This document shows positions 1 through 64,000 of a stretch of DNA of 64,000 bases, in pieces. The notes beneath the pieces are model-generated. The model worked only from the letters and a program-made list of their open reading frames with translations, ran no database searches and was not told where the DNA came from. Where the stretch lies: assembly GCF_053078305.1 (NCBI RefSeq), contig NZ_CP166879.1; one strand, given 5' to 3'. How positions within the stretch are numbered: the first letter of the stretch is position 1; the number at the start of each line of letters is the position of its first letter. Made by a program: the position numbers and the translations under genes.

Positions 1-54
1 CCCCCCTTCCCCTGTGCTACACTTCGCGCCATTCCTTACTGCTTAGAGTTTGCT

Positions 55-1065
55 ATGAGACGAGAACTTGCCATCGAATTTTCCCGCGTCACCGAATCAG
101 CGGCGCTGGCTGGCTACAAATGGTTAGGACGCGGCGATAAAAACACCGCGGACGGCGCGGCGGTAAACGCCATGCGTATTATGCTCAACCAGGTCAACAT
201 TGACGGCACCATCGTCATTGGTGAAGGTGAAATCGACGAAGCACCGATGCTCTACATTGGTGAAAAAGTCGGTACCGGTCGCGGCGACGCAGTAGATATT
301 GCTGTTGATCCGATTGAAGGCACGCGCATGACGGCGATGGGTCAGGCTAACGCGCTGGCGGTGCTGGCAGTAGGCGATAAAGGCTGTTTCCTCAACGCGC
401 CAGATATGTATATGGAGAAGCTGATCGTCGGACCGGGAGCCAAAGGCACCATTGATCTGAACCTGCCGCTGGCGGATAACCTGCGCAATGTTGCGGCGGC
501 GCTCGGCAAACCGTTGAGCGAACTGACGGTAACGATTCTGGCTAAACCACGCCACGATGCCGTTATCGCTGAAATGCAGCAACTCGGCGTACGCGTATTT
601 GCTATTCCGGATGGCGACGTTGCGGCCTCAATTCTCACCTGTATGCCAGACAGCGAAGTTGACGTGCTGTACGGTATTGGTGGCGCGCCGGAAGGCGTGG
701 TTTCTGCGGCGGTGATCCGCGCATTAGATGGCGACATGAACGGTCGTCTGCTGGCGCGTCATGACGTCAAAGGCGACAATGAAGAGAATCGTCGCATTGG
801 CGAGCAGGAGCTGGCACGCTGCAAAGCGATGGGCATCGAAGCCGGTAAAGTATTGCGTCTGGGCGATATGGCGCGCAGCGATAACGTCATCTTCTCTGCC
901 ACCGGTATTACCAAAGGCGATCTGCTGGAAGGCATTAGCCGCAAAGGCAATATCGCGACTACCGAAACGCTGCTGATCCGCGGCAAATCACGCACCATTC
1001 GCCGCATTCAGTCTATCCACTATCTGGATCGCAAAGACCCGGAAATGCAGGTGCACATCCTCTGA
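55..1065 (+). CDS. glpX: Fructose-1,6-bisphosphatase class II
   Basis: 336-aa ORF, sequence and length recognised as GlpX; follows end of glpK at window start. Confidence 0.95.
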   Translation: MRRELAIEFSRVTESAALAGYKWLGRGDKNTADGAAVNAMRIMLNQVNIDGTIVIGEGEIDEAPMLYIGEKVGTGRGDAVDIAVDPIEGTRMTAMGQANALAVLAVGDKGCFLNAPDMYMEKLIVGPGAKGTIDLNLPLADNLRNVAAALGKPLSELTVTILAKPRHDAVIAEMQQLGVRVFAIPDGDVAASILTCMPDSEVDVLYGIGGAPEGVVSAAVIRALDGDMNGRLLARHDVKGDNEENRRIGEQELARCKAMGIEAGKVLRLGDMARSDNVIFSATGITKGDLLEGISRKGNIATTETLLIRGKSRTIRRIQSIHYLDRKDPEMQVHIL

Positions 1066-1087
1066 TTGATTTGATCGATTGAGCCTT

Positions 1088-1113
1088 CCAGTCCTTCGGG
1101 ACTGGAATTTTTT
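1088..1113 (+). terminator. Rho-independent terminator after glpX
   Basis: GC hairpin ccagtcc-ttcg-ggactgg followed by T-run. Confidence 0.7.
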
Positions 1114-1161
1114 TGTTCGGAGAACGAAGATAAGGCAAGTCAATCAAAACAGGAGAAAAAC

Positions 1162-1908
1162 ATGGCTGATTGGGTAACAGGCAAAGTCACTAAAGTGCAG
1201 AACTGGACCGACGCCCTGTTTAGTCTCACCGTTCACGCTCCCGTGCTTCCGTTTACCGCCGGGCAATTTACCAAGCTTGGCCTTGAAATCGACGGCGAAC
1301 GCGTCCAGCGCGCCTACTCCTATGTTAACTCGCCCGATAATCCCGATCTGGAGTTTTACCTGGTCACCGTCCCCGATGGCAAATTAAGCCCACGATTGGC
1401 GGCACTGAAACCGGGCGATGAAGTGCAGGTGGTTAGCGAAGCAGCTGGCTTCTTTGTTCTGGATGAAGTACCAGATTGCGAAACGCTATGGATGCTGGCA
1501 ACCGGTACAGCGATTGGCCCTTATTTATCGATTCTACAACTAGGCAAAGATTTAGATCGCTTCAAAAATCTGGTCCTGGTGCACGCCGCACGTTATGCCG
1601 CCGACTTAAGCTATTTGCCACTGATGCAAGAACTGGAAAAACGCTACGAAGGAAAACTGCGCATTCAGACGGTGGTCAGTCGGGAAACGGCAGCGGGTTC
1701 GCTCACCGGACGGATACCGGCGTTAATTGAAAGTGGTGAACTGGAAAGCGCGGTTGGCCTGCCGATGAATAAAGAAACCAGCCATGTGATGCTGTGCGGC
1801 AATCCACAGATGGTGCGCGATACGCAACAGTTGCTGAAAGAGACCCGGCAGATGACGAAACATTTACGTCGCCGACCGGGTCACATGACAGCGGAGCATT
1901 ACTGGTAA
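1162..1908 (+). CDS. fpr: Ferredoxin/flavodoxin-NADP+ reductase
   Basis: 248-aa ORF recognised as Fpr. Confidence 0.95.
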   Translation: MADWVTGKVTKVQNWTDALFSLTVHAPVLPFTAGQFTKLGLEIDGERVQRAYSYVNSPDNPDLEFYLVTVPDGKLSPRLAALKPGDEVQVVSEAAGFFVLDEVPDCETLWMLATGTAIGPYLSILQLGKDLDRFKNLVLVHAARYAADLSYLPLMQELEKRYEGKLRIQTVVSRETAAGSLTGRIPALIESGELESAVGLPMNKETSHVMLCGNPQMVRDTQQLLKETRQMTKHLRRRPGHMTAEHYW

Positions 1909-1912
1909 GCGG

Positions 1913-2341
1913 TTACTTATCGATAAACGGCACGATGAGCAAATCCGCACTCAACTTATTGATCATCCCGCGATATGCCGGCATCAAACGGTTGATAAAT
2001 GAGTGGTGATGACCACAGACAAGGAGGTCGCACTGCTCTTTTTGCATAATTTCCAGCAGTGTTTCCGGCATTTCTCCGCGTTCAATACGCAGTTTTGTCT
2101 TCGGCCATTGAATATTTTTCGTCAGTTTATACAGCTTGTTATCCGACTTATTCTTCAACAATTGAAGAATATCTTCTGTTGCAGGGAAGTAGATACCCGG
2201 ATACAACTCGCTTAAGCCATCATCAATATGAATTAACGTCAGGTGAGCGTCATTATGTCTGGCGAGCTCCAGGGCTTTATTCACCAGTAAGGCATCTTCT
2301 TCATTCCCGGAAATTGCCACGCCAATGTGTTTATAAGCCAT
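1913..2341 (-). CDS. uspD: Universal stress protein D
   Basis: 142-aa ORF recognised as UspD (YiiT). Confidence 0.9.
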
Positions 2342-2367
2342 GTTTAACTCCTTCTAAAGCAACTCCA

Positions 2368-2667
2368 TCAAGCTAACGAACGCAGTGATAACTCAAAAAT
2401 AATCATCTCGGCCTGGCATGAGAAGGTGAAGGCCGCATCAAGCTCAACTTGCCCCTCCAGATCCTTAATCTTATAGGCCACGCTGGCCCCTTCATCTGCA
2501 GAGGATGCAGCGGCGGCAAGCTCTTTCAGTTTGGTCATAAAGGACTCTGCTTCTTCGCGGGTGGCAAAAAAGCGCGAAAACTTACTGGTACAGTTGTCGT
2601 TATCAATCACCGTACCGATATCAATCGCACATCCTTTAGTACTGCATTTATCTACGACATCTTTCAT
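2368..2667 (-). CDS. yiiS: DUF406 family protein YiiS
   Basis: 99-aa ORF, K-12 synteny. Confidence 0.85.
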
Positions 2668-2878
2668 AGGGCACCTCTGTATATTCGCCTCTCTGTCGAT
2701 TACGACTTAAGAATAATGCGCCGTTAAGGGAAGAACAAACAAGTAATGATCTTATGGATTACCATTTTTTTTGATATTGCTTAAGGTGAAGAGTTCAGAA
2801 GGATTTTCCGGGCATTGTCATTTGCATCGTGGAAATAACAATCCCGGAAAAAAATAGCAGTAAGAGATATATTAAAGG

Positions 2879-3319
2879 TTAATTACTTGATTTATTGTCG
2901 GCTTTATACTTCACATCCTGAGTATCTTTACCATATTTATTTTCGCCTTGTGTGCCAACAAACGCACCAAGATCGATAAGCATCATCACCAGAATCAACG
3001 TCGGGACAAAACGCCCTACCGCCCATTGCCAGACACCCGGTAAAATCGCCCAGTTACCCGCCAGTAGCATCCACGCCACAATCATCAGAAATGCCCATGC
3101 GCCGGAACGCCCGCGATCATGCAAGCGCTTAACGGTTACTGCCGCTGTTGGCCAGAGCAAGCACACAAGGCAAAACGCCGCGGTCTGAATATCGAGTAAA
3201 TTTTTACCCGCCAGTGAGAAAAGCACCAGCATGCCTGCGAACCACAGGCCTATCCAAATCCAGAAATCACGGCGTCCAATACGCCCTTTAAATGAGAATA
3301 ACCATTGCTGTATGGTCAT
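2879..3319 (-). CDS. yiiR: DUF805 inner membrane protein YiiR
   Basis: 146-aa hydrophobic ORF, K-12 synteny. Confidence 0.85.
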   Translation of the reverse strand: MTIQQWLFSFKGRIGRRDFWIWIGLWFAGMLVLFSLAGKNLLDIQTAAFCLVCLLWPTAAVTVKRLHDRGRSGAWAFLMIVAWMLLAGNWAILPGVWQWAVGRFVPTLILVMMLIDLGAFVGTQGENKYGKDTQDVKYKADNKSSN

Positions 3320-3419
3320 GTAAGTTCCTTGATGGTTGTCTTTTCCAGGATTCTACCCTTTTGACAAGGGCGACAGATATCGTTTTAATCGGAGCCAGTC
3401 ATAACAAAAGGTACTGTCA

Positions 3420-4019
3420 ATGAAGCCAGGGTGTACGCTGTTTTTTCTCTTATGTTCTGCATTAACCGTTACAACAACGGCGCATGCACAAACACCAGAT
3501 ACGGCAACGACCGCGCCTTATCTGCTGGCTGGAGCCCCTACTTTCGATCTCTCCATCAGCCAGTTTCGAGAAGACTTTAACAGCCAGAATCCCAGCCTGC
3601 CACTGAACGAATTTCGTGCCATCGACAGCAGTCCCGACAAAGCCAATCTCACTCGTGCTGCAAGTAAAATTAACGAGAACTTGTATGCTTCTACAGCGCT
3701 GGAGCGCGGTACCTTAAAAATCAAAAGCATTCAAATGACCTGGCTACCCATCCAGGGGCCAAAGCAAAAAGCCGCGAAAGCGAAAGCTCAGGAATACATG
3801 GCAGCGGTGATCCGCACACTCACCCCATTAATGACCAAAACACAAAGCCAGAAAAAACTGCAGTCGCTACTAACGGCGGGGAAAAACAAACGTTATTACA
3901 CCGAGACAGAAGGTGCACTGCGTTATGTTGTCGCGGACAACGGCGAAAAGGGGCTGACCTTCGCTGTTGAACCGATTAAGCTGGCGCTATCTGAATCGCT
4001 TGAAGGTTTGAATAAATGA
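3420..4019 (+). CDS. yiiQ: Periplasmic DUF1454 protein YiiQ
   Basis: 199-aa ORF with N-terminal signal peptide, K-12 synteny. Confidence 0.85.
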   Translation: MKPGCTLFFLLCSALTVTTTAHAQTPDTATTAPYLLAGAPTFDLSISQFREDFNSQNPSLPLNEFRAIDSSPDKANLTRAASKINENLYASTALERGTLKIKSIQMTWLPIQGPKQKAAKAKAQEYMAAVIRTLTPLMTKTQSQKKLQSLLTAGKNKRYYTETEGALRYVVADNGEKGLTFAVEPIKLALSESLEGLNK

Positions 4020-4126
4020 CAAAAAGCAAAGCCTTTGTGCCGATGAATCTCTATACTGTTTCACAGACCTGCTGCCCTGCGGGGCGGCCATCTTCCTTTA
4101 TTCGCTTATAAGCGTGGAGAATTAAA

Positions 4127-4894
4127 ATGCGACATCCTTTAGTGATGGGTAACTGGAAACTGAACGGCAGCCGCCACATGGTTCACGAGCTGGTTTCTAA
4201 CCTGCGTAAAGAGCTGGCAGGTGTTGCTGGCTGTGCGGTTGCAATCGCACCACCGGAAATGTACATCGATATGGCGAAGCGTGAAGCTGAAGGCAGCCAC
4301 ATCATGCTGGGTGCGCAAAACGTGGACCTGAACCTGTCCGGCGCATTCACCGGTGAAACCTCTGCTGCTATGCTGAAAGACATCGGCGCACAGTACATCA
4401 TCATCGGCCACTCTGAACGTCGTACTTACCACAAAGAGTCTGACGAACTGATCGCGAAAAAATTCGCGGTGCTGAAAGAGCAGGGCCTGACTCCGGTTCT
4501 GTGCATCGGTGAAACCGAAGCTGAAAACGAAGCGGGCAAAACTGAAGAAGTTTGCGCACGTCAGATCGACGCGGTACTGAAAACTCAGGGTGCTGCGGCA
4601 TTCGAAGGTGCGGTTATCGCTTACGAACCTGTATGGGCAATCGGTACTGGCAAATCTGCAACTCCGGCTCAGGCACAGGCTGTTCACAAATTCATCCGTG
4701 ACCACATCGCTAAAGTTGACGCTAACATCGCTGAACAAGTGATCATTCAGTACGGCGGCTCTGTAAACGCGTCTAACGCTGCAGAACTGTTTGCTCAGCC
4801 AGACATCGACGGCGCGCTGGTTGGCGGTGCGTCTCTGAAAGCTGACGCTTTCGCAGTAATCGTTAAAGCTGCAGAAGCGGCTAAACAGGCTTAA
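4127..4894 (+). CDS. tpiA: Triosephosphate isomerase
   Basis: 255-aa ORF recognised as TpiA. Confidence 0.97.
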
Positions 4895-4902
4895 GTCTGA
4901 CA

Positions 4903-4930
4903 GGTGCCGGATTTCATATCCGGCACTTAC
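4903..4930. terminator. Bidirectional hairpin between convergent tpiA and cdh
   Basis: Inverted repeat gtgccggat-ttcat-atccggcac. Confidence 0.6.
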
Positions 4931-4948
4931 TTTCCTTAACTCTTCGCC

Positions 4949-5704
4949 TTAACGCAAAATCTCACACTGATGATCCTGAATTTCCTCGGCTGAAGCACGG
5001 TTAAGCGTCAGTAGATTTCGTTGTGTCGCCAGCAATACAAATGAGTTATCACTCTGCCGTACCATCGCCAGCCCGTAGCTTCCCATATGTTCCCGCGCCT
5101 CAGGTACTTCTTCTGCCAGCATCATAAATGGGCTGCGTTGTACCAGTTCGCTTTCCGTTACCCGACGCGCCAGGTATTCATGCCCGCGCAAACCACCTGG
5201 CAGTGGCAACCAGCGGCTGCTGATGTTCGCCAGATTGTTATCCAGTTGTTCGCGCACATCAGGACGAATACAAGAGATATGAATATGAAAATGGTTTTGC
5301 GTACGCCCGGTGCGGGAGTTGATCGCCAAAGAAACCGCGCGATCGGGAACCGGCTGACCGTATTTTTTGCTCATAAAATCACGCGCCTGCCAGGCCAACC
5401 AAAAGAAGTTCGGCGTTGAAGGATCGGTCAACAAAGGACTTTCAGTTCCGTTAATACGATACGTTGGCATCAACAGATATTGCAGTGGGCCATTAAGATC
5501 TTTTAAAACCACGTATCCGGCATTGGGTTTGACTTCCGCACATGGCGAAGGATTTTGATTTTGCTGCTGATTGGGCAAACATTCCTCAAGGACAATCTTA
5601 CGTAATGTATCCGACTCTTCACCGGTTAATTTCCAGTAACCAATACCGGCAGCCACAACGGCGATAACTATCATCACCAAAAAAAGAAGACCCGCTTTTT
5701 TCAT
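4949..5704 (-). CDS. cdh: CDP-diacylglycerol pyrophosphatase
   Basis: Track ORF is 315 aa; trimmed to internal ATG (MKKAGLLF...) giving the 251-aa Cdh with N-terminal membrane anchor. Confidence 0.9.
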
Positions 5705-5810
5705 CTTTTTTTCCCTGTACCTCAAAGAGATGCAAGGGTAACGCAAAATCGTGACAAATAAAAAACCCGGTCGCGAGAAACCACCGGGTTTGATAATTAT
5801 CCTGGAGAAA

Positions 5811-6800
5811 TCAGCGTTTGCTGATCTGATCGAACGTACCGCCGTTAGCAAAATGCTCTTTTTGCGCTTTCGTCCAGCCGCCGAACTCTTCATCAATGGT
5901 GAATAACTTCAGCTTTGGAAACGCATTTTCGTACTTTTTCGCCACCTCAGCGTCGCGCGGACGGTAGTAGTTTTTCGCGGCAATTTCCTGACCTTCTGGC
6001 GAGTAGAGATATTTCAGGTAGGCTTCCGCCACCTCTTTAGTACCTTTTTTCTCGACCACTTTATCGACCACCGACACGGTTGGCTCTGCGAGGATAGACT
6101 CACTCGGCGTGACGATTTCGAATTTATCTTTCCCCAGTTCATTCGCTGCCAGCAGAGCTTCGTTTTCCCAGGCAATCAGTACATCGCCAATTCCGCGCTC
6201 GACAAAAGTGTTAGTGGAGCCACGCGCGCCAGAATCCAGAACTTCGACGTTTTTATACAGTGCCCGAACAAAATCCTGTGCTTTTGCCTGATCGTTGTTG
6301 TTGTGATGCAGCGCGTAGCCCCAGGCAGCCAGGTAATTCCAGCGCGCGCCACCAGAGCTTTTCGGATTAGGCGTGATCACTGAAACACCCGGTTTAATCA
6401 GATCGTTCCAGTCATGGATCTGCTTCGGATTTCCCTTACGTACCAGGAAAACAATGGTGGAAGTGTACGGTGCGGAGTTATCCGGCAGACGTTTGATCCA
6501 CTCTTTATCAATCCGCCCGCGTTCCGCAATTGCGTCCACGTCATAGGCCAGAGCCAGCGTGACAACATCAGCTTCAATACCGTTGATTACCGACGTCGCT
6601 TGTTTACCTGAACCACCGTGTGACTGACGAATCACCACGTTATCACCAGTTTGCTGTTTCCAGTGGGCGCTGAATGCCTTGTTGTACTGTTCGTACAATT
6701 CGCGCGTTGGATCATATGAAACGTTAAGAAGCTGAATATCCTTTGCCATAACGCTGGTTGTCGCCAGCAAAAATGTTAACCCTACGCCCCACTTGTTCAT
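5811..6800 (-). CDS. sbp: Sulfate/thiosulfate periplasmic binding protein
   Basis: 329-aa ORF with signal peptide, recognised as Sbp. Confidence 0.93.
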
Positions 6801-6963
6801 CGCCCGACTCTCTTATGTTGTGTTGTGATGAGCAAAGCGTGCCAGAAGGTTAACCAAACATTAAAGAATAAAAAAAGATTGGCTATAACTTGCGGGTATA
6901 TGTTGGGGGTTAAAAAGGCGGAAGAAATCCGCCTCATATTGCTGACAAAGTGCGCTTTATCAA

Positions 6964-7066
6964 TGCCGGATGCGGCGCGAACGCCTTATCCGGCCTACAA
7001 AAGTTTGTAAATTCAATAAATTGCAGAATTCACGTAGGCCTGATAAGCGAAGCGCATCAGGCATTT
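6964..7066. repeat. REP/BIME element pair
   Basis: gccggatgcggcg...cttatccggcctac and inverted gtaggcctgataagcg...gcatcaggc motifs. Confidence 0.85.
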
Positions 7067-7118
7067 TTGCTTCTGTCATCGGTTTCAGGCTAAAGGAATC
7101 TGCCTTTTTCCGAAATCA

Positions 7119-8081
7119 TTAATACAGTTTTTTCGCGCAATCCAGCCAGTCGCCTTTGAACGGACGCTTCATGTTTTCGATAGCGTCGATGATGTCGTGG
7201 TGAACCAGCTGTTCGTTCTGGATACCTACGCAACGACCGCCGTAACCTGCCAGCAGCAGATCGATAGCGTAAGCGCCCATACGGGAAGCCAGAATACGGT
7301 CGTAAGGCACCGGAGAACCACCGCGCTGGATGTGGCCCAGCACAGTTGCGCGGGTTTCACGACCGGTTTCTTTCTCGATGAAATGCGCCAGTTCGTCAAC
7401 ATCACACATATGTTCGGTAATCGCCACGATCGCGTGTTTTTTACCTTTCGCGATACCCGCTTTGATTTCGTTTACCAGGTCTTCACGGCTGAATTCAACT
7501 TCCGGAACCACAACGAATTCACAGCCACCGGCAATAGCCGCAGCCAGCGTCAGATCGCCACAATAACGGCCCATCACTTCCACCACGGAAATACGCTGGT
7601 GAGAAGAAGAGGTGTCACGCAGACGGTCGATCGCTTCTACAACGGTGCTCAGCGCAGTGAAGAAACCGATAGTGTAGTCAGTGCCTTTGATGTCGTTGTC
7701 GATAGTGCCCGGCAGGCCGATGCACGGGAAGCCCATTTCGGTCAGACGCATTGCACCCATGTAGGAACCGTCACCGCCGATAACCACCAGCGCATCGATC
7801 CCACGTTTTTTCAGGTTTTCGATAGCCACGGCGCGGATGTTCTCGTCGCGGAATTCCGGGAAACGCGCAGAACCGAGGAACGTACCGCCACGGTTGATCA
7901 TGTCAGAAACGCTGTAACGGTCTAGCTGTACCATACGGTCTTCATACAGACCCAGATAGCCGTCATAAATGCCCATTACTTCCAGACCTTCTGTCAGCGC
8001 AGAACGAACAACCCCGCGAATTGCGGCGTTCATGCCTGGCGCATCACCGCCGCTTGTCAACACACCGATTTTCTTAATCAT
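7119..8081 (-). CDS. pfkA: 6-phosphofructokinase I
   Basis: Track ORF 352 aa; trimmed to [12 protein letters not shown] start giving 320-aa PfkA. Confidence 0.95.
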
Positions 8082-8261
8082 GACTACCTCTGAACTTTGG
8101 AATGCAAAATGAAATCTGTTGCCGGAAGTCTTCTTACACATCGAAGTGATCCAACGAATGTGCAAATAGTATAACAATCACTTCCTGCTGAATTGATTCA
8201 GGTCAGGCCAAATGGCGGTATTTTATACACAAAATGCGGGTCTGGCTCTCTTTTATACTGA

Positions 8262-9164
8262 TTATGAAAGCATAGACCGTTTACCCTCCCTGGGTACGAC
8301 GGAACAGGGGTCCTGATGGATAATCACATCCGATCCCGGAAAACGCCGTAAAATAGCCTGCTCTACCTGATCCGCCACCATATGTGCCTGAACCAAAGGC
8401 AGAGAGTCTTCCATTTCCAAATGAATCTGAATAAAGCGGGTCGGCCCTGACTGCCGCGTGCGAAGATCGTGAGCGCCGCTAACACCCGGCCAGGAAGTCA
8501 CGATATCAATAATTTCTTGCCGTTCCTCATCAGGCAATGCGCGATCCAGTAATGACTGTACCGCCTCATATCCCATGCGTAACGCGCTATATAAAATATA
8601 GATGCCGATTCCCAATGCAAACAGAGCATCGGCGCGATGCCAGCCGTACCAGGACAACCCCAGCGCGAGCAGAATTGCGCCGTTCATCATAACATCAGAC
8701 TGGTAATGTAGCATATCAGCCCGCACCGCCTGGCTTTGCGTCCGGCGCACCACCCAACGCTGAAACGAGACAAGGATAATCGTACAAATTAGCGCCACAA
8801 TTGTCACGATAACCCCGACGCCTGGATCTGTCATCGGTGTTGGAGATATCAGATGTTGAATACCCGTCAAAAACAGGAATAGTGCCGAACCGGAGATAAA
8901 CATACTTTGCGCCAGCGCCGCGAGGGACTCAGCTTTACCGTGACCAAACGAGTGATTATCGTCGGCAGGTTGCAGGGAATATCGCACCACCAGTAAATTC
9001 GTCAACGACGCGCCGATATCCACCAGCGAATCCACCAGCGCGGCGAGAATACTCACCGACCCGGTATACCACCATGCAAAAATTTTAATCAGCAATAGCA
9101 GCGAAGCCATCGCCGTCGCAGCAATCGCCGCCCGACTGACCAGCCGTCCATAAGATTGATTCAT
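8262..9164 (-). CDS. fieF: Cation diffusion facilitator Zn/Fe efflux transporter
   Basis: Track ORF 306 aa; trimmed to [13 protein letters not shown] start giving 300-aa FieF (YiiP). Confidence 0.92.
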
Positions 9165-9245
9165 AAATACTCCCGCTATCAACTGACGCTAGTATAACGG
9201 AAGCAAATCATCTGCAATGCATTAAGCAGCAGGCAAATTGAGGAT

Positions 9246-9312
9246 AAAAAAAACCCCCACATCATGTGGGGGAAGACAGGGATGGTGTCTATGGCAAGGA
9301 AAACAGGGTTTA
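9246..9312 (-). ncRNA. cpxQ: cpxP 3'UTR with intrinsic terminator; candidate CpxQ sRNA
   Basis: Immediately 3' of cpxP stop; hairpin cccccacatcatgtggggg followed by U8 on the minus strand; CpxQ is known to derive from the cpxP 3'UTR. Confidence 0.45.
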
Positions 9313-9813
9313 CTACTGGGAACGTGAGTTGCTACTACTCAATAGCTTCAACGATGAACTTTTTTGCCATTGCGTCACGTCGCGCAACTGCTCCATTCGT
9401 TGTTGATGTTTCTCGTTTAAAACCGCTTGCTGCTCCGGCGTTAACAGGCGATACATTTGGTTGCGGACTTTTGCCATCTCAACCTGACGAGCAATTTGCT
9501 CATTCGCCATTTTTTCTGCCTGTGCGCGCACAGCGTTTTCATCAAAATTTTCTGCGGTGACAAGGCGATGCATTGTCTCCAGTTCGCTAACATTAACAGG
9601 AGGCTGTTCGTGCCGGGCCTGTTGCATAAGATCTCGCATCTGCTGACGCTGATGTTCGGTTAAACTTATGCCGTCGAACATATGGCTCTGCGTACTGCGC
9701 TGCGTAAGTTCTTCACCCGGATGCCAGTTATCGCCTGAACCGACTTCAGCAGCGTGGCTTAATGAACTGACTGCCAGCGTTGAGGCCATGACGGCAGCGG
9801 TAACTATGCGCAT
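9313..9813 (-). CDS. cpxP: Periplasmic Cpx pathway inhibitor/adaptor CpxP
   Basis: 166-aa ORF from [11 protein letters not shown] start; divergent from cpxRA. Confidence 0.93.
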
Positions 9814-9892
9814 CATTTGCTCCCAAAATCTTTCTGTCGCGATTCAACGATAGAGAGTTTACGATTCAGGCTGCAAACATGCGTCAGGGGGT

Positions 9893-9907
9893 GTAAAACA
9901 ACGTAAA
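9893..9907. promoter_or_regulatory. CpxR-P binding site (GTAAA-N5-GTAAA) in divergent cpxP/cpxRA promoter
   Basis: Exact gtaaa-acaac-gtaaa tandem motif in the cpxP-cpxR intergenic region. Confidence 0.7.
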
Positions 9908-9962
9908 GTCATGGATTAGCGACGTCTGATGACGTAATTTCTGCCTCGGAGGTATTTAAACA

Positions 9963-10661
9963 ATGAATAAAATCCTGTTAGTTGATGATGACCGAGAGCT
10001 GACTTCCCTATTAAAGGAGCTGCTCGAGATGGAAGGCTTCAACGTGATTGTTGCCCACGATGGGGAACAGGCGCTTGATCTTCTGGACGACAGCATTGAT
10101 TTACTTTTGCTTGACGTAATGATGCCGAAGAAAAATGGTATCGACACATTAAAAGCACTTCGCCAGACACACCAGACGCCTGTCATTATGTTGACGGCGC
10201 GCGGCAGTGAACTTGATCGCGTTCTCGGCCTTGAGCTGGGCGCAGATGACTATCTCCCGAAACCGTTTAATGATCGTGAGCTGGTGGCACGTATTCGCGC
10301 GATCCTGCGCCGTTCGCACTGGAGCGAGCAACAGCAAAACAACGACAACGGTTCACCGACACTGGAAGTTGATGCCTTAGTACTGAATCCAGGCCGTCAG
10401 GAAGCCAGCTTCGACGGGCAAACGCTGGAGTTAACCGGTACTGAGTTTACCCTGCTCTATTTGCTGGCACAGCATCTGGGTCAGGTGGTTTCCCGTGAAC
10501 ATTTAAGCCAGGAAGTGCTGGGCAAACGCCTGACGCCTTTCGACCGCGCTATCGATATGCACATTTCCAACCTGCGTCGTAAACTGCCGGATCGTAAAGA
10601 TGGTCACCCGTGGTTTAAAACCTTGCGTGGTCGCGGCTACCTGATGGTTTCTGCTTCATGA
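9963..10661 (+). CDS. cpxR: Envelope stress response regulator (OmpR family)
   Basis: 232-aa ORF recognised as CpxR. Confidence 0.96.
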   Translation: MNKILLVDDDRELTSLLKELLEMEGFNVIVAHDGEQALDLLDDSIDLLLLDVMMPKKNGIDTLKALRQTHQTPVIMLTARGSELDRVLGLELGADDYLPKPFNDRELVARIRAILRRSHWSEQQQNNDNGSPTLEVDALVLNPGRQEASFDGQTLELTGTEFTLLYLLAQHLGQVVSREHLSQEVLGKRLTPFDRAIDMHISNLRRKLPDRKDGHPWFKTLRGRGYLMVSAS

Positions 10662-12031
10662 TAGGCAGCTTGACCGCGCGCATCTTCGCCATCTTCTGGC
10701 TGACGCTGGCGCTGGTGTTGATGTTGGTTTTGATGTTACCCAAGCTCGATTCACGCCAGATGACCGAGCTTCTGGATAGCGAACAGCGTCAGGGGCTGAT
10801 GATTGAGCAGCATGTTGAAGCGGAGCTGGCGAACGATCCGCCCAACGATTTAATGTGGTGGCGGCGTCTGTTCCGGGCGATTGATAAGTGGGCACCGCCA
10901 GGACAGCGTTTGTTATTGGTGACCACCGAAGGCCGCGTGATCGGCGCTGAACGCAGCGAAATGCAGATCATTCGTAACTTTATTGGTCAGGCCGATAACG
11001 CCGATCATCCGCAGAAGAAAAAGTATGGCCGCGTGGAACTGGTCGGTCCGTTCTCCGTGCGTGATGGCGAAGATAATTACCAACTTTATCTGATTCGTCC
11101 GGCCAGCAGTTCTCAATCCGATTTCATTAACTTACTGTTTGACCGCCCGCTATTACTGCTGATTGTCACCATGTTGGTCAGTACGCCGCTGCTGTTGTGG
11201 TTGGCCTGGAGTCTGGCAAAACCGGCGCGTAAGCTGAAAAACGCTGCCGATGAAGTTGCCCAGGGAAACTTACGCCAGCACCCGGAACTGGAAGCGGGGC
11301 CACAGGAATTCCTTGCCGCCGGTGCCAGTTTTAACCAGATGGTCACCGCGCTGGAGCGCATGATGACTTCTCAGCAGCGTCTGCTTTCTGATATCTCTCA
11401 CGAGCTGCGCACCCCGCTGACGCGTCTGCAACTGGGTACGGCGTTACTGCGCCGTCGTAGCGGTGAAAGTAAGGAACTGGAGCGTATTGAAACCGAAGCG
11501 CAACGTCTGGACAGCATGATCAACGATCTGTTGGTGATGTCACGTAATCAGCAGAAAAACGCGCTGGTAAGCGAGACATTGAAAGCTAACCAGTTGTGGG
11601 GCGAAGTGCTGGATAACGCGGCGTTCGAAGCAGAACAGATGGGCAAGTCGTTTTCTGTTAACTTCCCGCCTGGGCCGTGGCCGCTGTACGGCAACCCGAA
11701 CGCCCTGGAAAGTGCGCTGGAAAACATTGTTCGTAATGCTCTGCGTTATTCCCATACGAAAATTGAAGTAGGCTTTGCGGTAGATAAAGACGGTATCACC
11801 ATTACGGTGGACGACGATGGTCCTGGCGTTAGCCCGGAAGATCGCGAACAGATTTTCCGTCCGTTCTATCGGACCGATGAAGCACGCGATCGTGAATCTG
11901 GCGGTACAGGTTTGGGGCTGGCGATTGTTGAAACCGCCATTCAGCAGCATCGTGGCTGGGTGAAAGCAGAAGACAGCCCGCTGGGCGGTTTACGGCTGGT
12001 GATTTGGTTGCCGCTGTATAAGCGGAGTTAA
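10658..12031 (+). CDS. cpxA: Envelope stress sensor histidine kinase
   Basis: 457-aa ORF; overlaps cpxR stop by 4 nt; HisKA/HATPase motifs. Confidence 0.96.
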   Translation: MIGSLTARIFAIFWLTLALVLMLVLMLPKLDSRQMTELLDSEQRQGLMIEQHVEAELANDPPNDLMWWRRLFRAIDKWAPPGQRLLLVTTEGRVIGAERSEMQIIRNFIGQADNADHPQKKKYGRVELVGPFSVRDGEDNYQLYLIRPASSSQSDFINLLFDRPLLLLIVTMLVSTPLLLWLAWSLAKPARKLKNAADEVAQGNLRQHPELEAGPQEFLAAGASFNQMVTALERMMTSQQRLLSDISHELRTPLTRLQLGTALLRRRSGESKELERIETEAQRLDSMINDLLVMSRNQQKNALVSETLKANQLWGEVLDNAAFEAEQMGKSFSVNFPPGPWPLYGNPNALESALENIVRNALRYSHTKIEVGFAVDKDGITITVDDDGPGVSPEDREQIFRPFYRTDEARDRESGGTGLGLAIVETAIQQHRGWVKAEDSPLGGLRLVIWLPLYKRS

Positions 12032-12042
12032 ACTCCGCATTT

Positions 12043-12127
12043 GTAGGCAGGATAAGGCGTTTACGCCGCATCCGGCATTTGAGCAGGATGCCTGATGCGA
12101 CGCTGATAGCGTCTTATCAGGCCTACA
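12043..12127. repeat. REP/BIME element pair
   Basis: gtaggcaggataaggcgtttacgccgcatccggca ... gcctgatgcgacgc...cttatcaggcctac. Confidence 0.85.
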
Positions 12128-12136
12128 CTCCGAGGG

Positions 12137-12811
12137 TTATTTTCCCCACAACCGGCGGGAAAAATCTTCGATCTTGCCGCTCAGTCGGCGCTTTTGCATC
12201 GTCCGCGTCCAGCTTTTCGATAGCCCGGCGGCGGAGAGTAAACGGTGATACTGATCGTCATCAAACGGCATATGCCATGCGATGGCGGCAGCCTCCTGCA
12301 CGGTCACATCGCTGACACGGGAAACCAACTCCAGCGGCGCGTCCGCAGACACTTTCCCTGGCGCTATCACGCTATACAACCATCCCACTTTACCCGTGTT
12401 TTGCATCAACTGCGCTATATCGCTGATATCAAAATGGTAATTGAGTTTATAGCAAGGCGAGCGCGGCTGGCTGACCTGAATTAATGCCTCTCCCCAGCGG
12501 AAAATATCGCCAATATAAACATTACTTTCCGTGAGACCGTCGGTTGAGAGATTTTCGCCAAACGCAGGCGCAACAAACAACTCTGCCTGTTCCGGAAATT
12601 CCCGCGCCCAGTAGAGATAGTGCTCACGAGGATAATGACACAGCGCTCTGTCTGGCCCACCGTGAACCTTTTTCTCCGCCTGCTCGTCACCTTCCAGCCC
12701 CAGCTCCGTCAGCATCAACTCACCATCAACCTGGATTTTGGCAATTGCGCTGGGTTTGCCTTCGGGATAAGCCTGAATCTTGCCTGTGTATACATCAACC
12801 GGATATCGCAT
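12137..12811 (-). CDS. yiiM: MOSC-domain protein (6-N-hydroxylaminopurine resistance)
   Basis: Track ORF 234 aa; trimmed to MRYPVDVYTG start giving 224 aa. Confidence 0.88.
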   Translation of the reverse strand: MRYPVDVYTGKIQAYPEGKPSAIAKIQVDGELMLTELGLEGDEQAEKKVHGGPDRALCHYPREHYLYWAREFPEQAELFVAPAFGENLSTDGLTESNVYIGDIFRWGEALIQVSQPRSPCYKLNYHFDISDIAQLMQNTGKVGWLYSVIAPGKVSADAPLELVSRVSDVTVQEAAAIAWHMPFDDDQYHRLLSAAGLSKSWTRTMQKRRLSGKIEDFSRRLWGK

Positions 12812-12959
12812 CTGTTCCCTCTCCACGAGAAATTTCCCCATTAGACCATATTTATTTTATGTCAGGCGTGCTGTTTTCGCGGTAAGTATCCAGGCAGGAA
12901 CTCAATAGCAAACCGGACGAACGTTAGTTCATCCGGCGGTGGGGATTAAGGAAGCAGGT

Positions 12960-13943
12960 TTATTTCACCGTACCTAAAATTTCGATTTTCGCCGCTCTGG
13001 CTTTGACTTTACGTGACCAGATAGAGGTAAGAATTGGCACCAGAATCGAAGTCACAATGACTGCCGTCGCTACCAGCGAAGTTGCTGCCGGAGCCATCGG
13101 TTTAAACGCAGGCACCATTTCTGCAATCAGCACAGGTGTCGCTACCGCGGCCCCTGCGGAACTGGAAGCGGCAATTCCGGCAGTGCCATCGCCACCGCCA
13201 ATCAATTTATCGGCGATAATCAACGGAATACCGGTCACGATAATTACTGCCACACCCAACAGGATCCCCAGCAAACCTGTCTGGGCAATTACAGTCAAAT
13301 CAATGGTATTGCCTAGTGCGAAGGCAAAGAATGGAATCAGCGTCTGCACCGCTTTGCTGAAAAATTCTCGTAATTCAGGGTCAAGGTTCCCAAGGGCAAA
13401 GCCCACCAGGAACGGTAATACTGCGCCGACGAAAACATGCGGTTCAAACGAGGCAATCCCGGCAGTGCCCAGAATAATCATCGTCATGAGCGGCCCGGAC
13501 TCCAACGACATCAACACAAATGCCCCAGCTTCTTCTTTTGTGCCGTACTGCTGCATGATGGAAGCGTAAAGTCCGCCGTTGGTCATATCCATCGCCGCCA
13601 CCAGCGCCAGCGTTGAAAGTCCGGCAAAGAATCCAACTTCAACACCATGTTCCGGAATAATACGCGAGGCAATTGCCGCAACCACCCACGCGACGGCAAT
13701 TTTAGTTACCACCAGCGTACCGGATTTACGCAGTACCGTTCCCGTCGCGCTTAATTTTATTGACGCCCCCATGCAAAAAAACCACACCGCCAGAATGGGC
13801 ACCGTACCGGTAATCATCCCGTTGGTGAATGATCCAAAATATTTCCCCGCCCCCGGCGAGAAGGTGTGGCACAGTGCGCCAAGGAATAGCGGGACGAGCA
13901 TCATCCCCCCCGGGATTTTCTCAATCGAGCGTTTTATCTGCAT
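12960..13943 (-). CDS. kdgT: 2-keto-3-deoxygluconate permease
   Basis: Polytopic membrane protein; trimmed to [11 protein letters not shown] start giving 327 aa. Confidence 0.9.
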
Positions 13944-14120
13944 TTCCATCACCTGTCGGCATATTTTTAAGGGCTGATGCGTAATTCCTCAATGGAGCAT
14001 CAGTGTTGATGGAAACGAAGATAGACATTCATTTAATCAATAAAAGTGATCAAAACCACATCAATTGAAACACTGTTTTATTTTTATCGGATCATTGTTT
14101 TTATTTTGAAATTGATCACA

Positions 14121-14150
14121 AAAAAACCACCGCCATTGGCGATGGTTCAT
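14121..14150 (-). terminator. sodA intrinsic terminator
   Basis: Near-palindromic ccaccgccattggcgatgg flanked by A6/T6 runs, 3' of sodA. Confidence 0.6.
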
Positions 14151-14202
14151 TTTTTAAGCTGATATGCGGCGTAAACGCCTCATTGCAGCAGACGGCAAAT
14201 GA

Positions 14203-14823
14203 TTATTTTTTCGCCGCGAAACGGGCCGCTGCTTCGTCCCAGTTCACCACGTTCCAGAACTCTTTGATGTAGTCCGGGCGGCGGTTCTGGAATTTCAGGT
14301 AGTAAGCATGTTCCCACACATCCAGGCCCAGAATCGGGAAGCCGGATACGCCAGAAATAGCTTCACCCATCAGCGGGGAGTCCTGGTTAGCAGTAGAAAC
14401 CACCGCCAGTTTATCGCCTTTCAGCACCAGCCATGCCCAGCCGGAACCAAAGCGGGAAGCTGCCGCTTTCTCAAATTCTGCTTTGAAGTTATCTACGGAA
14501 CCGAAATCACGTTCGATAGCCGCTTTCAGGTCACCCTGCAGGGTGGTGCCTTTTTTCAGACCTTTCCAGAACAGGCTGTGGTTAGCGTGACCGCCAGCGT
14601 TGTTGCGCAGTACGGTTTTCTTGTCTGCTGGAAGCTGGTCCAGTTTGGTGATCAACTCTTCAACCGGCAGGTTGGCAAATTCTGGCAGGCTTTCCAACGC
14701 CGCGTTGGCGTTGTTGACGTAGGTCTGATGGTGTTTGGTGTGGTGGATTTCCATGGTCTGCTTATCGAAGTGCGGTTCCAGGGCATCGTAAGCATACGGC
14801 AGGGATGGCAGGGTATAGCTCAT
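14203..14823 (-). CDS. sodA: Manganese superoxide dismutase
   Basis: 206-aa protein from [20 protein letters not shown] start. Confidence 0.97.
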
Positions 14824-15107
14824 ATTCATCTCCAGTATTGTCGGGCGGCCGATTGTTAATGCCGCGTAAGCAGTTGGTTCATTATAGTTAATTAAATGAT
14901 ATTGAAAATGATTATCAATGCCGTACTTTTCGTAAGGGTATGGTTTTGCAGGAAAATGCCCGAGATGTGAAGCAAATCACCCACTTAATGCCGTGATTGC
15001 CAGTAAATCGACAACGGCGGCAACAGGCGAAAGGTTAATCGACAGCACGATTTTTACACTCATCTCGTCGGAGATGTGACGCGACGAAAAATGATGAGGA
15101 TAAGAAG

Positions 15108-16142
15108 ATGAGTAACGCGATTACGATGGGGATATTTTGGCATTTGATCGGCGCGGCCAGTGCAGCCTGTTTTTACGCTCCGTTCAAAAAAGTAAAAAAA
15201 TGGTCATGGGAAACCATGTGGTCAGTCGGTGGGATTGTTTCGTGGATTATTCTGCCGTGGGCCATCAGCGCCCTGTTACTACCGAATTTCTGGGCGTATT
15301 ACAGCTCGTTTAGTCTCTCTACGCTGCTGCCTGTTTTTCTGTTCGGCGCTATGTGGGGGATCGGTAATATCAACTACGGCCTGACCATGCGTTATCTCGG
15401 CATGTCGATGGGAATTGGCATCGCCATTGGCATTACGTTGATTGTCGGTACGCTGATGACGCCAATTATCAACGGCAATTTCGATGTGTTGATTAACACC
15501 GAAGGCGGACGCATGACGTTGCTCGGCGTTCTGGTGGCGCTGATTGGCGTAGGGATTGTAACTCGAGCCGGGCAGTTGAAAGAGCGCAAGATGGGCATTA
15601 AAGCCGAAGAGTTCAATCTGAAAAAAGGGCTGGTGCTGGCGGTGATGTGCGGCATTTTCTCTGCCGGGATGTCCTTTGCGATGAACGCCGCAAAACCGAT
15701 GCATGAAGCCGCTGCCGCACTTGGCGTCGATCCACTGTATGTCGCTCTGCCAAGCTATGTTGTCATCATGGGCGGCGGCGCGATCATTAACCTCGGTTTC
15801 TGTTTTATTCGTCTGGCAAAAGTGAAGGATTTGTCGCTAAAAGCCGACTTCTCGCTGGCAAAACCGCTGATCATTCACAATGTGTTACTCTCGGCACTGG
15901 GCGGGTTGATGTGGTATTTGCAATTCTTTTTCTATGCCTGGGGCCACGCCCGCATTCCGGCGCAGTATGACTACATCAGTTGGATGCTGCATATGAGTTT
16001 CTATGTATTGTGCGGCGGTATCGTCGGGCTGGTGCTGAAAGAGTGGAACAATGCAGGACGCCGTCCGGTAACGGTGTTGAGCCTCGGTTGTGTGGTGATT
16101 ATTGTCGCCGCTAACATCGTCGGCATCGGCATGGCGAATTAA
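15108..16142 (+). CDS. rhaT: L-rhamnose:H+ symporter
   Basis: 344-aa polytopic membrane ORF recognised as RhaT. Confidence 0.95.
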
Positions 16143-16987
16143 TCTTTCTGCGAATTGAGATGACGCCACTGGCTGGGCGTCATCCCGGTTTCCCGGGTAA
16201 ACACCACCGAAAAATAGTTACTATCTTCAAAGCCACATTCGGTCGAAATATCACTGATTAACAGGCGGCTATGCTGGAGAAGATATTGCGCATGACACAC
16301 TCTGACCTGCCGCAGATATTGATTGATGGTCATTCCAGTCTGCTGGCGAAATTGCTGACGCAAAACGCGCTCACTGCACGATGCCTCATCACAAAATTTA
16401 TCCAGCGCAAAGGGACTTTTCAGGCTAGCCGCCAACCGGGTAATCAGCTTATCCAGCAACGTTTCGCTGGATGTTGGCGGCAACGAATCACTGGTGTAAC
16501 GATGGCGATTCAGCAACATCACCAACTGCCCGAACAGCAACTCTGCCATTTCGTTAGCAAACGGCACATGCTGACTACTTTCATGCTCAAGCTGACCGAT
16601 AACCTGCCGCGCCTGCGCCATCCCAACGCTACCTAAGCGCCAGTGTGGTTGCCCTGCGCTGGCGCTAAATCCCGGAATCGCCCCCTGCCAGTCAAGATTC
16701 AGCTTCAGCCGCTCCGGGCAATAAATAATATTCTGCAAAACCAGATCGTTAACGGAAGCGTAGGAGTGTTTATCGTCAGCATGAATGTAAAAGAGATCGC
16801 CACGGGTAATGCGATAAGGGCGATCGTTAAGTACATGCAGGCCATTACCGCGCCAGACAATCACCAGCTCACAAAAATCATGTGTATGTTCAGCAAAGAC
16901 ATCTTGCGGATATCGGTCAGCCACAGCGACTGCCTGCTGGTCGCTGGCAAAAAAATCATCTTTGAGAAGTTTTAACTGATGCGCCAC
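16139..16987 (-). CDS. rhaR: AraC-family rhamnose regulator RhaR
   Basis: AraC-type HTH C-terminus. Start placed at GTG giving 282 aa (MAHQLKLL...); the alternative ATG at 17077 gives 312 aa and overlaps rhaS. Confidence 0.85.
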
Positions 16988-17060
16988 CGTGGCTACCTCG
17001 GCCAGAGAACGAAGTTGATTATTCGCAATATGGCGTACAAATACGTTGAGAAGATTCGCG

Positions 17061-17897
17061 TTATTGCAGAAAACCATCCCGTCCCTGACGAATATCACGC
17101 GGTGACCAGTTAAACTCTCGGCGAAAAAGCGTCGAAAAGTGGTTACTGTCGCTGAATCCGCAGCGATAGGCGATGTCAGTAACGCTGGCCTCGCTGTGGC
17201 GTAGCAGATGTCGGGCTTTCATCAGTCGCAGGCGGTTCAGGTAACGCTGAGGCGTCAGTCCCGTTTGCTGCTTAAGCTGTCGATGTAGCGTACGCAGTGA
17301 AAGAGAAAATTGATCCGCCACGGCATCCCAATTCACCTCATCGGCAAAATGGTCCTCCAGCCAGGCCAGAAGCAAGTTGAGACGTGATGCGCTGTTTTCC
17401 AGGTTCTCCTGCAAACTGCTTTTACGCAGCAAGAGCAGTAATTGCATAAACAAGATCTCGCGACTGGCGGTCGAGGGTAAATCATTTTCCCCTTCCTGCT
17501 GTTCCATCTGTGCAACCAGCTGTCGCACCTGCTGCAATACGCTGTGGTTAACGCGCCAGTGAGACGGATACTGCCCATCCAGCTCTTGTGGCAGCAACTG
17601 ATTCAGTCCGGCGAGAAACTGAAATCGATCCGGCGAGCGATACAGCACATTAGTCAGACACAGATTATCGGTATGTTCATACAGATGCCGATCATGGTCG
17701 CGCACAAAACAGACCGTGCCACCGGTGATGGTATAGGGCTGCCCATTAAACACATGAATACCCGTGCCATGTTCGACAATCACAATTTCATGAAAATCAT
17801 GATGATGTTCAGGAAAATCCGCCTGCGGGAGCCGGGGTTCTATCGCCACGGACGCGTTACCAGACGGAAAAAAATCCACACTATGTAATACGGTCAT
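17061..17897 (-). CDS. rhaS: AraC-family rhamnose regulator RhaS
   Basis: 278-aa ORF recognised as RhaS. Confidence 0.95.
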
Positions 17898-20910
<3,013 letters not shown>

Positions 20911-20915
20911 ACACT

Positions 20916-21335
20916 GCCGGATGCGGCACAAGTGCCTTATCCGGCCTACAGGTCGGCAACAGTTGTAGGCCTGATAAGACGCGACATCGCATCAGGCATT
21001 GATTGCCGGATGCGGCACAAGTGCCTTATCCGGCCTACAGGTCGGCAACAGTTGTAGGCCTGATAAGACGCGACAGCGTCGCATCAGGCATTGATTGCCG
21101 GATGCGGCACAAGTGCCTTATCCGGCCTACAGGTCGGCAACAGTTGTAGGCCTGATAAGACGCGACAGCGTCGCATCAGGCATTGATTGCCGGATGCGGC
21201 ACAAGTGCCTTATCAGGCCTACAGGTCGGCAATAGTTGTAGGCCTGATAAGACGCGACAGCGTCGCATCAGGCATTGATTGCCGGATGCGGCACGAGTGC
21301 CTTATCCGGCCTACAGGTCGTGCATCCGACAACAC
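20916..21335. repeat. Tandem REP/BIME array, about 5 copies of a ~92-bp unit
   Basis: gccggatgcggcacaagtgccttatccggcctacaggtcggcaacagttgtaggcctgataagacgcgacagcgtcgcatcaggcattgatt recurs starting at 20916, 21005, 21097, 21189 and 21281. Confidence 0.9.
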
Positions 21336-21357
21336 CGAATTTACAGGAACACAGAAC

Positions 21358-22182
21358 ATGCAAAATATTACCCAGTCCTGGTTTGTCCAGGGAATGATCA
21401 AAGCCACCACCGACGCCTGGCTGAAAGGCTGGGATGAGCGCAACGGCGGCAACCTGACTCTGCGCCTGGATGACGCCGATATCGCACCATATCACGACAA
21501 TTTCCACCAACAACCGCGCTATATCCCGCTCAGCCAGCCCATGCCTTTACTGGCAAATACACCGTTTATTGTCACCGGCTCGGGCAAATTCTTCCGTAAC
21601 GTCCAGCTTGATCCTGCGGCTAACTTAGGCATCGTAAAAGTCGACAGCGACGGCGCGGGCTACCACATTCTTTGGGGGTTAACCAACGAAGCCGTTCCAA
21701 CTTCTGAACTTCCGGCTCACTTTCTCTCCCACTGCGAGCGCATTAAAGCCACCAACGGTAAAGATCGGGTGATCATGCACTGCCACGCCACCAACCTGAT
21801 CGCCCTCACCTATGTACTTGAAAACGACACCGCGGTCTTCACTCGCCAACTGTGGGAAGGCAGCACCGAGTGTCTGGTGGTATTCCCGGATGGCGTTGGC
21901 ATTCTGCCGTGGATGGTGCCCGGCACGGACGAAATCGGCCAGGCGACCGCACAAGAGATGCAGAAACATTCGCTGGTGTTGTGGCCCTTCCACGGTGTGT
22001 TCGGTTCCGGACCGACGCTGGATGAAACATTCGGTTTAATCGACACCGCAGAAAAATCAGCACAAGTATTAGTGAAGATTTATTCGATGGGCGGCATGAA
22101 ACAGACCATCAGCCGTGAAGAGTTGATAGCGCTCGGCAAGCGCTTCGGCGTTACACCACTAGCCAGTGCGCTGGCGCTGTAA
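21358..22182 (+). CDS. rhaD: Rhamnulose-1-phosphate aldolase
   Basis: Track ORF (331 aa) runs through the REP array; trimmed to [12 protein letters not shown] start giving 274 aa. Confidence 0.95.
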
Positions 22183-22191
22183 GGAGCAAAC

Positions 22192-22506
22192 ATGATCCGC
22201 AAAGCCTTTGTCATGCAGGTTAACCCCGACGCCCACGAAGAGTATCAGCGTCGGCATAACCCCATCTGGCCGGAGCTGGAAGCAGTGTTGAAATCTCACG
22301 GTGCGCATAACTACGCCATTTACCTCGACAAAGCGCGTAATCTGCTGTTTGCCATGGTAGAGATTGAATCTGAAGAACGGTGGTATGCGGTAGCCAGCAC
22401 TGAAATCTGCCAACGTTGGTGGAAATATATGACCGACGTTATGCCAGCTAACCCGGATAACAGCCCGGTGAGTAGCGAGCTGCAAGAAGTGTTTTACCTG
22501 CCTTAA
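22192..22506 (+). CDS. rhaM: L-rhamnose mutarotase
   Basis: 104-aa ORF recognised as RhaM (YiiL). Confidence 0.93.
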
Positions 22507-22546
22507 TGAGTTGCGGTGCCGGAAAATATCCAGCACCGCGCCTTCA

Positions 22547-23941
22547 TCAGAAGAAGTATTTAAAGCGAACGCGTGCGCCGTAACGGTCATCAGTATCATC
22601 ACCGTGTTTTTTATCACCGTCGCTATCCAGAATGGAGTAATACGTCCCGAGGTAAATATTAAAGTTCTCCATATCCATCACATTAGCGAACTGATAAGAC
22701 GCATGAATGGTGTGAATGGAGTACGTCCCTTCATCATCAATCCAGCAGTCGTTATCACAAACTACACCGCTGAATTCATCAATCTTATTGTGCGCGTAGA
22801 TATAACCGAGCTCGAAACGTTTCCACAGCGCGTTAATCCCGGCAGTGAAATCTTTCTCATTATTAGCATCTAAATAGGCGGTATTAAGATTAACCACAAT
22901 GCCATTGTCCGGATCCGTTTTCAGGCCGTTCCAGGTCATGCTCATCCCATAGCCGGTACGATCGGACTGATCGACAAAATTACCCTTGCTATCGGTATAA
23001 CCATAAGCATTATTTACCACGTTCGCTTCCATCGCTGCGGAAACGGTGAATTCTTCCGTCGGCGACCAGGCAATTACTGGGCGCAGATAAGCAACATTTT
23101 TCTGCTGCTCCATATCGCGTCCATGATAATTACCGTCATTATATAAAGATGTTCCGTCTTCAAGTAACGTATTTAATTCAAAATACCAGTTATCGAGTTG
23201 TTTGCTGACGAGGAAATTACCGCCAGCGTTAGAGCGCCCGCGGCCCTCTTTCATCATATAGATATAACCGCTGCCATCGTCATAAAGATCGTTCGCAGTA
23301 TTACCGGAATGTTCAACAAAGGTATCCTGATTCAGCGGGAACATATCGTAGGCTTCAAAACGGCCTACTTTGACCTTCCAGTCGTTTTCTTTACCAAAGA
23401 AGAATACCGCATCATCGATATTTACTGAACCGTGCATATCACCCAGCGGTTGTGCGGAGAACCCGGCGAAATAACCGTTGTCCATCTTTCGCATACCGTC
23501 AAAACCTAACAGAATACGACCATTGAGATTCCACTGTTCATTAGTGGGATCGCTATTCACATCAGCGTTGGTCATTGCCAGCAGGCCATGATTACTTTCC
23601 GCATCCATATTAAATTCTACGTCGCCGTAGATTTTTAAATCGCCATAACCTGAAAGCAAAAGATTAGGTGAGGTGGCATTTTTCTTTGCAGATTCCGCCG
23701 TTGCCTGTCCATTTACCGGCGTATTGCCCTGAGCGGCCTTAATTTCGCGGATCTCAGCGGCTTGTTGTGTCTGCAGCTGTTTAACCTGGCTCTCTGCTTT
23801 TGCCGCCCGCATTTCTGCCGCTTCCAGGCGTTCTTCCAGCAATGCCATGCGTTGTTCCAGCGTTAAATGCTGTGTTTTTGCCATACCGGTACTACATGCC
23901 AATAATAAACCGATGGCTAAAGATAATGTCGATTTTTTCAT
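22547..23941 (-). CDS. Putative outer-membrane carbohydrate-type porin with N-terminal coiled coil
   Basis: 464-aa ORF; N-terminal signal peptide (MKKSTLSLAIGLLLACSTGMA); heptad-like LEQRMALLEERLEAAEMRAAKAESQVKQLQ segment; Y/G/N/D-rich amphipathic body ending in aromatic ...RFKYFF as expected of a beta-barrel OMP; not recalled at this position in K-12. Confidence 0.6.
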   Translation of the reverse strand: MKKSTLSLAIGLLLACSTGMAKTQHLTLEQRMALLEERLEAAEMRAAKAESQVKQLQTQQAAEIREIKAAQGNTPVNGQATAESAKKNATSPNLLLSGYGDLKIYGDVEFNMDAESNHGLLAMTNADVNSDPTNEQWNLNGRILLGFDGMRKMDNGYFAGFSAQPLGDMHGSVNIDDAVFFFGKENDWKVKVGRFEAYDMFPLNQDTFVEHSGNTANDLYDDGSGYIYMMKEGRGRSNAGGNFLVSKQLDNWYFELNTLLEDGTSLYNDGNYHGRDMEQQKNVAYLRPVIAWSPTEEFTVSAAMEANVVNNAYGYTDSKGNFVDQSDRTGYGMSMTWNGLKTDPDNGIVVNLNTAYLDANNEKDFTAGINALWKRFELGYIYAHNKIDEFSGVVCDNDCWIDDEGTYSIHTIHASYQFANVMDMENFNIYLGTYYSILDSDGDKKHGDDTDDRYGARVRFKYFF

Positions 23942-24418
23942 TATTTACGTTCCCTGAAATAAAGGAGGCCCTACGCTTTCCAAAAGGAATACGTATATAG
24001 AGAAATATAAAGCGTGCACTTTCGAATTTTTAATCCAACTTCAGCAGGCCGATGGATAGTATCCCGCCGCATAATATGAGTAAATCCGCTGATTTCCTGG
24101 AACGTGAGGAATATAACAATAGTGCCGTTTTTAACTAAATATCGTAAAAAATATTAGATATGATTCAAACTGACTCATAAGCCACAAATATAAATAACGT
24201 GGCAGCAAAATATCCGCGACAGTTAAACATTCACAAAATCATTAAATAATAACTCTTTATTCACAAGATTTATTTTACCTACTAATATGTGCCTTACGCC
24301 GCAAAATTTATCCTTCACTCTGCTTTATATTGTCACGACTTCACGACATATCCGCGCTCATCACAAACCCGCCCCGCTATTACAATTAACTGAAATATTT
24401 TTTCATGGAGTCCGATTA

Positions 24419-24865
24419 ATGGCAGCTCTTACTGCAAGCTGTATTGACCTGAATATTCAGGGCAATGGCGCTTATTCCATTCTGAAGCAGTTAGCGACAA
24501 TGGCGTTACAAAACGGTTTTATCGCCGACTCACACCAGTTCCTGCAAACCCTGCTGCTGCGCGAAAAAATGCACTCCACCGGTTTTGGTTCTGGTGTCGC
24601 CGTGCCGCACGGTAAAAGCGCCTGCGTTAAACAACCGTTCGTGTTATTCGCCCGCAAAGCGCAGGCTATTGACTGGAAAGCCAGCGACGGCGAAGACGTC
24701 AATTGCTGGATCTGCCTCGGCGTGCCGCAAAGCGGCGAAGAGGATCAGGTCAAAATCATCGGCACACTGTGTCGCAAAATTATCCACCAGGATTTTATTC
24801 ACCAACTGCAACAGGGCGACGCCGACCAAGTGCTTGCCTTGTTAAATCAAACCCTCAGCTCATAA
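24419..24865 (+). CDS. frvA: PTS fructose-like EIIA component
   Basis: Track ORF 192 aa; trimmed to MAALTASCIDL start giving 148 aa; conserved phosphorylation His in GVAVPHGK. Confidence 0.9.
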   Translation: MAALTASCIDLNIQGNGAYSILKQLATMALQNGFIADSHQFLQTLLLREKMHSTGFGSGVAVPHGKSACVKQPFVLFARKAQAIDWKASDGEDVNCWICLGVPQSGEEDQVKIIGTLCRKIIHQDFIHQLQQGDADQVLALLNQTLSS

Positions 24866-24875
24866 GGAAGTGGCG

Positions 24876-26327
24876 ATGGAGTCATCCTTACGTATTGTCG
24901 CGATCACCAACTGCCCCGCCGGGATCGCTCACACCTACATGGTGGCGGAAGCCCTGGAACAGAAAGCCCGTTCTCTCGGCCATACCATAAAAGTGGAAAC
25001 TCAAGGGTCCAGCGGCGTTGAAAACCGCTTATCCAGCGAAGAGATTGCCGCTGCCGATTACGTGATTCTCGCCACCGGGCGTGGCCTGAGCGGTGACGAT
25101 CGCGCACGGTTTGCCGGGAAAAAAGTTTATGAGATTGCCATCTCCCAGGCGCTGAAAAATATCGATCAGATTTTCAGCGAATTACCGACAAACTCGCAGC
25201 TTTTTGCCGCAGATAGCGGCGTGAAGCTTGGCAAACAGGAAGTACAAAGCGGCAGCGTGATGAGCCACCTGATGGCGGGCGTCTCTGCGGCGCTGCCGTT
25301 TGTCATCGGCGGTGGTATCCTGGTGGCGCTTGCCAACATGCTGGTGCAGTTCGGTTTGCCGTATACCGATATGTCGAAAGGCGCGCCGTCGTTTACCTGG
25401 GTAGTTGAATCCATCGGTTACCTTGGCTTCACCTTTATGATCCCCATCATGGGCGCTTATATTGCCTCGTCGATTGCCGATAAACCGGCTTTCGCTCCGG
25501 CGTTTCTGGTTTGCTATCTGGCGAACGACAAAGCGCTGCTCGGCACCCAGTCGGGTGCGGGATTCCTCGGCGCGGTGGTGCTGGGGCTGGCGATTGGCTA
25601 TTTCGTCTTCTGGTTCCGTAAAGTCCGTCTTGGCAAAGCATTACAACCGCTGCTCGGTTCAATGCTGATCCCGTTCGTTACTCTGCTGGTTTTCGGCGTG
25701 CTCACTTACTACGTTATCGGACCGGTGATGTCCGACCTCATGGGCGGGCTACTGCACTTCCTCAATACCATTCCTCCATCAATGAAGTTTGCGGCAGCGT
25801 TTCTGGTCGGTGCGATGCTGGCGTTCGATATGGGCGGCCCCATCAATAAAACCGCCTGGTTCTTCTGCTTCTCACTGCTGGAAAAACACATTTATGACTG
25901 GTACGCCATCGTCGGCGTTGTCGCGCTGATGCCGCCCGTCGCGGCGGGTCTTGCGACGTTCATTGCGCCCAAACTGTTTACCCGACAGGAAAAAGAGGCT
26001 GCCAGTAGTGCCATTGTGGTCGGTGCCACAGTCGCAACCGAACCGGCTATTCCTTACGCTCTGGCAGCTCCGTTGCCGATGATTACCGCCAATACGCTGG
26101 CGGGCGGTATTACCGGCGTGCTGGTGATCGCTTTCGGAATCAAACGTCTGGCACCTGGTTTGGGTATCTTTGACCCGCTGATCGGCCTGATGTCGCCGGT
26201 GGGTTCGTTTTATCTGGTGCTGGCGATTGGCCTCGCGCTGAACATTTCATTCATTATCGTCCTGAAAGGATTGTGGTTACGCCGCAAAGCGAAAGCCGCG
26301 CAACAGGAGCTTGTCCATGAACATTGA
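24876..26327 (+). CDS. frvB: PTS fructose-like EIIBC component
   Basis: 483-aa protein from ATG at 24876 (track starts at an upstream GTG); AAGGAAG Shine-Dalgarno; polytopic. Confidence 0.9.
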   Translation: MESSLRIVAITNCPAGIAHTYMVAEALEQKARSLGHTIKVETQGSSGVENRLSSEEIAAADYVILATGRGLSGDDRARFAGKKVYEIAISQALKNIDQIFSELPTNSQLFAADSGVKLGKQEVQSGSVMSHLMAGVSAALPFVIGGGILVALANMLVQFGLPYTDMSKGAPSFTWVVESIGYLGFTFMIPIMGAYIASSIADKPAFAPAFLVCYLANDKALLGTQSGAGFLGAVVLGLAIGYFVFWFRKVRLGKALQPLLGSMLIPFVTLLVFGVLTYYVIGPVMSDLMGGLLHFLNTIPPSMKFAAAFLVGAMLAFDMGGPINKTAWFFCFSLLEKHIYDWYAIVGVVALMPPVAAGLATFIAPKLFTRQEKEAASSAIVVGATVATEPAIPYALAAPLPMITANTLAGGITGVLVIAFGIKRLAPGLGIFDPLIGLMSPVGSFYLVLAIGLALNISFIIVLKGLWLRRKAKAAQQELVHEH

Positions 26328-27387
26328 GTTACTGCAACAGTTGTGCGAAGCCAGCGCCGTCAGCGGCGATGAACAGGAAGTTCGCGACATTCTGATAAAC
26401 ACGCTGGAACCTTGCGTTAATGAGATCACCTTTGATGGTCTGGGCAGCTTTGTTGCCCGTAAGGGAAATAAAGGTCCAAAAGTTGCCGTTGTCGGGCATA
26501 TGGATGAAGTCGGCTTTATGGTCACCCACATCGACGAGAGCGGTTTTCTGCGCTTTACCACCATTGGCGGCTGGTGGAATCAGTCGATGCTCAACCACCG
26601 GGTAACAATACGCACACACAAGGGAGTGAAAATCCCTGGTGTGATTGGTTCCGTAGCGCCTCATGCGTTAACGGAAAAGCAAAAGCAACAACCGCTGTCA
26701 TTTGATGAGATGTTCATTGATATTGGCGCGAACAGTCGCGAAGAAGCGAAAAAACGCGGCGTGGAAATTGGTAATTTTATTAGCCCGGAGGCCAATTTTG
26801 CCTGCTGGGGCGAAGATAAAGTAGTCGGCAAGGCGCTGGATAACCGCATCGGCTGCGCGATGATGGCGGAGCTACTACAGACAGTAAATAACCCAGAAAT
26901 TACGCTGTACGGCGTCGGCAGCGTGGAAGAAGAAGTTGGGCTACGCGGGGCACAAACCTCGGCTGAACACACTAAACCGGATGTGGTGATCGTGCTGGAT
27001 ACCGCCGTCGCGGGCGATGTTCCGGGCATTGATAACATTAAATACCCGCTGAAACTGGGCCAGGGGCCGGGGCTGATGCTGTTTGACAAGCGCTACTTCC
27101 CCAACCAGAAACTGGTAGCAGCGTTAAAAAACTGTGCCACGCAGAATGATTTACCGCTGCAATTTTCCACCATGAAAACCGGAGCGACGGATGGCGGGCG
27201 CTACAACGTGATGGGCGGCGGGCGTCCGGTTGTCGCGCTGTGTCTGCCAACTCGTTATCTGCACGCCAACAGCGGTATGATTTCAAAAGCCGATTATGAT
27301 GCTCTGCTCACGCTGATACGGGGTTTTCTGACGACCTTAACTGCGGAGAAAGTCAACGCGTTTAGCCAGTTCCGTCAGGTGGATTAA
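26317..27387 (+). CDS. frvX: M42-family aminopeptidase/cellulase-like protein
   Basis: 356-aa protein from ATG at 26317 (track starts at TTG); AGGAG Shine-Dalgarno. Confidence 0.9.
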   Translation: MNIELLQQLCEASAVSGDEQEVRDILINTLEPCVNEITFDGLGSFVARKGNKGPKVAVVGHMDEVGFMVTHIDESGFLRFTTIGGWWNQSMLNHRVTIRTHKGVKIPGVIGSVAPHALTEKQKQQPLSFDEMFIDIGANSREEAKKRGVEIGNFISPEANFACWGEDKVVGKALDNRIGCAMMAELLQTVNNPEITLYGVGSVEEEVGLRGAQTSAEHTKPDVVIVLDTAVAGDVPGIDNIKYPLKLGQGPGLMLFDKRYFPNQKLVAALKNCATQNDLPLQFSTMKTGATDGGRYNVMGGGRPVVALCLPTRYLHANSGMISKADYDALLTLIRGFLTTLTAEKVNAFSQFRQVD

Positions 27388-29135
27388 TGCTAAACGAACG
27401 CCAGTTAAAGATTGTCGATCTGCTGGAGCAACAGCCGCGCACGCCTGGCGAGCTGGCGCAACAGACTGGCGTTTCAGGCAGGACCATCCTGCGTGATATT
27501 GACTATCTCAACTTTACCCTTAACGGCAAAGCTCGTATCTCTGCCAGTGGCAGTGCGGGCTATCAGCTGGAAATCTTCGAGCGCCGCAGTTTTTTTCAGT
27601 TGCTGCAAAAGCACGATAACGACGATCGGCTGCTGGCGCTGTTATTACTGAATACTTTCACTCCCCGTGCGCAACTCGCCTCGGCGCTTAATTTGCCAGA
27701 AACGTGGGTAGCAGAGCGTCTGCCCCGCCTGAAACAGCGTTATGAACGTACTTGCTGCCTGGCCAGTCGCCCCGGTTTGGGCCATTTCATTGATGAAACA
27801 GAAGAGAAACGCGTTATCTTGCTGGCGAACTTGCTACGCAAAGATCCGTTTTTAATACCTTTGGCTGGCGTAACACGAGATAACCTTCAGCATTTATCCA
27901 CGGTCTGCGACAACCAACACCGCTGGCCGCTCATGCAGGGTGATTATCTCTCCAGCCTGATTCTGGCGATTTACGCCCTGCGTAATCAACTGACCGATGA
28001 GTGGCCGCAATATCCCGGTGACGAGATAAAACAAATCGTTGAACATAGCGGTCTGTTTCTTGGTGATAACGCTGTAAGAACCCTGACAGGTTTGATAGAG
28101 AAACAGCATCAGCAAGCGCAGGTAATTTCTGCCGATCATGTGCTGGGGTTGCTGCAAAGGGTGCCAGGCATCGCGTCATTGAATATTATTGATACGCAGT
28201 TGGTTGAGAATATTACCGGGCATTTATTACGTTGCCTTGCCGCACCGGTGTGGATTGCCGAGCACCGCCAAAGCAGCATGAATAACCTGAAAGCCGCCTG
28301 GCCTGCGGCCTTTGATATGAGTCTGCACTTTATTACGCTACTGCGAGAACAGCTCGATATTCCTCTTTTCGACAGCGATCTGATCGGTTTGTATTTTGCC
28401 TGTGCGCTGGAACGACATCAAAACGAACGCCAGCCGATCATTTTGCTCTCGGACCAGAACGCGATTGCCACCATTAATCAGCTCGCCATTGAGCGCGATG
28501 TTTTACATTGTCGGGTGATTATTGCCCGTAGCTTAAGCGAGCTTGTTGCCATTCGCGAAGAGATTGAGCCGTTATTGATCATTAACAACAGCCATTATTT
28601 ACTGGATGACGCGGTAAATAATTACATCACCGTAAAAAATATCATTACGGCTGCCGGTATCGAACAAATAAAACATTTTCTGGCGACGGCATTTATTCGC
28701 CAGCAACCGGAGCGTTTTTTCTCTGCCCCCGGAAGTTTTCATTATTCGAATGTACGCGGTGAAAGCTGGCAACATATTACCCGGCAAATTTGTGCGCAAT
28801 TAGTCGCACAACACCATATTACCGCCGATGAAGCGCAACGGATCATCGCCCGCGAAGGCGAAGGTGAAAACCTGATTGTTAATCGCCTCGCCATCCCACA
28901 TTGCTGGAGCGAACAGGAGCGACGTTTTCGTGGATTTTTTATTACCCTCGCCCAATCAGTTGAGGTGAATAACGAAGTCATTAACCATGTCTTGATCGCC
29001 TGCGCCGCCGCCGATGCGCGTCATGAGCTAAAAATATTTAGCTATCTGGCAAGCGTATTGTGTCAGCATCCGGCAGAGGTTATTGCCGGGTTAACAGGAT
29101 ATGAGGCATTTATGGAGTTACTTCACAAGGGGTGA
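27387..29135 (+). CDS. frvR: frv operon transcriptional regulator
   Basis: 582-aa ORF; ATG overlaps frvX stop (ttaATG); N-terminal HTH. Confidence 0.9.
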   Translation: MLNERQLKIVDLLEQQPRTPGELAQQTGVSGRTILRDIDYLNFTLNGKARISASGSAGYQLEIFERRSFFQLLQKHDNDDRLLALLLLNTFTPRAQLASALNLPETWVAERLPRLKQRYERTCCLASRPGLGHFIDETEEKRVILLANLLRKDPFLIPLAGVTRDNLQHLSTVCDNQHRWPLMQGDYLSSLILAIYALRNQLTDEWPQYPGDEIKQIVEHSGLFLGDNAVRTLTGLIEKQHQQAQVISADHVLGLLQRVPGIASLNIIDTQLVENITGHLLRCLAAPVWIAEHRQSSMNNLKAAWPAAFDMSLHFITLLREQLDIPLFDSDLIGLYFACALERHQNERQPIILLSDQNAIATINQLAIERDVLHCRVIIARSLSELVAIREEIEPLLIINNSHYLLDDAVNNYITVKNIITAAGIEQIKHFLATAFIRQQPERFFSAPGSFHYSNVRGESWQHITRQICAQLVAQHHITADEAQRIIAREGEGENLIVNRLAIPHCWSEQERRFRGFFITLAQSVEVNNEVINHVLIACAAADARHELKIFSYLASVLCQHPAEVIAGLTGYEAFMELLHKG

Positions 29136-29184
29136 ACTGTGTCGGATGCGCCGCATCCGACACTGCATTTATCATCAAAAACGT

Positions 29185-30240
29185 TTAACGCAGGCTATTA
29201 TAGTCATCAACCATTTCGTTGTACTCGCGTAACGCTCGTGGAAATGAGTCTTCGACCATCCAGCTTGTGTTTGCATCCTGAAGATGCTCTTTATCCCAGT
29301 CAGAGTACGGGACTTTATCTCTGACGCGGCGAACATATTTTTTAGTCTCGAGTTGATACTGGTCTGCCGAATTAATGAACGAGAAATTCATACCGCCTTT
29401 ATCCGCTTCTTTGGCCTGCGCCACCAGCGTTTCCAGTTCAGAGACTTTCTTCATTGCCGCATCAACATCAAACTTCTCTTGCGAAATCAGGTTATTAATT
29501 TGTTTCGCTGAAATCATGACTGCCAGAGAGTAGTAGTGGAATGTTTTCCCTTCTCTTTCTTCAATATTTTTCAGTTCCGCAAGCTGGCGCTTATCGTTAA
29601 TTTCCTGAATCGCCGCATGATAAGATTCTGCTACAGGTTCAAAGGCTTCCAGATTTTTTAAGAATGTCTGGTGCAGCGTTTTCCCTTTCGCAAACGCATC
29701 GTCTTTATAATTTTCCTGGGTGTAATATTTATCCATTTCGTTAATGGTATTACCCAACGCCACGGCAGCATCGATATAACTCACCGCCACGCCATCAATT
29801 GGTTGCAGCGCAGGCGTTAACGCCACAGCACTTTTTACGCCTTTTTCACACTCAGCGAGGCTGGATTCACTAATGCCGTAGATGCCATAAACAGTACGCT
29901 CTTCACCGGTAGGCCCCTGTTTAAAATCTTTCAGCCAGTCAGCATAACGCGCCAGACTGCTCTGTACCGGGATCTGTAACTTGTTGTAGCACTTGATATA
30001 GACATCCATTTTTTCGTCGAAAACCGCTTGTTCATCGACCACCGGTTGCGCAGGTGTTTCAGGTTTAGCTTCTGCTTTTGCAACGGGAGCTTCAGTAGGT
30101 TTCGCTTCAGGAGCTGGTGCGGCAGGTTGACTATTGGCAGGCGGGAGCGTTTCTGTTTCGGCTTTTTTATCATCACAACCCGTCAGACCGAGGGCCATGA
30201 TGGCGACTATAATAGCGGAAGATAATAAATTCCTTTTCAT
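29185..30240 (-). CDS. yiiG: DUF3829 lipoprotein YiiG
   Basis: 351-aa ORF with lipobox LTGC after signal peptide. Confidence 0.85.
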   Translation of the reverse strand: MKRNLLSSAIIVAIMALGLTGCDDKKAETETLPPANSQPAAPAPEAKPTEAPVAKAEAKPETPAQPVVDEQAVFDEKMDVYIKCYNKLQIPVQSSLARYADWLKDFKQGPTGEERTVYGIYGISESSLAECEKGVKSAVALTPALQPIDGVAVSYIDAAVALGNTINEMDKYYTQENYKDDAFAKGKTLHQTFLKNLEAFEPVAESYHAAIQEINDKRQLAELKNIEEREGKTFHYYSLAVMISAKQINNLISQEKFDVDAAMKKVSELETLVAQAKEADKGGMNFSFINSADQYQLETKKYVRRVRDKVPYSDWDKEHLQDANTSWMVEDSFPRALREYNEMVDDYNSLR

Positions 30241-30392
30241 TTAATTGCCTTATAAATATATAGATAAGAGAGTGAACATAATAAATGAAAAAAGAAAACG
30301 CCACTACACGCATTTTGTTTATAAATAAAATAATAAAATTCACGAAATGAATAAGTCCTGCAATTTAATATATATCGCAGGACTTATTTTAA

Positions 30393-31226
30393 TTAATTGC
30401 TCAAACGCTGCGGATGGGTATAAACCGTTGCCCGACCCGGTTTACAAAAACCTACCAGTGTCAAATTACAGCGCTCAGCCACTTCTACAGCAAGCGTGGT
30501 CGCGGCAGACACCGCAAACAAAATCTCTACGCCGCACATCGCCGACTTTTGCACCATTTCATAACTGGCACGACTGGAAACCAGTACCGCACCTTGCTGC
30601 CAGCTTTCCCCTTCTTGTGACCGGCGGCCTAACAGTTTGTCCAGCGCCACATGGCGACCCACGTCTTCATGCCCGCCGACCAGTTCGCCAGATGGCAACA
30701 TCCAGGCAGCGGCGTGAGTACAACCAGTCAGTTGCCCCACTGGCTGAAAATCGTTGAGATGACGTAATGCATCATCCAGTTTGTTGAGATCAAACGTCTG
30801 GGTGAACGGTAGCGGCTGCACCGGTTTTCCGATGTCATTAAGTTGCTCCACGCCGCATACGCCACAGCCCGTACGTCCCGCCAGCGCCCGGCGGCGCTCC
30901 TTCAACCCCATAAAGCGGCGGCTGGAAAGCTCAATTTGTACTTCAAGACCATTACAGGAAGGAACGACATCCATGCCGAAGATATCGCGCGGACTTTCTA
31001 TTATCCCCTCGGAAAGCGAAAAACCGAGCGCAAAGTACTCAAGGTCTTTGGGCGACGCCATCATCACCACATGCGAAATGCCGTTGTAGACCAGCGCAAC
31101 GGGAACTTCTTCCGCGACCTCATCTAACCGTGGGTGTTGTAAATCATCACGCCGCCATAACTCAATTTGACGAACACCTGTGATATTTGTCACATTTTCG
31201 ATTTCTTTTTGCTGTGTTTTTTTCAC
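30393..31226 (-). CDS. fdhD: Formate dehydrogenase sulfurtransferase/accessory protein
   Basis: 277-aa ORF recognised as FdhD; divergent from fdoG. Confidence 0.93.
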
Positions 31227-31419
31227 TTTCTCTTAACCAGATAAGAACACACACACCAACATTATGGTATTCTGTTACAAACCCTTCCTGGATGGAGGGA
31301 AATTGAGCCAATTCTGGACCTTTGCGGCCCCTTCCGCAAAGAAAAATAACTCCCACTCCCTGCACACGCAGCAAGCGAATGTAAATGGGACGTGACAATG
31401 TCGAAACAAGGAGCAATCC

Positions 31420-34400
31420 ATGCAGGTCAGCAGAAGGCAGTTCTTTAAGATCTGCGCTGGCGGTATGGCAGGCACCACGGCAGCGGCACTGGGTTTTGCA
31501 CCCAGCGTAGCACTCGCGGAAACCCGGCAGTATAAACTGCTGCGCACCCGCGAAACCCGTAATACCTGCACCTATTGTTCCGTAGGCTGTGGGCTGTTGA
31601 TGTACAGCCTCGGTGACGGAGCAAAAAACGCCAAAGCATCTATCTTCCATATCGAAGGCGATCCGGATCACCCGGTCAACCGCGGTGCACTTTGTCCGAA
31701 AGGCGCTGGCCTGGTGGATTTCATCCACTCCGAAAGCCGTCTGAAGTTTCCGGAATACCGTGCGCCAGGTTCTGATAAATGGCAGCAAATCAGTTGGGAA
31801 GAGGCGTTTGATCGCATCGCCAAACTGATGAAAGAAGACCGCGATGCTAACTACATTGCGCAAAACGCCGAAGGCGTGACTGTTAACCGCTGGCTCTCCA
31901 CCGGGATGCTGTGCGCTTCCGCGTCGAGTAACGAAACCGGCTATTTAACGCAAAAATTCTCCCGCGCGCTGGGTATGCTCGCGGTCGACAACCAGGCGCG
32001 TGTCTGACACGGACCAACGGTAGCAAGTCTTGCTCCAACATTTGGTCGCGGTGCGATGACCAACCACTGGGTCGACATCAAGAACGCCAACCTCGTCGTG
32101 GTGATGGGCGGTAACGCCGCTGAAGCTCACCCGGTCGGGTTCCGCTGGGCGATGGAAGCCAAAATTCACAATGGCGCGAAGCTGATTGTGATCGATCCTC
32201 GCTTTACGCGTACGGCTGCGGTGGCTGACTACTATGCCCCTATTCGTTCCGGTACTGACATTGCTTTCCTGTCAGGCGTATTGCTGTACCTGCTGAACAA
32301 TGAAAAATTCAACCGCGAATACACCGAAGCCTATACCAACGCCAGCCTGATCGTGCGTGAGGATTACGGCTTTGAAGATGGCCTGTTCACCGGCTACGAC
32401 GCGGAAAAACGCAAGTACGATAAATCCTCCTGGACTTACGAACTGGACGAAAACGGCTTCGCCAAACGCGATACCACGCTGCAACATCCGCGCTGCGTGT
32501 GGAACTTGCTGAAACAGCACGTTTCCCGCTACACGCCAGATGTGGTTGAAAACATCTGTGGTACGCCAAAAGACGCGTTCCTGAAAGTCTGCGAATACAT
32601 CGCAGAAACCAGTGCTCACGATAAAACTGCCTCGTTCCTGTATGCCCTCGGCTGGACGCAACACTCCGTTGGTGCGCAAAACATTCGTACGATGGCGATG
32701 ATCCAGCTGCTGCTCGGTAACATGGGGATGGCTGGCGGCGGCGTTAACGCCCTGCGCGGTCACTCCAATATTCAGGGGCTGACGGACCTGGGGCTGCTGT
32801 CGCAGAGCCTGCCAGGTTACATGACGCTGCCAAGCGAGAAGCAGACCGATCTGCAAACCTACCTTACCGCCAACACGCCAAAACCGCTGCTGGAAGGCCA
32901 GGTAAACTACTGGGGCAACTACCCGAAATTCTTCGTCTCCATGATGAAGGCCTTCTTTGGTGATAAAGCGACGGCGGAAAATAGCTGGGGCTTTGACTGG
33001 TTGCCGAAGTGGGATAAAGGCTACGACGTCCTGCAATACTTCGAGATGATGAAAGAGGGCAAGGTCAATGGCTATATCTGCCAGGGCTTTAACCCTGTTG
33101 CCTCATTCCCGAACAAAAACAAAGTGATCGGTTGTCTGTCGAAACTGAAGTTCCTCGTCACCATCGACCCGCTGAACACTGAAACCTCTAACTTCTGGCA
33201 GAACCACGGTGAGCTGAACGAAGTTGACTCGTCGAAGATCCAGACCGAAGTGTTCCGTCTGCCATCGACCTGCTTCGCGGAAGAGAACGGTTCTATCGTT
33301 AACTCAGGTCGCTGGTTACAGTGGCACTGGAAAGGTGCGGACGCCCCGGGGATTGCGCTGACTGACGGCGAGATCCTCTCCGGTATCTTCCTGCGCTTGC
33401 GCAAGATGTATGCCGAACAGGGTGGCGCGAACCCGGACCAGGTGCTGAACATGACCTGGAACTACGCCATTCCGCATGAGCCGAAGTCGGAAGAAGTAGC
33501 GATGGAGAGCAACGGTAAGGCGCTGGCCGATATTACCGATCCGGCAACCGGTGCGGTTATCGTCAAGAAAGGCCAACAACTTAGCTCGTTCGCCCAATTG
33601 CGCGATGACGGTACAACCTCCTGTGGCTGCTGGATTTTCGCCGGTAGCTGGACGCCGGAAGGCAACCAGATGGCACGCCGTGATAACGCCGATCCGTCTG
33701 GCCTCGGTAACACGCTGGGCTGGGCATGGGCATGGCCGCTTAACCGCCGCATTCTGTATAACCGCGCCTCCGCAGATCCGCAGGGTAACCCGTGGGATCC
33801 GAAGCGTCAGTTGCTGAAATGGGACGGCACTAAGTGGACCGGCTGGGATATTCCGGACTACAGCGCAGCGCCTCCGGGTAGCGGCGTCGGGCCGTTTATC
33901 ATGCAGCAGGAAGGCATGGGGCGTCTGTTTGCCCTCGATAAGATGGCGGAAGGTCCGTTCCCGGAACACTACGAGCCGTTTGAAACGCCGCTGGGAACTA
34001 ACCCGCTGCATCCAAACGTTATCTCGAACCCGGCTGCACGTATCTTTAAAGACGATGCCGAAGCATTGGGTAAAGCCGATAAGTTCCCGTATGTCGGAAC
34101 CACCTATCGTCTGACCGAGCACTTCCACTACTGGACCAAACACGCGCTGTTGAACGCGATTTTGCAGCCAGAGCAGTTTGTGGAAATCGGGGAGTCGCTG
34201 GCGAATAAACTTGGCATTGCCCAGGGCGATACCGTGAAAGTCTCCTCCAACCGTGGCTATATCAAAGCCAAAGCGGTGGTGACCAAACGTATTCGCACGC
34301 TGAAAGCGAACGGCAAAGATATCGATACCATCGGTATTCCGATTCACTGGGGCTATGAAGGCGTAGCTAAAAAAGGCTTTATTGCCAATACGTTAACGCC

Positions 34401-34470
34401 ATTCGTTGGTGATGCAAACACGCAGACGCCGGAGTTTAAGTCCTTCCTTGTGAATGTGGAAAAGGTGTAA
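31420..34470 (+). CDS. fdoG: Formate dehydrogenase-O major subunit (selenocysteine-containing)
   Basis: Two same-frame track ORFs (31420..32007 and 32056..34470) joined across in-frame TGA at 32005..32007, read as Sec196; Tat signal RRQFFK; total 1016 aa. Confidence 0.95.
32005..32050 (+). promoter_or_regulatory. Selenocysteine UGA codon plus downstream SECIS region
   Basis: In-frame UGA followed by a region with stem potential (agcaag..cttgct); bacterial SECIS lies immediately 3' of the UGA. Confidence 0.6.
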
Positions 34471-34482
34471 CGGAGACGACAT

Positions 34483-35385
34483 ATGGCTTATCAATCGCAA
34501 GATATCATTCGTCGTTCCGCGACTAACGGTCTGACCCCCGCGCCTCAGGCGCGGGACTTCCAGGAAGAAGTGGCGAAACTCATCGACGTCACCACCTGTA
34601 TCGGCTGTAAAGCCTGTCAGGTGGCGTGTTCAGAGTGGAACGACATTCGCGATACCGTCGGCAATAACATTGGGGTGTACGACAACCCCAATGATTTAAG
34701 TGCCAAATCGTGGACGGTGATGCGCTTCTCGGAAGTGGAGCAGAACGACAAACTGGAATGGCTGATCCGCAAAGACGGCTGTATGCACTGTTCCGATCCA
34801 GGCTGTCTGAAAGCGTGCCCGGCGGAAGGTGCAATTATTCAGTATGCCAACGGTATCGTCGACTTCCAGTCCGAGCAGTGCATTGGCTGCGGTTATTGCA
34901 TTGCGGGCTGTCCGTTCGACATTCCGCGCCTCAACCCGGAAGACAACCGCGTCTACAAATGTACGCTGTGCGTTGACCGCGTGGTGGTTGGGCAAGAACC
35001 AGCCTGCGTGAAGACCTGCCCAACGGGCGCGATTCACTTCGGTACGAAAGAGTCGATGAAAACGCTGGCGAGCGAGCGCGTGGCGGAGCTGAAAACCCGC
35101 GGTTACGACAATGCGGGCCTGTACGATCCGGCAGGCGTCGGTGGTACACACGTTATGTACGTGCTGCACCATGCTGACAAGCCAAATCTGTATCATGGCT
35201 TGCCGGAGAACCCGGAAATCAGCGAAACCGTGAAATTCTGGAAAGGCATCTGGAAACCGCTCGCAGCTGTTGGCTTTGCGGCTACCTTCGCAGCCAGTAT
35301 CTTCCACTACGTGGGTGTCGGTCCGAACCGTGCGGATGAGGAAGAGAATAATCTGCACGAAGAGAAAGACGAGGAGCGCAAATGA
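34483..35385 (+). CDS. fdoH: Formate dehydrogenase-O iron-sulfur subunit
   Basis: 300-aa ORF with four Cys-rich ferredoxin-type motifs. Confidence 0.95.
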
Positions 35386-36017
35386 AACGACGTGACACCA
35401 TCGTGCGCTACACCGCGCCGGAACGTATCAACCACTGGATCACCGCCTTCTGCTTCATCCTGGCGGCGGTGAGCGGGCTGGGCTTTTTGTTCCCGTCCTT
35501 CAACTGGTTGATGCAAATCATGGGCACACCGCAGCTGGCGCGAATTCTGCACCCGTTTGTCGGCGTGGTTATGTTTGCCTCGTTCATCATCATGTTTTTC
35601 CGTTACTGGCATCACAACCTAATCAATCGGGATGATATCTTTTGGGCGAAGAATATTCGTAAGATCGTCGTCAACGAGGAAGTAGGTGACACCGGGCGTT
35701 ATAACTTCGGTCAGAAATGCGTTTTCTGGGCGGCGATTATTTTCCTGGTTCTGCTGCTGGTGAGCGGCGTGATTATCTGGCGTCCTTATTTTGCGCCTGC
35801 TTTCTCAATCCCGGTGATCCGATTCGCGTTAATGCTGCATTCATTTGCCGCAGTGGCGTTAATTGTGGTTATCATGGTGCATATCTACGCCGCCCTTTGG
35901 GTGAAAGGCACGATTACCGCCATGGTGGAAGGATGGGTTACCAGCGCCTGGGCGAAGAAACATCACCCGCGCTGGTACCGTGAGGTCCGCAAGACAACGG
36001 AAAAGAAAGCTGAATGA
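35382..36017 (+). CDS. fdoI: Formate dehydrogenase-O cytochrome b556 subunit
   Basis: 211-aa membrane ORF overlapping fdoH stop. Confidence 0.95.
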
Positions 36018-36943
36018 GTATTCGCATAATCCCGCAAGATGAGCTGGGTTCGAGCGAGAAACGTACGGCGGATATGATTCCGCCGTTATTGTTCCCTCGG
36101 CTCAAGAATTTATACAACCGCCGCGCCGAGCGTCTGCGCGAGTTGGCAGAAAATAATCCGCTGGGTGATTACCTGCGCTTTGCTGCGCTTATCGCCCACG
36201 CCCAGGAAGTGGTGCTGTACGACCATCCGCTGGAGATGGATCTGACTGCACGCATTAAAGAAGCCAGCGCACAAGGCAAGCCCCCGCTGGATATTCACGT
36301 TCTGCCGCGTGATAAGCACTGGCAAAAGCTGCTGATGGCGCTAATTGCTGAGCTGAAACCTGAAATGAGCGGCCCGGCGCTGGCAGTGATTGAGAATCTG
36401 GAGAAGGCATCGACTCAGGAGCTGGAAGATATGGCCAGCGCACTGTTTGCCTCTGATTTCTCATCCGTCAGTAGCGATAAAGCGCCGTTTATCTGGGCTG
36501 CACTGTCGCTCTACTGGGCGCAGATGGCCAATCTGATCCCCGGCAAAGCCCGCGCTGAATACGGCGAACAACGTCAATATTGCCCGGTATGTGGCTCTAT
36601 GCCGGTGTCCAGCATGGTGCAAATTGGCACCACTCAGGGGCTACGTTACCTGCACTGCAACCTGTGTGAAACTGAATGGCACGTTGTGCGCGTAAAATGC
36701 AGCAACTGCGAGCAGAGCGGCAAACTGCATTACTGGTCGCTGGATGACGAACAGGCCGCGATTAAAGCCGAAAGCTGCGATGACTGCGGCACTTACCTGA
36801 AAATTCTCTATCAGGAAAAAGAACCGAAAGTTGAAGCCGTAGCAGATGACCTCGCCTCTCTGGTACTGGACGCACGAATGGAGCAAGAAGGCTATGCCCG
36901 CAGTTCCATCAACCCGTTCCTGTTTCCGGGTGAAGGGGAGTAA
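36014..36943 (+). CDS. fdhE: Formate dehydrogenase formation protein
   Basis: 309-aa ORF with paired CxxC motifs. Confidence 0.93.
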
Positions 36944-37123
36944 TCTCTGACGTTTTCCGGGTGGCGCTGGTCGCCCGGATTACAGCTCATAGGGTGTGAC
37001 GACACCATCTCTCGTATTCCGCGTTACCACCTCAAGCTATGCCGCCAGTGCCTGTTTTGCCTCAATTTACCCACCCCCACATCAATAAGGTTATGGGTAT
37101 GAGACTGATGATAAGCGTAAGAT

Positions 37124-37222
37124 TGCCTGATGCGCCGCGCTTATTAGGCCTACCAATAAACTGCAATACATTGAATTTATACGACTTTGTAGGCCGGGTA
37201 AGGCGTTCACGCCGCATCCGGC
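37124..37222. repeat. REP/BIME element pair
   Basis: gcctgatgcgccgcgcttattaggcctac ... gtaggccgggtaaggcgttcacgccgcatccggca. Confidence 0.85.
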
Positions 37223-37272
37223 ATGAACAACGCGCACGTTGTCAGCAATCTGATTGATATCATTTTTTCCCA

Positions 37273-47705: not shown

Positions 47706-48716
47706 TCATTCCGGCGCAAATTGCAGCATGACCTTTATGGAGTCATTTTGCTGCGCGCGTTCGAATGCCGCCGCTGCATCCTCAATGGCAAATAAATCGG
47801 TAACCAGTTCACTGGTATCAAACCGCCCATCCGCCAGCCATTCGATAACAGCATCGAAATCTTCAGGGATGTACATGCCAGAGTTGAGCAAGTCACGCTC
47901 GAAACGTTGCATCATCGGTAATGGTATTTCACGCGGCCCACTTGGTACGCCCATGCACACGACGGTGCCTCCGGCATATACACGGGTACATGCATCGTTA
48001 AGCGTGGCCTGCGCTGCAACGACATCAATCGCCCCCGTAAATCGCACATCTGCGGCCAGCTCACCTGGTGCCCAAACTTCTGCTGCGCCCAGCTTTAACG
48101 CCAGCGCGCGTTTGGCAGCGTCAGGTTCAATCACGGTAATCTTACCTGCCCCCATAATGCGCAGTGCCTGCACGATGGATAAGCCTATCGTTCCGGCACC
48201 AATCACCAGTACGCTTTCCAGAGAAGCTTTCGGCATTCGGTTAACGCAGTGACGGGCACAAGCCGCCGGTTCGGCAAAGGCCAACACTTTTAGCGGTAAA
48301 GAGGCTGGTGCGACATGGCAATTACGCGCAGGAACAATGTGTTGTGAGCGAGCAAAGCCCGGTGCGCGAAAACCAGCAACCTGCGGTGGTTCACAAAGAT
48401 TAAAACGTCCTGCTTTGCAGGCTCGGCATTCCATGCAAGCCATGATGGGATCGACCACAACATGATCGCCCGGCTGTACATTTTTAACGTCGCTGCCAAC
48501 TTCCGTAACGCGCGCTGCAATTTAATGACCGGGGACGACAGGTGGTTTGGCAAACGGATGACCGCCTTTCAGAACATGCAGATCCGAACCGCATATCCCA
48601 TGGAACACAGGCGCAATCCGCACTTCGTGCGGTTTAAGTTCCTGGTGTGGTACTTCAACATATTGAGTGGTGACTTTCCCAATATCTGAAAATAAAACCT
48701 GGGTAATTTTATCCAT
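47706..48716 (-). pseudogene. Zn-dependent alcohol/polyol dehydrogenase (MDR family) interrupted by in-frame TAA
   Basis: N-terminal 64 codons (..PVVPGH) then TAA at 48522..48524, then the same frame continues IAARVTEVG...CMECRACKAGRFNLC (structural-zinc Cys cluster); stop sits where the GHE motif Glu is expected. Confidence 0.7.
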
Positions 48717-48748
48717 TGTTATTCTCCAGAATCGATATCCATAGGGGA

Positions 48749-49636
48749 TTAGCGTTGCGCGATACCTTCATCGACAATTTCTGCCAACCGTTGTAAACGA
48801 GGAACAGAGACATCGCGCAGCATAATTTGTGGATCTTGTGCACCAACAACCGACGCCCAAACCGCTCGTCCAGCCAGGAAGCCTGACGCACCACCTTTCA
48901 TGGCAATACTTACTGCACGGCCAAAAATATCGGCATCAACGCCAGAAGAAAGAATTACCCACGGCATCTTCATCTGATCGTTAAGTTGCTGACAGGCGGC
49001 AAGTAAGGTTTTTTCATCGCCTTTGCCCCCTAATGGCATCTCGGCTTTGTAAAGATCAGCCTCTGTTCCACCAAGCTCTGCGGCGGCGGCAACAATGGCG
49101 CTTTCACGATCAAAGTCCCAACCGCGACGAGGTGGACGCACCACAGGTTCAATAATGCTAACCAGCCCGGCACTACGGCAGCGACGAACAAATTTATCAA
49201 CCATTGCCAGACGTTCCTCTGCGGGTTCATCTTCACGCCAGAGTACAAGTAATTTCATTGCCTTAGCCCCCATTTCACGGGCTTTATGCGGGTCGACGGA
49301 CATATCTATTTCAACGCTATCAACCGGGATGCCATTACCTGGGATAAAAAGATCGGCAGCGACAATCAGGCCGCAAGAATTAGCAACAGCGCCCTGCTCG
49401 ACTATTTGCTCAAGACAAAATTGTTTATCCGCCAGAACGGCAGAAGCATAAGGAGAAAGGATTCGGGTCGCGGCAACTTTAAAATCGGTGAGTACACTGT
49501 CGGCGATGGGTTTTGGCTGCCCTGCTGCCGCAAACATCAAGCGCATGGCCTCACGCTGATCGACAGCTAACATGGCAAATCCACCACCTGGGCGGGAGAT
49601 ATCTTTCAGCGTAAATGGGGTGAAGTGGGATGACAT
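48749..49636 (-). CDS. yihT: Class I sugar-phosphate aldolase (LacD/YihT-like)
   Basis: 295-aa ORF with AMLAVDQR motif; orthology to K-12 yihT inferred, not confirmed. Confidence 0.7.
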
Positions 49637-49660
49637 AGAAACTCCTGTTAATAGATAAAA

Positions 49661-50539
49661 TTAAAGACCAGCCTGCTGGCGAACCTGATTTAGCAGGGCA
49701 CTCCAGTCCTGCCGCCCTTTGCCGTCTTGACTTGCTGCAGCGTAATAACTTTCTGCTGCAATCCCCATATTGAGCGGTGCCCCCGTCTCCCGAGCGACGT
49801 CAACTGCAATACGCAGATCTTTCAACGCCAGATCCACCATGAAGGCGGGTGAAAGATCGCCTTTCAGCACTTTGCCAGGCCAGGTGGTCGTAAAATGTCC
49901 TTTCCCTGCTGCCGTACCACTCATCACCTTAATTGCGACATCAAGATTTAATCCCAGTGACTCACATAACACAGCGGCCTCGGAGGACAGCGCATTAAGC
50001 GCAATGCTCATATAGTTGTTAATTAGCTTCACGCGGATCCCCATTCCAGGGCCGCCAGCCTCGACCAGCTCATTACCCATGCACATGAGAATCGGGCGTG
50101 CACGTGCAATCTGCTCATCAGTGCCACCCGCTAAAATCAGCAATGTGCCATCAATCGCATTCACGGACGTTCTGCCCACGGGGGCGTCCATCATACTGAT
50201 GCCTTTTTCTTGTAACTCCCGTATTAATGCATCGGTCTGTAAGGGATGAATAGTCGACATATCAATCAATAACGCGTCAGATGAAACAGCCTCACAGACG
50301 CCTTTTTCCCCCAACAGAACCTGTCGAACAATGTCACCATTGGGAAGCATAGTGATGATAAATTCAGCGCCTGCTGCTGCTTCCGCTGGGGTTTGTGCCG
50401 CAGTGGCCCCCTGCGTAACTAGCGCATCGACGGCCAGTGCATTGACATCAAATACCTGCAATGAATGCCCTTTATGCAATAGATTGTTAGCCATTGGGCT
50501 ACCCATCTGCCCCAGCCCGAGAAATGCAATGGTTGCCAT
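49661..50539 (-). CDS. yihU: 3-hydroxyisobutyrate dehydrogenase-family reductase (YihU-like)
   Basis: 292 aa from [13 protein letters not shown] (Rossmann GxGxxG); track ORF has a 67-codon upstream extension. Confidence 0.7.
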
Positions 50540-50711
50540 GAATACTCTCCTGTCTGACATTGACAAAATAATGACAATTGAAAATTCGTTTTCGTCTGTT
50601 TTTGAGCATATTTGTAATTTATGTTCAAAAACACGACATACATCACTAATTTGATCATTTGTGTCATTTAAATTGACCAAAGACGACAAAATTAAACAGG
50701 ACAAGACAAAT

Positions 50712-51608
50712 ATGACCAGAATTGCATGCGTGGGTATCACAGTTCAGGACAGGATTTATTCTTTGCCCACTCTGCCGGAGGGCGGCGGGAAATATCAGGC
50801 AAATCATTATCTTGAGATTGGTGGCGGCCCGGCAGCAACAGCCGCTGTTGCAATCGCAAGGCTTGGCGTGGAAGTTGATTTCATCGGTCGCGTCGGCGAT
50901 GACAGTTGTGGAAATACCTTACTTGCAGAACTTGAGGGTTGGGGCGTCAATACAGCATTTTGCCGCCGATATCCTAACGCCCGTTCGTCGCAATCAGCGA
51001 TCCTCGTTGATCAGCATGGCGAACGGATTATCGTTAATTATCCAAGTCCTGATCTCGGTACTGATGCCGAATGGTTAGAAGCGATCGATTTCTCTCGTTA
51101 TGATCTGATTCTGGCCGATGTTCGCTGGCATAGCGGTACTGAAAAAGCATTCTCGCTAGCGCGCCTTGCGGGTGTGACAACGCTTTTAGACGCCGATATG
51201 ACACCGCAGGATATTTCTCCACTTGTCGCGCTTGCCGATCACGCCGTGTTCTCAACGCCAGGGCTGAAACGCATGACTGGCCTGCAGTCACCTGAAGAAG
51301 GTTTGTTCCAGGCAACGACACAAACAGCAGGTAAAGTGTATGTTACGCTGGGTTCTGAAGGATCGTTGTGGATTGAAGATGGTCATTTGTGTCAACAGGA
51401 GGCATTTTCTGTCAATGTGGTTGATACCACTGGAGCAGGCGATGTTTTTCACGGCGCACTCGCGGTAGCGTTGGCAGAAAAAATGCCAACAAAAGAGGCT
51501 ATTCGTTTTGCCAGTGCGGTTGCCGCGATGAAATGTACCCAGCCTGGCGGTCGGGCCGGCATTCCTAATCGTGAGCAAACCGAATCATTTTTGTCACTTT
51601 ATGCGTAA
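50712..51608 (+). CDS. yihV: pfkB-family sugar kinase (YihV-like sulfofructose kinase family)
   Basis: 298 aa from [24 protein letters not shown] ribokinase-family motif. Confidence 0.8.
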
Positions 51609-51647
51609 AATGGTAAACATCTACCGAGGAGGGGCAAGGGAGTATTC

Positions 51648-52436
51648 ATGAGTATCATCGAAGTGACAGGTAATCCACGCCATGACCAACTCGTTCATCT
51701 AATCGCAGAACGCGGTTATATGAATATTGAAGAACTGGCACAACTGCTGGATGTTTCAACGCAAACCGTGCGCCGGGATATCCGAAAACTCAGTGAGCAG
51801 GGCTTGATCACCCGTCATCATGGAGGGGCCGGGCGCGTCTCCAGCGTCATGAATACCGCTTTTGAGCAACGGGAACTTTCGCTCACCGCCGAGAAACGGG
51901 CGATCGCTGAGGCAGTCGCCGATTACCTTCCCGAACGCTGTACCGTCTTTATCACCATCGGTACAACCGTAGAAGCCGTTGCCAGGGCATTACTCAACCG
52001 GCGTGATTTACGCATTATCACTAACAGCCTACGTGTGGCACAGATTCTTTATAAGAATCAGGATATTGAAGTGATGGTGCCGGGAGGCACTTTACGCGCT
52101 CATAACGGCGGGATTATCGGCCCAGGAGCCGTGGATTTTATTGAAGGCTTCCGCGCAGATTATTTAATCACCAGTATAGGTGCCATTGAACATGACGGCA
52201 CCCTACTGGAATTTGATGTAAATGAAGCGTTAGTCGCGAGAACGATGATTAAACATGCGCGGAATACATTGTTAGTGGCCGATCATACGAAGTTTGCCGC
52301 GTCTGCTGCCGTTTCAATTGGCAATGCACGGAATGTCAGGGCTTTTTTTACTGATGCCCCGCCTCCCAATTCTTTCTGCCAGTTGTTAAGTGAAGAGAAT
52401 GTTGAACTGGTGGTTGCCGAGCAGGAAGTTTCCTGA
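51648..52436 (+). CDS. yihW: DeoR-family transcriptional regulator (YihW/CsqR-like)
   Basis: 261-aa ORF; N-terminal HTH, C-terminal DeoR sugar-binding domain. Confidence 0.8.
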   Translation: MSIIEVTGNPRHDQLVHLIAERGYMNIEELAQLLDVSTQTVRRDIRKLSEQGLITRHHGGAGRVSSVMNTAFEQRELSLTAEKRAIAEAVADYLPERCTVFITIGTTVEAVARALLNRRDLRIITNSLRVAQILYKNQDIEVMVPGGTLRAHNGGIIGPGAVDFIEGFRADYLITSIGAIEHDGTLLEFDVNEALVARTMIKHARNTLLVADHTKFAASAAVSIGNARNVRAFFTDAPPPNSFCQLLSEENVELVVAEQEVS

Positions 52437-52452
52437 AATTGAAACTTCGAAA

Positions 52453-52483
52453 AATCCGCTGGGGATTCAGCGGATTTTATTTT
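52453..52483 (+). terminator. Intrinsic terminator after yihW
   Basis: Hairpin aatccgctg-gggattc-agcggatt followed by tttatttt. Confidence 0.65.
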
Positions 52484-52541
52484 GCCGGATGCGGCCTACG
52501 GTTGATACGGTTTTCGTTGGCCGGATTAAGCACATCCGGCC
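52484..52541. repeat. REP element
   Basis: gccggatgcggcctac ... ggccggattaagcacatccggcc. Confidence 0.75.
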
Positions 52542-52546
52542 ATTAA

Positions 52547-53812
52547 TTAAGCTTCAGCCGCCAGCATCTCTTTCTTACGTTGGCTAATACGCTTAACCAG
52601 CATTACGGAAACCACCGCACCACAGAATGCGAAGCAGGCCATAATGCCAAACACGATTTTGTAGCCAATAATCCCCGGATTTAAATCCAGAATGTAGCCA
52701 TACAGACTGAAGCAGAACATCGCCGGGGCGTAACCAATAAAGCTCCCCAACGCCATCGCCGCGCCTGTTTTATTTTCAGCAATTTTTGCTTCGCCGATAG
52801 GTGCAAAAAATACGGCTCGCTGTGTAAAGACTATCGCGCCAAAGCCCAGCGTACATGCCATCCCTAAATAGACCGGCATACTTTCGTGCGGCAGCATAAT
52901 CAACAGTACGAGCGCAGCGGTACTGATGATAAAGGTGTAGCATAGATATTTACTCGGCGATTTCAGGATCTTATCTGAAATCATGCCACCAATCGGTCCA
53001 CCAATCATTTTCAGACAGTATTGGTTAATGATGCCGTAAGCCCCCACCAGCGCAACGGGCAATAGATAGATGTTTTTCAGGAATGGAATGAAGAATGTCA
53101 GGCCACAGTAAACCGCGTAAACGAAGAAGACGTTGAAAGCGATAAGCCAGATGGTTTTGTCTCTCAGCACCGAGGTCATACTGGTGTTTTGCGATGCTCC
53201 GTCTTCTTTTTTCACCTCAACGGACGGTGCCTCTTCTTTGTCATTCAGGACAAAGAAAATAATAATGCCTACGGCAATCACAATAAGGGAATAGAACCAG
53301 ATGCCTGCTTTAAAACCTAATAAGCCACTGCCAAACCAGGTAAATACTGCCAACGCAGAAAATGCCACCACGGTATCGACAATGCCACGCCCTGTTTCGA
53401 AGAAGCCAAACAACCGACCTTGTTGTTCGCTATTGCCCAATCGACTTACCGACTTGAGCAAGACCGGCCAGTTCATCATGTCGCAAGTAACGCCAAATAG
53501 CGCCCAGACAAAGAGGATGCCCCAATACCCCGGCATTGTCGTCAAATAAACACCCAGTAATCCTGTCGCAATGAGTGAGAATGACATGGTGTATCTGCGC
53601 GGTAGTTTATCGGCAAAATAAATAGACAGAAAAAAGCCCACTGTGGTAACAAATGAGTTTACCGACATAGCATTACCAATTTGACCATTGGTCAAATGGA
53701 AATATTCCTGCATCGGGATATAAAACGCATCTTTCAGCGACGGTAATTTATAAATTGTACCGCCACACAGTGTTAATAGACTAAATAACGCCCATTTCTT
53801 TTTCGTGAGCAT
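52547..53812 (-). CDS. yihN: MFS transporter YihN
   Basis: 421-aa polytopic ORF, length matches YihN. Confidence 0.88.
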   Translation of the reverse strand: MLTKKKWALFSLLTLCGGTIYKLPSLKDAFYIPMQEYFHLTNGQIGNAMSVNSFVTTVGFFLSIYFADKLPRRYTMSFSLIATGLLGVYLTTMPGYWGILFVWALFGVTCDMMNWPVLLKSVSRLGNSEQQGRLFGFFETGRGIVDTVVAFSALAVFTWFGSGLLGFKAGIWFYSLIVIAVGIIIFFVLNDKEEAPSVEVKKEDGASQNTSMTSVLRDKTIWLIAFNVFFVYAVYCGLTFFIPFLKNIYLLPVALVGAYGIINQYCLKMIGGPIGGMISDKILKSPSKYLCYTFIISTAALVLLIMLPHESMPVYLGMACTLGFGAIVFTQRAVFFAPIGEAKIAENKTGAAMALGSFIGYAPAMFCFSLYGYILDLNPGIIGYKIVFGIMACFAFCGAVVSVMLVKRISQRKKEMLAAEA

Positions 53813-53913
53813 AACATCCCCTAAGCGATTTTTAAAATCACTGTTTTAAAGGCAATAAGATACCGACCATTCATATGGAATGGTTTTATTAACTGCGTAT
53901 GAGTTAAAACTTA

Positions 53914-54894
53914 TTAGTTGTTCAGAAGATGGTTTGCCTCTTGTTTGATTTGTTGTAGTACGTTACGCACATGATTTATCTGATTAATTGCATCTTCTTT
54001 TTCTTTACGTAACCGCGCATCCAGTAAATGATTTTCTGGTAGGGGTGTTTCACTCATCTGGCGATAAGGGATCCACGGATTATCATCTTCGTCTTCAAAG
54101 CGGAACGCCGGCGCATAGTAATCAACCTCTTCTTCCAGGCCATATGCCGTCACCTGCGGCTCATCATCACCAAGGCAGATAAGGTGCGTTAATAACGCTT
54201 TGAACGGCATATCACCCTGACCTGAAATACAGGCTTTATGACCCAGGCCACCCTGTTCTTTAACGATCAAGGCATCTTTGATATGGACCTGGGTAATATG
54301 CGGTGCCATCGTTTTTAAGGCGTCTATGGGATGCTCATTTGCATTGATCATGTTCGCAAAATCAAACAGTAAGGAAAGAGACTCCATCTCACTTTCTTTG
54401 ACCAGCGACACCAACTCATGACTTTTTAAATCTTCATGCTGCTCGATCGTAAAAGTCAGGCCGCTGTCCTGATACGTTTCCCGTACATAGGCAATGTCGT
54501 TAGCGATAATCGATAATACGTCGCGCAAATTACCTTCATAACGTGGATAAAAACGTACGGACGATGCCCCAGTTTTCAACGCGATGGCGACGGCTTCGTC
54601 AATAGATGCCTTATCTGAGGCGCTGGTTTCAATATGAATATCAAGGTTCAGACGGCGGGCTTTATCTCCAAAGGCAGAGAGTTCTTTATCGTCCATATTA
54701 CCAAGAGAAAAACGCTCGCCATCCAGAACATGGATTTTGACGCCACGTAGATTATTTTCACTTGCGATATCAAGTAAATCAGCAGGCAACACTCTTTCCA
54801 GCCGCATATTTAAATGAAAGGCATAAGCATGTAAATAAAGAGGAAGAGTGTCGACACGTTGTAGAATCTTTCTTGCGTTATTTATTGTCACCAT
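53914..54894 (-). CDS. yihM: Sugar phosphate isomerase/epimerase (xylose isomerase-like TIM barrel)
   Basis: 326-aa ORF, K-12 synteny. Confidence 0.88.
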   Translation of the reverse strand: MVTINNARKILQRVDTLPLYLHAYAFHLNMRLERVLPADLLDIASENNLRGVKIHVLDGERFSLGNMDDKELSAFGDKARRLNLDIHIETSASDKASIDEAVAIALKTGASSVRFYPRYEGNLRDVLSIIANDIAYVRETYQDSGLTFTIEQHEDLKSHELVSLVKESEMESLSLLFDFANMINANEHPIDALKTMAPHITQVHIKDALIVKEQGGLGHKACISGQGDMPFKALLTHLICLGDDEPQVTAYGLEEEVDYYAPAFRFEDEDDNPWIPYRQMSETPLPENHLLDARLRKEKEDAINQINHVRNVLQQIKQEANHLLNN

Positions 54895-54901
54895 AAAACA
54901 C

Positions 54902-55612
54902 CTACAGATTAATGATGAGGTCTACGGCCTCAAATCGCCAATATTCAATATCTATCTGGACAATATTGCCTTGCTGGTCGGCGCGATGCTTTTCAATTAA
55001 GATCGCTGGCATACCCGCAGAACCGCCAAGATACTTGCTGATATCGCCCGGCATTCTGACGGGTTTGAAAATCAATTTTTTTACTACCGTCTCTTTTTGG
55101 TAGCACTTTTCCCAGACTGCAGAAAATGAGTGGTTTTCAAGTTGTTCAATAAAACCCGGAGCAACTTCAGGATTAATATATGTTTCGTGATAGAAAACTT
55201 TATGTCCTTCCAGCGCCCCCCAGCCGGTGATGCGATAGAGTTCAGTTGATGGTGTCACTGCAATCAGTGGCGCGAGCGTCTCGGGAATATCGCTGGTACG
55301 GTTTTTCTCGGTAAACCCCCAGGAAGGCTCTCGCCCTTGCTCAATTGCGGCCCGCTGAAAGCTCGCCGACAGCTCCGGACTGTAATTAAATCGCGGCTGG
55401 GTCACGAACCACCCCTTACGATCTTTACGGAAGATTTTGGATTCTGCCTCGAGGTTCAACAACGCCTGGCGCAGCGTCATACGTTTAATGCCCAGCAGTT
55501 CTCCCAGCTCTCTTTCTGAAGGGAGTTTTCCACCCGGCGTGGTGATGCCATCTTTCAACCACCGATCCAGTTTCTCTTTTGCATTTTCTACGGTGGATTG
55601 ATTCTCCGCCAT
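54902..55612 (-). CDS. yihL: Transcriptional regulator YihL
   Basis: 236-aa ORF, K-12 synteny. Confidence 0.88.
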   Translation of the reverse strand: MAENQSTVENAKEKLDRWLKDGITTPGGKLPSERELGELLGIKRMTLRQALLNLEAESKIFRKDRKGWFVTQPRFNYSPELSASFQRAAIEQGREPSWGFTEKNRTSDIPETLAPLIAVTPSTELYRITGWGALEGHKVFYHETYINPEVAPGFIEQLENHSFSAVWEKCYQKETVVKKLIFKPVRMPGDISKYLGGSAGMPAILIEKHRADQQGNIVQIDIEYWRFEAVDLIINL

Positions 55613-55828
55613 TGTTTAATCCTTTTGGTTTAAACCAGATGAAGCATCTTACGCTTACGCCAAAAAAGAAAGCAATTAACGGTGTATGACTTTGCAGATA
55701 ATTGTGACAAAGCTCTCTATTGACGTAATCACAGACTTATAAGGGAGATACTCGCATTGGTGTGCGCTCACGACAGGTAAAAAAAAACCTGCCAGCGATG
55801 GCAGGTTTTTTATAACTAAAAAACGAAA

Positions 55829-57652
55829 TTAATCGTCTTTCGGTGCGCGGTTGGCGCGGCGACGATCGTTTTCCGTCAGGTGACGTTTACGAATACGGAT
55901 AGAGGTCGGAGTCACTTCTACCAGTTCGTCATCATCGATGAACTCCAGAGCTTGTTCCAGAGTCATGCGGATAGGCGGAACCAGAACAACGGCTTCGTCA
56001 GTACCGGAAGCACGCATGTTGGTCAGTTTCTTACCGGTCAGGCAGTTTACAGTCAGGTCGTTAGAGCGGCTATGAATACCGATAATCTGACCTTCGTAAA
56101 CTTCTGCACCGTGACCGAGGAACAGCTTACCGCGATCCTGCAGACCGAACAGCGCGAACGCGACCGCTTTACCCTGACCGTTAGAGATCAGTACACCGTT
56201 CTGACGCTGACCCACTTCGCCCGGACGTACGTCGTCGTAGTGGCTGAAGGTGGAGTACAGCAGACCCGTACCGGAAGTCATGGTCATGAACTCAGAACGG
56301 AAGCCAATCAGACCACGGCTTGGAATCACGTAGTCGAGACGTACGCGGCCTTTACCGTCTGGATTCATGTTTTTCAGGTCGCCTTTACGTTCGCCCAGCG
56401 CCTGCATTACAGAACCCTGATGCTGTTCTTCAACGTCCAGAGTCACGTTTTCATACGGCTCTTGTTTACGACCGTCGATTTCACGGAAGATAACTTTCGG
56501 ACGGGATACCGCCAGTTCGAAACCTTCACGACGCATGTTTTCGATCAGAACAGACAGGTGTAGTTCGCCACGACCAGAAACGCGGAACGCATCAGCGTCT
56601 TCGGTTTCTTCTACGCGCAGCGCAACGTTGTGTACCAGTTCTTTGTTCAGACGATCCAGGATCTGACGAGACGTTACGAACTTACCTTCTTTACCGCAGA
56701 ACGGCGAGGTGTTAACGCAGAAGAACATAGAAACGGTCGGCTCATCAACGGAGAGTGCCGGCAGCGCTTCAACGTTTTGCGTGTCGCAAACGGTGTCAGA
56801 AATGTTCAGTTCGCCCAGGCCCGTGATCGCCACGATATCGCCAGCTTCCGCCAGATCGGTTTCGATACGTTCCAGACCGAGGTGGCCCAGCACTTTACCG
56901 ACTTTCGCGTTACGGGTTTTGCCTTCGCTATCGATGATAGTGACCTGCTGGTTCGGCTTCACTTTACCGCGCTTGATGCGGCCAATGCCGATAACGCCAA
57001 CATAGCTGTTGTAATCGAGCTGAGAAATCTGCATCTGGAACGGACCGTCAAGGTCAACGTCCGGCGCAGGAACGTGATCAACAATCGCCTGATACAGCGG
57101 GGTCATGTCTTCCGCCATATCTTCGTGGTCCAGACCCGCGATACCGTTCAGCGCAGAAGCGTAAACGATCGGGAAGTCCAGCTGCTCGTCGGTCGCGTCG
57201 AGGTTAACGAACAGATCGAATACCTGATCCACAACCCAATCAGGACGCGCGCCAGGGCGGTCAACTTTGTTGATAACAACAATCGGCTTCAGGCCGTAAG
57301 CAAACGCTTTTTTGGTTACGAAGCGCGTTTGCGGCATCGGGCCGTCAAATGCGTCAACCACCAGCAGCACTGAGTCTACCATGGACATTACACGTTCAAC
57401 TTCACCACCGAAGTCGGCGTGCCCCGGGGTATCAACGATGTTGATACGGTAATCATTCCATTTGATAGCGGTGTTTTTCGCGAGGATGGTAATCCCACGC
57501 TCTTTCTCCAAATCGTTGGAGTCCATCACGCGCTCTTGGGTTTCGGCACGAGAGTCGAACGTACCGGATTGTTGGAGCAGCTTGTCTACCAGGGTGGTTT
57601 TACCATGGTCTACGTGCGCGATGATGGCGATATTACGCAATTTTTCGATCAC
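55829..57652 (-). CDS. typA: Ribosome-binding translational GTPase BipA/TypA
   Basis: 607-aa ORF with G-domain motifs AHVDHGKTT and DTPGH. Confidence 0.97.
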
Positions 57653-57803
57653 AACTTTGCCTCAGGCATTAGAAATAGCGCGTTATTGTACACGGATTAA
57701 TCGCACTACAAAACAGGATCACAAACATCCTCCGCAAACAAGTATTGCAGAGTCCCTTTGTGATCGCTTTCACGGAGCATAAAAAGGGTTATCCAAAGGT
57801 CAT

Positions 57804-57852
57804 TGCACCAATATGGTGCTTAATGTTTCCATTGAAGCACTATATTGGTGCA
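57804..57852. promoter_or_regulatory. NtrC (GlnG) enhancer binding sites upstream of glnA
   Basis: Two TGCACCA-N3-TGGTGCA-like palindromes (tgcaccaatatggtgct and agcactatattggtgca). Confidence 0.75.
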
Positions 57853-57925
57853 ACATTCACATCATGGTGCAGCCCTTTTGCACGATGTTAAGCATGATAA
57901 CGCCTTTTAGGGGCAATTTAAAAGT

Positions 57926-57941
57926 TGGCACAGTTTTCGCT
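57926..57941 (+). promoter_or_regulatory. Sigma-54 promoter glnAp2
   Basis: tggcac-agttt-tcgct, i.e. the GG-N10-GC -24/-12 element, about 85 nt upstream of the glnA ATG. Confidence 0.8.
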
Positions 57942-58024
57942 TTATCTTTTTTATGGCGACACGGCCAAAATAATTGCAGATTTCGTTACCACGACGACCA
58001 TGACCAATCCAGGAGAGTTAAAGT

Positions 58025-59434
58025 ATGTCCGCTGAACACGTACTGACGATGCTGAACGAGCACGAAGTGAAGTTTGTTGATTTGCGCTTCACCGATACCA
58101 AAGGTAAAGAACAGCACGTCACTATCCCTGCTCATCAGGTGAATGCTGAATTCTTCGAAGAAGGCAAAATGTTTGACGGCTCCTCGATTGGCGGCTGGAA
58201 AGGCATTAACGAATCCGACATGGTGCTGATGCCAGACGCATCCACCGCAGTGATTGACCCGTTCTTCGCCGACTCTACCCTGATTATCCGTTGCGACATC
58301 CTTGAACCTGGCACCCTGCAAGGCTATGACCGTGACCCGCGCTCCATCGCGAAGCGCGCTGAAGATTACCTGCGTTCTACTGGCATTGCCGACACCGTGC
58401 TGTTCGGGCCAGAACCAGAATTCTTCCTGTTCGATGACATCCGTTTCGGATCATCTATCTCCGGTTCTCACGTTGCCATCGACGATATCGAAGGCGCGTG
58501 GAACTCCTCCACCCAATACGAAGGTGGCAACAAAGGTCACCGTCCGGCAGTGAAAGGCGGTTACTTCCCGGTTCCGCCGGTAGACTCTGCTCAGGATATT
58601 CGTTCTGAAATGTGTCTGGTGATGGAACAGATGGGTCTGGTGGTTGAAGCCCATCACCACGAAGTAGCGACTGCTGGTCAGAACGAAGTGGCTACCCGCT
58701 TCAATACCATGACCAAAAAAGCTGACGAAATTCAGATCTACAAATATGTTGTGCACAACGTAGCGCACCGCTTCGGTAAAACTGCGACCTTTATGCCAAA
58801 ACCAATGTTCGGTGATAACGGCTCCGGTATGCACTGCCACATGTCGCTGTCTAAAAACGGCGTTAACCTGTTCGCGGGCGACAAATACGCAGGTCTGTCT
58901 GAGCAGGCGCTGTACTACATTGGCGGCGTAATCAAACACGCTAAAGCGATTAACGCCCTGGCAAACCCGACCACCAACTCTTATAAGCGTCTGGTCCCGG
59001 GCTACGAAGCACCGGTAATGCTGGCTTACTCTGCACGCAACCGTTCTGCGTCTATCCGTATTCCGGTGGTTTCTTCTCCGAAAGCGCGTCGTATCGAAGT
59101 GCGTTTCCCGGACCCGGCGGCTAACCCGTACCTGTGCTTTGCTGCCCTGCTGATGGCCGGTCTTGATGGCATCAAGAACAAGATCCATCCGGGCGAAGCC
59201 ATGGACAAAAACCTGTATGACCTGCCGCCAGAAGAAGCGAAAGAGATCCCACAAGTTGCAGGCTCTCTGGAAGAAGCACTGAACGAGCTGGATCTGGACC
59301 GCGAGTTCCTGAAAGCCGGTGGCGTGTTCACGGATGAAGCGATCGATGCGTACATCGCTCTGCGTCGCGAAGAAGATGACCGCGTGCGTATGACTCCGCA
59401 TCCGGTAGAGTTTGAGCTGTACTACAGCGTCTAA
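58025..59434 (+). CDS. glnA: Glutamine synthetase
   Basis: 469-aa ORF recognised as GlnA. Confidence 0.98.
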
Positions 59435-59495
59435 TAGTTGAAGTTGTACTACCCGGCGCAACAACGCCGGGATTTAGTTGCCGTGGAAACTTTCA

Positions 59496-59520
59496 GCCCA
59501 TCTCTGCATGGGCTTTTTTC
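59496..59520 (+). terminator. glnA intrinsic terminator (3' end of the glnA 3'UTR, candidate GlnZ sRNA)
   Basis: Hairpin gcccat-ctctgc-atgggc followed by T6; preceded by a second hairpin cccggcg-caacaa-cgccggg at about 59453..59472. Confidence 0.7.
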
Positions 59521-59607
59521 TCCGTCAATTCTCTGATGCTTCGCGCTTTTTATCCGTAAAAAGCTATAATGCACTAAAATGGTGCAACCTGTTCAGGAGA
59601 CTGCTTT

Positions 59608-60657
59608 ATGGCAACAGGCACGCAGCCCGATGCTGGGCAGATCCTCAACTCGCTGATTAACAGTATTTTGTTAATCGATGACAACCTGGCGATCCATTAC
59701 GCCAACCCCGCCGCGCAACAACTGCTCGCCCAAAGCTCCCGCAAATTGTTTGGTACGCCGTTACCGGAACTGTTGAGCTACTTCTCATTAAATATCGAGC
59801 TGATGCAAGAAAGTCTGGAGGCGGGGCAAGGTTTTACCGATAACGAAGTGACGCTAGTGATCGACGGTCGCTCGCATATCCTTTCTGTGACGGCCCAGCG
59901 TATGCCGGACGGCATGATCCTGCTGGAGATGGCGCCGATGGATAACCAGCGCCGCTTAAGTCAGGAACAGCTACAGCACGCCCAGCAGGTTGCTGCCCGT
60001 GATTTAGTGCGCGGCCTGGCACATGAGATTAAAAATCCGCTTGGCGGTTTACGTGGCGCGGCGCAGCTACTCAGCAAAGCATTACCTGACCCGTCACTGC
60101 TGGAATATACCAAAGTGATTATCGAACAGGCGGACCGGCTGCGAAATCTGGTCGACCGTCTGTTGGGGCCGCAGCTGCCCGGTACGCGCGTTACCGAAAG
60201 TATTCACAAAGTAGCTGAACGCGTGGTAACGCTGGTGTCGATGGAACTGCCGGACAACGTGCGGTTGATTCGTGATTACGATCCCAGCCTGCCGGAACTG
60301 GCGCACGACCCGGATCAAATTGAACAGGTCTTGCTGAATATTGTGCGCAATGCGCTACAGGCGCTGGGGCCGGAGGGTGGTGAAATCATTCTGCGTACCC
60401 GCACCGCGTTTCAACTGACCTTACACGGCGAGCGCTACCGGCTGGCGGCGCGGATTGATGTGGAAGATAACGGGCCAGGCATTCCGCCTCATTTGCAGGA
60501 TACGCTGTTTTACCCGATGGTCAGCGGCCGCGAAGGTGGCACCGGGCTTGGCTTATCCATCGCTCGTAATTTGATTGATCAGCATTCAGGCAAAATTGAA
60601 TTTACCAGTTGGCCAGGGCATACCGAGTTCTCGGTTTACCTGCCTATCAGGAAATAA
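59608..60657 (+). CDS. glnL: Nitrogen regulation sensor kinase NtrB
   Basis: 349-aa ORF; PAS plus histidine-kinase motifs. Confidence 0.96.
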
Positions 60658-60668
60658 AGGTGACGTTT

Positions 60669-62078
60669 ATGCAACGAGGGATAGTCTGGGTAGTCGATGA
60701 CGATAGTTCCATCCGTTGGGTGCTTGAACGTGCGCTCGCTGGAGCGGGTTTAACCTGTACGACATTTGAGAACGGCGCGGAGGTACTGGAGGCGCTGGCG
60801 AGCAAAACGCCGGATGTGCTGCTTTCAGATATCCGTATGCCGGGAATGGACGGGCTGGCGCTGCTCAAGCAGATTAAACAGCGCCATCCGATGCTTCCGG
60901 TCATCATTATGACCGCACATTCCGATCTGGATGCTGCCGTCAGCGCCTATCAACAAGGGGCGTTTGATTATCTGCCCAAACCGTTTGATATCGACGAAGC
61001 CGTGGCGCTGGTTGAGCGCGCCATCAGTCATTACCAGGAACAGCAGCAGCCGCGTAATGTTCAGCTTAACGGCCCAACGACCGATATCATCGGCGAAGCG
61101 CCAGCCATGCAGGACGTGTTCCGTATTATCGGTCGGCTTTCGCGTTCTTCTATTAGCGTGCTGATTAACGGCGAATCCGGCACCGGTAAAGAACTGGTCG
61201 CTCATGCCCTGCATCGCCACAGTCCGCGAGCCAAAGCGCCATTTATCGCGCTGAATATGGCAGCTATCCCAAAAGATTTGATCGAATCAGAACTGTTTGG
61301 TCACGAGAAAGGCGCGTTTACCGGCGCGAATACCATTCGTCAGGGGCGTTTTGAACAGGCTGATGGCGGTACATTATTCCTCGATGAAATTGGCGATATG
61401 CCGCTGGATGTGCAGACGCGTTTGCTGCGCGTGCTGGCAGATGGTCAGTTTTACCGCGTTGGCGGCTATGCGCCGGTGAAAGTGGATGTGCGGATTATCG
61501 CTGCCACTCACCAGAATCTTGAACAGCGGGTGCAGGAAGGTAAGTTCCGTGAGGATCTGTTCCACCGCCTGAACGTTATCCGCGTTCATCTGCCGCCGCT
61601 GCGCGAACGTCGGGAAGATATTCCCCGTCTGGCGCGCCATTTTTTACAGGTTGCCGCGCGCGAACTGGGCGTAGAAGCGAAGTTGCTGCATCCGGAAACC
61701 GAAGCTGCTCTGACGCGTCTGGCGTGGCCAGGCAACGTGCGCCAGCTGGAAAACACCTGCCGCTGGCTAACGGTGATGGCCGCCGGGCAGGAAGTGTTGA
61801 TTCAGGATTTGCCCGGCGAACTGTTTGAATCAACGGTTGCGGAGAGTACTTCGCAAATGCAACCGGACAGTTGGGCGACGCTTCTTGCGCAGTGGGCAGA
61901 CAGAGCGCTGCGTTCCGGTCATCAAAATCTGCTTTCCGAAGCGCAGCCAGAGCTGGAGCGGACGTTACTGACGACCGCGTTGCGACATACGCAGGGGCAT
62001 AAACAGGAAGCGGCGCGGCTACTTGGCTGGGGCCGTAACACCCTGACGCGTAAGTTAAAAGAGCTGGGGATGGAGTGA
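60669..62078 (+). CDS. glnG: Nitrogen regulation response regulator NtrC (sigma-54 activator)
   Basis: Trimmed to [12 protein letters not shown] start giving 469 aa; receiver, AAA+ (GESGTGKE) and C-terminal HTH. Confidence 0.96.
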
Positions 62079-62189
62079 TTCACGGCTTGTGTGTAAAGAT
62101 TGATTATTGAGCGCAAATTGCTGGTATTTTGCGCTTTACTGTTCCGATAAGTTCAGTATGATCTTGCCCGGAAAACGGGGAGAGTCATT

Positions 62190-62300
62190 ATGCTGGAATC
62201 AATAATTAATCTGGTATCGAGTGGCGCAGTTGACAGCCACACACCGCAAACTGCTGTTGCTGCCGTGCTGTGTGCCGCGATGATTGGGCTGTTTAGTTGA
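62190..62300 (+). CDS. yshB: Small membrane protein (36 aa)
   Basis: ATG preceded by GGGGAGAG Shine-Dalgarno; MLESIINLVSSGAVDSHTPQTAVAAVLCAAMIGLFS; recalled as yshB between glnG and hemN. Confidence 0.55.
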   Translation: MLESIINLVSSGAVDSHTPQTAVAAVLCAAMIGLFS

Positions 62301-62334
62301 GTTTCAGATTGCTGATGAAGTGCTCTTTGTTCAT

Positions 62335-62423
62335 GCCGGATGCGGCGTGAACGCCTTATCCGGCCTACAAAAGCAATATTTTCAACAGGTTTTGTAGGCC
62401 TGATAAGCGTAGCGCATCAGGCA
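62335..62423. repeat. REP/BIME element pair
   Basis: gccggatgcggcgtgaacgccttatccggcctac ... gtaggcctgataagcgtagcgcatcaggc. Confidence 0.85.
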
Positions 62424-62489
62424 ATCTTGTTCTCAGCACATTGATGGCGCTTTCGTTTTCTACTTTGTAAACGAAGCGCCATTCACTAT

Positions 62490-63863
62490 TTAAATCACCC
62501 GAGAGAACTGCTGCATCCGCGCTTTCTGGCGCAGATAGGTATCAAAGCACATGCAAATGTTGCGGATCAGCAAGCGACCTTTCGCCGTCACCTGTATTCC
62601 CTTCTCATCCACATCCACCAGCCCATCTTTTGCTAACGGGGCGAGCAGCTTGAGATCTTCCGCAAAGTAATCAGCGAAGTGCAAATCCCACTGTTTCTCA
62701 ATAGGGGCGTAATCCAGACGGAAGTTGCAGATGAGCGACTTAATCACATCGCGGCGAATACAGTCATCACGCGTTAGCGCAATACCACGCCACAGCGCAT
62801 TGCCTTGTTCATCCACTTGCTGATAGTACTGCTTCAACTCTTTCTGGTTCTGCGCGTAGCAGTCGCCAATCATACTGATGGCGGAAACGCCCATCCCCAG
62901 CAGATCGGTATCGCCCTGAGTGGTGTAGCCCTGAAAGTTACGATGCAGCACGCCTTCACGCTGGGCCAACGCCAGCTCGTCATCAGGACGGGCAAAGTGA
63001 TCCATACCGATAAACTGATAGCCCGATTGCGTCAGGAAGGCGATGGTTTCCTGCAGGATATCGAGTTTTTGCTGCGGACTCGGCAGGTCAGCATCTTTGA
63101 TTTTGCGCTGAGCAGCAAAAATGGTCGGCAGATGCGCATAGTTAAAGACGCTCAGACGGTCAGGGTTTAGCTCCGCCACGCGTTTCAGGGTAAAGGCGAA
63201 ACTTTCCGGCGTCTGTTTCGGCAGGCCGTAAATCAGGTCGATGTTGGTGGAGGTAAAGCCAATCTCACGCGCATGGTTAAGCAGCGCAAAGATAAACTCT
63301 TCATCCTGCTCGCGGTTAACCAGACGTTGCACTTCTTTGTTGAAGTCCTGCACGCCCATACTCAGGCGATTAAAGCCCTCGGCGCGTAAATGATCGAGTA
63401 CATCCAGTTCGATTTCCCGCGGATCGACTTCGATCGAAATCTCCGCATCGGCATTGAACTGGAAGTTTTCGCGCAGCAGCTTCATCAGGCGGCTGATTTG
63501 CGCTTTATTAAGATACGTCGGCGTTCCGCCGCCCCAGTGCAGCTGGCTGACGTGACGCCCGGCGAACAGCGGTGCACGATGGACGATTTCTTGCTCCAGC
63601 GCGTCCAGATACTGATCGGCCTTGTGCTGCTGGCGAGTAACAATCTTATTGCAGCCGCAGAAGTAACAAAGCTTATGGCAGAACGGGATATGTACGTAGA
63701 GAGATAATGGACGCTCAGGATAGCGCGCCACGGCTTGTAAAAACGCCTGTTCGCCGAAGTCTTCTGAAAACTCCAGCGCGGTCGGGTACGAGGTGTATCG
63801 TGGCCCGGAATAGTTATATTTCTGGATCAGGGCCAGATCCCAGTCGATTTGCTGTACAGACAT
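62490..63863 (-). CDS. hemN: Oxygen-independent coproporphyrinogen III oxidase (radical SAM)
   Basis: 457 aa from MSVQQIDWDLALIQKY; CxxxCxxC radical-SAM motif (CHKLCYFCGC); GGAAGGAG Shine-Dalgarno. Confidence 0.96.
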   Translation of the reverse strand: MSVQQIDWDLALIQKYNYSGPRYTSYPTALEFSEDFGEQAFLQAVARYPERPLSLYVHIPFCHKLCYFCGCNKIVTRQQHKADQYLDALEQEIVHRAPLFAGRHVSQLHWGGGTPTYLNKAQISRLMKLLRENFQFNADAEISIEVDPREIELDVLDHLRAEGFNRLSMGVQDFNKEVQRLVNREQDEEFIFALLNHAREIGFTSTNIDLIYGLPKQTPESFAFTLKRVAELNPDRLSVFNYAHLPTIFAAQRKIKDADLPSPQQKLDILQETIAFLTQSGYQFIGMDHFARPDDELALAQREGVLHRNFQGYTTQGDTDLLGMGVSAISMIGDCYAQNQKELKQYYQQVDEQGNALWRGIALTRDDCIRRDVIKSLICNFRLDYAPIEKQWDLHFADYFAEDLKLLAPLAKDGLVDVDEKGIQVTAKGRLLIRNICMCFDTYLRQKARMQQFSRVI

Positions 63864-64000
63864 GCTCACTCCTTCCGATGGCGTCTCTGGCGGCTACGGC
63901 GTACCGGCGGATGCCCGTTTCGGGTCATCAGCCGGTTGCGCAGCCACTTTTGTCGCCGCGACAACCGCTGTAGTTTAACGAATAACCACACCAGATAACA

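Follow-up and report, generated by a model that had tools for sequence, protein, structure and literature searches.

The RNAs that follow cpxP and glnA in the window, the 64-kb stretch of DNA analyzed here, are with a probability of about 0.95 Hfq-dependent, trans-acting sRNAs, CpxQ and GlnZ, which derive from the 3′ ends of mRNAs and act as non-coding partners of the proteins encoded upstream. CpxQ and O157-type GlnZ (EsrF) are already known and experimentally characterized, and there is no new biology here. They are textbook cases of mRNA 3′ ends that double as regulators: one transcript gives a protein and an sRNA for the same stress, envelope damage in the case of CpxQ and nitrogen limitation in the case of GlnZ. 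Location, identity, structure, conservation, promoter motifs and target complementarity were computed in this analysis; the cut by RNase E, the binding of Hfq, the effect on targets and the precise internal cut in this GlnZ allele come from the literature or from inference.

CpxQ is encoded at the 3′ end of cpxP. The elements of this locus, each with the evidence behind it, are:

9313..9816, minus strand: coding sequence of cpxP, whose mRNA is the parent of CpxQ (ORF list; E. coli annotations under the match; K-12 annotation)
9246..9303, minus strand: CpxQ sRNA, 58 nt, UUUUCCUUGCCAUAGACACCAUCCCUGUCUUCCCCCACAUGAUGUGGGGGUUUUUUUU (alignment to K-12 b4716, fold, conservation in Enterobacterales)
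9273..9303, minus strand: 5′ part of CpxQ, nt 1-31, predicted to be mostly single-stranded, UUUUCCUUGCCAUAGACACCAUCCCUGUCUU (unpaired probabilities, conservation)
9254..9272, minus strand: intrinsic terminator stem-loop of CpxQ and cpxP, 8 bp with loop AUG (terminator scan; 47 self-complementary versions elsewhere)
9246..9253, minus strand: U8 tail, the 3′ Hfq-binding module according to the literature (sequence, terminator scan)
9302..9307, minus strand: putative RNase E site CCCUG↓UUUU (or GU↓UUU), the 5′ end of CpxQ (K-12 5′ end; conservation)
9893..9907, plus strand: CpxR box GTAAAACAACGTAAA between cpxR and cpxP (sole perfect GTAAA-N5-GTAAA in the 64-kb window)

The cpxP frame in the ORF list begins at 9816, and the start annotated in K-12 corresponds to its second ATG, at 9813. 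The gene ends with TAG at 9315..9313 on the minus strand, directly followed by a second stop, TAA, and E. coli genomes label the match 'cpxP: cell-envelope stress modulator CpxP'. The 3′UTR comprises 67 nt (9312..9246, minus strand), the whole of the interval 9246..9312 for which a sequence-only reading had proposed a CpxQ candidate, and the fieF start lies downstream of CpxQ at 9164. CpxQ sits in this 3′UTR on the cpxP strand, a few nucleotides past the stop, and shares its 3′ end with the cpxP terminator. On the minus strand the terminator scan returned CCCCCACATGATGTGGGGG at 9272..9254, a stem of 8 pairs (6 G-C) with a 3-nt loop, and T8 directly after it at 9253..9246. Structured 3′UTRs with intrinsic terminators had been claimed after both cpxP and glnA, and the scan located both where they were claimed. 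The hairpin and U8 proposed for cpxP are indeed present, but cccccacatcatgtggggg, the sequence quoted, gives the hairpin as it reads on the plus strand; the transcript has the reverse complement, and only the minus strand offers a U8.

Positions 9303..9246 align without gaps to the 58-nt ncRNA cpxQ (b4716) of the RefSeq K-12 record, where it lies between cpxP and fieF. The two are identical at 57 of 58 positions, which upholds the earlier identification as CpxQ. The window RNA is like K-12 b4716 and Salmonella CpxQ in its place in the cpxP 3′UTR upstream of fieF, in its strand relation and in its 58-nt extent, and the 5′ seed part, the terminator stem and U8 are all identical between the window and b4716. 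The sole mismatch lies in the loop of the terminator, where K-12 has C and the window A. Of the forms seen in 107 loci of Enterobacterales, the one with A is the most frequent (26 loci), which makes K-12 CpxQ the variant. Salmonella CpxQ was reportedly described by Chao and Vogel in Mol Cell in 2016. The sequence-only reading had also held that the exact 5′ processing sites could not be read from sequence alone, but the 5′ ends are known: K-12 annotation puts the 5′ end of CpxQ at the equivalent of 9303, and RACE in EHEC gives 59435 for EsrF (PMC8092317).

In the predicted fold of the 58-nt RNA, some 30 nucleotides at the 5′ end are largely unpaired, and the terminator hairpin and U8 come after them. 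The minimum free energy (MFE) of this RNA is -17.4 kcal/mol (z = -2.74), which was equaled by 2 of 200 shuffles. The probability of being unpaired is at least 0.9 at nt 1-13 and 19-25, and within the 5′ part nt 14-18 are predicted to form a weak 5-bp hairpin with nt 26-30. Two published seed regions, R1 and R2, lie in this part of the molecule, with boundaries as given in reviews.

Conservation, together with identity to the characterized RNA, carries the argument for CpxQ. The search used the exact 17-nt core TTCCTTGCCATAGACAC in one genome per species and covers the lineages that retain that word. It yielded 120 core matches, 107 of which continue as CpxQ, and a CpxP homolog is detected directly upstream in 102 of the 120; the remaining core matches are mostly truncated contigs or chance matches in unrelated phyla. 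The 107 cpxP-linked CpxQ loci are spread over about 45 genera of Enterobacterales, from Escherichia to Photorhabdus, Proteus, Arsenophonus and Dickeya. The 29-31-nt 5′ block UUUUCCUUGCCAUAGACACCAUCCCUGUCUU is unchanged in 102 of these 107 loci, and 12 of its positions are not fixed by the search word. The 12 nt past the word, CAUCCCUGUCUU, are likewise the same in 102 of 107, and U-rich sequence precedes the word in all. In the alignment, CCCUGUUUU at the putative processing site is kept in most families. At the same loci the identity of the CpxP protein to that of the window ranges from 36 to 98%, with 36-45% in Morganellaceae. The terminator occurs in 47 distinct sequences, each of which is self-complementary, with compensatory substitutions that give stems such as CCCCCAC/GUGGGGG, CCCCGCC/GGCGGGG, GCCCUCC/GGAGGGC and AGCCCC/GGGGCU. 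Sequence kept where the RNA is predicted to be single-stranded, and structure kept where it is predicted to pair, is the signature of a base-pairing sRNA and not of a mere terminator.

Applied to an alignment of CpxQ from 61 species, RNAalifold reported the invariant 5-bp inner hairpin alone; the terminator escaped it, as stems that differ in length lie out of register. Each sequence was folded individually instead. Since the inner hairpin is invariant, covariation neither supports nor refutes it.

The motif match at 9893..9907 upstream of cpxP is the only perfect GTAAA-N5-GTAAA in the 64-kb window. This promoter box is presumably a CpxR site that gives Cpx-dependent transcription of cpxP and of CpxQ. 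In the proposed mechanism, envelope stress would activate CpxR and with it cpxP transcription from the promoter that holds the box, and transcription would end at the hairpin and U8. A cut by Hfq-guided RNase E just past the cpxP stop, probably at CCCUG↓UUUU, would then release a stable 58-nt CpxQ that carries a 5′-monophosphate. Its 5′ stretch of roughly 30 unpaired nucleotides would pair with the mRNAs of the envelope proteins nhaB, skp, agp, fimA, ydjN and cfa, leading to their repression. Published work describes CpxQ as a product of RNase E cleavage that is bound and stabilized by Hfq, and as an RNA that cuts the synthesis of envelope proteins while CpxP deals with misfolded ones (PMC9438474). 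The 5′ boundary, read as G↓UUUU or GU↓UUU, appears compatible with the preference of RNase E for U at +2.

Duplex prediction pairs CpxQ nt 4-18 with nhaB at +299..+314, and nt 17-25 with skp at -20..-12, adjoining the Shine-Dalgarno sequence. In E. coli, a CpxQ site in the nhaB coding sequence is reported near +300 (PMC10250213), and regulation of skp by CpxQ has also been reported (PMC4817254). The predicted pairing at nhaB and skp matches the published sites, which is a consistency check and not independent proof. The 5′UTR and TIR of nhaB were rejected as the CpxQ site, since the TIR site lacks conservation in E. coli, and the site in the coding sequence was then found (PMC10250213).

The second sRNA, GlnZ, makes up the 3′UTR of glnA on the plus strand. 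The elements of this locus are:

58025..59434, plus strand: coding sequence of glnA (469 aa), whose mRNA is the parent of GlnZ (translation ends ELYYSV and stop; annotated 'glnA: glutamate--ammonia ligase' in E. coli)
57926..57941, plus strand: sigma-54 promoter glnAp2, TGGCACAGTTTTCGCT (matches the pattern except at 1 position; 84 nt before the glnA ATG)
59435..59519, plus strand: GlnZ of O157 type, or Class I (= EsrF), 85 nt, the entire glnA 3′UTR (identity to O157:H7; published length and ends)
59452..59471, plus strand: GlnZ 5′ hairpin CCCGGCGCAACAACGCCGGG, 7 G-C pairs, specific to the O157 type (scan, fold)
59474..59493, plus strand: GlnZ seed UUAGUUGCCGUGGAAACUUU, 3′UTR nt 40-59 (same 20-mer in K-12; targets)
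59496..59513 with U6 at 59514..59519, plus strand: intrinsic terminator of GlnZ and glnA, GCCCAUCUCUGCAUGGGC, nt 62-85 (scan; identical in K-12 and O111)

The glnA stop codon is TAA at 59432..59434 (plus strand). The interval 59435..59520 previously assigned to this 3′UTR has the right start but runs one base past the last U, at 59519. Downstream of the stop, the scan found GCCCATCTCTGCATGGGC at 59496..59513 followed by T6 at 59514..59519. It also confirmed the additional upstream hairpin that had been noticed, CCCGGCGCAACAACGCCGGG at 59452..59471, which is specific to the O157 type and absent from K-12. The predicted MFE of the 85-nt RNA is -28.3 kcal/mol (z = -2.27).

Three alleles of the glnA 3′UTR are described in E. 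coli: the K-12 type of 197 nt with a REP insertion, the O157 type of 85 nt and the O111 type of 230 nt (PMC9731577). Across species, GlnZ is sorted into Classes III, I and II, equivalent to the K-12, O157 and O111 types, respectively (bioRxiv 10.1101/2022.04.01.486790). The window carries the O157 type. Its glnA 3′UTR region is 100% identical over 106 nt to O157:H7 and to many other E. coli, and the seed lies directly upstream of the conserved terminator. The RNA of this type was first described as EsrF, and RACE in EHEC EDL933 delimited it as an 85-nt molecule that extends from the T after the glnA stop to the U-tract of the terminator (PMC8092317), and these ends correspond to 59435..59519 of the window. 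EsrF of EHEC O157:H7 and the window RNA have the same 85-nt sequence and the same order of 5′ hairpin, seed and terminator, with no difference detected between them. The host is nevertheless neither an O157 strain nor K-12: over 25 kb of the window (36000..60999), no complete E. coli genome exceeds 99.2% identity. The comparison with published CpxQ and GlnZ sequences that the sequence-only reading had suggested was run, and it gave cpxQ b4716 at 57/58 for the one and the O157 85-nt form for the other. GlnZ had been recognized correctly, as the seed and terminator present in the 3′UTR show, but its allele type, O157 or Class I, had been missed.

With K-12 glnZ (b4836, 194 nt) the window RNA shares the 20-nt seed, the 24-nt terminator, the parental gene and the promoter, but the two are arranged differently. 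In K-12 only 5 nt separate the stop from the seed (nt 6-25), and about 150 nt, including REP, lie between seed and terminator, whereas in the window the seed abuts the terminator and the G-C hairpin occupies the space after the stop. The window 3′UTR is 112 nt shorter than that of K-12, and local alignment finds only the seed and terminator blocks in common. A MAFFT alignment of the two UTRs misaligned the seed, because it is near the start of the UTR in one allele and near the end in the other, and was replaced by local alignment and exact-motif search. The intact 5′ hairpin is absent from K-12, and the O111 type keeps only its 5′ arm. The K-12-type, Class III GlnZ of 194 nt was accordingly rejected for the window, whose 3′UTR has no REP and shares only seed and terminator with it. 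Judged by these shared blocks, the window GlnZ is not the K-12 allele, yet it is the same sRNA family.

Among 5,426 complete E. coli genomes, 3,849 have the O157-type backbone. Judging from genomes sampled at even spacing along the ranking, some 2,900-3,000 of these have the plain 85-nt form and some 900 the 145-nt O111-type insertion. In 1,573 of 5,422 matching genomes the terminator block alone is shared, as in K-12. The GlnZ form of the K-12 reference is thus a minority among complete E. coli genomes.

Upstream of glnA, TGGCACAGTTTTCGCT is a sigma-54 motif match, and flanking TGCACC...GGTGCA repeats are visible. The match at 57926..57941 is presumably glnAp2, which would place transcription of glnA, and so of GlnZ, under NtrC. 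Nitrogen limitation would then activate NtrC and induce glnA from this sigma-54 promoter, and part of the transcription would end at the terminator 59496..59519. RNase E would free the 85-nt 3′UTR together with shorter species, with a likely cut at GGA↓UUUAG (59472/59473) in the AU-rich linker between the 5′ hairpin and the seed. Candidate RN↓WUU sites in the GlnZ UTR lie at 59437/38, 59443/44 and 59472/73. The seed UUAGUUGCCGUGGAAACUUU would pair with sucA, glnP and aceE and so divert 2-oxoglutarate to glutamine synthesis. For the published RNA, release by RNase E and dependence on Hfq are described, and GlnZ lowers SucA, GlnP and AceE while GlnA assimilates ammonia (PMC9731577). In the published picture, the best supported for both sRNAs, cleavage by RNase E with Hfq near the stop would leave a 5′-monophosphate, and the terminator with its U-tail would be the part that Hfq binds.

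Pairing of GlnZ was computed with the target sequences of K-12. With sucA, G49 of the 3′UTR (K-12 G15) is opposite C-39. With aceE, 13 contiguous pairs form and G46 (K-12 G12) is opposite C-99, and the pairing with glnP covers -21..-11. These positions can be set beside published mutants: aceE C-99G with GlnZ G12C is a compensatory pair, and G15C is defective in sucA regulation (PMC9731577). The glnP site just upstream of the Shine-Dalgarno sequence is as published, and sucA -39 agrees with the published geometry (PMC9731577). The window RNA has U at position 41, and a change of U41 to G in the O157 allele weakened aceE regulation (PMC9731577).

Duplex energies are a poor guide for either sRNA. 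Shuffled CpxQ reached equal duplex energy in 45 of 300 cases for nhaB, in 116 of 300 for skp and in 80 of 200 for the whole nhaB coding sequence, and shuffled GlnZ did so in 11-42 of 300 over its known targets. The energies for the targets of CpxQ and GlnZ are not clearly better than those of shuffles, and complementarity alone would not identify the targets. Because the seeds are so short, the shuffle tests do not discriminate, and pairing served only as a check on the existence of the published sites.

Another account of the 85-nt RNA is the EsrF model of Jia et al. (PMC8092317), in which a promoter of its own in the 3′ end of glnA, repressed by NtrC, makes it inducible by high ammonium. Its main role would be activation of flhB through CGCCGGGAUUUAGUUGCC, with effects on motility and virulence. 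The window has exactly this segment at 59465..59482, and the flhB 5′UTR of E. coli has the complementary CTAAATCCCGCC, with which pairing needs the CCGGGA found only in the O157-type allele. However, a promoter scan of 57600..59800 found no sigma-70-like site on the plus strand, and two groups observed induction by low nitrogen, with GlnZ requiring the glnA transcript and RNase E (PMC9731577; bioRxiv 10.1101/2022.04.01.486790). The published EsrF-flhB segment consists of the 3′ arm of the 5′ hairpin and the AUUUAG that follows (PMC8092317); its CGCCGGG is the 3′ arm of the 7-bp all-G-C hairpin and has an unpaired probability of about 0. These observations make the EsrF model an unlikely description of the window RNA. 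As to targets, the EsrF and GlnZ models are not mutually exclusive.

A related and doubtful proposal is that the three E. coli alleles of the glnA 3′UTR (85-nt O157, 230-nt O111 and 197-nt K-12) may be functionally non-equivalent. The G-C hairpin of the 85-nt allele and its CCGGGAUUUAG junction, complete only there, could add targets such as flhB or alter processing. If so, about half of the E. coli lineages, K-12 not among them, would have motility tied to nitrogen status.

The GlnZ seed also occurs in glnA 3′UTRs of other Enterobacterales. A 17-nt seed word occurs in 48 metagenomic contigs and lies in glnA 3′UTRs in 16 of them; the GlnA encoded is 88-100% identical in 14 of these 16. The full glnA UTR could be reconstructed in 13 of the 16 loci, where the distance from stop to seed varies from 5 to 215 nt and is filled with unrelated, usually hairpin-forming sequence. 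In all 10 resolvable loci that are not of the K-12 type, the seed abuts a GCCCAUC...GAUGGGC-U6 terminator. The order of hairpin, AU-rich linker and seed recurs in the glnA UTRs of other species, which suggests that a minimal core GlnZ RNA of about 47 nt may be released.

Both elements could in principle be merely the terminators and 3′UTRs of cpxP and glnA, with the small RNA an inert decay intermediate. The terminators of both are bona fide, the duplex energies with targets are indistinguishable from those of shuffles, and Rfam places neither RNA in a family at gathering score. Loose terminator-like patterns are not rare (2 against 1.4 expected in one of the two regions and 7 against 2.4 in the other), so hairpins alone prove little, and the argument rests on conservation and on identity to characterized RNAs. 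Termination requires no more than a stem and a U-tract, but about 30 unpaired CpxQ nucleotides are invariant over some 45 genera while the stem and the cpxP coding sequence vary freely. The GlnZ seed, for its part, has stayed intact through three rearrangements of the E. coli 3′UTR and next to 5-215 nt of unrelated sequence elsewhere. Published compensatory mutations, made in K-12, EHEC and Salmonella, show direct regulation (PMC9731577; bioRxiv 10.1101/2022.04.01.486790; PMC10250213). An inert origin is therefore very improbable for these RNAs.

At the gathering threshold, Rfam 15 has no match at the cpxP or the glnA locus. Permissive scoring gives Hrs1 of Erwinia (RF02628) for cpxP, at 9246..9318 on the plus strand, with 44.5 bits against a gathering score of 56.4 (E = 3e-7). 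For glnA it gives Ysr49 of Yersinia (RF02766), with 34.1 against 95 bits (E = 7e-5), a match that covers seed and terminator. Hrs1 and Ysr49 are Hfq-associated sRNAs of other genera (PMC4070566 for Hrs1) and are probably the CpxQ and GlnZ orthologs of Erwinia and Yersinia, respectively. Assignment of the CpxQ locus to the Hrs1 family was rejected, given the score below gathering and the antisense strand. In Erwinia psidii the Hrs1 model scores 50.9 bits, again on the strand opposite to cpxP, and Zeng et al. place hrs1 between cpxP and fieF, with all three genes oriented alike (PMC4070566). The Rfam Hrs1 model is most simply explained as a strand-flipped CpxQ. A plus-strand RNA antisense to the cpxP 3′UTR, to which the strand of the best Rfam match (Hrs1, 9246..9318) might point, is scarcely credible, as read that way the hairpin has A8 before it and AAGACAGG after it, which leaves no terminator, and as the original orientation of hrs1 (PMC4070566) and the antisense placement of the model in Erwinia psidii speak against it as well.

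The window is a piece of E. coli chromosome, in the orientation opposite to that of the K-12 reference, and both loci match nearly all of the 5,426 complete E. coli genomes. The practical value of the result lies in annotation. In E. coli genomes annotated by PGAP, neither CpxQ nor GlnZ is listed at the matching positions, for want of a usable Rfam model of either RNA. About 70% of complete E. coli genomes have a GlnZ allele other than that of the K-12 reference, so that transferring K-12 coordinates or lengths to such genomes gives wrong annotations.

In Rfam, the family Hrs1 (RF02628) seems to be a model of CpxQ built on the wrong strand. An Rfam model search matched Hrs1 at the cpxP loci of both E. 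coli and Erwinia psidii (L043, the Erwinia psidii cpxP-locus sequence), in each case on the strand opposite to cpxP.

Hrs1 matches
window 9246..9318, + strand, E. coli
L043 1383..1454, + strand, Erwinia psidii

The Hrs1 consensus begins with A7, which is followed by a terminator hairpin. In the source paper hrs1, cpxP and fieF are all listed in one orientation (PMC4070566). The E. coli match scores 44.5 bits against a gathering threshold of 56.4 bits; together, a wrong-strand model and a score below gathering would explain why CpxQ is left unannotated by Rfam-based pipelines. The CpxQ terminator loop of this strain carries A at window position 9263 (- strand), giving CACAUGAUGUG. Among Enterobacterales this is the commonest form of the loop, shared by Salmonella, E. 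albertii and Enterobacter, and the corresponding base in K-12 MG1655 is C; therefore it is the reference strain that has the derived variant.

A second Rfam family is matched at glnA. Ysr49 (Yersinia sRNA 49, RF02766) gives a sub-threshold match at window 59415..59519 (+ strand; 34 bits, E = 7e-5), which takes in the GlnZ seed and terminator as well as the stop codon of glnA. Ysr49 is probably the differently named GlnZ orthologue of Yersinia. Within E. coli, the O111-type allele is represented by FORC_042 (L128, its glnA-locus sequence).

O111-type allele
L128 161..390, O111-type glnA 3'UTR, E. coli FORC_042

This allele retains nucleotides 1-36 of the O157 type, and its 5' hairpin is broken after the 5' arm, where a 145-nt insertion flanked by AGGTTCAAA repeats follows. 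The 3' end of the seed carries a 1-nt deletion (GGAAA-TTTC). Because of the broken hairpin, the insertion and the seed deletion, the O111-type allele may differ in both structure and seed. The K-12 GlnZ insertion contains a REP element similar in kind to the naRNA4 copies of the window (64-79 bits); GlnZ in the window is REP-free.

Other Rfam matches in the window
20968..21311, - strand, naRNA4 (CssrE), REP/BIME-type element, four tandem copies
12046..12123, + strand, naRNA4 (CssrE), REP/BIME-type element, one isolated copy
32002..32060, + strand, SECIS_3, at gathering threshold, 84 bits; presumably belongs to a formate dehydrogenase gene, as its selenocysteine insertion element
55776..55844, - strand, STnc370, at gathering threshold, 54.9 bits, barely above it
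7000..7041, + strand, ES036/CssrF, at gathering threshold, 44.6 bits, adjoining the pfkA 3' end

The source strain belongs to a sparsely sampled lineage, and the gene content of this region is variable, as follows from the 25 kb at 36000..60999: among 5,426 complete E. coli genomes the best identity to it is 99.2%, only 28 reach at least 99%, and only 713 cover at least 80% of the region in a single place.

Two further observations concern the regions flanking glnA. The sRNA ES222 (Rfam) gives a full-length, high-scoring match (133 bits) in the intergenic region between bipA(typA) and glnA. This match (window 57734..57841, - strand) runs opposite to glnA and overlaps the NtrC-type sites, TGCACC...GGTGCA repeats, that lie upstream of glnAp2. 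On the 3' side of the GlnZ terminator (window 59540..59600, + strand), a TATAAT hexamer at 59556..59561 is overlapped by the NtrC-type palindrome TGCACTAAAATGGTGCA, and this region is the same in the K-12 and O157-type alleles. The arrangement looks like the autoregulated promoter of glnL.

Follow-up and report, generated by a model that had tools for sequence, protein, structure and literature searches.

Repetitive extragenic palindromes (REPs) placed between the genes of a polycistronic mRNA can reportedly act as barriers to 3′ exonucleases, an effect that Newbury et al. are said to have demonstrated in 1987 for the one or two intercistronic REPs of malE-malF. By definition, a REP is an imperfect palindrome of 30-40 nt with a GTAG/CTAC foot and a conserved mismatch or bulge in its stem (PMC3333891). 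In the elements termed BIME-2, y and z2 REPs joined by short linkers form tandem copies whose number differs between strains (Ton-Hoang et al. 2012, PMC3333891), and such strain-to-strain variation in unit number is a published general property of BIME-2 (PMC3333891). One such array, REP325, comprises 12 Y/Z2 hairpins in the yjdM-yjdN spacer, where it makes the upstream message more stable and attenuates expression downstream (bioRxiv 10.64898/2026.03.23.713779). Deleting REP325 takes the yjdM/yjdN mRNA ratio from 35 to 1, the array produces a ladder of hairpin-terminated RNAs, and it shows a partial sensitivity to bicyclomycin that is confined to the full-length array (bioRxiv 10.64898/2026.03.23.713779). 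Harris et al. 2026 stress that REP effects depend on context.

The closest described element is found at the same locus in K-12, where EcoCyc annotates the rhaA-rhaD array as REP299a-i (2024 preprint). REP299 is the only one of eight stress-responsive REP regions to lie within an operon, rhaBAD, and it is predicted to be associated with a REP transposase (RAYT) and is enriched in exonuclease-protected DNA under stress (2024 preprint). The same array also appears in a survey of DNA gyrase cleavage by Topo-seq in K-12 W3110, with the entry "BIMEs2 3543085-3543486, 401 bp, rhaA>-rhaD>" (Sutormin et al. 2019, PMC6379681, Table DS3). Four cleavage sites were recorded there with ciprofloxacin (Cfx), two with rifampicin plus ciprofloxacin (RifCfx), one with microcin B17 (Micro) and none with oxolinic acid (Oxo) (PMC6379681). 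Four Cfx sites in 401 bp compare with 0.41 expected (Poisson P = 8.6e-4). Gyrase prefers to cut Y REPs, with a BIME-2 signal that is independent of transcription (Sutormin et al. 2019, PMC6379681). The DNA of the K-12 homologue is thus a preferred gyrase cleavage and binding site in vivo. A second K-12 BIME-2, between araA and araD, likewise lies within a sugar-catabolic operon just upstream of its last gene and is a gyrase site; it occupies another locus, is shorter, and is compared here by its table entry alone (247 bp, 3 Cfx sites, "Espeli, Boccard 1997: 2 cuts"; PMC6379681, Table DS3).

We analysed a stretch of 64,000 nucleotides from contig NZ_CP166879.1 of RefSeq assembly GCF_053078305.1, here called the window, in which a preliminary description had placed a REP/BIME array between rhaA and rhaD. 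That placement is borne out by the flanking genes, by the Y and Z2 types of the palindromes and by the catalogued K-12 counterpart. On the plus strand, rhaA (L-rhamnose isomerase, 419 aa; NCBIfam TIGR01748 and NF002203, E about 1e-245) occupies 19651-20910 and ends in a TAA stop codon at 20908-20910, while rhaD (rhamnulose-1-phosphate aldolase, 274 aa; NCBIfam NF002963, E = 4.8e-144) occupies 21358-22182. Between them lies a spacer of 447 bp (20911-21357, plus strand), untranslated and within the rhaBAD transcription unit. The neighbourhood consists of rhaB, rhaA, rhaD and rhaM on the plus strand with rhaS and rhaR divergent on the minus strand, all assigned by NCBIfam models at or far above their curated cut-offs. 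From the sequencing of the rha genes, Moralejo et al. reportedly found promoter activity in 1993 in the rhaB leader only. The array would form part of the rhaBAD mRNA that starts at the rhaB promoter. Our promoter scan returned two promoter-like sites in or near the array against 0.8 ± 0.9 expected, which is not above chance. One plus-strand match would start transcription within rhaD, and a weak minus-strand match at 21389-21362 aims into the array.

Tandem Repeats Finder (TRF) detects one array, at 20915-21320 (period 92, 4.4 copies, 97% matches, 0% indels, score 770), and in a second, independent search the repeats start 89, 92 and 92 bp apart. Read from rhaA, the spacer consists of ACAC, an 89-bp unit (20915-21003), three 92-bp units (21004-21095, 21096-21187 and 21188-21279) and a terminal piece (21280-21320) made of a Y REP and 11 further repeat bases, after which 37 unique bases (21321-21357, plus strand) reach the rhaD ATG. 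These unique bases are largely unpaired in the predicted minimum free energy structure and include CAGGAA, the ribosome-binding site of rhaD, 7 nt ahead of the ATG. TRF and unit parsing together define a BIME-2 tandem array at 20915-21320, with units of 89, 92, 92 and 92 bp and a last, incomplete unit, homologous to REP299a-i of K-12. The preliminary description had counted five copies of about 92 bp; the tandem 92-bp Y/Z2 repeat stands, but it amounts to 4.4 units with nine REPs and not to five full copies, and the end then given, 21335, overshoots the repeat by about 15 nt.

Each unit contains, in order, TGCCGGATGCGGCACAAGTGCCTTATCCGGCCTACA, AGGTCGGCAACAGT, TGTAGGCCTGATAAGACGCGACAGCGTCGCATCAGGCA and TTGAT, that is, two related palindromes in opposite orientation, with a tail-to-tail linker of 15 nt (AGGTCGGCAACAGTT) and a head-to-head linker of 5 nt (TTGAT). 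Four full units and a partial fifth thus hold nine hairpins, in which Y-type REPs (five) alternate with inverted Z2-type REPs (four). Folding, joined for the first by a motif scan, places the Y REPs on the plus strand at 20916-20945, 21005-21034, 21097-21126, 21189-21218 and 21281-21310, and the Z2 REPs on the minus strand at 20969-20997, 21058-21089, 21150-21181 and 21242-21273. The first Y hairpin begins 5 nt past the rhaA stop codon, and the terminal Y, a loop variant carrying GCACGAGTGC, corresponds to the lone Y of the shortest, 82-bp allele described below. The differences between copies that had been quoted earlier are all present: the first copy carries GACATCGC where the others carry GACAGCGTCGC, a 3-bp loss in the Z2 loop, and the last Y carries GCACGAGTGC. 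Two further changes in unit 4, TTATCAGGCC and CAATAG, had been missed.

Predicted on the mRNA strand, an intact Y folds at -19.2 kcal/mol, as does the first Y REP, and an intact Z2 at -20.5 kcal/mol, the value for the second Z2. Two of the nine hairpins are weakened by mutation: the first Z2, which has lost 3 bp from its loop and upper stem, folds at -11.6 kcal/mol, and a C-to-A change at the stem foot of the fourth Y (TTATCAGGC) leaves that hairpin at -13.0 kcal/mol. Over 20890-21375, the predicted RNA fold reaches -248 kcal/mol, compared with -165 ± 7 for shuffled sequences (z = -11.6), far outside what chance would give. Among 63 Y copies from 15 alleles, the top pair of the Y stem is A-U in 44, G-C in 8 and A.C in 10, a distribution that reads as a compensatory change from A-U to G-C with surviving A.C intermediates.

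We then compared these features with the definitions of REP and BIME elements. All nine palindromes are 29-32 nt long and are flanked on the plus strand by CTAC (Y) or GTAG (Z2), the internal bulge is present in the REP folds, and the array lies entirely between the rhaA stop at 20910 and the rhaD ATG at 21358. Inverted Y and Z2 REPs alternate in well-conserved tandem copies with short linkers, and the number of units varies among strains, all as in BIME-2. We considered BIME-1, in which a Y and a Z1 REP flank a long L linker with an IHF site in single copy, and rejected it on the short linkers, the Z2 REPs and the tandem units; the IHF consensus WATCAANNNNTTR has no match in the spacer, which likewise excludes BIME-1. 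Matches to miRNA families in Rfam (E 0.17-0.8) were weak and were dismissed as noise.

The comparison with K-12 is closer still. The rhaA-rhaD spacer of K-12 MG1655 is 450 bp long and contains five Y and four Z2 REPs, so that K-12 and the window agree in locus, flanks, the nine REPs, the 92-bp unit and the linkers, and both carry the C-to-A variant of unit 4. They differ in that the window spacer is 447 bp and its first Z2 has the 3-bp deletion, in the stem top of the first and last Y (GCGCGAGCGC in K-12; GCACAAGTGC and GCACGAGTGC in the window), and in the CAACAG/CAATAG linker variant of units 1-2. We regard it as practically certain that the array is the window's copy of this known E. coli BIME-2. 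Two checks that could have overturned the identification upheld it: the element annotated as REP299 is indeed the rhaA-rhaD spacer array of K-12, and the palindromes align with the Y and Z2 consensus. It is already catalogued, and it represents no new kind of element or mechanism.

REP325 offers a second yardstick, since the Rfam model RF02564 (naRNA4) is a covariance model of one Y-linker-Z2 unit from K-12 REP325, the source of naRNA1-6. All four Z2-Y junctions of the window match it at 64-77 bits, above the gathering score of 59.5, on the minus strand only; those beginning in the second, third and fourth Z2 REPs span 21057-21127 (76.6 bits), 21149-21219 (69.3 bits) and 21241-21311 (74.4 bits). 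On the mRNA strand the model reaches 49-54 bits, under the gathering score. Against REP325, the array Z2 has 2 differences in 38 positions, and the Y departs chiefly at the stem top. Both arrays alternate Y and Z2 REPs in an untranslated spacer inside an operon, with units of 100 bp in REP325 and 92 bp in the window, and the window units pass the gathering score of the REP325-derived model. REP325, however, lies in the opposite orientation relative to transcription and has about 12-13 REPs, compared with nine in the window; its head-to-head linker is 6 nt longer in the Rfam alignment, and its tail-to-tail linker is 17 nt, as against 15 nt, with a different sequence.

These Rfam matches raise the question of whether the array might instead encode minus-strand naRNA4-like small RNAs that bind HU and organise the nucleoid. 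Four matches to RF02564 above the gathering score, all on the minus strand, and the promoter-like match at 21389-21362 pointing into the array are what such RNAs would predict. However, any BIME-2 matches RF02564 on one strand because the model is itself a Y-linker-Z2 unit, so the matches merely reflect the composition of the model; the promoter-like matches are not above chance; and the HU-naRNA4 compaction model was unsupported on re-test (Harris et al. 2026). We therefore consider this explanation very improbable, and the array is better read as a BIME-2 within the rhaBAD transcript.

The open reading frame that runs through the end of the array also required an explanation. The ORF at 21187-22182 (331 aa, TTG start) consists of the 274-aa rhaD and 57 additional in-frame codons (21187-21357, plus strand) that read through unit 4 and the terminal Y, and the preliminary description had called this extension false. 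We concur, and reject the 57-codon stretch as a coding part of RhaD: RhaD started at the ATG aligns through residues 1-273 to positions 1-273 of the 274-position NCBIfam aldolase model, so that the family model begins at the ATG, and the extension varies with copy number. RefSeq annotates rhaD as 825 bp in every genome we fetched.

To place the window among other strains, we searched the spacer and its flanks by megablast against complete E. coli genomes and obtained a match in 5,425 of 5,426. Allele shares were estimated from two systematic samples taken down the ranking, comprising 98 distinct genomes, with classes assigned from the length of the match span and confirmed by sequence in at least one genome fetched per class. 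The resulting frequencies are approximate, as the collection over-represents K-12 derivatives and O157: a single Y REP (spacer 82 bp) in about 21% of the sample, two Y and one Z2 (174 or 184 bp) in about 18%, three Y and two Z2 (263, 266 or 276 bp) in about 16%, four Y and three Z2 (356 bp) in about 3%, five Y and four Z2 (447, 450 or 460 bp) in about 22%, six Y and five Z2 (542 bp) in about 2%, and one Y with a different GC-rich palindromic repeat (241 bp) in about 15%. The comparison of copy number that had been proposed earlier thus reveals a strongly polymorphic locus with one to six Y REPs; arrays that are alike in every strain, which would have told against the preliminary description, are not what is seen. 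The first Y REP keeps its position 4-5 nt past the rhaA stop in all of the E. coli alleles that we examined.

The nine-REP architecture of the window recurs in the finished genomes of K-12 MG1655, O55:H7 RM12579, LF82 and A16. The window itself is absent from this collection of complete E. coli genomes, the nearest of which is about 98.9% identical to it over 14 kb. ECNB21-M121 reproduces the window layout exactly (89+92+92+92+78), down to the 3-bp deletion of the first Z2, a variant also carried by PapM-32-1. As ECNB21-M121 has the identical layout, the five-Y state of the window is neither unique nor suspicious. Tandem 92-bp repeats are difficult for short-read assemblers, and in a short-read contig of an Escherichia sp. 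an array of at least 11 units is broken at the end of an IS3-family element within a Z2 loop, so one might suspect the five-copy state of being an assembly artefact, or, given the in-frame ORF, take the region for a genuine N-terminal extension of RhaD. Against the former stand the finished genomes and ECNB21-M121; against the latter stand the start of the family model at the ATG and the absence of the extension from short spacer alleles. Either is highly improbable, and we continue with the reading of a genuine, untranslated BIME-2.

How the number of units changes is seen from closely related strains. Where O55:H7 RM12579 carries five Y REPs, O157:H7 carries two; the unit in O157 equals unit 4 of O55, including the diagnostic CAGGCC variant, and the flanks differ at 0-1 of 600 positions, so that the O157 allele is an in-register loss of units 1-3. 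Allele sequences such as these show that the array grows and shrinks in register, by one 92-bp Y-Z2 unit per step. Units would be gained and lost through recombination or slippage between units, or through a REP-associated transposase, giving rise to the alleles with one to six Y REPs. Identical neighbouring proteins also accompany different array lengths: the same RhaD protein, WP_001179745.1, occurs beside alleles with one, three and five Y REPs, and WP_001301857.1 (RhaD or RhaA) occurs beside alleles with two and five. Because about 21% of the sample have a single Y and about 15% a different repeat, array length is evidently not strongly constrained.

This freedom lends weight to the view that the array is a near-neutral, semi-selfish DNA repeat of the REPIN/BIME kind, maintained by RAYT and slippage and tolerated in a permissive spacer, with only incidental effects on expression. 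Consistent with such a view, copy number ranges freely from one to six in E. coli, with at least 11 in the Escherichia sp. contig, the single-Y allele is as frequent as the five-Y allele, and identical RhaD or RhaA proteins sit beside different copy numbers; two of the nine window hairpins are weakened by mutation, RNA-seq of LF82 (below) displays no polarity, and REP299 combines a predicted RAYT association with enrichment in exonuclease-protected DNA under stress. Three observations pull the other way. All E. coli alleles examined place the first Y REP at the same point, 4-5 nt past the rhaA stop, most other Enterobacteriaceae have some strongly folding palindromic repeat at this place, which hints at a favoured element or a receptive site, and REP325 has large measured effects in a similar context. 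We treat near-neutrality as a serious possibility, though not as our expectation, and continue with the reading in which the BIME-2 has workings as DNA and as RNA.

The comparison beyond E. coli drew on rhaD loci from 80 other Enterobacteriaceae species, with the rhaA-rhaD spacer measurable in 76 and mostly 15-225 bp long; the species-level collection searched for them yielded no locus from E. coli or Shigella. Salmonella enterica subsp. arizonae and Citrobacter have an inverted pair of REPs of their own in this spacer. Many Enterobacter, Pseudocitrobacter and Lelliottia carry a palindromic repeat of the CCCTCTCCC/GGGAGAGGG type, the family also found in the 241-bp E. coli allele, and in Superficieibacter electus a 50-bp REP is present in about nine direct tandem copies. 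A crude motif test, run without a control from other spacers, places one of these families in 57 of the 76 spacers, and most fold far better than shuffled sequences; we take the pattern as no more than a lead. A further reading would have the spacer selected for some structured RNA, with array length setting the RhaBA:RhaD ratio as a dial that is inherited and mutates fast. We consider it unlikely, and keep it in view because 57 of the 76 species hold unrelated repeats in the spacer, because E. coli alleles step through one to six units, even between O55:H7 and O157:H7, and because rhaD mRNA is uncoupled from rhaBA in LF82.

We next considered what the nine hairpins might do in the rhaBAD mRNA, for which the preliminary description had suggested effects on stability or polarity, a reasonable proposal by analogy with REP325. 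Our literature search joining rhaA, rhaD and repetitive extragenic palindromic found nothing, and we found no published experiment on the rha transcript. The RepRanger supplements make no mention of rha; nor does the text of Harris 2026, whose supplement gives a basal rhaD count only (baseMean about 81), with no rhaA entry in the part searched. For this reason, the steps that concern decay, translation and attenuation rest on analogy: the effects of REP325 are measured, whereas those proposed for the rha array are carried over from it. Relative to the direction of transcription, the rha array and REP325 have opposite orientations, and the REP325 results may therefore not transfer quantitatively.

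The first of these steps concerns mRNA decay. In the mRNA, all nine REPs are predicted to form stable hairpins (-12 to -20 kcal/mol), which would block 3′-to-5′ exonucleases; given such a block, the rhaBA and rhaD(M) segments would differ in stability and their levels would be uncoupled. The arrangement resembles malE-malF in placing REP hairpins between genes of a polycistronic mRNA, although one or two REPs are involved there and nine here. We judge the chances evenly balanced that the transcribed array is a hairpin decay barrier uncoupling rhaBA from rhaD(M).

A second step concerns translation. According to a summary of Liang et al. 2015 in PMC12306157, a REP closer than 16 nt to a stop codon lowers translation by stalling terminating ribosomes. 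The 5-nt gap before the first hairpin of the rha array falls inside this <16-nt zone. With its first hairpin only 5 nt past the rhaA stop, the array might therefore dampen RhaA translation termination; we see this as possible, while leaning against it.

A third step, some Rho-assisted attenuation into rhaD of the kind seen at REP325, is somewhat less likely still. A rival reading would make the array a strong REP325-like intra-operon terminator or attenuator, with rhaD well below rhaBA and a strength that scales with unit number. In its favour, REP325 lowers the downstream yjdN about 8-10-fold and shows Rho dependence only as a full-length array. The sequence, however, offers little for termination to act on. 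A scan of 20500-21800 found no intrinsic-terminator-like site, none of the nine REPs is followed by a T run, so that no GC-rich hairpin is paired with a U tract, and the spacer lacks both a skew of C over G (C/G 0.79-1.05) and any C-rich, G-poor stretch. RhaD is moreover needed stoichiometrically, and a starved aldolase step leads to a build-up of rhamnulose-1-phosphate, which again counts against strong termination.

Expression data from a strain with the same number of REPs bear directly on the matter. The LF82 rhaA-rhaD spacer is 460 bp long and contains nine REPs, as we confirmed by sequence. RNA-seq of LF82 gave RPKM values for rhaB, rhaA and rhaD of 452, 376 and 554 in minimal medium and of 65, 39 and 303 in bile salts (PMC6379400, Table 4). 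With nine REPs, then, rhaD is at or above both rhaB and rhaA in both conditions, which leaves a strong terminator quite unlikely. In this one study, which was not conducted on rhamnose, rhaD is not below rhaBA and behaves as if uncoupled from it, a pattern more in keeping with segment-to-segment differences in mRNA stability than with termination. These data argue against net attenuation into rhaD.

Taken as a whole, our explanation, a known BIME-2 with the workings proposed here for its DNA and RNA, has in our estimation a probability of about 0.85. Its most likely role, by analogy with REP325 and with the K-12 homologue, would be that of stable hairpins in the rhaBAD mRNA forming a decay barrier that separates rhaBA from rhaD, combined with a DNA gyrase site. 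For annotation, we recommend naming the array a BIME-2 (REP299 homologue) and cutting the 331-codon ORF back to the 274-codon rhaD. For the study of such elements, the array is a clear case of in-register BIME-2 copy-number change within an inducible operon. Since natural alleles with one to six units exist, they provide a convenient series for testing REP arrays as stabiliser-terminators, and with them one could examine the recent proposal that REP arrays are dual stabiliser-terminators that may serve as tunable dials of operon stoichiometry.

Copy number in the rhaA-rhaD spacer has changed within E. coli lineages. Comparison of O55:H7 RM12579 (L096) with O157:H7 2571 (L004) showed that the 174-bp O157:H7 spacer is the 450-bp O55:H7 array minus units 1-3, an in-register deletion; 599 of 600 flanking positions agree between these two loci, and a single RhaA protein accession is common to both strains. 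This spacer difference between O157:H7 and O55:H7 could be used as a simple lineage marker. Furthermore, the spacer's unique 3' tail exists in a second version that is 10 bp longer (…AGATCGTACATCCGGCAACAGGCACGGACGTCCAATTAACAGGAAC…), observed in SCU-204, APEC E19019, AST216 and LF82 (L090, L091, L092 and L095, respectively). As this longer tail was found with 2, 3 and 5 Y REPs, copy-number change has occurred independently on two flank haplotypes. Amongst complete RefSeq E. coli genomes, window positions 14000-28000 had no match exceeding ~98.9% over 14 kb.

Not all E. coli spacers are built of Y-Z2 units. Approximately 15% of sampled E. coli genomes carry an alternative 241-bp allele, as in E. 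coli MS 115-1 (L006:612-852), composed of a single Y REP followed by an unlike, GC-rich palindromic repeat (CCCTCACCCCGGCCCTCTCCCTGAAAGGGCGAGGGAG ... GGGGAGAGGGTTAGGGTGAGGGG) that replaces the Y-Z2 units. This repeat may be akin to BoxC/RSA repeats. In Pseudocitrobacter, Enterobacter and Lelliottia (L008, L023, L035, L071), the rhaA-rhaD spacer is likewise occupied by its family. An extended Y/Z2 array lies 5' of rhaD in Escherichia sp. MOD1-EC7003 (L007:1-1078), with at least 11 Y and at least 10 Z2 REPs, a unit count that is unreliable because the assembly is short-read. This contig opens with 62 bp matching the end of an IS3-family element that sits within a Z2 loop; the element is multicopy, with matches in 2,066 of 5,426 E. 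coli genomes.

A comparable arrangement is found in araBAD, where a 247-bp BIME-2 with 3 gyrase sites separates araA from araD (K-12 W3110 66566-66813; PMC6379681 Table DS3); analogous to the rhaBAD array, it directly precedes the last gene of its sugar operon. Elsewhere in the window, a motif scan located three additional isolated REPs, two Y-type and one Z2-type, all on the plus strand (6965-6994, 12090-12122 and 62335-62364).

Published expression data are available for E. coli LF82, whose rhaA-rhaD array contains nine REPs (L095:8828-9287). With bile salts, LF82 rhaB and rhaA mRNA dropped 7- to 10-fold and, despite the nine-REP array, rhaD mRNA was still high, going from 554 to 303 RPKM (PMC6379400 Table 4). 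This RPKM pattern points to a rhaD segment in LF82 that has its own stability or its own transcription.

Beyond E. coli, we drew rhaD loci from a species-level genome collection, which yielded none from E. coli or Shigella. A palindromic repeat, either REP-like or CCCTCTCCC-type, was present by a crude motif test in the rhaA-rhaD spacers of 57 of 76 species (L008-L086), and most had a fold z of −4 or below relative to shuffles. The 466-bp Superficieibacter electus spacer (L037), grouped with a 225-bp rhaA-rhaD spacer (L033), contains about nine ~50-bp REP copies in direct tandem and the same orientation (GTAGGCCCGGTAAGCGCAGCGCCACCGGGCAGG...), plus one Y-like REP, an architecture that differs from the alternating BIME-2. 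Judging from counts that cover rhaA-rhaD spacers alone, this spacer may be, across species, either a hot spot for repeats or a structured spacer maintained by selection.

Follow-up and report, generated by a model that had tools for sequence, protein, structure and literature searches.

A chromosomal paralogue of the RafY porin beside the rhamnose genes, carried by about half of Escherichia coli genomes

Introduction

RafY, as Ulmke et al. reportedly found in 1997, raises the permeability of the outer membrane to maltose, sucrose, raffinose, and maltodextrins. In TCDB, RafY (1.B.15) constitutes a family of 16-strand oligosaccharide porins (PMC4827864). The title of a paper by Andersen et al., cited in the reference list of PMC4827864, bears on the selectivity of RafY; going by that title, the term 'glycoporin' may overstate how selective RafY-type channels are. 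The rafY gene lies downstream of rafRABD; E. coli O157:H7 is devoid of rafRABD, yet possesses a homologue called 'rafY2' (PMC4809568). GlyP, a RafY-family porin from Klebsiella pneumoniae, is controlled by the LacI-type repressor GlyR, and its up-regulation confers a gain in nutritional fitness on a K. pneumoniae strain lacking OmpK35/36 (bioRxiv 10.64898/2026.03.29.715108).

The present analysis concerns a window of 64,000 nucleotides of E. coli DNA (contig NZ_CP166879.1, RefSeq assembly GCF_053078305.1), in which an initial annotation, made from the letters alone, had placed a porin-like gene between rhaM and frvA. The ORF is an intact outer-membrane porin gene, a chromosomal RafY paralogue, and an ordinary annotated accessory gene, since it occurs beside the rhamnose genes in roughly half of all E. 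coli strains and K-12 has lost its copy. The identification is correct yet already known, the family dating from 1997, the gene being annotated in thousands of genomes, and rafY2 figuring in the O157:H7 literature. Taken as a whole, the locus very probably encodes a chromosomal RafY paralogue acting as an oligosaccharide-permeable outer-membrane channel, ancestral at rhaM and deleted in K-12 lineages.

Gene, composition, and family assignment

The porin coding sequence spans 22547-23941 on the minus strand (464 aa, ATG start, stop codon at 22547-22549), is referred to as 'rafY2', and bears the RefSeq label 'carbohydrate porin'. According to the ORF list, it is convergent with rhaM (22192-22506), as initially annotated, and divergent from frvA (24419-24865). 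Its lower GC content relative to the neighbouring genes, also pointed out in the initial annotation, is borne out (45.2% versus 51-56% in rhaM, rhaD, rhaA, frvA, and frvB, with 50.4% for the whole window), and the body of the protein is indeed rich in Tyr, Gly, Asn, and Asp (10.9% D, 10.1% G, 9.8% N, and 6.5% Y), ending in RFKYFF.

A Pfam search assigns residues 104-464 to Porin_8 (PF16966, 'Porin-like glycoporin RafY') over the complete model (positions 1-372 of 372; E = 2.2e-153, 511 bits), a family matched by all 49 aligned homologues. The strength of this match, together with dN/dS values of 0.04-0.10 against orthologues, indicates that the ORF is not a chance frame. Besides matching the RafY-family profile over its full length, the protein displays the other marks of the family, namely a signal peptide, a predicted outer-membrane barrel with some 16 strands, and an aromatic residue at the C-terminus. 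The family is small, comprising 235 representative clusters at E ≤ 0.001, many of them fragments, among 1.84 billion proteins. Compared with the raf-operon porin of NZ_CP063068, where the gene order is regulator, alpha-galactosidase, MFS permease, GH32 invertase, and then porin, the protein is 78% identical (86% positives) across 450 aa. Such a raf operon with its porin, arranged as the rafRABD-rafY of PMC4809568, occurs both in a tRNA-Phe island of E. coli and on plasmid pUMNK88_K88.

The initial annotation had likened the protein to sugar-specific porins such as ScrY, a likeness that holds for porin character and appears to extend to the Sugarporin_N-like helix but fails for the barrel, which belongs to the Porin_8 RafY family and gives no profile match to the LamB/ScrY family. 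The Pfam search of the porin at E ≤ 10 contains no LamB domain, neither the porin nor a 49-sequence profile matches any LamB or ScrY chain in PDB at E ≤ 10, the porin matches no OprB profile or sequence, and the AlphaFold2 model shows 16 strands instead of the 18 of the LamB/ScrY barrel. A channel of LamB/ScrY (or OprB) type, 18-stranded and with an internal sugar-binding 'greasy slide', could nevertheless draw on the resemblance of the N-terminal helix to the ScrY-type Sugarporin_N extension and on the ability of RafY, said to have been reported by Ulmke et al. in 1997, to complement lamB and scrY mutants. It could also draw on TCDB, which sets the sugar porin family nearest to the RafY family (PMC4827864). 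With no LamB-family match and 16 strands against it, this alternative is largely refuted as far as family membership is concerned and highly improbable overall. A separate NCBIfam match to FcmC (E = 0.17, far short of the cut-off) was discarded as a spurious coiled-coil hit, and no other NCBIfam model fits the porin.

The N-terminal region

Residues 1-21 (MKKSTLSLAIGLLLACSTGMA; 23879-23941, minus strand), with a predicted cleavage site before KT, look like a Sec signal peptide when read from the sequence, in keeping with the initial annotation. An LLAC motif in this segment prompted a lipoprotein reading, which was rejected because Cys16 is replaced by Ala or Asn in the Citrobacter and Kluyvera orthologues (LLLVANTGFA before KT), so that a lipobox is unlikely.

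The coiled coil claimed for the N-terminus is recovered by two approaches. Residues 25-70 keep to one heptad register, with hydrophobic residues or Ala at 11 of the 14 a/d positions versus at most six in the other registers, and AlphaFold2 returns a single long helix over residues 28-70 (pLDDT 81-88). Delimited from heptads, AlphaFold2, and Pfam as residues 26-70 (LTLEQRMALLEERLEAAEMRAAKAE...; 23732-23866, minus strand), the predicted periplasmic helix looks like an extension of the Sugarporin_N type, Sugarporin_N being the periplasmic N-terminal extension of ScrY-type porins. The Pfam match of residues 27-54 to Sugarporin_N is weak (E = 0.06); among the 49 aligned relatives, 17 match at E ≤ 0.1 and 7 at E ≤ 0.001 (best, 5.9e-07), and these seven suggest that the helix is a Sugarporin_N module. 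The module appears to be shared with ScrY-type porins without defining the barrel family, and distant RafY-family members of 350-390 aa are devoid of the N-terminal helix. Residues 71-97 (23651-23731, minus strand) then form a low-confidence linker (pLDDT < 50), variable in length and sequence among the homologues.

The barrel domain and the putative pore loop

The barrel domain comprises residues 98-464 (22550-23650, minus strand) and terminates in the aromatic RFKYFF. The AlphaFold2 model, computed from a 49-sequence alignment, displays 16 long β-strands between residues 100 and 463 (mean pLDDT 81.9, pTM 0.72), in agreement with the β-barrel that the initial annotation had read from the C-terminus. 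Sequence searches of PDB with the whole porin, its N-terminal 98 residues, and the 49-sequence profile found no relative with a solved structure, and the fold is therefore prediction-based.

A long conserved segment, residues 195-240 (RFEAYDMFPLNQDTF...GYIYMMKEGRGRS; 23222-23359, minus strand), connects strands 5 and 6, and DSSP assigns it no long strand in the model. The segment contains E196, D206, Y228, R234, G235, and R236 and is flanked by G193 and G241; all eight residues are invariant or nearly so among the 49 homologues, and most of the family invariants lie within 195-240. By analogy with L3 of the 16-stranded general porins, the segment is probably an in-folded constriction loop lining the pore.

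The mature porin has just two cysteines, a CxxxC pair at residues 394-398 (VVCDNDCW; window 22745-22762), which the AlphaFold2 model puts in a loop of low confidence connecting strands 13 and 14. The raf-operon RafY has an equivalent pair (VVCNNGCW), and the two residues may form a surface-loop disulfide.

Flanking DNA and candidate regulatory elements

The convergent stop codons of rhaM and the porin gene are separated by a 40-bp gap, in which RNA folding places a hairpin at 22512-22540 (-28.1 kcal/mol, z = -5.8 on the minus strand; -21.5 kcal/mol, z = -3.8 on the plus strand). The hairpin displays no clear U-tract and the terminator scan gave no call for it; judged from its predicted fold and position, it is probably a terminator shared by the rhaM and porin transcripts. 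K-12-type genomes have another hairpin (TGTGCCAGAGATGCCTCCGGCACA) at the corresponding spot after rhaM.

On the other side, the divergent intergenic region between the porin and frvA starts (23942-24418; 477 bp, 35.8% GC) is expected to contain the promoter and 5′ UTR of the porin gene. In alignment, the porin upstream region shares conserved blocks with those of Citrobacter and Kluyvera, and the start region and ribosome-binding site are kept across the genera. A pattern scan discloses a CRP-like site, TGTTATATTCCTCACG (24103-24118, minus strand), which departs from TGTGA-N6-TCACA at two positions and lies 162-177 nt before the porin ATG. A single such match in 479 bp is not significant alone; in an alignment of six upstream regions (E. 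coli, Citrobacter, and Kluyvera), both half-sites stay invariant against an average column identity of 60% elsewhere, and the putative site suggests catabolite control of the porin. A 5′-UTR hairpin (CGTATTCCTTTTGGAAAGCG), conserved-looking in the alignment, was rejected on account of a fold no better than that of shuffled sequences (z = -1.1). The Rfam search of 22300-24600 gave no match, and a generic promoter/terminator scan returned no more sites than in shuffled sequence.

Within the rhamnose cluster itself, the rhaA-rhaD gap (window about 20910-21357) is some 450 bp long both here and in the K-12-type genome, as against about 175 bp in O157:H7. The spurious ORFs in this gap translate to one repeated motif of a kind typical of REP/BIME repeats, and the number of REP elements seems to be variable.

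Genomic context across genera

The synteny sample comprises six homologue-encoding contigs. Citrobacter species, C. rodentium, and Kluyvera possess orthologues (81-85% identity) that are likewise convergent with an adjoining rhaM, their far flank being occupied by an HTH-cupin regulator and azlCD instead of frvA. Other arrangements include (i) another Citrobacter, with the order frvRXBA-azlDC-regulator-porin-(GH4/PTS/GntR)-rhaM; (ii) Klebsiella grimontii (L012, 100-5715), with a LacI regulator, a GPH-type MFS permease, and a β-helix (NosD/Beta_helix) protein between porin and rhaM; and (iii) Buttiauxella, with a more distant homologue placed after an ABC-transporter/GH13/GH130 cluster, a context that fits the general association of the RafY family with oligosaccharide use. 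The recurrent position beside rhaM across genera argues that the porin is ancestral at the locus and was deleted in K-12-type lineages, not inserted in the others.

The same linkage could be read as functional, with the porin as a dedicated channel for rhamnose-containing oligosaccharides (plant rhamnogalacturonan or bacterial polysaccharide fragments) serving the rha genes. Consistent with this, rhaM adjoins the porin in Escherichia, Citrobacter, and Kluyvera despite the differing opposite flank (frvA versus HTH-cupin/azlCD), the Klebsiella genes between porin and rhaM encode a LacI regulator, a GPH-type permease, and a β-helix protein, and IncI-gamma/K1 plasmids took rhaD-rhaM-porin as a single block. 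However, the porin is convergent to rhaM, with its own promoter on the far side and a strong hairpin in between, an unrelated GH4/PTS/GntR module parts the two genes in the other Citrobacter, and no known E. coli rhamnosidase adjoins the porin. Furthermore, free L-rhamnose fits through OmpF/OmpC, K-12 uses rhamnose without the porin, and RafY, the closest characterised relative, serves raffinose and sucrose. Nothing apart from the conserved rhaM linkage favours a rhamno-oligosaccharide channel, which is quite unlikely, and it seems equally doubtful that the linkage reflects function beyond inherited gene order.

Distribution and history in E. coli

The strain variability suspected in the initial annotation is extensive: among 5426 complete E. 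coli genomes, 2543 (47%) carry the porin, a carrier being defined by at least 80% of the rhaM-porin-upstream segment at the site, and 2828 (52%) display the K-12-type empty junction, the two states together accounting for 99%. That K-12 has no gene here, as the initial annotation supposed, agrees with the K-12-type junction, in which rhaM and frvA are spaced by 300 bp with no gene in between. By BLASTN, the segment replaced in K-12-type genomes, comprising the porin and its proximal upstream region, spans 22508-24230; 1723 bp stand against 111 unrelated bases, a filler in which no porin remnant was found. Compared with a K-12-type genome, the flanks of the window are 89.6% identical on the frvA side (24231-24911) and 95.3% on the rhaM side (22100-22507); these unequal identities point to two junction haplotypes of old date or to recombination on the frvA side.

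The B2-type genomes keep the porin, but the entire frv operon and a 5′ portion of yiiG are deleted directly beside it (L005, 5843-6750). In some of them a frameshift cuts the porin into pieces of 113/122 aa and 342 aa (L017 and L018, 2636-4029), which indicates that the protein is dispensable in some lineages; the protein cluster of the 342-aa piece holds 496 sequences, and the full-length cluster at 90% identity holds 3990. Within E. coli, the dN/dS ratio amounts to 0.05-0.10; in comparisons with Citrobacter and Kluyvera, where synonymous divergence is saturating, it falls at 0.04-0.06. Such low values indicate long-term purifying selection on a functional porin protein.

These data also bear on whether the gene is a silent or decaying relic, intact-looking but not usefully expressed and being lost by deletion or frameshift. 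The frv operon next to it is generally regarded as cryptic, the porin is lost outright in 52% of E. coli genomes, the 496-sequence cluster represents the frameshift-split allele of B2-type genomes, and the searchable literature yielded no experiments on the E. coli chromosomal copy, expression data included. The relic reading is contradicted by the purifying selection seen both within E. coli and against Citrobacter/Kluyvera, by the 3990 full-length sequences, and by the preservation of start region, ribosome-binding site, and upstream blocks across genera, all of which make it improbable compared with a functional, lineage-variable porin.

Of the roughly 5600 E. coli records that match 22100-24400, only 10 do so with at least 99% identity, the best at 99.3% (isolate GPT24-02), and the window seems to represent a sparsely sampled E. 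coli lineage. In IncI-gamma/K1 conjugative plasmids, a rhaD-rhaM-porin block (CP057400.1, 6812-12775, corresponding to window about 21358-23941; porin at 98.1% nucleotide identity) adjoins GH32 hydrolase and MFS transporter genes; mobilisation seems to have carried off the chromosomal porin along with a sucrose/fructan-type module.

Proposed function and significance

In the favoured reading, a RafY-type oligosaccharide channel, the porin precursor would be exported by Sec with removal of the 21-residue signal peptide, and BAM would recognise the C-terminal aromatic signal RFKYFF and insert the 16-stranded β-barrel into the outer membrane. The 45-residue amphipathic N-terminal helix would remain periplasmic, most likely as a three-stranded coiled coil beneath a trimer, as in ScrY and DcaP, whereas the long, conserved segment that follows strand 5 and precedes strand 6 would probably fold into the lumen and set the pore size. 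Such a channel would allow passive diffusion into the periplasm of di- to tetrasaccharides and of other solutes too big for OmpF/OmpC, from where they would be carried inward by inner-membrane transporters. A conserved CRP-like site upstream probably places the gene under catabolite control. Historically, Escherichia, Citrobacter, and Kluyvera inherited the porin at the rhaM end of their rhamnose clusters, and a 1.7-kb deletion took it from lineages including K-12. Of this scheme, family membership, the predicted barrel fold, population distribution, synteny, and purifying selection follow from the present data, while trimerisation, the part played by the loop, substrates, and regulation are inferred.

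No cognate catabolic operon adjoins the E. coli gene, and its expression may be low, as for the cryptic frv operon next to it. A bolder proposal, in which the porin is a conserved 'reserve' large channel of Escherichia, Citrobacter, and Kluyvera that compensates for the loss of major porins, is speculative and on the whole rather unlikely; in a weaker version, the cross-genus rhaM linkage may point to a functional tie to rhamnose-containing glycans. If the reserve role were true, presence or absence of the porin would alter the nutritional competence of E. coli on oligosaccharides and bulky solutes, and the channel could make up for the fitness that antibiotic-resistant strains forfeit by losing OmpF/OmpC, as reported for GlyP. 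The discovery value is small and the practical interest modest; the locus offers a clean, approximately 50:50 presence/absence polymorphism for an outer-membrane channel of E. coli, with the gene missing from the laboratory reference strain.

Comparison with known porins

ScrY and LamB (Pfam LamB, TCDB 1.B.3) are likewise outer-membrane channels for oligosaccharide uptake, and ScrY possesses an N-terminal periplasmic coiled coil of Sugarporin_N type, as predicted for the porin described here. The 16-stranded trimeric porins DcaP from Acinetobacter baumannii (PDB code, 6eus), OprP, PorB, OmpU, VhChiP, and OmpF show 8-14% identity to it, with no profile-level sequence match, and serve other substrates (dicarboxylates, phosphate, ions, chitosugars).

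RafY is much closer, both proteins being 464 aa long with 78% amino acid identity, matching Porin_8 over the full model, and sharing a common architecture of signal peptide, coiled-coil helix, linker, and barrel ending in RFKYFF. At the DNA level the two genes are about 80-90% identical, with a GC content of 40% in rafY versus 45% here. Whereas rafY is the last gene of the mobile raf operon, located on conjugative plasmids or the tRNA-Phe island, the gene described here is a standalone chromosomal copy with its own promoter and a position conserved across genera.

GlyP is likewise a chromosomal RafY-family porin of an enterobacterium and an alternative, larger channel; its operon comprises a regulator, a permease, and a hydrolase, whereas none of these adjoins the E. 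coli gene. A Klebsiella homologue with 75% identity near rhaM, accompanied by a LacI regulator, a permease, and a hydrolase, displays a gene order resembling that of the glyR/glyP operon (bioRxiv 10.64898/2026.03.29.715108), and the 2026 preprint on GlyP suggests that such porins can affect nutrient competition and the cost of porin-loss resistance (bioRxiv 10.64898/2026.03.29.715108).

Follow-up and report, generated by a model that had tools for sequence, protein, structure and literature searches.

The in-frame UGA at codon 196 of Escherichia coli fdoG and its SECIS element

The TGA at positions 32005-32007 of the window (the whole 64-kb stretch of DNA that was analysed) is codon 196 of Escherichia coli fdoG and is decoded, with a probability that we put at about 97%, as selenocysteine (Sec) rather than as a stop. 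The initial annotation had already assigned this TGA to Sec196 of formate dehydrogenase-O (FDH-O), an assignment borne out by a match to the SECIS_3 model of bacterial SECIS elements, by residue 196 of the solved paralogue in PDB entry 1KQF and by 99.3% nucleotide identity to fdoG of strain K-12 (b3894). The Sec196 codon and its SECIS are already known, functional and ordinary. The evidence comprises gene identity, reading frame, RNA structure, and conservation among relatives.

Gene identity and reading frame

The gene is identified as fdoG rather than fdnG by its identity to b3894, by the synteny of fdhD, fdoGHI and fdhE, and by a gamma subunit that passes the FdoI model but not the FdnI model (Table 1). 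Of its 3051 nt, 21 differ from K-12 fdoG, whereas the identity of the gene to fdnG is 75% at the nucleotide and 77% at the amino acid level. The gene order, with fdhD divergent from fdoG-fdoH-fdoI-fdhE, is that found around b3894 in K-12 MG1655; yiiG and frvR lie further upstream in RefSeq and are the same neighbours as in K-12. The alpha-subunit gene stands in an operon with genes for the beta (fdoH) and gamma (fdoI) subunits, both of which score past their NCBIfam cut-offs, and the fdoI product reaches only 243.6 bits with the FdnI model NF007558, under its cut-off of 339. FdoG matches NCBIfam TIGR01553 over residues 2-1015 with 1572.2 bits (cut-off 814.2). With 31200-34600 as megablast query, 5425 complete E. 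coli genomes out of 5426 have the region, several at 100% identity.

The paralogue fdnG of K-12 (b1474, FDH-N) also has TGA at codon 196. It differs from fdoG in its locus (yddG-fdnGHI-yddM), in a gamma subunit of another family, and in having 75% nucleotide identity outside the SECIS block. Expression of fdnG is nitrate-inducible and anaerobic, and fdo is expressed aerobically or constitutively. The fdo locus is reportedly described by Plunkett et al. in 1993 and Abaibou et al. in 1995. RefSeq/PGAP names the gene in the window "fdnG, formate dehydrogenase-N subunit alpha", a label that arises because one equivalog model spans both paralogues.

Table 1. Features of the fdo region, in window coordinates
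Feature	Position	Strand	Basis or remark
fdhD, divergent accessory sulfurtransferase needed for FDH maturation	30393..31226	-	TIGR00129, 340 bits (cut-off 140.9)
fdoG, formate dehydrogenase-O alpha (catalytic) subunit, complete CDS	31420..34470	+	1016 codons including Sec196
Predicted Tat (twin-arginine) signal peptide of FdoG, MQVSRRQFFKICAGGMAGTTAAALGFAPSVALA	31420..31518	+	Motifs in translation
Bacterial SECIS, full Rfam SECIS_3 (RF01989) match	32002..32060	+	Base-paired part 32008-32050
UGA codon 196, probably recoded as selenocysteine, predicted Mo-ligand residue	32005..32007	+	1KQF alignment, SECIS_3 register, TGA in relatives
Apical mini-hairpin GGUAGCAAGUCUUGCUCC, presumed SelB-binding part	32019..32036	+	Folding, covariation
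fdoH, beta (Fe-S) subunit	34483..35385	+	TIGR01582, 478.7 bits (cut-off 334.7)
fdoI, gamma (cytochrome b556) subunit	35382..36017	+	NF007924 (FdoI type), 453 bits (cut-off 341)
fdhE, formate dehydrogenase accessory protein	36014..36943	+	NF002925, 604 bits (cut-off 426)

Translated in one frame, fdoG has 1016 sense codons and ends in TAA at 34468-34470; codon 196 is its sole internal stop. The internal TGA lies in the context CGT GTC TGA CAC GGA, and the translation across it reads DNQARV*HGPTVASLAPTFGRGAMTNHW. The list of open reading frames (ORFs) breaks the gene into 31420..32007 (plus strand, 195 aa, ending in TGA) and 32056..34470 (plus strand, 804 aa), which both start at 1 mod 3 and therefore share a frame. 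ORF list and translation thus confirm the initial description of two same-frame pieces of 195 and 804 aa split by one TGA. The 48 nt from the TGA to the ATG at 32056 (16 codons, HGPTVASLAPTFGRGA) are open, so a single TGA is the only break in the fdoG frame; the hole between the two pieces exists because the ORF lister resumes at the first ATG. At the N-terminus, an SRRQFFK motif and an ALA cleavage-type motif are visible in the translation, and we take this segment to be a Tat signal from general knowledge of FdnG and FdoG export.

Pieces of precisely 195 and 804 aa are what a naive ORF list gives, and would be expected if the TGA were a true stop, with fdoG either a pseudogene or a split gene whose second part is re-initiated at ATG 32056; this reading has no other support. 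Past codon 196, the window and K-12 differ by 17 synonymous codons and 1 non-synonymous codon, from which it follows that the part of fdoG downstream of the TGA is translated. Its reading frame is under purifying selection. Third positions account for 19 of the 21 nucleotide differences in the gene, and the single amino acid difference is K689 in the window, where K-12 has S. The protein sequence of the 16 codons that separate the TGA from the ATG is conserved in at least 119 loci, spread over many genera. The TGA itself is fixed in E. coli and occurs in 120 of 120 listed orthologous or paralogous loci, an above-threshold SECIS is present, and the solved paralogue forms a single chain that has Sec at residue 196. 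Neither relaxed downstream constraint nor an unconserved stop nor a missing recoding signal was found in fdoG. A true stop is therefore exceedingly improbable, and the initial view that fdoG is no pseudogene stands.

FdoG aligns over residues 1-1015 with 1KQF chain A (FdnG), and residue 196 of 1KQF, a non-standard X (Sec), falls on codon 196 of fdoG. Both proteins have the motif DNQARVxHGPTVASLAPTFGRGAMTNHW. An alignment to the FdnG selenoprotein, which the initial annotation had suggested as a check, is thus obtained end to end with Sec on the TGA codon.

SECIS element downstream of the UGA

A SECIS hairpin was also expected directly 3' of the UGA, and one is found there. The element matches Rfam SECIS_3 with 84.3 bits against a gathering threshold of 63, covers model positions 1-59 of 59 without indels, and places the fdoG TGA on the UGA of the model (positions 4-6). 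The E-value is 8.9e-20 when 4 kb are searched and 1.4e-18 when the whole window is, and the match is the sole SECIS that the Rfam search returned in the window. The fdhF-type model (SECIS_2, RF01988) gives just 28.1 bits against a gathering threshold of 70, so its type is SECIS_3 (fdnG/fdoG).

The apical hairpin folds as ((.(((((...))))))) with -4.5 kcal/mol (z = -2.06). Counted from the U of the UGA, its bulged U at 32021 is U17, and G23 and U24 of the loop are at 32027-32028. Work by Hüttenhofer et al. in 1996, Liu et al. in 1998 and Fourmy et al. in 2002 is said to have established that SelB recognises the bulged U together with the GU of the loop, and that the upper hairpin of 17-18 nt reportedly suffices at the correct distance from the UGA. 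The bulges discussed in PMC7590224 concern tRNA engineering, not the SECIS bulged U.

Outside the fdnG/fdoG type, the reference bacterial SECIS is that of fdhF. In K-12, fdhF has an in-frame TGA as codon 140 and scores 87.1 bits with SECIS_2 next to that codon, and its product is the cytoplasmic 715-aa FDH-H with Sec140, unlike FdoG. Both hairpins follow directly after the UGA, their first 8 nt past the UGA are alike (UGACACGG), and in each the bulged U lies at +17, with G at +23 and U at +24 in the loop. They differ in that the apical stem of fdoG has an extra base pair or, put otherwise, a smaller loop (GUC versus GGUC), in an A-U pair in fdoG where fdhF has U-A, and in their lower stems.

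Thermodynamic stability of the fdoG hairpin alone is unremarkable. Folding z-scores against dinucleotide shuffles are -0.45 for 32005-32060 and -1.45 for 32005-32053; the established fdhF SECIS scores no better in the same test (z = -0.54), so folding energy is uninformative for this class of element. ViennaRNA favours a lower-stem register shifted by one relative to Rfam. Separately, a sub-threshold match to FdoG1_thermometer lies upstream, with a folding z-score of -0.49.

Conservation and covariation among relatives

Relatives were collected with a degenerate DNA pattern for R-V-(TGA/TGC/TGT)-H-G-P-T-V-A (CGNGTNTGHCAYGGNCCNACNGTNGC), applied to one genome per species in about 100,000 species. 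Although the pattern tolerates TGA, TGC and TGT, TGA occupies the position in 120 of the 120 matches listed (at least 120 loci), and Cys codons (TGC or TGT) at position 196 are found in none of these 120. The formate dehydrogenase context DNQARV*HGPTVA(S/G)LAP(T/S)(F/Y)GRGAMTN is present in 119 of the 120 matches listed, and the other, from Streptomyces, is a chance pattern match lacking this context and was left out. The listed loci span Gamma-, Beta- and Alphaproteobacteria, Desulfuromonadales/Geobacterales, Terriglobia and one actinomycete MAG. Because the scan demanded the RV-x-HGPTVA motif, it covers close, motif-sharing relatives and would pass over any Cys-type homologues with other flanks; it shows only that such close relatives of fdoG appear to use TGA, among the matches listed. 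The initial annotation had held that Cys orthologues combined with the lack of a SECIS-like structure would make the TGA a true stop; what emerged is TGA in every listed match, and a SECIS.

The listed loci together with the window give 68 distinct 59-mers, from which covariation was assessed. The apical helix is 99.8% paired on the Rfam structure in these 68 variants among the matches listed, where the search pattern itself fixed most columns of the 5' arm and left the 3' arm and columns 18, 21 and 24-25 free. Pair 21-33 occurs as G-C in 52 variants, A-U in 11 and G-U in 5, and pair 24-30 as A-U in 47, C-G in 17 and G-C in 4 with none unpaired; double changes at two apical pairs fill 32 cells (all counts for the 68 variants among the matches listed). 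The columns of these two pairs are third positions of Val/Ala and Ala/Leu codons, where the compensatory changes are synonymous, so protein constraint cannot explain them. Column shuffles equalled the observed pairing or covariation in 0 of 500 trials, sliding the 3' partners by 1-3 columns lowered pairing to only 26-49%, and the RNAalifold consensus independently gives the same apical helix. The lower stem is more weakly supported than the apical helix, at 86% paired in the variants among the matches listed, and two of its column pairs in the Rfam register, 8-48 and 12-44, are non-standard in the enterobacterial variant. Alignment positions G26 and U27 of the loop are invariant in the 68 variants among the matches listed, though U27 is a synonymous third position.

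Conservation of the nucleotide sequence itself is pronounced close to the UGA. Of 5433 matching E. coli records, 5316 have exactly the same 96 nt round the TGA, and the exact fdoG 59-mer recurs in at least 25 loci of other Enterobacterales from about ten genera, including Photorhabdus, Yersinia, Providencia, Citrobacter, Enterobacter, Klebsiella and Superficieibacter as well as E. albertii. An assembly or sequencing error as the source of the TGA would not produce the same sequence in thousands of independent records and in other enterobacterial genera, and we dismiss it outright; the count in E. coli records and the whole-window SECIS_3 E-value together mean that neither chance nor sequencing error accounts for the element.

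K-12 fdoG is the same gene with TGA at codon 196 and an identical SECIS region; the differences amount to strain-level polymorphism only, and none of the 21 lies in 32002-32072. The SECIS_3 59-mer of fdnG is identical to that of fdoG. The longest identical run between the two genes is 71 nt, flanks included, and starts at 32002, and their synonymous codons match in 20 of 20 cases within codons 195-215 compared with 57% elsewhere. In 24 of the 25 listed 59-mer loci (those with enough flank), identity to the window over the surrounding 390 nt is only 77-95%. Upstream, at codon 194, and downstream, at codon 218, codon identity in the listed 59-mer loci drops sharply to about 50%; codons 195-214 are identical in this subset by the way it was chosen, so the informative features are the sharp edges and codons 214-217. 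Near-invariance reaches codon 217, about 10-20 nt past the modelled SECIS stem.

This freeze of synonymous sites may be broader than the SelB-binding apical hairpin requires, and could reflect extra constraint outside the current SECIS model or gene conversion, a suggestion that we consider unlikely and offer tentatively. As candidate causes, the lower stem and 3' flank could be needed to position the ribosome or SelB, or fdnG and fdoG could undergo recurrent gene conversion limited to the 71-nt block.

Selenocysteine decoding and its meaning for annotation

Decoding of the UGA as selenocysteine would proceed in fdoG as it does in the SelB/SECIS mechanism generally. The SECIS hairpin would form in the mRNA directly 3' of the UGA, and SelB, a specialised elongation factor carrying GTP and Sec-tRNA(Sec), would bind its apical loop and bulged U. 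With the UGA in the ribosomal A site, SelB would compete with release factor 2 (RF2) and supply the tRNA to this codon, and translation would go on to yield a precursor of 1016 residues. After predicted export by the Tat route, FdoG would join FdoH and FdoI in the membrane-bound formate dehydrogenase-O, with Sec196 as a probable ligand of the molybdenum of the bis-MGD cofactor. SelB binding, RF2 competition, selenium incorporation and the Mo-ligand role are what we infer for FdoG itself from existing knowledge. Decoding of UGA against RF2 by SelB-GTP-Sec-tRNA(Sec) on the apical hairpin is described in PMC8124441, which also states that FDH-O carries a catalytic Sec, and in each of the three FDH catalytic subunits of E. 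coli, bis-MGD is coordinated through a selenocysteine (PMC6239281). A bioRxiv preprint (10.64898/2026.03.03.709296) mentions the E. coli fdhF and fdnG SECIS structures.

The K-12 selB gene was found in all but one of 5426 E. coli genomes. This count, 5425, equals that for the fdoG TGA region, so the presence of selB in the source strain can safely be assumed. The primary demonstration for fdnG is said to be that of Berg et al. in 1991, and a third Se-containing FDH was reportedly described by Sawers et al. in the same year.

The fdoG UGA is followed by C, and UGAC is a weak context for RF2; in E. coli, UGA is also read through at a low level independently of Sec. The fdoG UGA could accordingly be read mainly by near-cognate tRNAs that insert Trp or Cys, with the hairpin just slowing termination. 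Against this stand the fit of the hairpin to a SelB-type SECIS model with its bulged U and loop GU at the fdhF distances, the invariance of loop G26 and U27 among the listed variants despite U27 being synonymous, the near-universal co-occurrence of selB, and Sec at position 196 in the crystal structure of the paralogue. The Sec ligand in all three E. coli FDHs (PMC6239281) also opposes it. None of the present results suggests such decoding as the main route, and we regard it as very improbable for the bulk of the product; a minor share of Sec-independent read-through may occur at the fdoG UGA.

In practice, selenocysteine decoding matters for annotation. The initial expectation that automated annotation would miscall the TGA is right for naive ORF callers and wrong for current RefSeq, where PGAP gives the equivalent stretch as a single 3051-nt CDS. 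In the output of plain ORF callers, 31420-32007 and 32008-34470 should be merged into one CDS with a Sec translation exception at the TGA. Small extras to the known picture are the 71-nt block shared by fdoG and fdnG and the RefSeq naming of the gene as fdnG. The fdoG TGA is a textbook case of SECIS- and SelB-dependent UGA recoding in one of the three selenoproteins of E. coli, and the existing picture of these enzymes is unchanged.

Sequence identity around the selenocysteine codon

The fdoG sequence and its paralogue fdnG share a block of 71 nt with 100% identity (window 32002-32072), which is the longest identical run between genes that are 75% identical overall. Synonymous sites in other Enterobacterales are nearly invariant up to codon 217 (~32070), after which invariance drops sharply, and this near-invariance extends ~10-20 nt past the modelled SECIS stem. 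Codon bias, an additional RNA constraint or gene conversion may have produced the identical block and the extended synonymous invariance.

RNA-family matches in the window

Matches to RNA families are listed in the table. In the fdoG 5' region, the candidate thermometer aligns well only around the Shine-Dalgarno/start region and over the first codons of the gene. Codons 8-10 are paired with AAGGAGC in the minimum-energy fold of this region; the stability of the fold does not exceed that of shuffled sequences (z = -0.49). Matches to naRNA4 score 64-79 bits and are ordinary E. coli intergenic repeats.

Rfam family matches in the window
Feature	Coordinates	Strand	Score
RF02778, FdoG-1 5' UTR thermometer (sub-threshold)	31251-31449	+	32 bits (gathering 50)
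naRNA4 (REP/BIME-type repeat)	12046-12123	+	above gathering
naRNA4 (REP/BIME-type repeat), four tandem copies	20968-21311	-	above gathering
ES222 (sRNA family)	57734-57841	-	133 bits, above gathering
STnc370 (sRNA family)	55776-55844	-	54.9 bits, just over gathering 54
ES036/CssrF (sRNA family)	7000-7041	+	44.6 bits, above gathering

Gene naming and plasmid-labelled copies

RefSeq/PGAP names the gene at 31420-34470 "fdnG, formate dehydrogenase-N subunit alpha" despite its location in the fdo operon. RefSeq records carry this name for the gene adjoining fdoH and fdoI (e.g., NZ_CP133871.1 149809-152859, which corresponds to window 31420-34470), and a single equivalog model, NCBIfam TIGR01553, covers both paralogues. 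The "fdnG" label on the fdo-operon gene is a systematic naming quirk with no biological difference. A copy of fdnG with the same TGA and SECIS as in the window also occurs at NZ_JBYVFY010000003.1 392616-392911, on a 504-kb E. coli replicon with the record label "plasmid pckj3_1_3". Plasmid-labelled records account for 7 of ~10,830 matched places in total and may be chromosome fragments or chromids that carry a plasmid label.

Strain differences and genomes without a match

Strain ES5 is 100% identical to the window apart from a 2-nt offset in the coordinates of yiiG and frvR, upstream of fdhD. This offset implies that the intergenic region between yiiG and fdhD (window ~30242-30393) differs by a 2-bp indel. 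Across the 5426 E. coli genomes in the collection, exactly one has no match to the fdoG region, exactly one has none to the 96-mer spanning the TGA and SECIS, and exactly one has none to selB. If the same genome lacks the fdoG region, the 96-mer and selB, it would represent a joint loss of formate dehydrogenase genes and the selenocysteine machinery.

Follow-up and report, generated by a model that had tools for sequence, protein, structure and literature searches.

An in-frame TAA at the zinc-ligand glutamate codon of a dehydrogenase gene in the short yih cassette of Escherichia coli is very probably a recent, clone-specific nonsense mutation

Introduction

When a reading frame is broken by one stop codon and continues undamaged behind it, the stop may be a recent nonsense mutation, an error of sequencing or assembly, or a codon that is read through. 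All three were put forward in the original prediction for a gene in a window of 64,000 nucleotides (contig NZ_CP166879.1 of RefSeq assembly GCF_053078305.1), by which we mean the whole stretch of DNA that was analysed. The window is a part of the Escherichia coli chromosome with the gene order glpX to hemN, and the gene, which belongs to the Zn-dependent (MDR, polyol-dehydrogenase-like) dehydrogenases, lies there within a variant of the yih cassette. Here we ask which of these explanations applies and what it means for the cassette.

The yih cassette of strain K-12, which serves sulfoquinovose (sulfo-EMP), is the long form, ompL-yihOPQRSTUVW. A 'short form', yihTUVW, was described by Kaznadzey et al. 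2025 (PMC12608037) in strains that are without yihO, P, Q, R and S, and no induction by sulfoquinovose was reported there for strain Nissle 1917. In the literature the locus is viewed as a truncated, possibly functionless sulfoquinovose cassette. A literature search of the available library turned up no study devoted to the dehydrogenase or to the eight-gene cassette in its entirety.

Results

A single base difference interrupts the dehydrogenase gene at codon 65

Translation of the window gave a minus-strand frame of 336 codons (47706..48716), from the ATG at 48716 to the natural stop at 47706..47708. The frame begins with MDKITQ, proceeds to KPPVVPGH, meets TAA at 48524..48522 (codon 65) and then continues in the same frame as IAARVTEVGSDVKNVQPGDHVVVDPIMACMECRACKAGRFNLC up to the natural stop. 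The in-frame TAA, its coordinates and strand and the peptide strings given in the original prediction all agree with this translation. Two residual open reading frames flank the stop. The N-terminal one has 64 codons (48525..48716 by translation; 48522..48716 in the list of open reading frames), and the C-terminal one (47706..48458) has 250 codons when counted from the GTG at 48458 or 245 when counted from the ATG at 48443.

The gene was then aligned to intact E. coli alleles from strains PS10-3 and S88. In these two strains and in strain D8 it is annotated as 'zinc-dependent alcohol dehydrogenase' of 336 aa (WP_000357967.1 or WP_000357981.1). Both halves of the window gene align end to end with the gene of WP_000357967.1 (336 aa) at 99.8% nucleotide identity, and in every relative there is one gene, so the possibility that the two halves belong to separate genes is refuted. 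At codon 65 the intact alleles have GAA, and the only difference there is G193T, which turns GAA into TAA (E65*); this is the single change that had been proposed. The nearest intact allele, that of PS10-3, differs from the window gene at two positions, G193T and T115C. Over the 816 nt 3' of the stop (gene nt 196-1011) the identity to PS10-3 is complete. The stop takes away 272 of the 336 residues. It is premature relative to full-length, syntenic orthologs, as in a nonsense pseudogene.

The stop falls on an invariant zinc-ligand position

The intact ortholog matches the Pfam domains ADH_N (PF08240, 2.9e-26) and ADH_zinc_N (PF00107, 2.9e-17). Its best PDB match is 4ilk, RspB of E. coli, and its nearest relatives are RspB, threonine dehydrogenase (Tdh, 2dq4) and sorbitol dehydrogenase (1pl6 and 1e3j). 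With these MDR dehydrogenases it shares both Pfam domains, the Cys/His-Glu/Glu catalytic-zinc residues, the C-x2-C-x2-C-x7-C lobe and the GxGxxG motif. Unlike the characterised relatives, it stays below the cutoff of every NCBIfam equivalog, and the copy in the window ends at codon 65. The best NCBIfam match was PRK10083 (RspB-like), with 165 bits against a cutoff of 376, and no named equivalog (RspB, Tdh, IdnD, GatD, IolM) could be assigned, all NCBIfam matches being far under their curated cutoffs.

In an alignment with 27 homologs, down to 35% identity, C42, H64, E65 and E149 are invariant in all 27, and so are the structural-zinc residues C94, C97, C100 and C108 and the glycines G173, G175 and G178. 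The structural-zinc lobe and the GxGxxG motif are still encoded in the window, 3' of the stop, and the set of catalytic-zinc residues is incomplete, codon 65 being TAA. The original prediction was right in reading this as one MDR-family gene in which the Glu of GHE is replaced by the stop; the motif that had been given in its generic form GDRV actually reads GDHV. In the polyol-dehydrogenase branch of the MDR family the catalytic zinc is bound directly by the Glu that follows the His (Cys44, His69 and Glu70 in human sorbitol dehydrogenase), so that the stop falls on an essential residue. A missense change of the Glu65 codon would probably inactivate the enzyme as well. Judged from its sequence, the window gene is a member of the MDR family by descent which is predicted to be incapable of encoding a functional enzyme.

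The same TAA is present in separate sequence data

If the TAA were an error of sequencing or assembly, the true base at 48524 would be G and the gene would be intact. It is in line with such an error that the difference amounts to only one base and that the T allele occurs in no complete RefSeq genome. However, an identical TAA was found in three sets of separately assembled contigs, which differ from the window elsewhere. The contig from GCA_018683495.1 (NCBI; L004 and L013) differs from the window at 1 of 20,195 bases, namely at the T115C site; that from Logan SRR30307805 (L014) at 2 of 12,545 bases; and that from ENA ERZ28521506 (L018), with a coverage of about 1.5, at 11 of 2,092 bases. 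The contig types of GCA_018683495.1 and of Logan SRR30307805 each represent several samples. Gene calls in GCA_018683495.1 and in the Logan and ENA contigs include a 64-aa product with Y39, and in public assemblies the 245-aa C-terminal fragment and a 64-aa N-terminal one are listed as two genes. The TAA-carrying assemblies may be independent isolates or one strain that was sequenced repeatedly; either way, random sequencing error is excluded by the presence of the TAA in separate sequence data.

The quality of the surrounding sequence points in the same direction. All of the 58 other genes that were compared with strain D8 are free of gaps or other disruption, and only fdoG has a further internal stop, a TGA that the reference D8 has as well. 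Moreover, a substitution within non-repetitive sequence is atypical of an assembly artefact. Taken together, these results make an error of sequencing or assembly, as the original prediction had allowed, extremely unlikely. With 58 of 58 other genes intact, a Shigella-like, pseudogene-rich background was likewise rejected for this region.

The T allele marks a narrow clone

Among 5426 complete RefSeq genomes of E. coli, 1327 contain a match to the dehydrogenase gene with its flanks (95-99.8% identity), and a 16-kb piece around the gene is 99.4% identical to strain D8. The frequency of the allele was determined with a pair of 31-mers centred on the T or the G, because a megablast search with a 61-mer is blind to B2-type haplotypes, in which neighbouring SNPs break the 28-base seed. 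The 31-mer with T was found in 0 of the 5426 genomes, whereas the 31-mer with G was found at 100% identity in 1314, so that the GAA site is retained in 1314 of the 1327 locus-bearing genomes. Neither the GTDB representative genomes nor the JGI metagenomes yielded a match to a 46-mer that includes the TAA. From the contrast between 0 genomes with T and 1314 with G we infer that the TAA allele marks a narrow clone, of which the window is a further-derived member with a private Tyr39 to His change.

At the protein level, the intact 336-aa protein was found on at least 1000 contigs and the 64-aa fragment on 13, some of which are contig-end pieces of the intact allele. The many 64-aa matches at contig ends were rejected as extra carriers of the stop, since these contigs end at gene nt 192, 193 or 194 with G or GA; being contig-end fragments of the intact allele, they were also rejected as breaks of the assembly graph at a G/T polymorphism. 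Only contigs of the L013, L014 and L018 types were counted as stop carriers. By exact look-up in the protein collection, the 64-aa peptide was found in its Y39 version only and was absent with H39, and the 250-aa restart product had no match, with either V or M as its first residue. Several other split versions of the gene were all left out as evidence of recurrent inactivation. Those in the metagenome scaffolds L005, L008 and L009 are due to runs of N from scaffolding and not to mutations, and L006 and L010 look like error-prone contigs. H31, the alignment of which is one base short of the query, is not a pseudogene; its annotated start lies 8 nt downstream (333 aa).

Apart from the private change T115C (48602, minus strand), which emerged from base-by-base comparison, the window and GCA_018683495.1 are identical over 20,195 bases. 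The change is nonsynonymous, lies 78 nt upstream of the stop and affects the residue three before the catalytic Cys42. All 27 homologs have a hydrophobic or aromatic residue at position 39 (Y, F, L, M, V or I), and none of them has His. By gene length alone, the chance that a lone SNP lands in the dehydrogenase gene is about 5%. The change from Tyr39 to His, a single event, is consistent with drift after inactivation, as far as can be judged from the comparison.

No signal for readthrough of the TAA was found

Readthrough or suppression, as a further alternative, would mean that an ochre suppressor or leaky termination lets ribosomes pass the TAA and that the full-length enzyme is made. The frame downstream of the stop is fully open and undecayed, as would be expected in that case, but a very recent mutation predicts the same. 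A recoded stop should be conserved, and this one is not: the site is GAA in 1314 genomes, and all 27 homologs have Glu. TAA is neither a selenocysteine nor a pyrrolysine codon, and termination at UAA is efficient in E. coli. Neither a cis element nor a dedicated tRNA was detected, there being no Rfam family at gathering score in 43000..52600 and no tRNA gene within the window. The classical ochre suppressors of E. coli insert Gln, Lys or Tyr rather than Glu, and would thus place another residue where a Glu is invariant in the present alignment and binds zinc in the sorbitol-dehydrogenase subfamily. The readthrough alternative of the original prediction, with the stop absent from all 1314 genomes that have a comparable site and with no recoding signal, is hardly conceivable.

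The window has only one other in-frame stop. In fdoG (31420..34470, plus strand), for the alpha subunit of formate dehydrogenase-O, a TGA stands between open reading frames of 195 and 804 codons; it is the known selenocysteine codon of this gene.

The interrupted gene lies in an otherwise intact short yih cassette

The cassette in the window consists of a DeoR regulator and a sugar kinase on one strand and of yihU, aldolase, Zn-dependent dehydrogenase, two MFS transporters and aldose 1-epimerase on the other. On the minus strand, the yihU-like gene for a beta-hydroxyacid dehydrogenase (annotated as sulfolactaldehyde 3-reductase; 49661..50539) is the first gene of the presumed operon. It is followed by the gene for a DeoC/LacD-type, YihT-like aldolase (48749..49636), which lies immediately upstream of the dehydrogenase gene and is 100% identical to D8. 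The first MFS transporter gene (46203..47636) starts 69 nt downstream of the dehydrogenase gene, and the second MFS transporter gene (44755..46104) and the aldose 1-epimerase gene (43878..44765), the last of the cassette, come after it. The genes for the YihV-like PfkB sugar kinase (50712..51608) and the YihW-like DeoR/GlpR regulator (51648..52436) are transcribed divergently, on the plus strand. All seven of these genes are intact.

The gap of 98 nt between the two MFS genes contains a perfect palindrome of 34 bases (46168..46201; TTAATGCGCATCGGCTTAAGCCGATGCGCATTAA), with a stem of 15 bp and a loop of 4 bases, which could be an intercistronic hairpin, an attenuator or a protein-binding site. 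Outside the cassette, between fabY and yiiE, there is an intact open reading frame of 614 codons (38623..40467, minus strand) with a GC content of 37-42% against about 50% around it. It had no NCBIfam or PADLOC match, and no Pfam match is recorded for the 604-aa product that is called there in GCA_018683495.1 (L013). In strain D8 its counterpart is interrupted by a transposase insertion. This open reading frame is probably a horizontally acquired islet.

The window cassette resembles the long yih cassette in its site, between yihN and yihX, and in having a homologous DeoR regulator, PfkB kinase, aldolase and YihU-like reductase. It is of the 'short' type of Nissle 1917 and many B2 strains. It adds the Zn-dependent dehydrogenase, two Sugar_tr/MFS_1 transporters and the aldose 1-epimerase, which are outside the description of the cassette in PMC12608037. 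Unlike the sulfo-EMP cassette, it is without the YihS isomerase and the YihQ sulfoquinovosidase, and in the RefSeq annotation of the locus in PS10-3, S88 and D8 the sulfo-EMP set of YihQ, YihS and YihO/YihP was not found. Between the short and the long form, yihU has about 69% nucleotide identity. A yihU with at least 95% identity to that of the window occurs in 1326 genomes and one with 60-80% in 4024. On these sequence counts, one and the same site of the E. coli chromosome holds either the short or the long cassette type, but not both.

Selection for the loss of the gene is very unlikely

Selection, as opposed to neutral decay, might have favoured the loss of function in the clone, possibly along with the silencing of the downstream transporters by polarity. 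Three observations would suit such selection. First, an essential residue is lost, early in the gene. Secondly, the lone SNP between the window and its nearest relative is also in the dehydrogenase gene. Thirdly, the same gene and cassette have been damaged independently in another E. coli, GCA_900449855.1 (L003). There, the dehydrogenase gene has a +G frameshift at nt 245, the aldolase gene is interrupted by an IS element (HTH_Tnp_1/rve) and the first MFS gene is broken into two parts; this pattern of decay fits dispensability as well as selection. On the other hand, one nonsense allele in a narrow clone and one decayed cassette elsewhere are what the neutral loss of an accessory pathway predicts, and GAA is kept in nearly all complete genomes that bear the locus (1314/1327). 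A convergent recurrence of E65* was not found, the 64-aa contig-end fragments carrying an intact G or GA. Selected loss is thus very unlikely.

The same gene set occurs in other taxa

A unit made of a DeoR regulator, PfkB kinase, aldolase, Zn-dependent dehydrogenase, MFS transporter, YihU-like dehydrogenase, second MFS transporter and aldose epimerase was also found outside E. coli. In Rhodopseudomonas palustris CP000301 (L031) the gene set does not differ from that of E. coli. Vibrio rhodolitus (L032) has a class II aldolase instead of the DeoC-type one, and in Streptomyces sp. RFCAC02 (L033) the epimerase is missing. The conservation of the gene set across three phyla argues for a distinct pathway of which the dehydrogenase is an integral step. 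The short yih cassette may be a complete and ancient eight-gene pathway rather than a truncated sulfoquinovose operon, with the dehydrogenase in place of YihS and a sugar or sulfosugar as the substrate; we consider the chances of this reading to be evenly balanced.

Discussion

The TAA at 48522..48524 is very probably a genuine, recent and clone-specific nonsense mutation (G193T, Glu65 to stop) in the gene for the dehydrogenase of the 'short' variant of the yih cassette. The complete identity of the sequence behind the stop to an intact allele, together with the intact state of the other cassette genes, indicates that the inactivation is recent. The first of the alternatives in the original prediction, a recent nonsense pseudogene, is accordingly the one that was borne out, by the presence of the allele in separate assemblies, by the undecayed 816 nt after the stop and by the intactness of the rest of the cassette.

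Several effects would be expected from this mutation. Translation from the native start would end after 64 residues, and since a peptide of this length is missing the Rossmann domain altogether, the structural-zinc lobe and the greater part of the catalytic domain, no enzyme should be made. Efficient re-initiation seems unlikely from the sequence, and a restart product would be without the catalytic zinc ligands Cys42, His64 and Glu65; no Shine-Dalgarno-like sequence was found before the in-frame restart codons 87, 92 and 95. The stop would also leave 816 nt of untranslated mRNA, in which C outnumbers G between about gene nt 326 and 480. Such an untranslated, C-over-G-rich stretch may allow Rho-dependent polarity on the two downstream MFS genes and the epimerase gene. 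The first MFS gene, a candidate for this polarity, has its own AAGGA ribosome-binding site. As the other genes of the cassette are intact, the mutation strikes this one step alone, and for lack of the enzyme the pathway of the cassette would be blocked in the clone.

In most respects the allele is like the ordinary strain-specific nonsense pseudogenes of E. coli and Shigella, which likewise have a premature stop from a single base in a syntenic gene that is undamaged elsewhere, a restriction to one clone, intact neighbours and no recoding signal. Compared with these, the only particular feature here is the position of the stop, at the codon of the zinc-ligand Glu in GHE. It is a further example of a recent nonsense pseudogene confined to a clone, here in an accessory sugar operon of E. 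coli, and the annotation flag 'internal stop' is apt for it. Its practical value is that of a lineage marker, and of a caution that the strain is probably without the function of the cassette.

The context of the stop is more useful than the stop itself, since the E65* clone is a natural knock-out of a conserved, uncharacterised sugar-catabolic cassette. If the short cassette is indeed a complete pathway of its own, this clone would be a ready-made, isogenic-like mutant and may serve as a natural control in the search for the substrate.

Follow-up and report, generated by a model that had tools for sequence, protein, structure and literature searches.

Among DeoR-family regulators, GlpR of the E. 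coli glp regulon recognizes multiple 10-bp half-sites, set in tandem arrays as well as in palindromes; the protein binds them as a tetramer and with cooperativity, and represses from sites overlapping its promoters. The GlpR consensus, WATGTTCGWT, occurs in inverted pairs. For AgaR, UlaR and DeoR, short iterated boxes are spread across a divergent spacer, and the oligomeric repressors bind them cooperatively or with looping.

For the sulfoquinovose cassette of E. coli K-12, PMC8006165 and PMC8249747 cite gSELEX, EMSA and AFM work that established binding of the regulator CsqR (YihW) to the spacer between yihU and yihV. According to the same two papers, which cite Shimada 2019, CsqR also binds upstream of its own gene and represses both regions, is released by sulfoquinovose and related sugars, and binds with high cooperativity, with polymeric complexes seen in gels and by AFM. 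A second type of E. coli yih cassette, named "short" by Kaznadzey et al. 2025, is carried by Nissle 1917 and many pathogenic strains (PMC12608037). In EMSA, YihW of Nissle 1917 and YihW of K-12 each bound the yihU/V spacer of either cassette type, and yihV/W fragments were bound as well (PMC12608037). The high-molecular-weight cooperative complexes that form at the spacer in EMSA are released by sulfoquinovose. Nissle YihW bound more weakly at 37 °C and the Nissle 1917 short cassette was not induced by sulfoquinovose in vivo (PMC12608037), which counts against the repressor model proposed below for the short allele. Earlier publications already describe the regulator, its binding to the spacer and the divergent arrangement of the operons. 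The published EMSA on the spacer is without base-level resolution (PMC12608037, PMC8006165), and a base-level operator map of either allele was not found in the accessible literature, a set that excluded the primary 2019 CsqR paper.

The window analyzed here is a stretch of DNA of 64,000 nucleotides, and its positions 50540-50711 are the exact 172-bp spacer from the start codon of a yihU-like gene (complement of 50537-50539) to the ATG of a yihV-like gene at 50712. The features of the locus are collected in Table 1. The yihU-like product scored 576 bits against NCBIfam NF012005 (cutoff 348) and was 72% identical to K-12 YihU, and the gene call agreed with the RefSeq annotation at an identical locus. 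The yihV-like kinase was 68% identical to K-12 YihV. The regulator was 72% identical to K-12 CsqR; residues 33-60, containing the helix-turn-helix, were identical, as were 53 of the first 60 residues when counted from the alignment. These gene matches and the helix-turn-helix identity supported the reading given in a first-pass annotation of this DNA, in which the region was described as a divergent yihU-like/yihV-like spacer with an adjacent YihW/CsqR-like regulator of the DeoR family.

The cassette in the window is the short (alternative, B2-type) yih cassette of E. coli. The window allele was 100% identical to that of E. coli strain D8 over 371 bp, and its spacer differed from the ATCC 25922 allele at 50639-50640 only. 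Of 5426 complete E. coli genomes, 1326 (24%) carried the short-cassette allele, in every case with at least 97.7% identity over 261 bp. Genes for a Zn-dehydrogenase, two MFS transporters and an epimerase stand in place of K-12 yihS, R, Q, P, O and ompL. Because the Zn-dehydrogenase and two MFS transporter genes were syntenic in at least five genera, with the aldose epimerase completing the E. coli cluster, the short cassette looks like a distinct cluster and not like a truncation.

Table 1. Features of the yihU/V spacer and its surroundings, in window coordinates.
Feature	Position	Strand	Remark
yihU-like gene, sulfolactaldehyde 3-reductase equivalog	49661..50539	-	Leftward operon, gene 1
yihU Shine-Dalgarno, AGGAG on the minus strand	50547..50551	-	Read from sequence
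Left cluster: TGTCT 50551, TGACA 50561, TGACA 50572	50551..50577		Candidate auxiliary YihW boxes, yihU leader
Imperfect palindrome, 46 bp, CGTCT-N5-TGAGC-N15-GTTCA-N6-CGACA	50593..50638		Proposed primary YihW/CsqR operator
GACA-N4-TCAC element, homologue of K-12 TTGACAGCCGTCAC	50635..50646		Possible degenerate CRP site or repressor box pair
TGATC-N5-TGTCA box pair just upstream of yihV -10	50652..50666	+	Candidate operator overlapping promoter spacer
Predicted yihV -10 hexamer TTAAAT	50668..50673	+	Same offset as K-12 TAAAAT
TGACC-N5-CGACA (minus strand TGTCG-N5-GGTCA)	50674..50688	-	Possible box pair across predicted yihV start
yihV Shine-Dalgarno AGGA	50698..50701	+	10 nt before ATG
yihV-like PfkB sugar kinase gene	50712..51608	+	Ribokinase-family matches
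Conserved block TCATTTTTGTCACTTTATGCGTAAAAT	51585..51611	+	yihV 3' end and start of yihV-regulator spacer
DeoR-family regulator gene, YihW/CsqR-like	51648..52436	+	NCBIfam DeoR/GlpR matches

Two repeat clusters had been flagged in the spacer, at 50551-50580 and 50661-50711, and both strings were present at exactly these coordinates. Word counts in the spacer were compared with those in 5000 dinucleotide-preserving shuffles. On the plus strand, GACA was observed 7 times versus 1.75 expected, and GAC was observed in the spacer 9 times versus 3.0 expected; each of these counts was reached in 0 of the 5000 shuffles. GACAA occurred 5 times on the plus strand (50562, 50573, 50685, 50700 and 50705) versus 0.74 expected (P = 0.0002). 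With both strands counted, TGACA or TGTCA occurred 4 times versus 1.45 expected (P = 0.04), with TGACA at 50555, 50561 and 50572. Boxes within one mismatch of TGWCA, a definition that was picked after inspecting the data, numbered 12 in the spacer versus 5.4 in shuffles (P = 0.003). The pair TGWCA-N5-TGWCA showed no enrichment across the 64-kb window (6 matches versus 6.3 expected) and is not diagnostic when taken alone. Against shuffles keeping mononucleotide content only, the 10-bp periodicity of the boxes was weak in the window spacer (p = 0.09) and stronger in K-12 (p = 0.04) and in the diverged orthologues L011 (p = 0.013) and L004, L039, L066 and L065 (each p ≤ 0.005).

A repeat search of the spacer returned a direct family (AAACACGACA, AAAGACGACA and AAACAGGACA), two copies of GACAAAAT, and a number of inverted pairs, the strongest of which has 14-nt arms, 93% complementary, at 50597-50610 and 50620-50633, between the two clusters; this pair was absent from the earlier description of the region. 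No tandem array or iterons were detected by Tandem Repeats Finder at a minimum score of 30, and the Rfam covariance models gave only two matches, both below threshold and both with snoRNA families of eukaryotes (E = 0.18 and 0.57).

The regulator protein was scanned against one genome per species, which yielded 79 loci in Enterobacterales, nearly all with yihU divergent from yihV and the regulator gene. The window-type group (regulator 81-100% identical) comprised Escherichia, Citrobacter, Phytobacter, Trabulsiella and Erwinia typographi and supplied 9 distinct usable yihU/V spacers (83-100%), while 64 distinct spacers came from the K-12-type group (regulator about 68-76% identical); these orthologous spacers are related and are not independent samples. 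When the window and K-12 spacers were aligned, the centre, GTCTGTTTTTGAnCnTATTTGTAATTTATnnTCAAAAA, was nearly identical and the flanks were diverged, the K-12 allele being only about 79% identical to the window over the aligned spacer. Conservation among the 9 window-type spacers had its maxima at 50586-50632 and 50643-50673, and core-anchored profiles gave the same picture for the window-type and K-12-type groups. The strongest conservation was found between and beside the repeat clusters, and included the central palindrome as well as the block 50643-50673. Conservation alone is no proof of repressor contact, since the conserved core must also hold the divergent promoters.

As judged from sequence, the central palindrome is most likely the primary YihW/CsqR operator. 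Its inner arms, TGTTTTTGAGCATA (50597-50610) and TATGTTCAAAAACA (50620-50633), are complementary at 13 of 14 positions, and 0.2% of shuffles contained a palindrome as good (P about 0.002). Across the 64-kb window, the half-site TTTTTGANCATA occurs exactly at two places only, which both belong to the palindrome and are in opposite orientation. Outer GTC and GAC triplets extend the inverted repeat to the 46-bp element. The palindrome was near-invariant in window-type and in K-12-type spacers. Palindromy was kept in all window-type spacers (9-13 of 14 positions) and was weaker in the K-12-type spacers (mostly 9-10 of 14).

The palindrome was also compared with a K-12 ChIP-exo data set, in whose supplementary file several peaks match what we take to be U00096.2 gene positions. 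One dominant YihW peak, with a signal/noise of 168, was reported at 4071641-4071681 in these older coordinates (PMC8464067). The peak was placed by means of the K-12 yihV start and its U00096.2 coordinate (PMC5816610), a conversion that is perhaps off by one base, and corresponds to -122 to -82 from the K-12 yihV ATG, or K-12 spacer positions 46-86 (ATGCTTTGCTTGTCTGTTTTTGATCGTATTTGTAATTTATC). This segment aligned with near identity to approximately 50585-50622 of the window. It covers the left arm and the centre of the palindrome, not the right arm, and both repeat clusters lie outside the aligned segment.

In the first-pass annotation the repeats themselves had been proposed as candidate binding sites of the adjacent regulator, to be doubted if protection were seen elsewhere or if the repeats were not conserved in orthologous loci. 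This proposal held up only in part. The spacer type is bound in published EMSA, but the conserved core and the K-12 peak lie between the clusters. When the orthologous spacers were checked, the left cluster was partially conserved, with a positional match to a pair of boxes in K-12-type spacers, and the right cluster was mostly variable. Since the best-conserved DNA and the K-12 peak are situated between the clusters or at their inner edge, the two grounds for doubt both apply to some extent: the K-12 peak is central, and the repeats are partly conserved.

The left cluster is plausible as an auxiliary operator. Its boxes are spaced 10 and 11 bp apart, at offsets of -58, -48 and -37 relative to the core anchor; the extra TGACA at 50555 is out of phase and, among the 9 window-type orthologues, was specific to Escherichia. 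The cluster was kept as TGA..AAA..ACAA in 8 to 9 of the 9 window-type spacers; a full TGACA was present in 2 to 5 of the 9, according to which box is considered. The yihU Shine-Dalgarno region, CTCTCCTG, was invariant in all 9. In K-12-type spacers, TGTCA was found at the fixed offsets -49 (42 of 64) and -39 (31 of 64) amid diverged surroundings, with a few more TGTCA boxes at -60 to -56 from the core. Two TGACA boxes of the window lie within 1-2 bp of the offsets of this TGTCA-N5-TGTCA pair. TGACA and TGTCA are reverse complements of each other that differ at a single base, and TGACA-AAATAA-TGACA in the window resembles an inverted copy of the K-12-type pair that is one base longer.

The right cluster, we infer, is made up of a conserved TGTCA (50662-66), the yihV -10 hexamer, the predicted start, a 32-nt leader, and AGGA with its spacer. 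The major yihV start of K-12 was mapped by primer extension at -25/-27, with TAAAAT 7 nt upstream (PMC5816610). Window-type spacers have T(T/A)AAAT at the offset that TAAAAT has in K-12 relative to the core anchor (+59 to +64), and from the mapped K-12 start the yihV start of the window allele is predicted near 50680. Consensus scans for sigma-70 promoters, with -35 and -10 hexamers 16-18 nt apart, and for terminators returned none at threshold in the window or K-12 spacer, which is consistent with activator-dependent promoters. CAGGA was conserved in 8 of 9 window-type orthologues, the GGACA and AGACA words at 50699-50708 are sequence of the ribosome-binding site and its spacer, and 3 of the 7 GACA words fall in the predicted 32-nt leader. 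Across the 9 window-type spacers, GAC at 50685-87 and the Shine-Dalgarno sequence were kept and the remainder of the cluster varied; in K-12-type spacers the right-cluster repeats are without counterpart. A reading of this cluster as a riboswitch or RNA leader was dropped, as the predicted leader is only ~32 nt long and has no Rfam match.

Two possible box pairs flank the -10 hexamer. The upstream pair is inside a block, TCACTAATTTGATCATTTrTGTCATTaAAAT, that is nearly invariant in the window type. Pairs were scored with a matrix built solely from K-12-type TGTCA-N5-TGTCA pairs; the second-best score in the spacer was at 50650-50670 (5.1, close to the 95th percentile of the maxima in shuffles) and the best match was at 50670-50690 on the minus strand (11.3 versus 9.0 for the 99th percentile of shuffle maxima). 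Over the downstream pair, window-type orthologues keep TGAnC-N5-(A/C)GACA. Further upstream, both GACA and TCAC of the GACA-N4-TCAC element were conserved in both spacer types. By way of the K-12 start (PMC5816610), the centre of this element would lie about -41.5 from the yihV start, a class II CRP spacing that we regard as a lead. In a CRP scan, the K-12 homologue of 50632-47 had 3 mismatches and the window copy 4 (manual count), and the CRP consensus scan across orthologues gave 3-mismatch sites only, at inconsistent positions.

The conserved block at the yihV 3' end probably serves the regulator gene as promoter and as autoregulatory operator. Within it, TCATTTTTGTCACTTTA and TAAAAT were invariant in 9 of 9 window-type loci, and the upstream codons vary. 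The block resembles the box pair upstream of the yihV -10 hexamer, which matches AATCATTTTTGTCAC from the regulator upstream region at 14 of 16 positions. When shared 16-mers were sought between the spacer and the regulator upstream region, only K-12 (15/16) beat the shuffles, and the 14/16 match of the window equalled the best shuffle and is a hint at best.

We consider it fairly probable that YihW first occupies the central palindrome and from there covers both promoters by cooperative spreading along phased boxes, with the left cluster as an auxiliary site and the right cluster mainly promoter and leader. In the mechanism that we propose, the two inverted arms of the palindrome, each with two boxes about 10 bp apart, would receive the first repressor. 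Repressor would then spread onto weaker TGWCA-like boxes, ~10-11 bp apart, on both sides, and would occlude the leftward yihU promoter and the rightward yihV promoter until released by the effector. The left cluster would be a phased box triple in the yihU leader, and probably an auxiliary site. The right cluster would be mainly the yihV -10, start, leader and ribosome-binding site, with the two possible box pairs (50652-66 and 50674-88) on either side of the -10. The boxes contacted, the start sites of the window allele and the spreading mechanism are all inferred.

A more extended version may be put forward tentatively. The whole spacer, between and including the ribosome-binding sites of yihU and yihV, might be a single filament-type operator, in which palindromic nucleation is followed by polymerization of the repressor over ~12 TGWCA-like boxes, one every 10-11 bp. 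The short cassette might then be no mere truncated sulfoquinovose locus, but a distinct cross-genus catabolic cluster (epimerase, two MFS transporters, Zn-dehydrogenase, aldolase, reductase, kinase and regulator), in which the flanking boxes have been re-oriented and a box pair has been added at the yihV -10.

The repeats could instead be by-products of promoter and leader composition, that is, of -35-like TTGACA hexamers in an AT-rich spacer dense in promoters and of A/C-rich unstructured leader and ribosome-binding regions of yihV and yihU. TTGACA (50560-65) is indeed the sigma-70 -35 consensus, but no sigma-70 consensus promoter employs these hexamers. Many yihU starts were mapped in K-12, from -15 to -92 (PMC5816610), the flanks are only moderately conserved, and the GACA words in the predicted yihV leader include those of the Shine-Dalgarno region. 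Composition does not predict, however, that boxes would be present at ~2x the level of shuffles and with 10-bp phasing in diverged orthologues, and the K-12-type TGTCA pair holds its fixed offsets while its surroundings have diverged. We regard composition as a rather unlikely explanation of the repeats.

A role of the two GACA/TGACA clusters (50551-50580 and 50661-50711) as the main operators of YihW/CsqR appears decidedly improbable. Iterated boxes are typical of DeoR-family operators such as those of GlpR, AgaR and DeoR, and the enrichment of GACA and GACAA is real. The position of the left cluster at the conserved TGTCA-N5-TGTCA pair of the K-12 type and the best pair-matrix match at 50670-50690 also speak for such a role. 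The clusters are nevertheless the less conserved parts of the window-type spacers, with TGACA at 50555 unique to Escherichia, and GACAA at 50700 and 50705 overlaps the Shine-Dalgarno sequence and its spacer. The right repeats are absent from the K-12 type, although the two regulators share their recognition region and cross-bind, and the in vivo peak in K-12 is over the spacer centre.

It is highly unlikely that TGACAAAATAATGACA of the left cluster (50561-50576) is a CRP site for the yihU and/or yihV promoter and not a YihW site: it has 3 mismatches to TGTGA-N6-TCACA and is the sole 16-mer of the spacer within 3, CRP binding to the K-12 yihU/V spacer has been published (in a text without the site position), and most window-type orthologues retain the TG...CA ends, but a match with three mismatches means little in DNA so rich in A and T, the G and C positions that matter most in a CRP half-site vary between orthologues, the K-12-type TGTCA repeats at the same position are direct and not inverted, and it is the other CRP-like element (50635-46) that holds class II spacing to the predicted yihV start.

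Nucleation on the palindrome with spreading over phased boxes adds to the published system a base-level hypothesis, consisting of a conserved palindromic core and phased flanking boxes; for parts of the flagged repeats, an identity as promoter, leader or ribosome-binding sequence is the likelier one. The failure of sulfoquinovose to act on the short cassette in Nissle 1917, and in many extraintestinal pathogenic E. coli, might become easier to understand with this operator hypothesis, which could also guide the design of reporters or biosensors. A more interesting neighbouring question is the actual role, substrate and inducer of the short cassette.

In comparison with known systems, the arrays of AgaR, UlaR and DeoR are alike in their iterated-box layout, which is an analogy to be taken as a lead, and differ in box sequence. 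GlpR was the closest named NCBIfam match for the window regulator. The GlpR consensus is unlike the window sequences, and the inner arms of the palindrome are 9 bp apart, not abutting. Relative to K-12, the window type has an extra TGATC-N5-TGTCA beside the yihV -10. The K-12 flank carries TGTCA-N5-TGTCA with a T-rich spacer, whereas the window flank carries TGACA-N6-TGACA with an A-rich spacer, like a reverse complement, and the Nissle short cassette, unlike that of K-12, is uninduced by sulfoquinovose in vivo (PMC12608037). The K-12 sulfoquinovose (sulfo-EMP) cassette resembles the window cassette in having a yihU-type operon divergent from a yihV-type kinase followed by a DeoR regulator, in the central ~45 bp of the spacer, which is homologous and nearly identical, and in the binding of both YihW proteins to both spacers (PMC12608037).

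The published "short yihTUVW cassette" was found to belong to a larger cluster in the window, whose two divergent arms are listed in the table below. The order MFS-MFS-dehydrogenase-aldolase-reductase / kinase-regulator is kept elsewhere, with proteins 73-99% identical, in eight orthologous loci (L003-L006, L008-L010, L039) from Citrobacter, Phytobacter, Trabulsiella, Erwinia typographi and an Enterobacter sp.; this comparison of gene order spans the MFS genes to the regulator gene, as the compared flanks end short of the epimerase. The cluster looks like a distinct catabolic locus, rather than a sulfoquinovose locus cut down. The Zn-dependent dehydrogenase gene is probably a pseudogene in the window strain, because codon 65 is a premature stop (TAA, minus strand, window 48522-48524) where strain D8 has Glu (GAA), the sole difference there being C-to-A at 48524.

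Features of the short-cassette cluster and of the K-12 locus.
Feature	Position	Strand or content
Cluster, one arm	within window 43878-52436	aldose 1-epimerase, two MFS transporters, Zn-dependent dehydrogenase, aldolase, yihU-like reductase
Cluster, divergent arm	within window 43878-52436	kinase, regulator
Zn-dependent alcohol dehydrogenase gene	window 47706-48716	minus strand
Block TCATTTTTGTCACTTTATGCGTAAAAT	window 51585-51611	spans final kinase codons and spacer 5' of regulator gene
K-12 copies of TGTCACTTTTTGT	L001 3594-3606 and about 4618-4630

Within the block upstream of the regulator gene, TCATTTTTGTCACTTTA and TAAAAT were identical in all nine window-type loci, and the neighbouring codons differed. 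The block is probably the promoter and autoregulatory site of the regulator gene itself. In K-12, which carries the long sulfoquinovose cassette, exact copies of a 13-mer (TGTCACTTTTTGT) occur in the yihU/V spacer and in the csqR upstream region. The top 16-mer match between these two regions was 15/16, whereas none of 20 shuffles gave more than 12, and the 13-mer may represent the CsqR box of the long cassette.

Variant arrangements were also observed. Two loci (L007, Enterobacteriaceae UBA5654, 5696-6000; L078, Citrobacter sp. NCU1, 5294-6000) have lost the kinase gene, and therefore the reductase gene directly faces the regulator gene; both retain the conserved spacer core (TTTTGATCATATTTGTAAT...) and the TCACTAAT element. 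The yihU/V spacers of three Serratia and Hafnia loci (L074, L013, L072) have grown to 276-351 bp by kinase-side insertions; one of these spacers carries a run of CAAATAAA/CAATAAA-type repeats, and the core is unaltered.

The closest paralogue of CsqR is GlpR, which regulates glpA. An overlap between the DNA specificities of YihW/CsqR and GlpR is hinted at, since a YihW peak adjoins this GlpR target. Detected by ChIP-exo in K-12 besides the yih site, this weaker peak lies directly upstream of glpA, with a signal/noise of 13.7 (PMC8464067, supplementary file 5).
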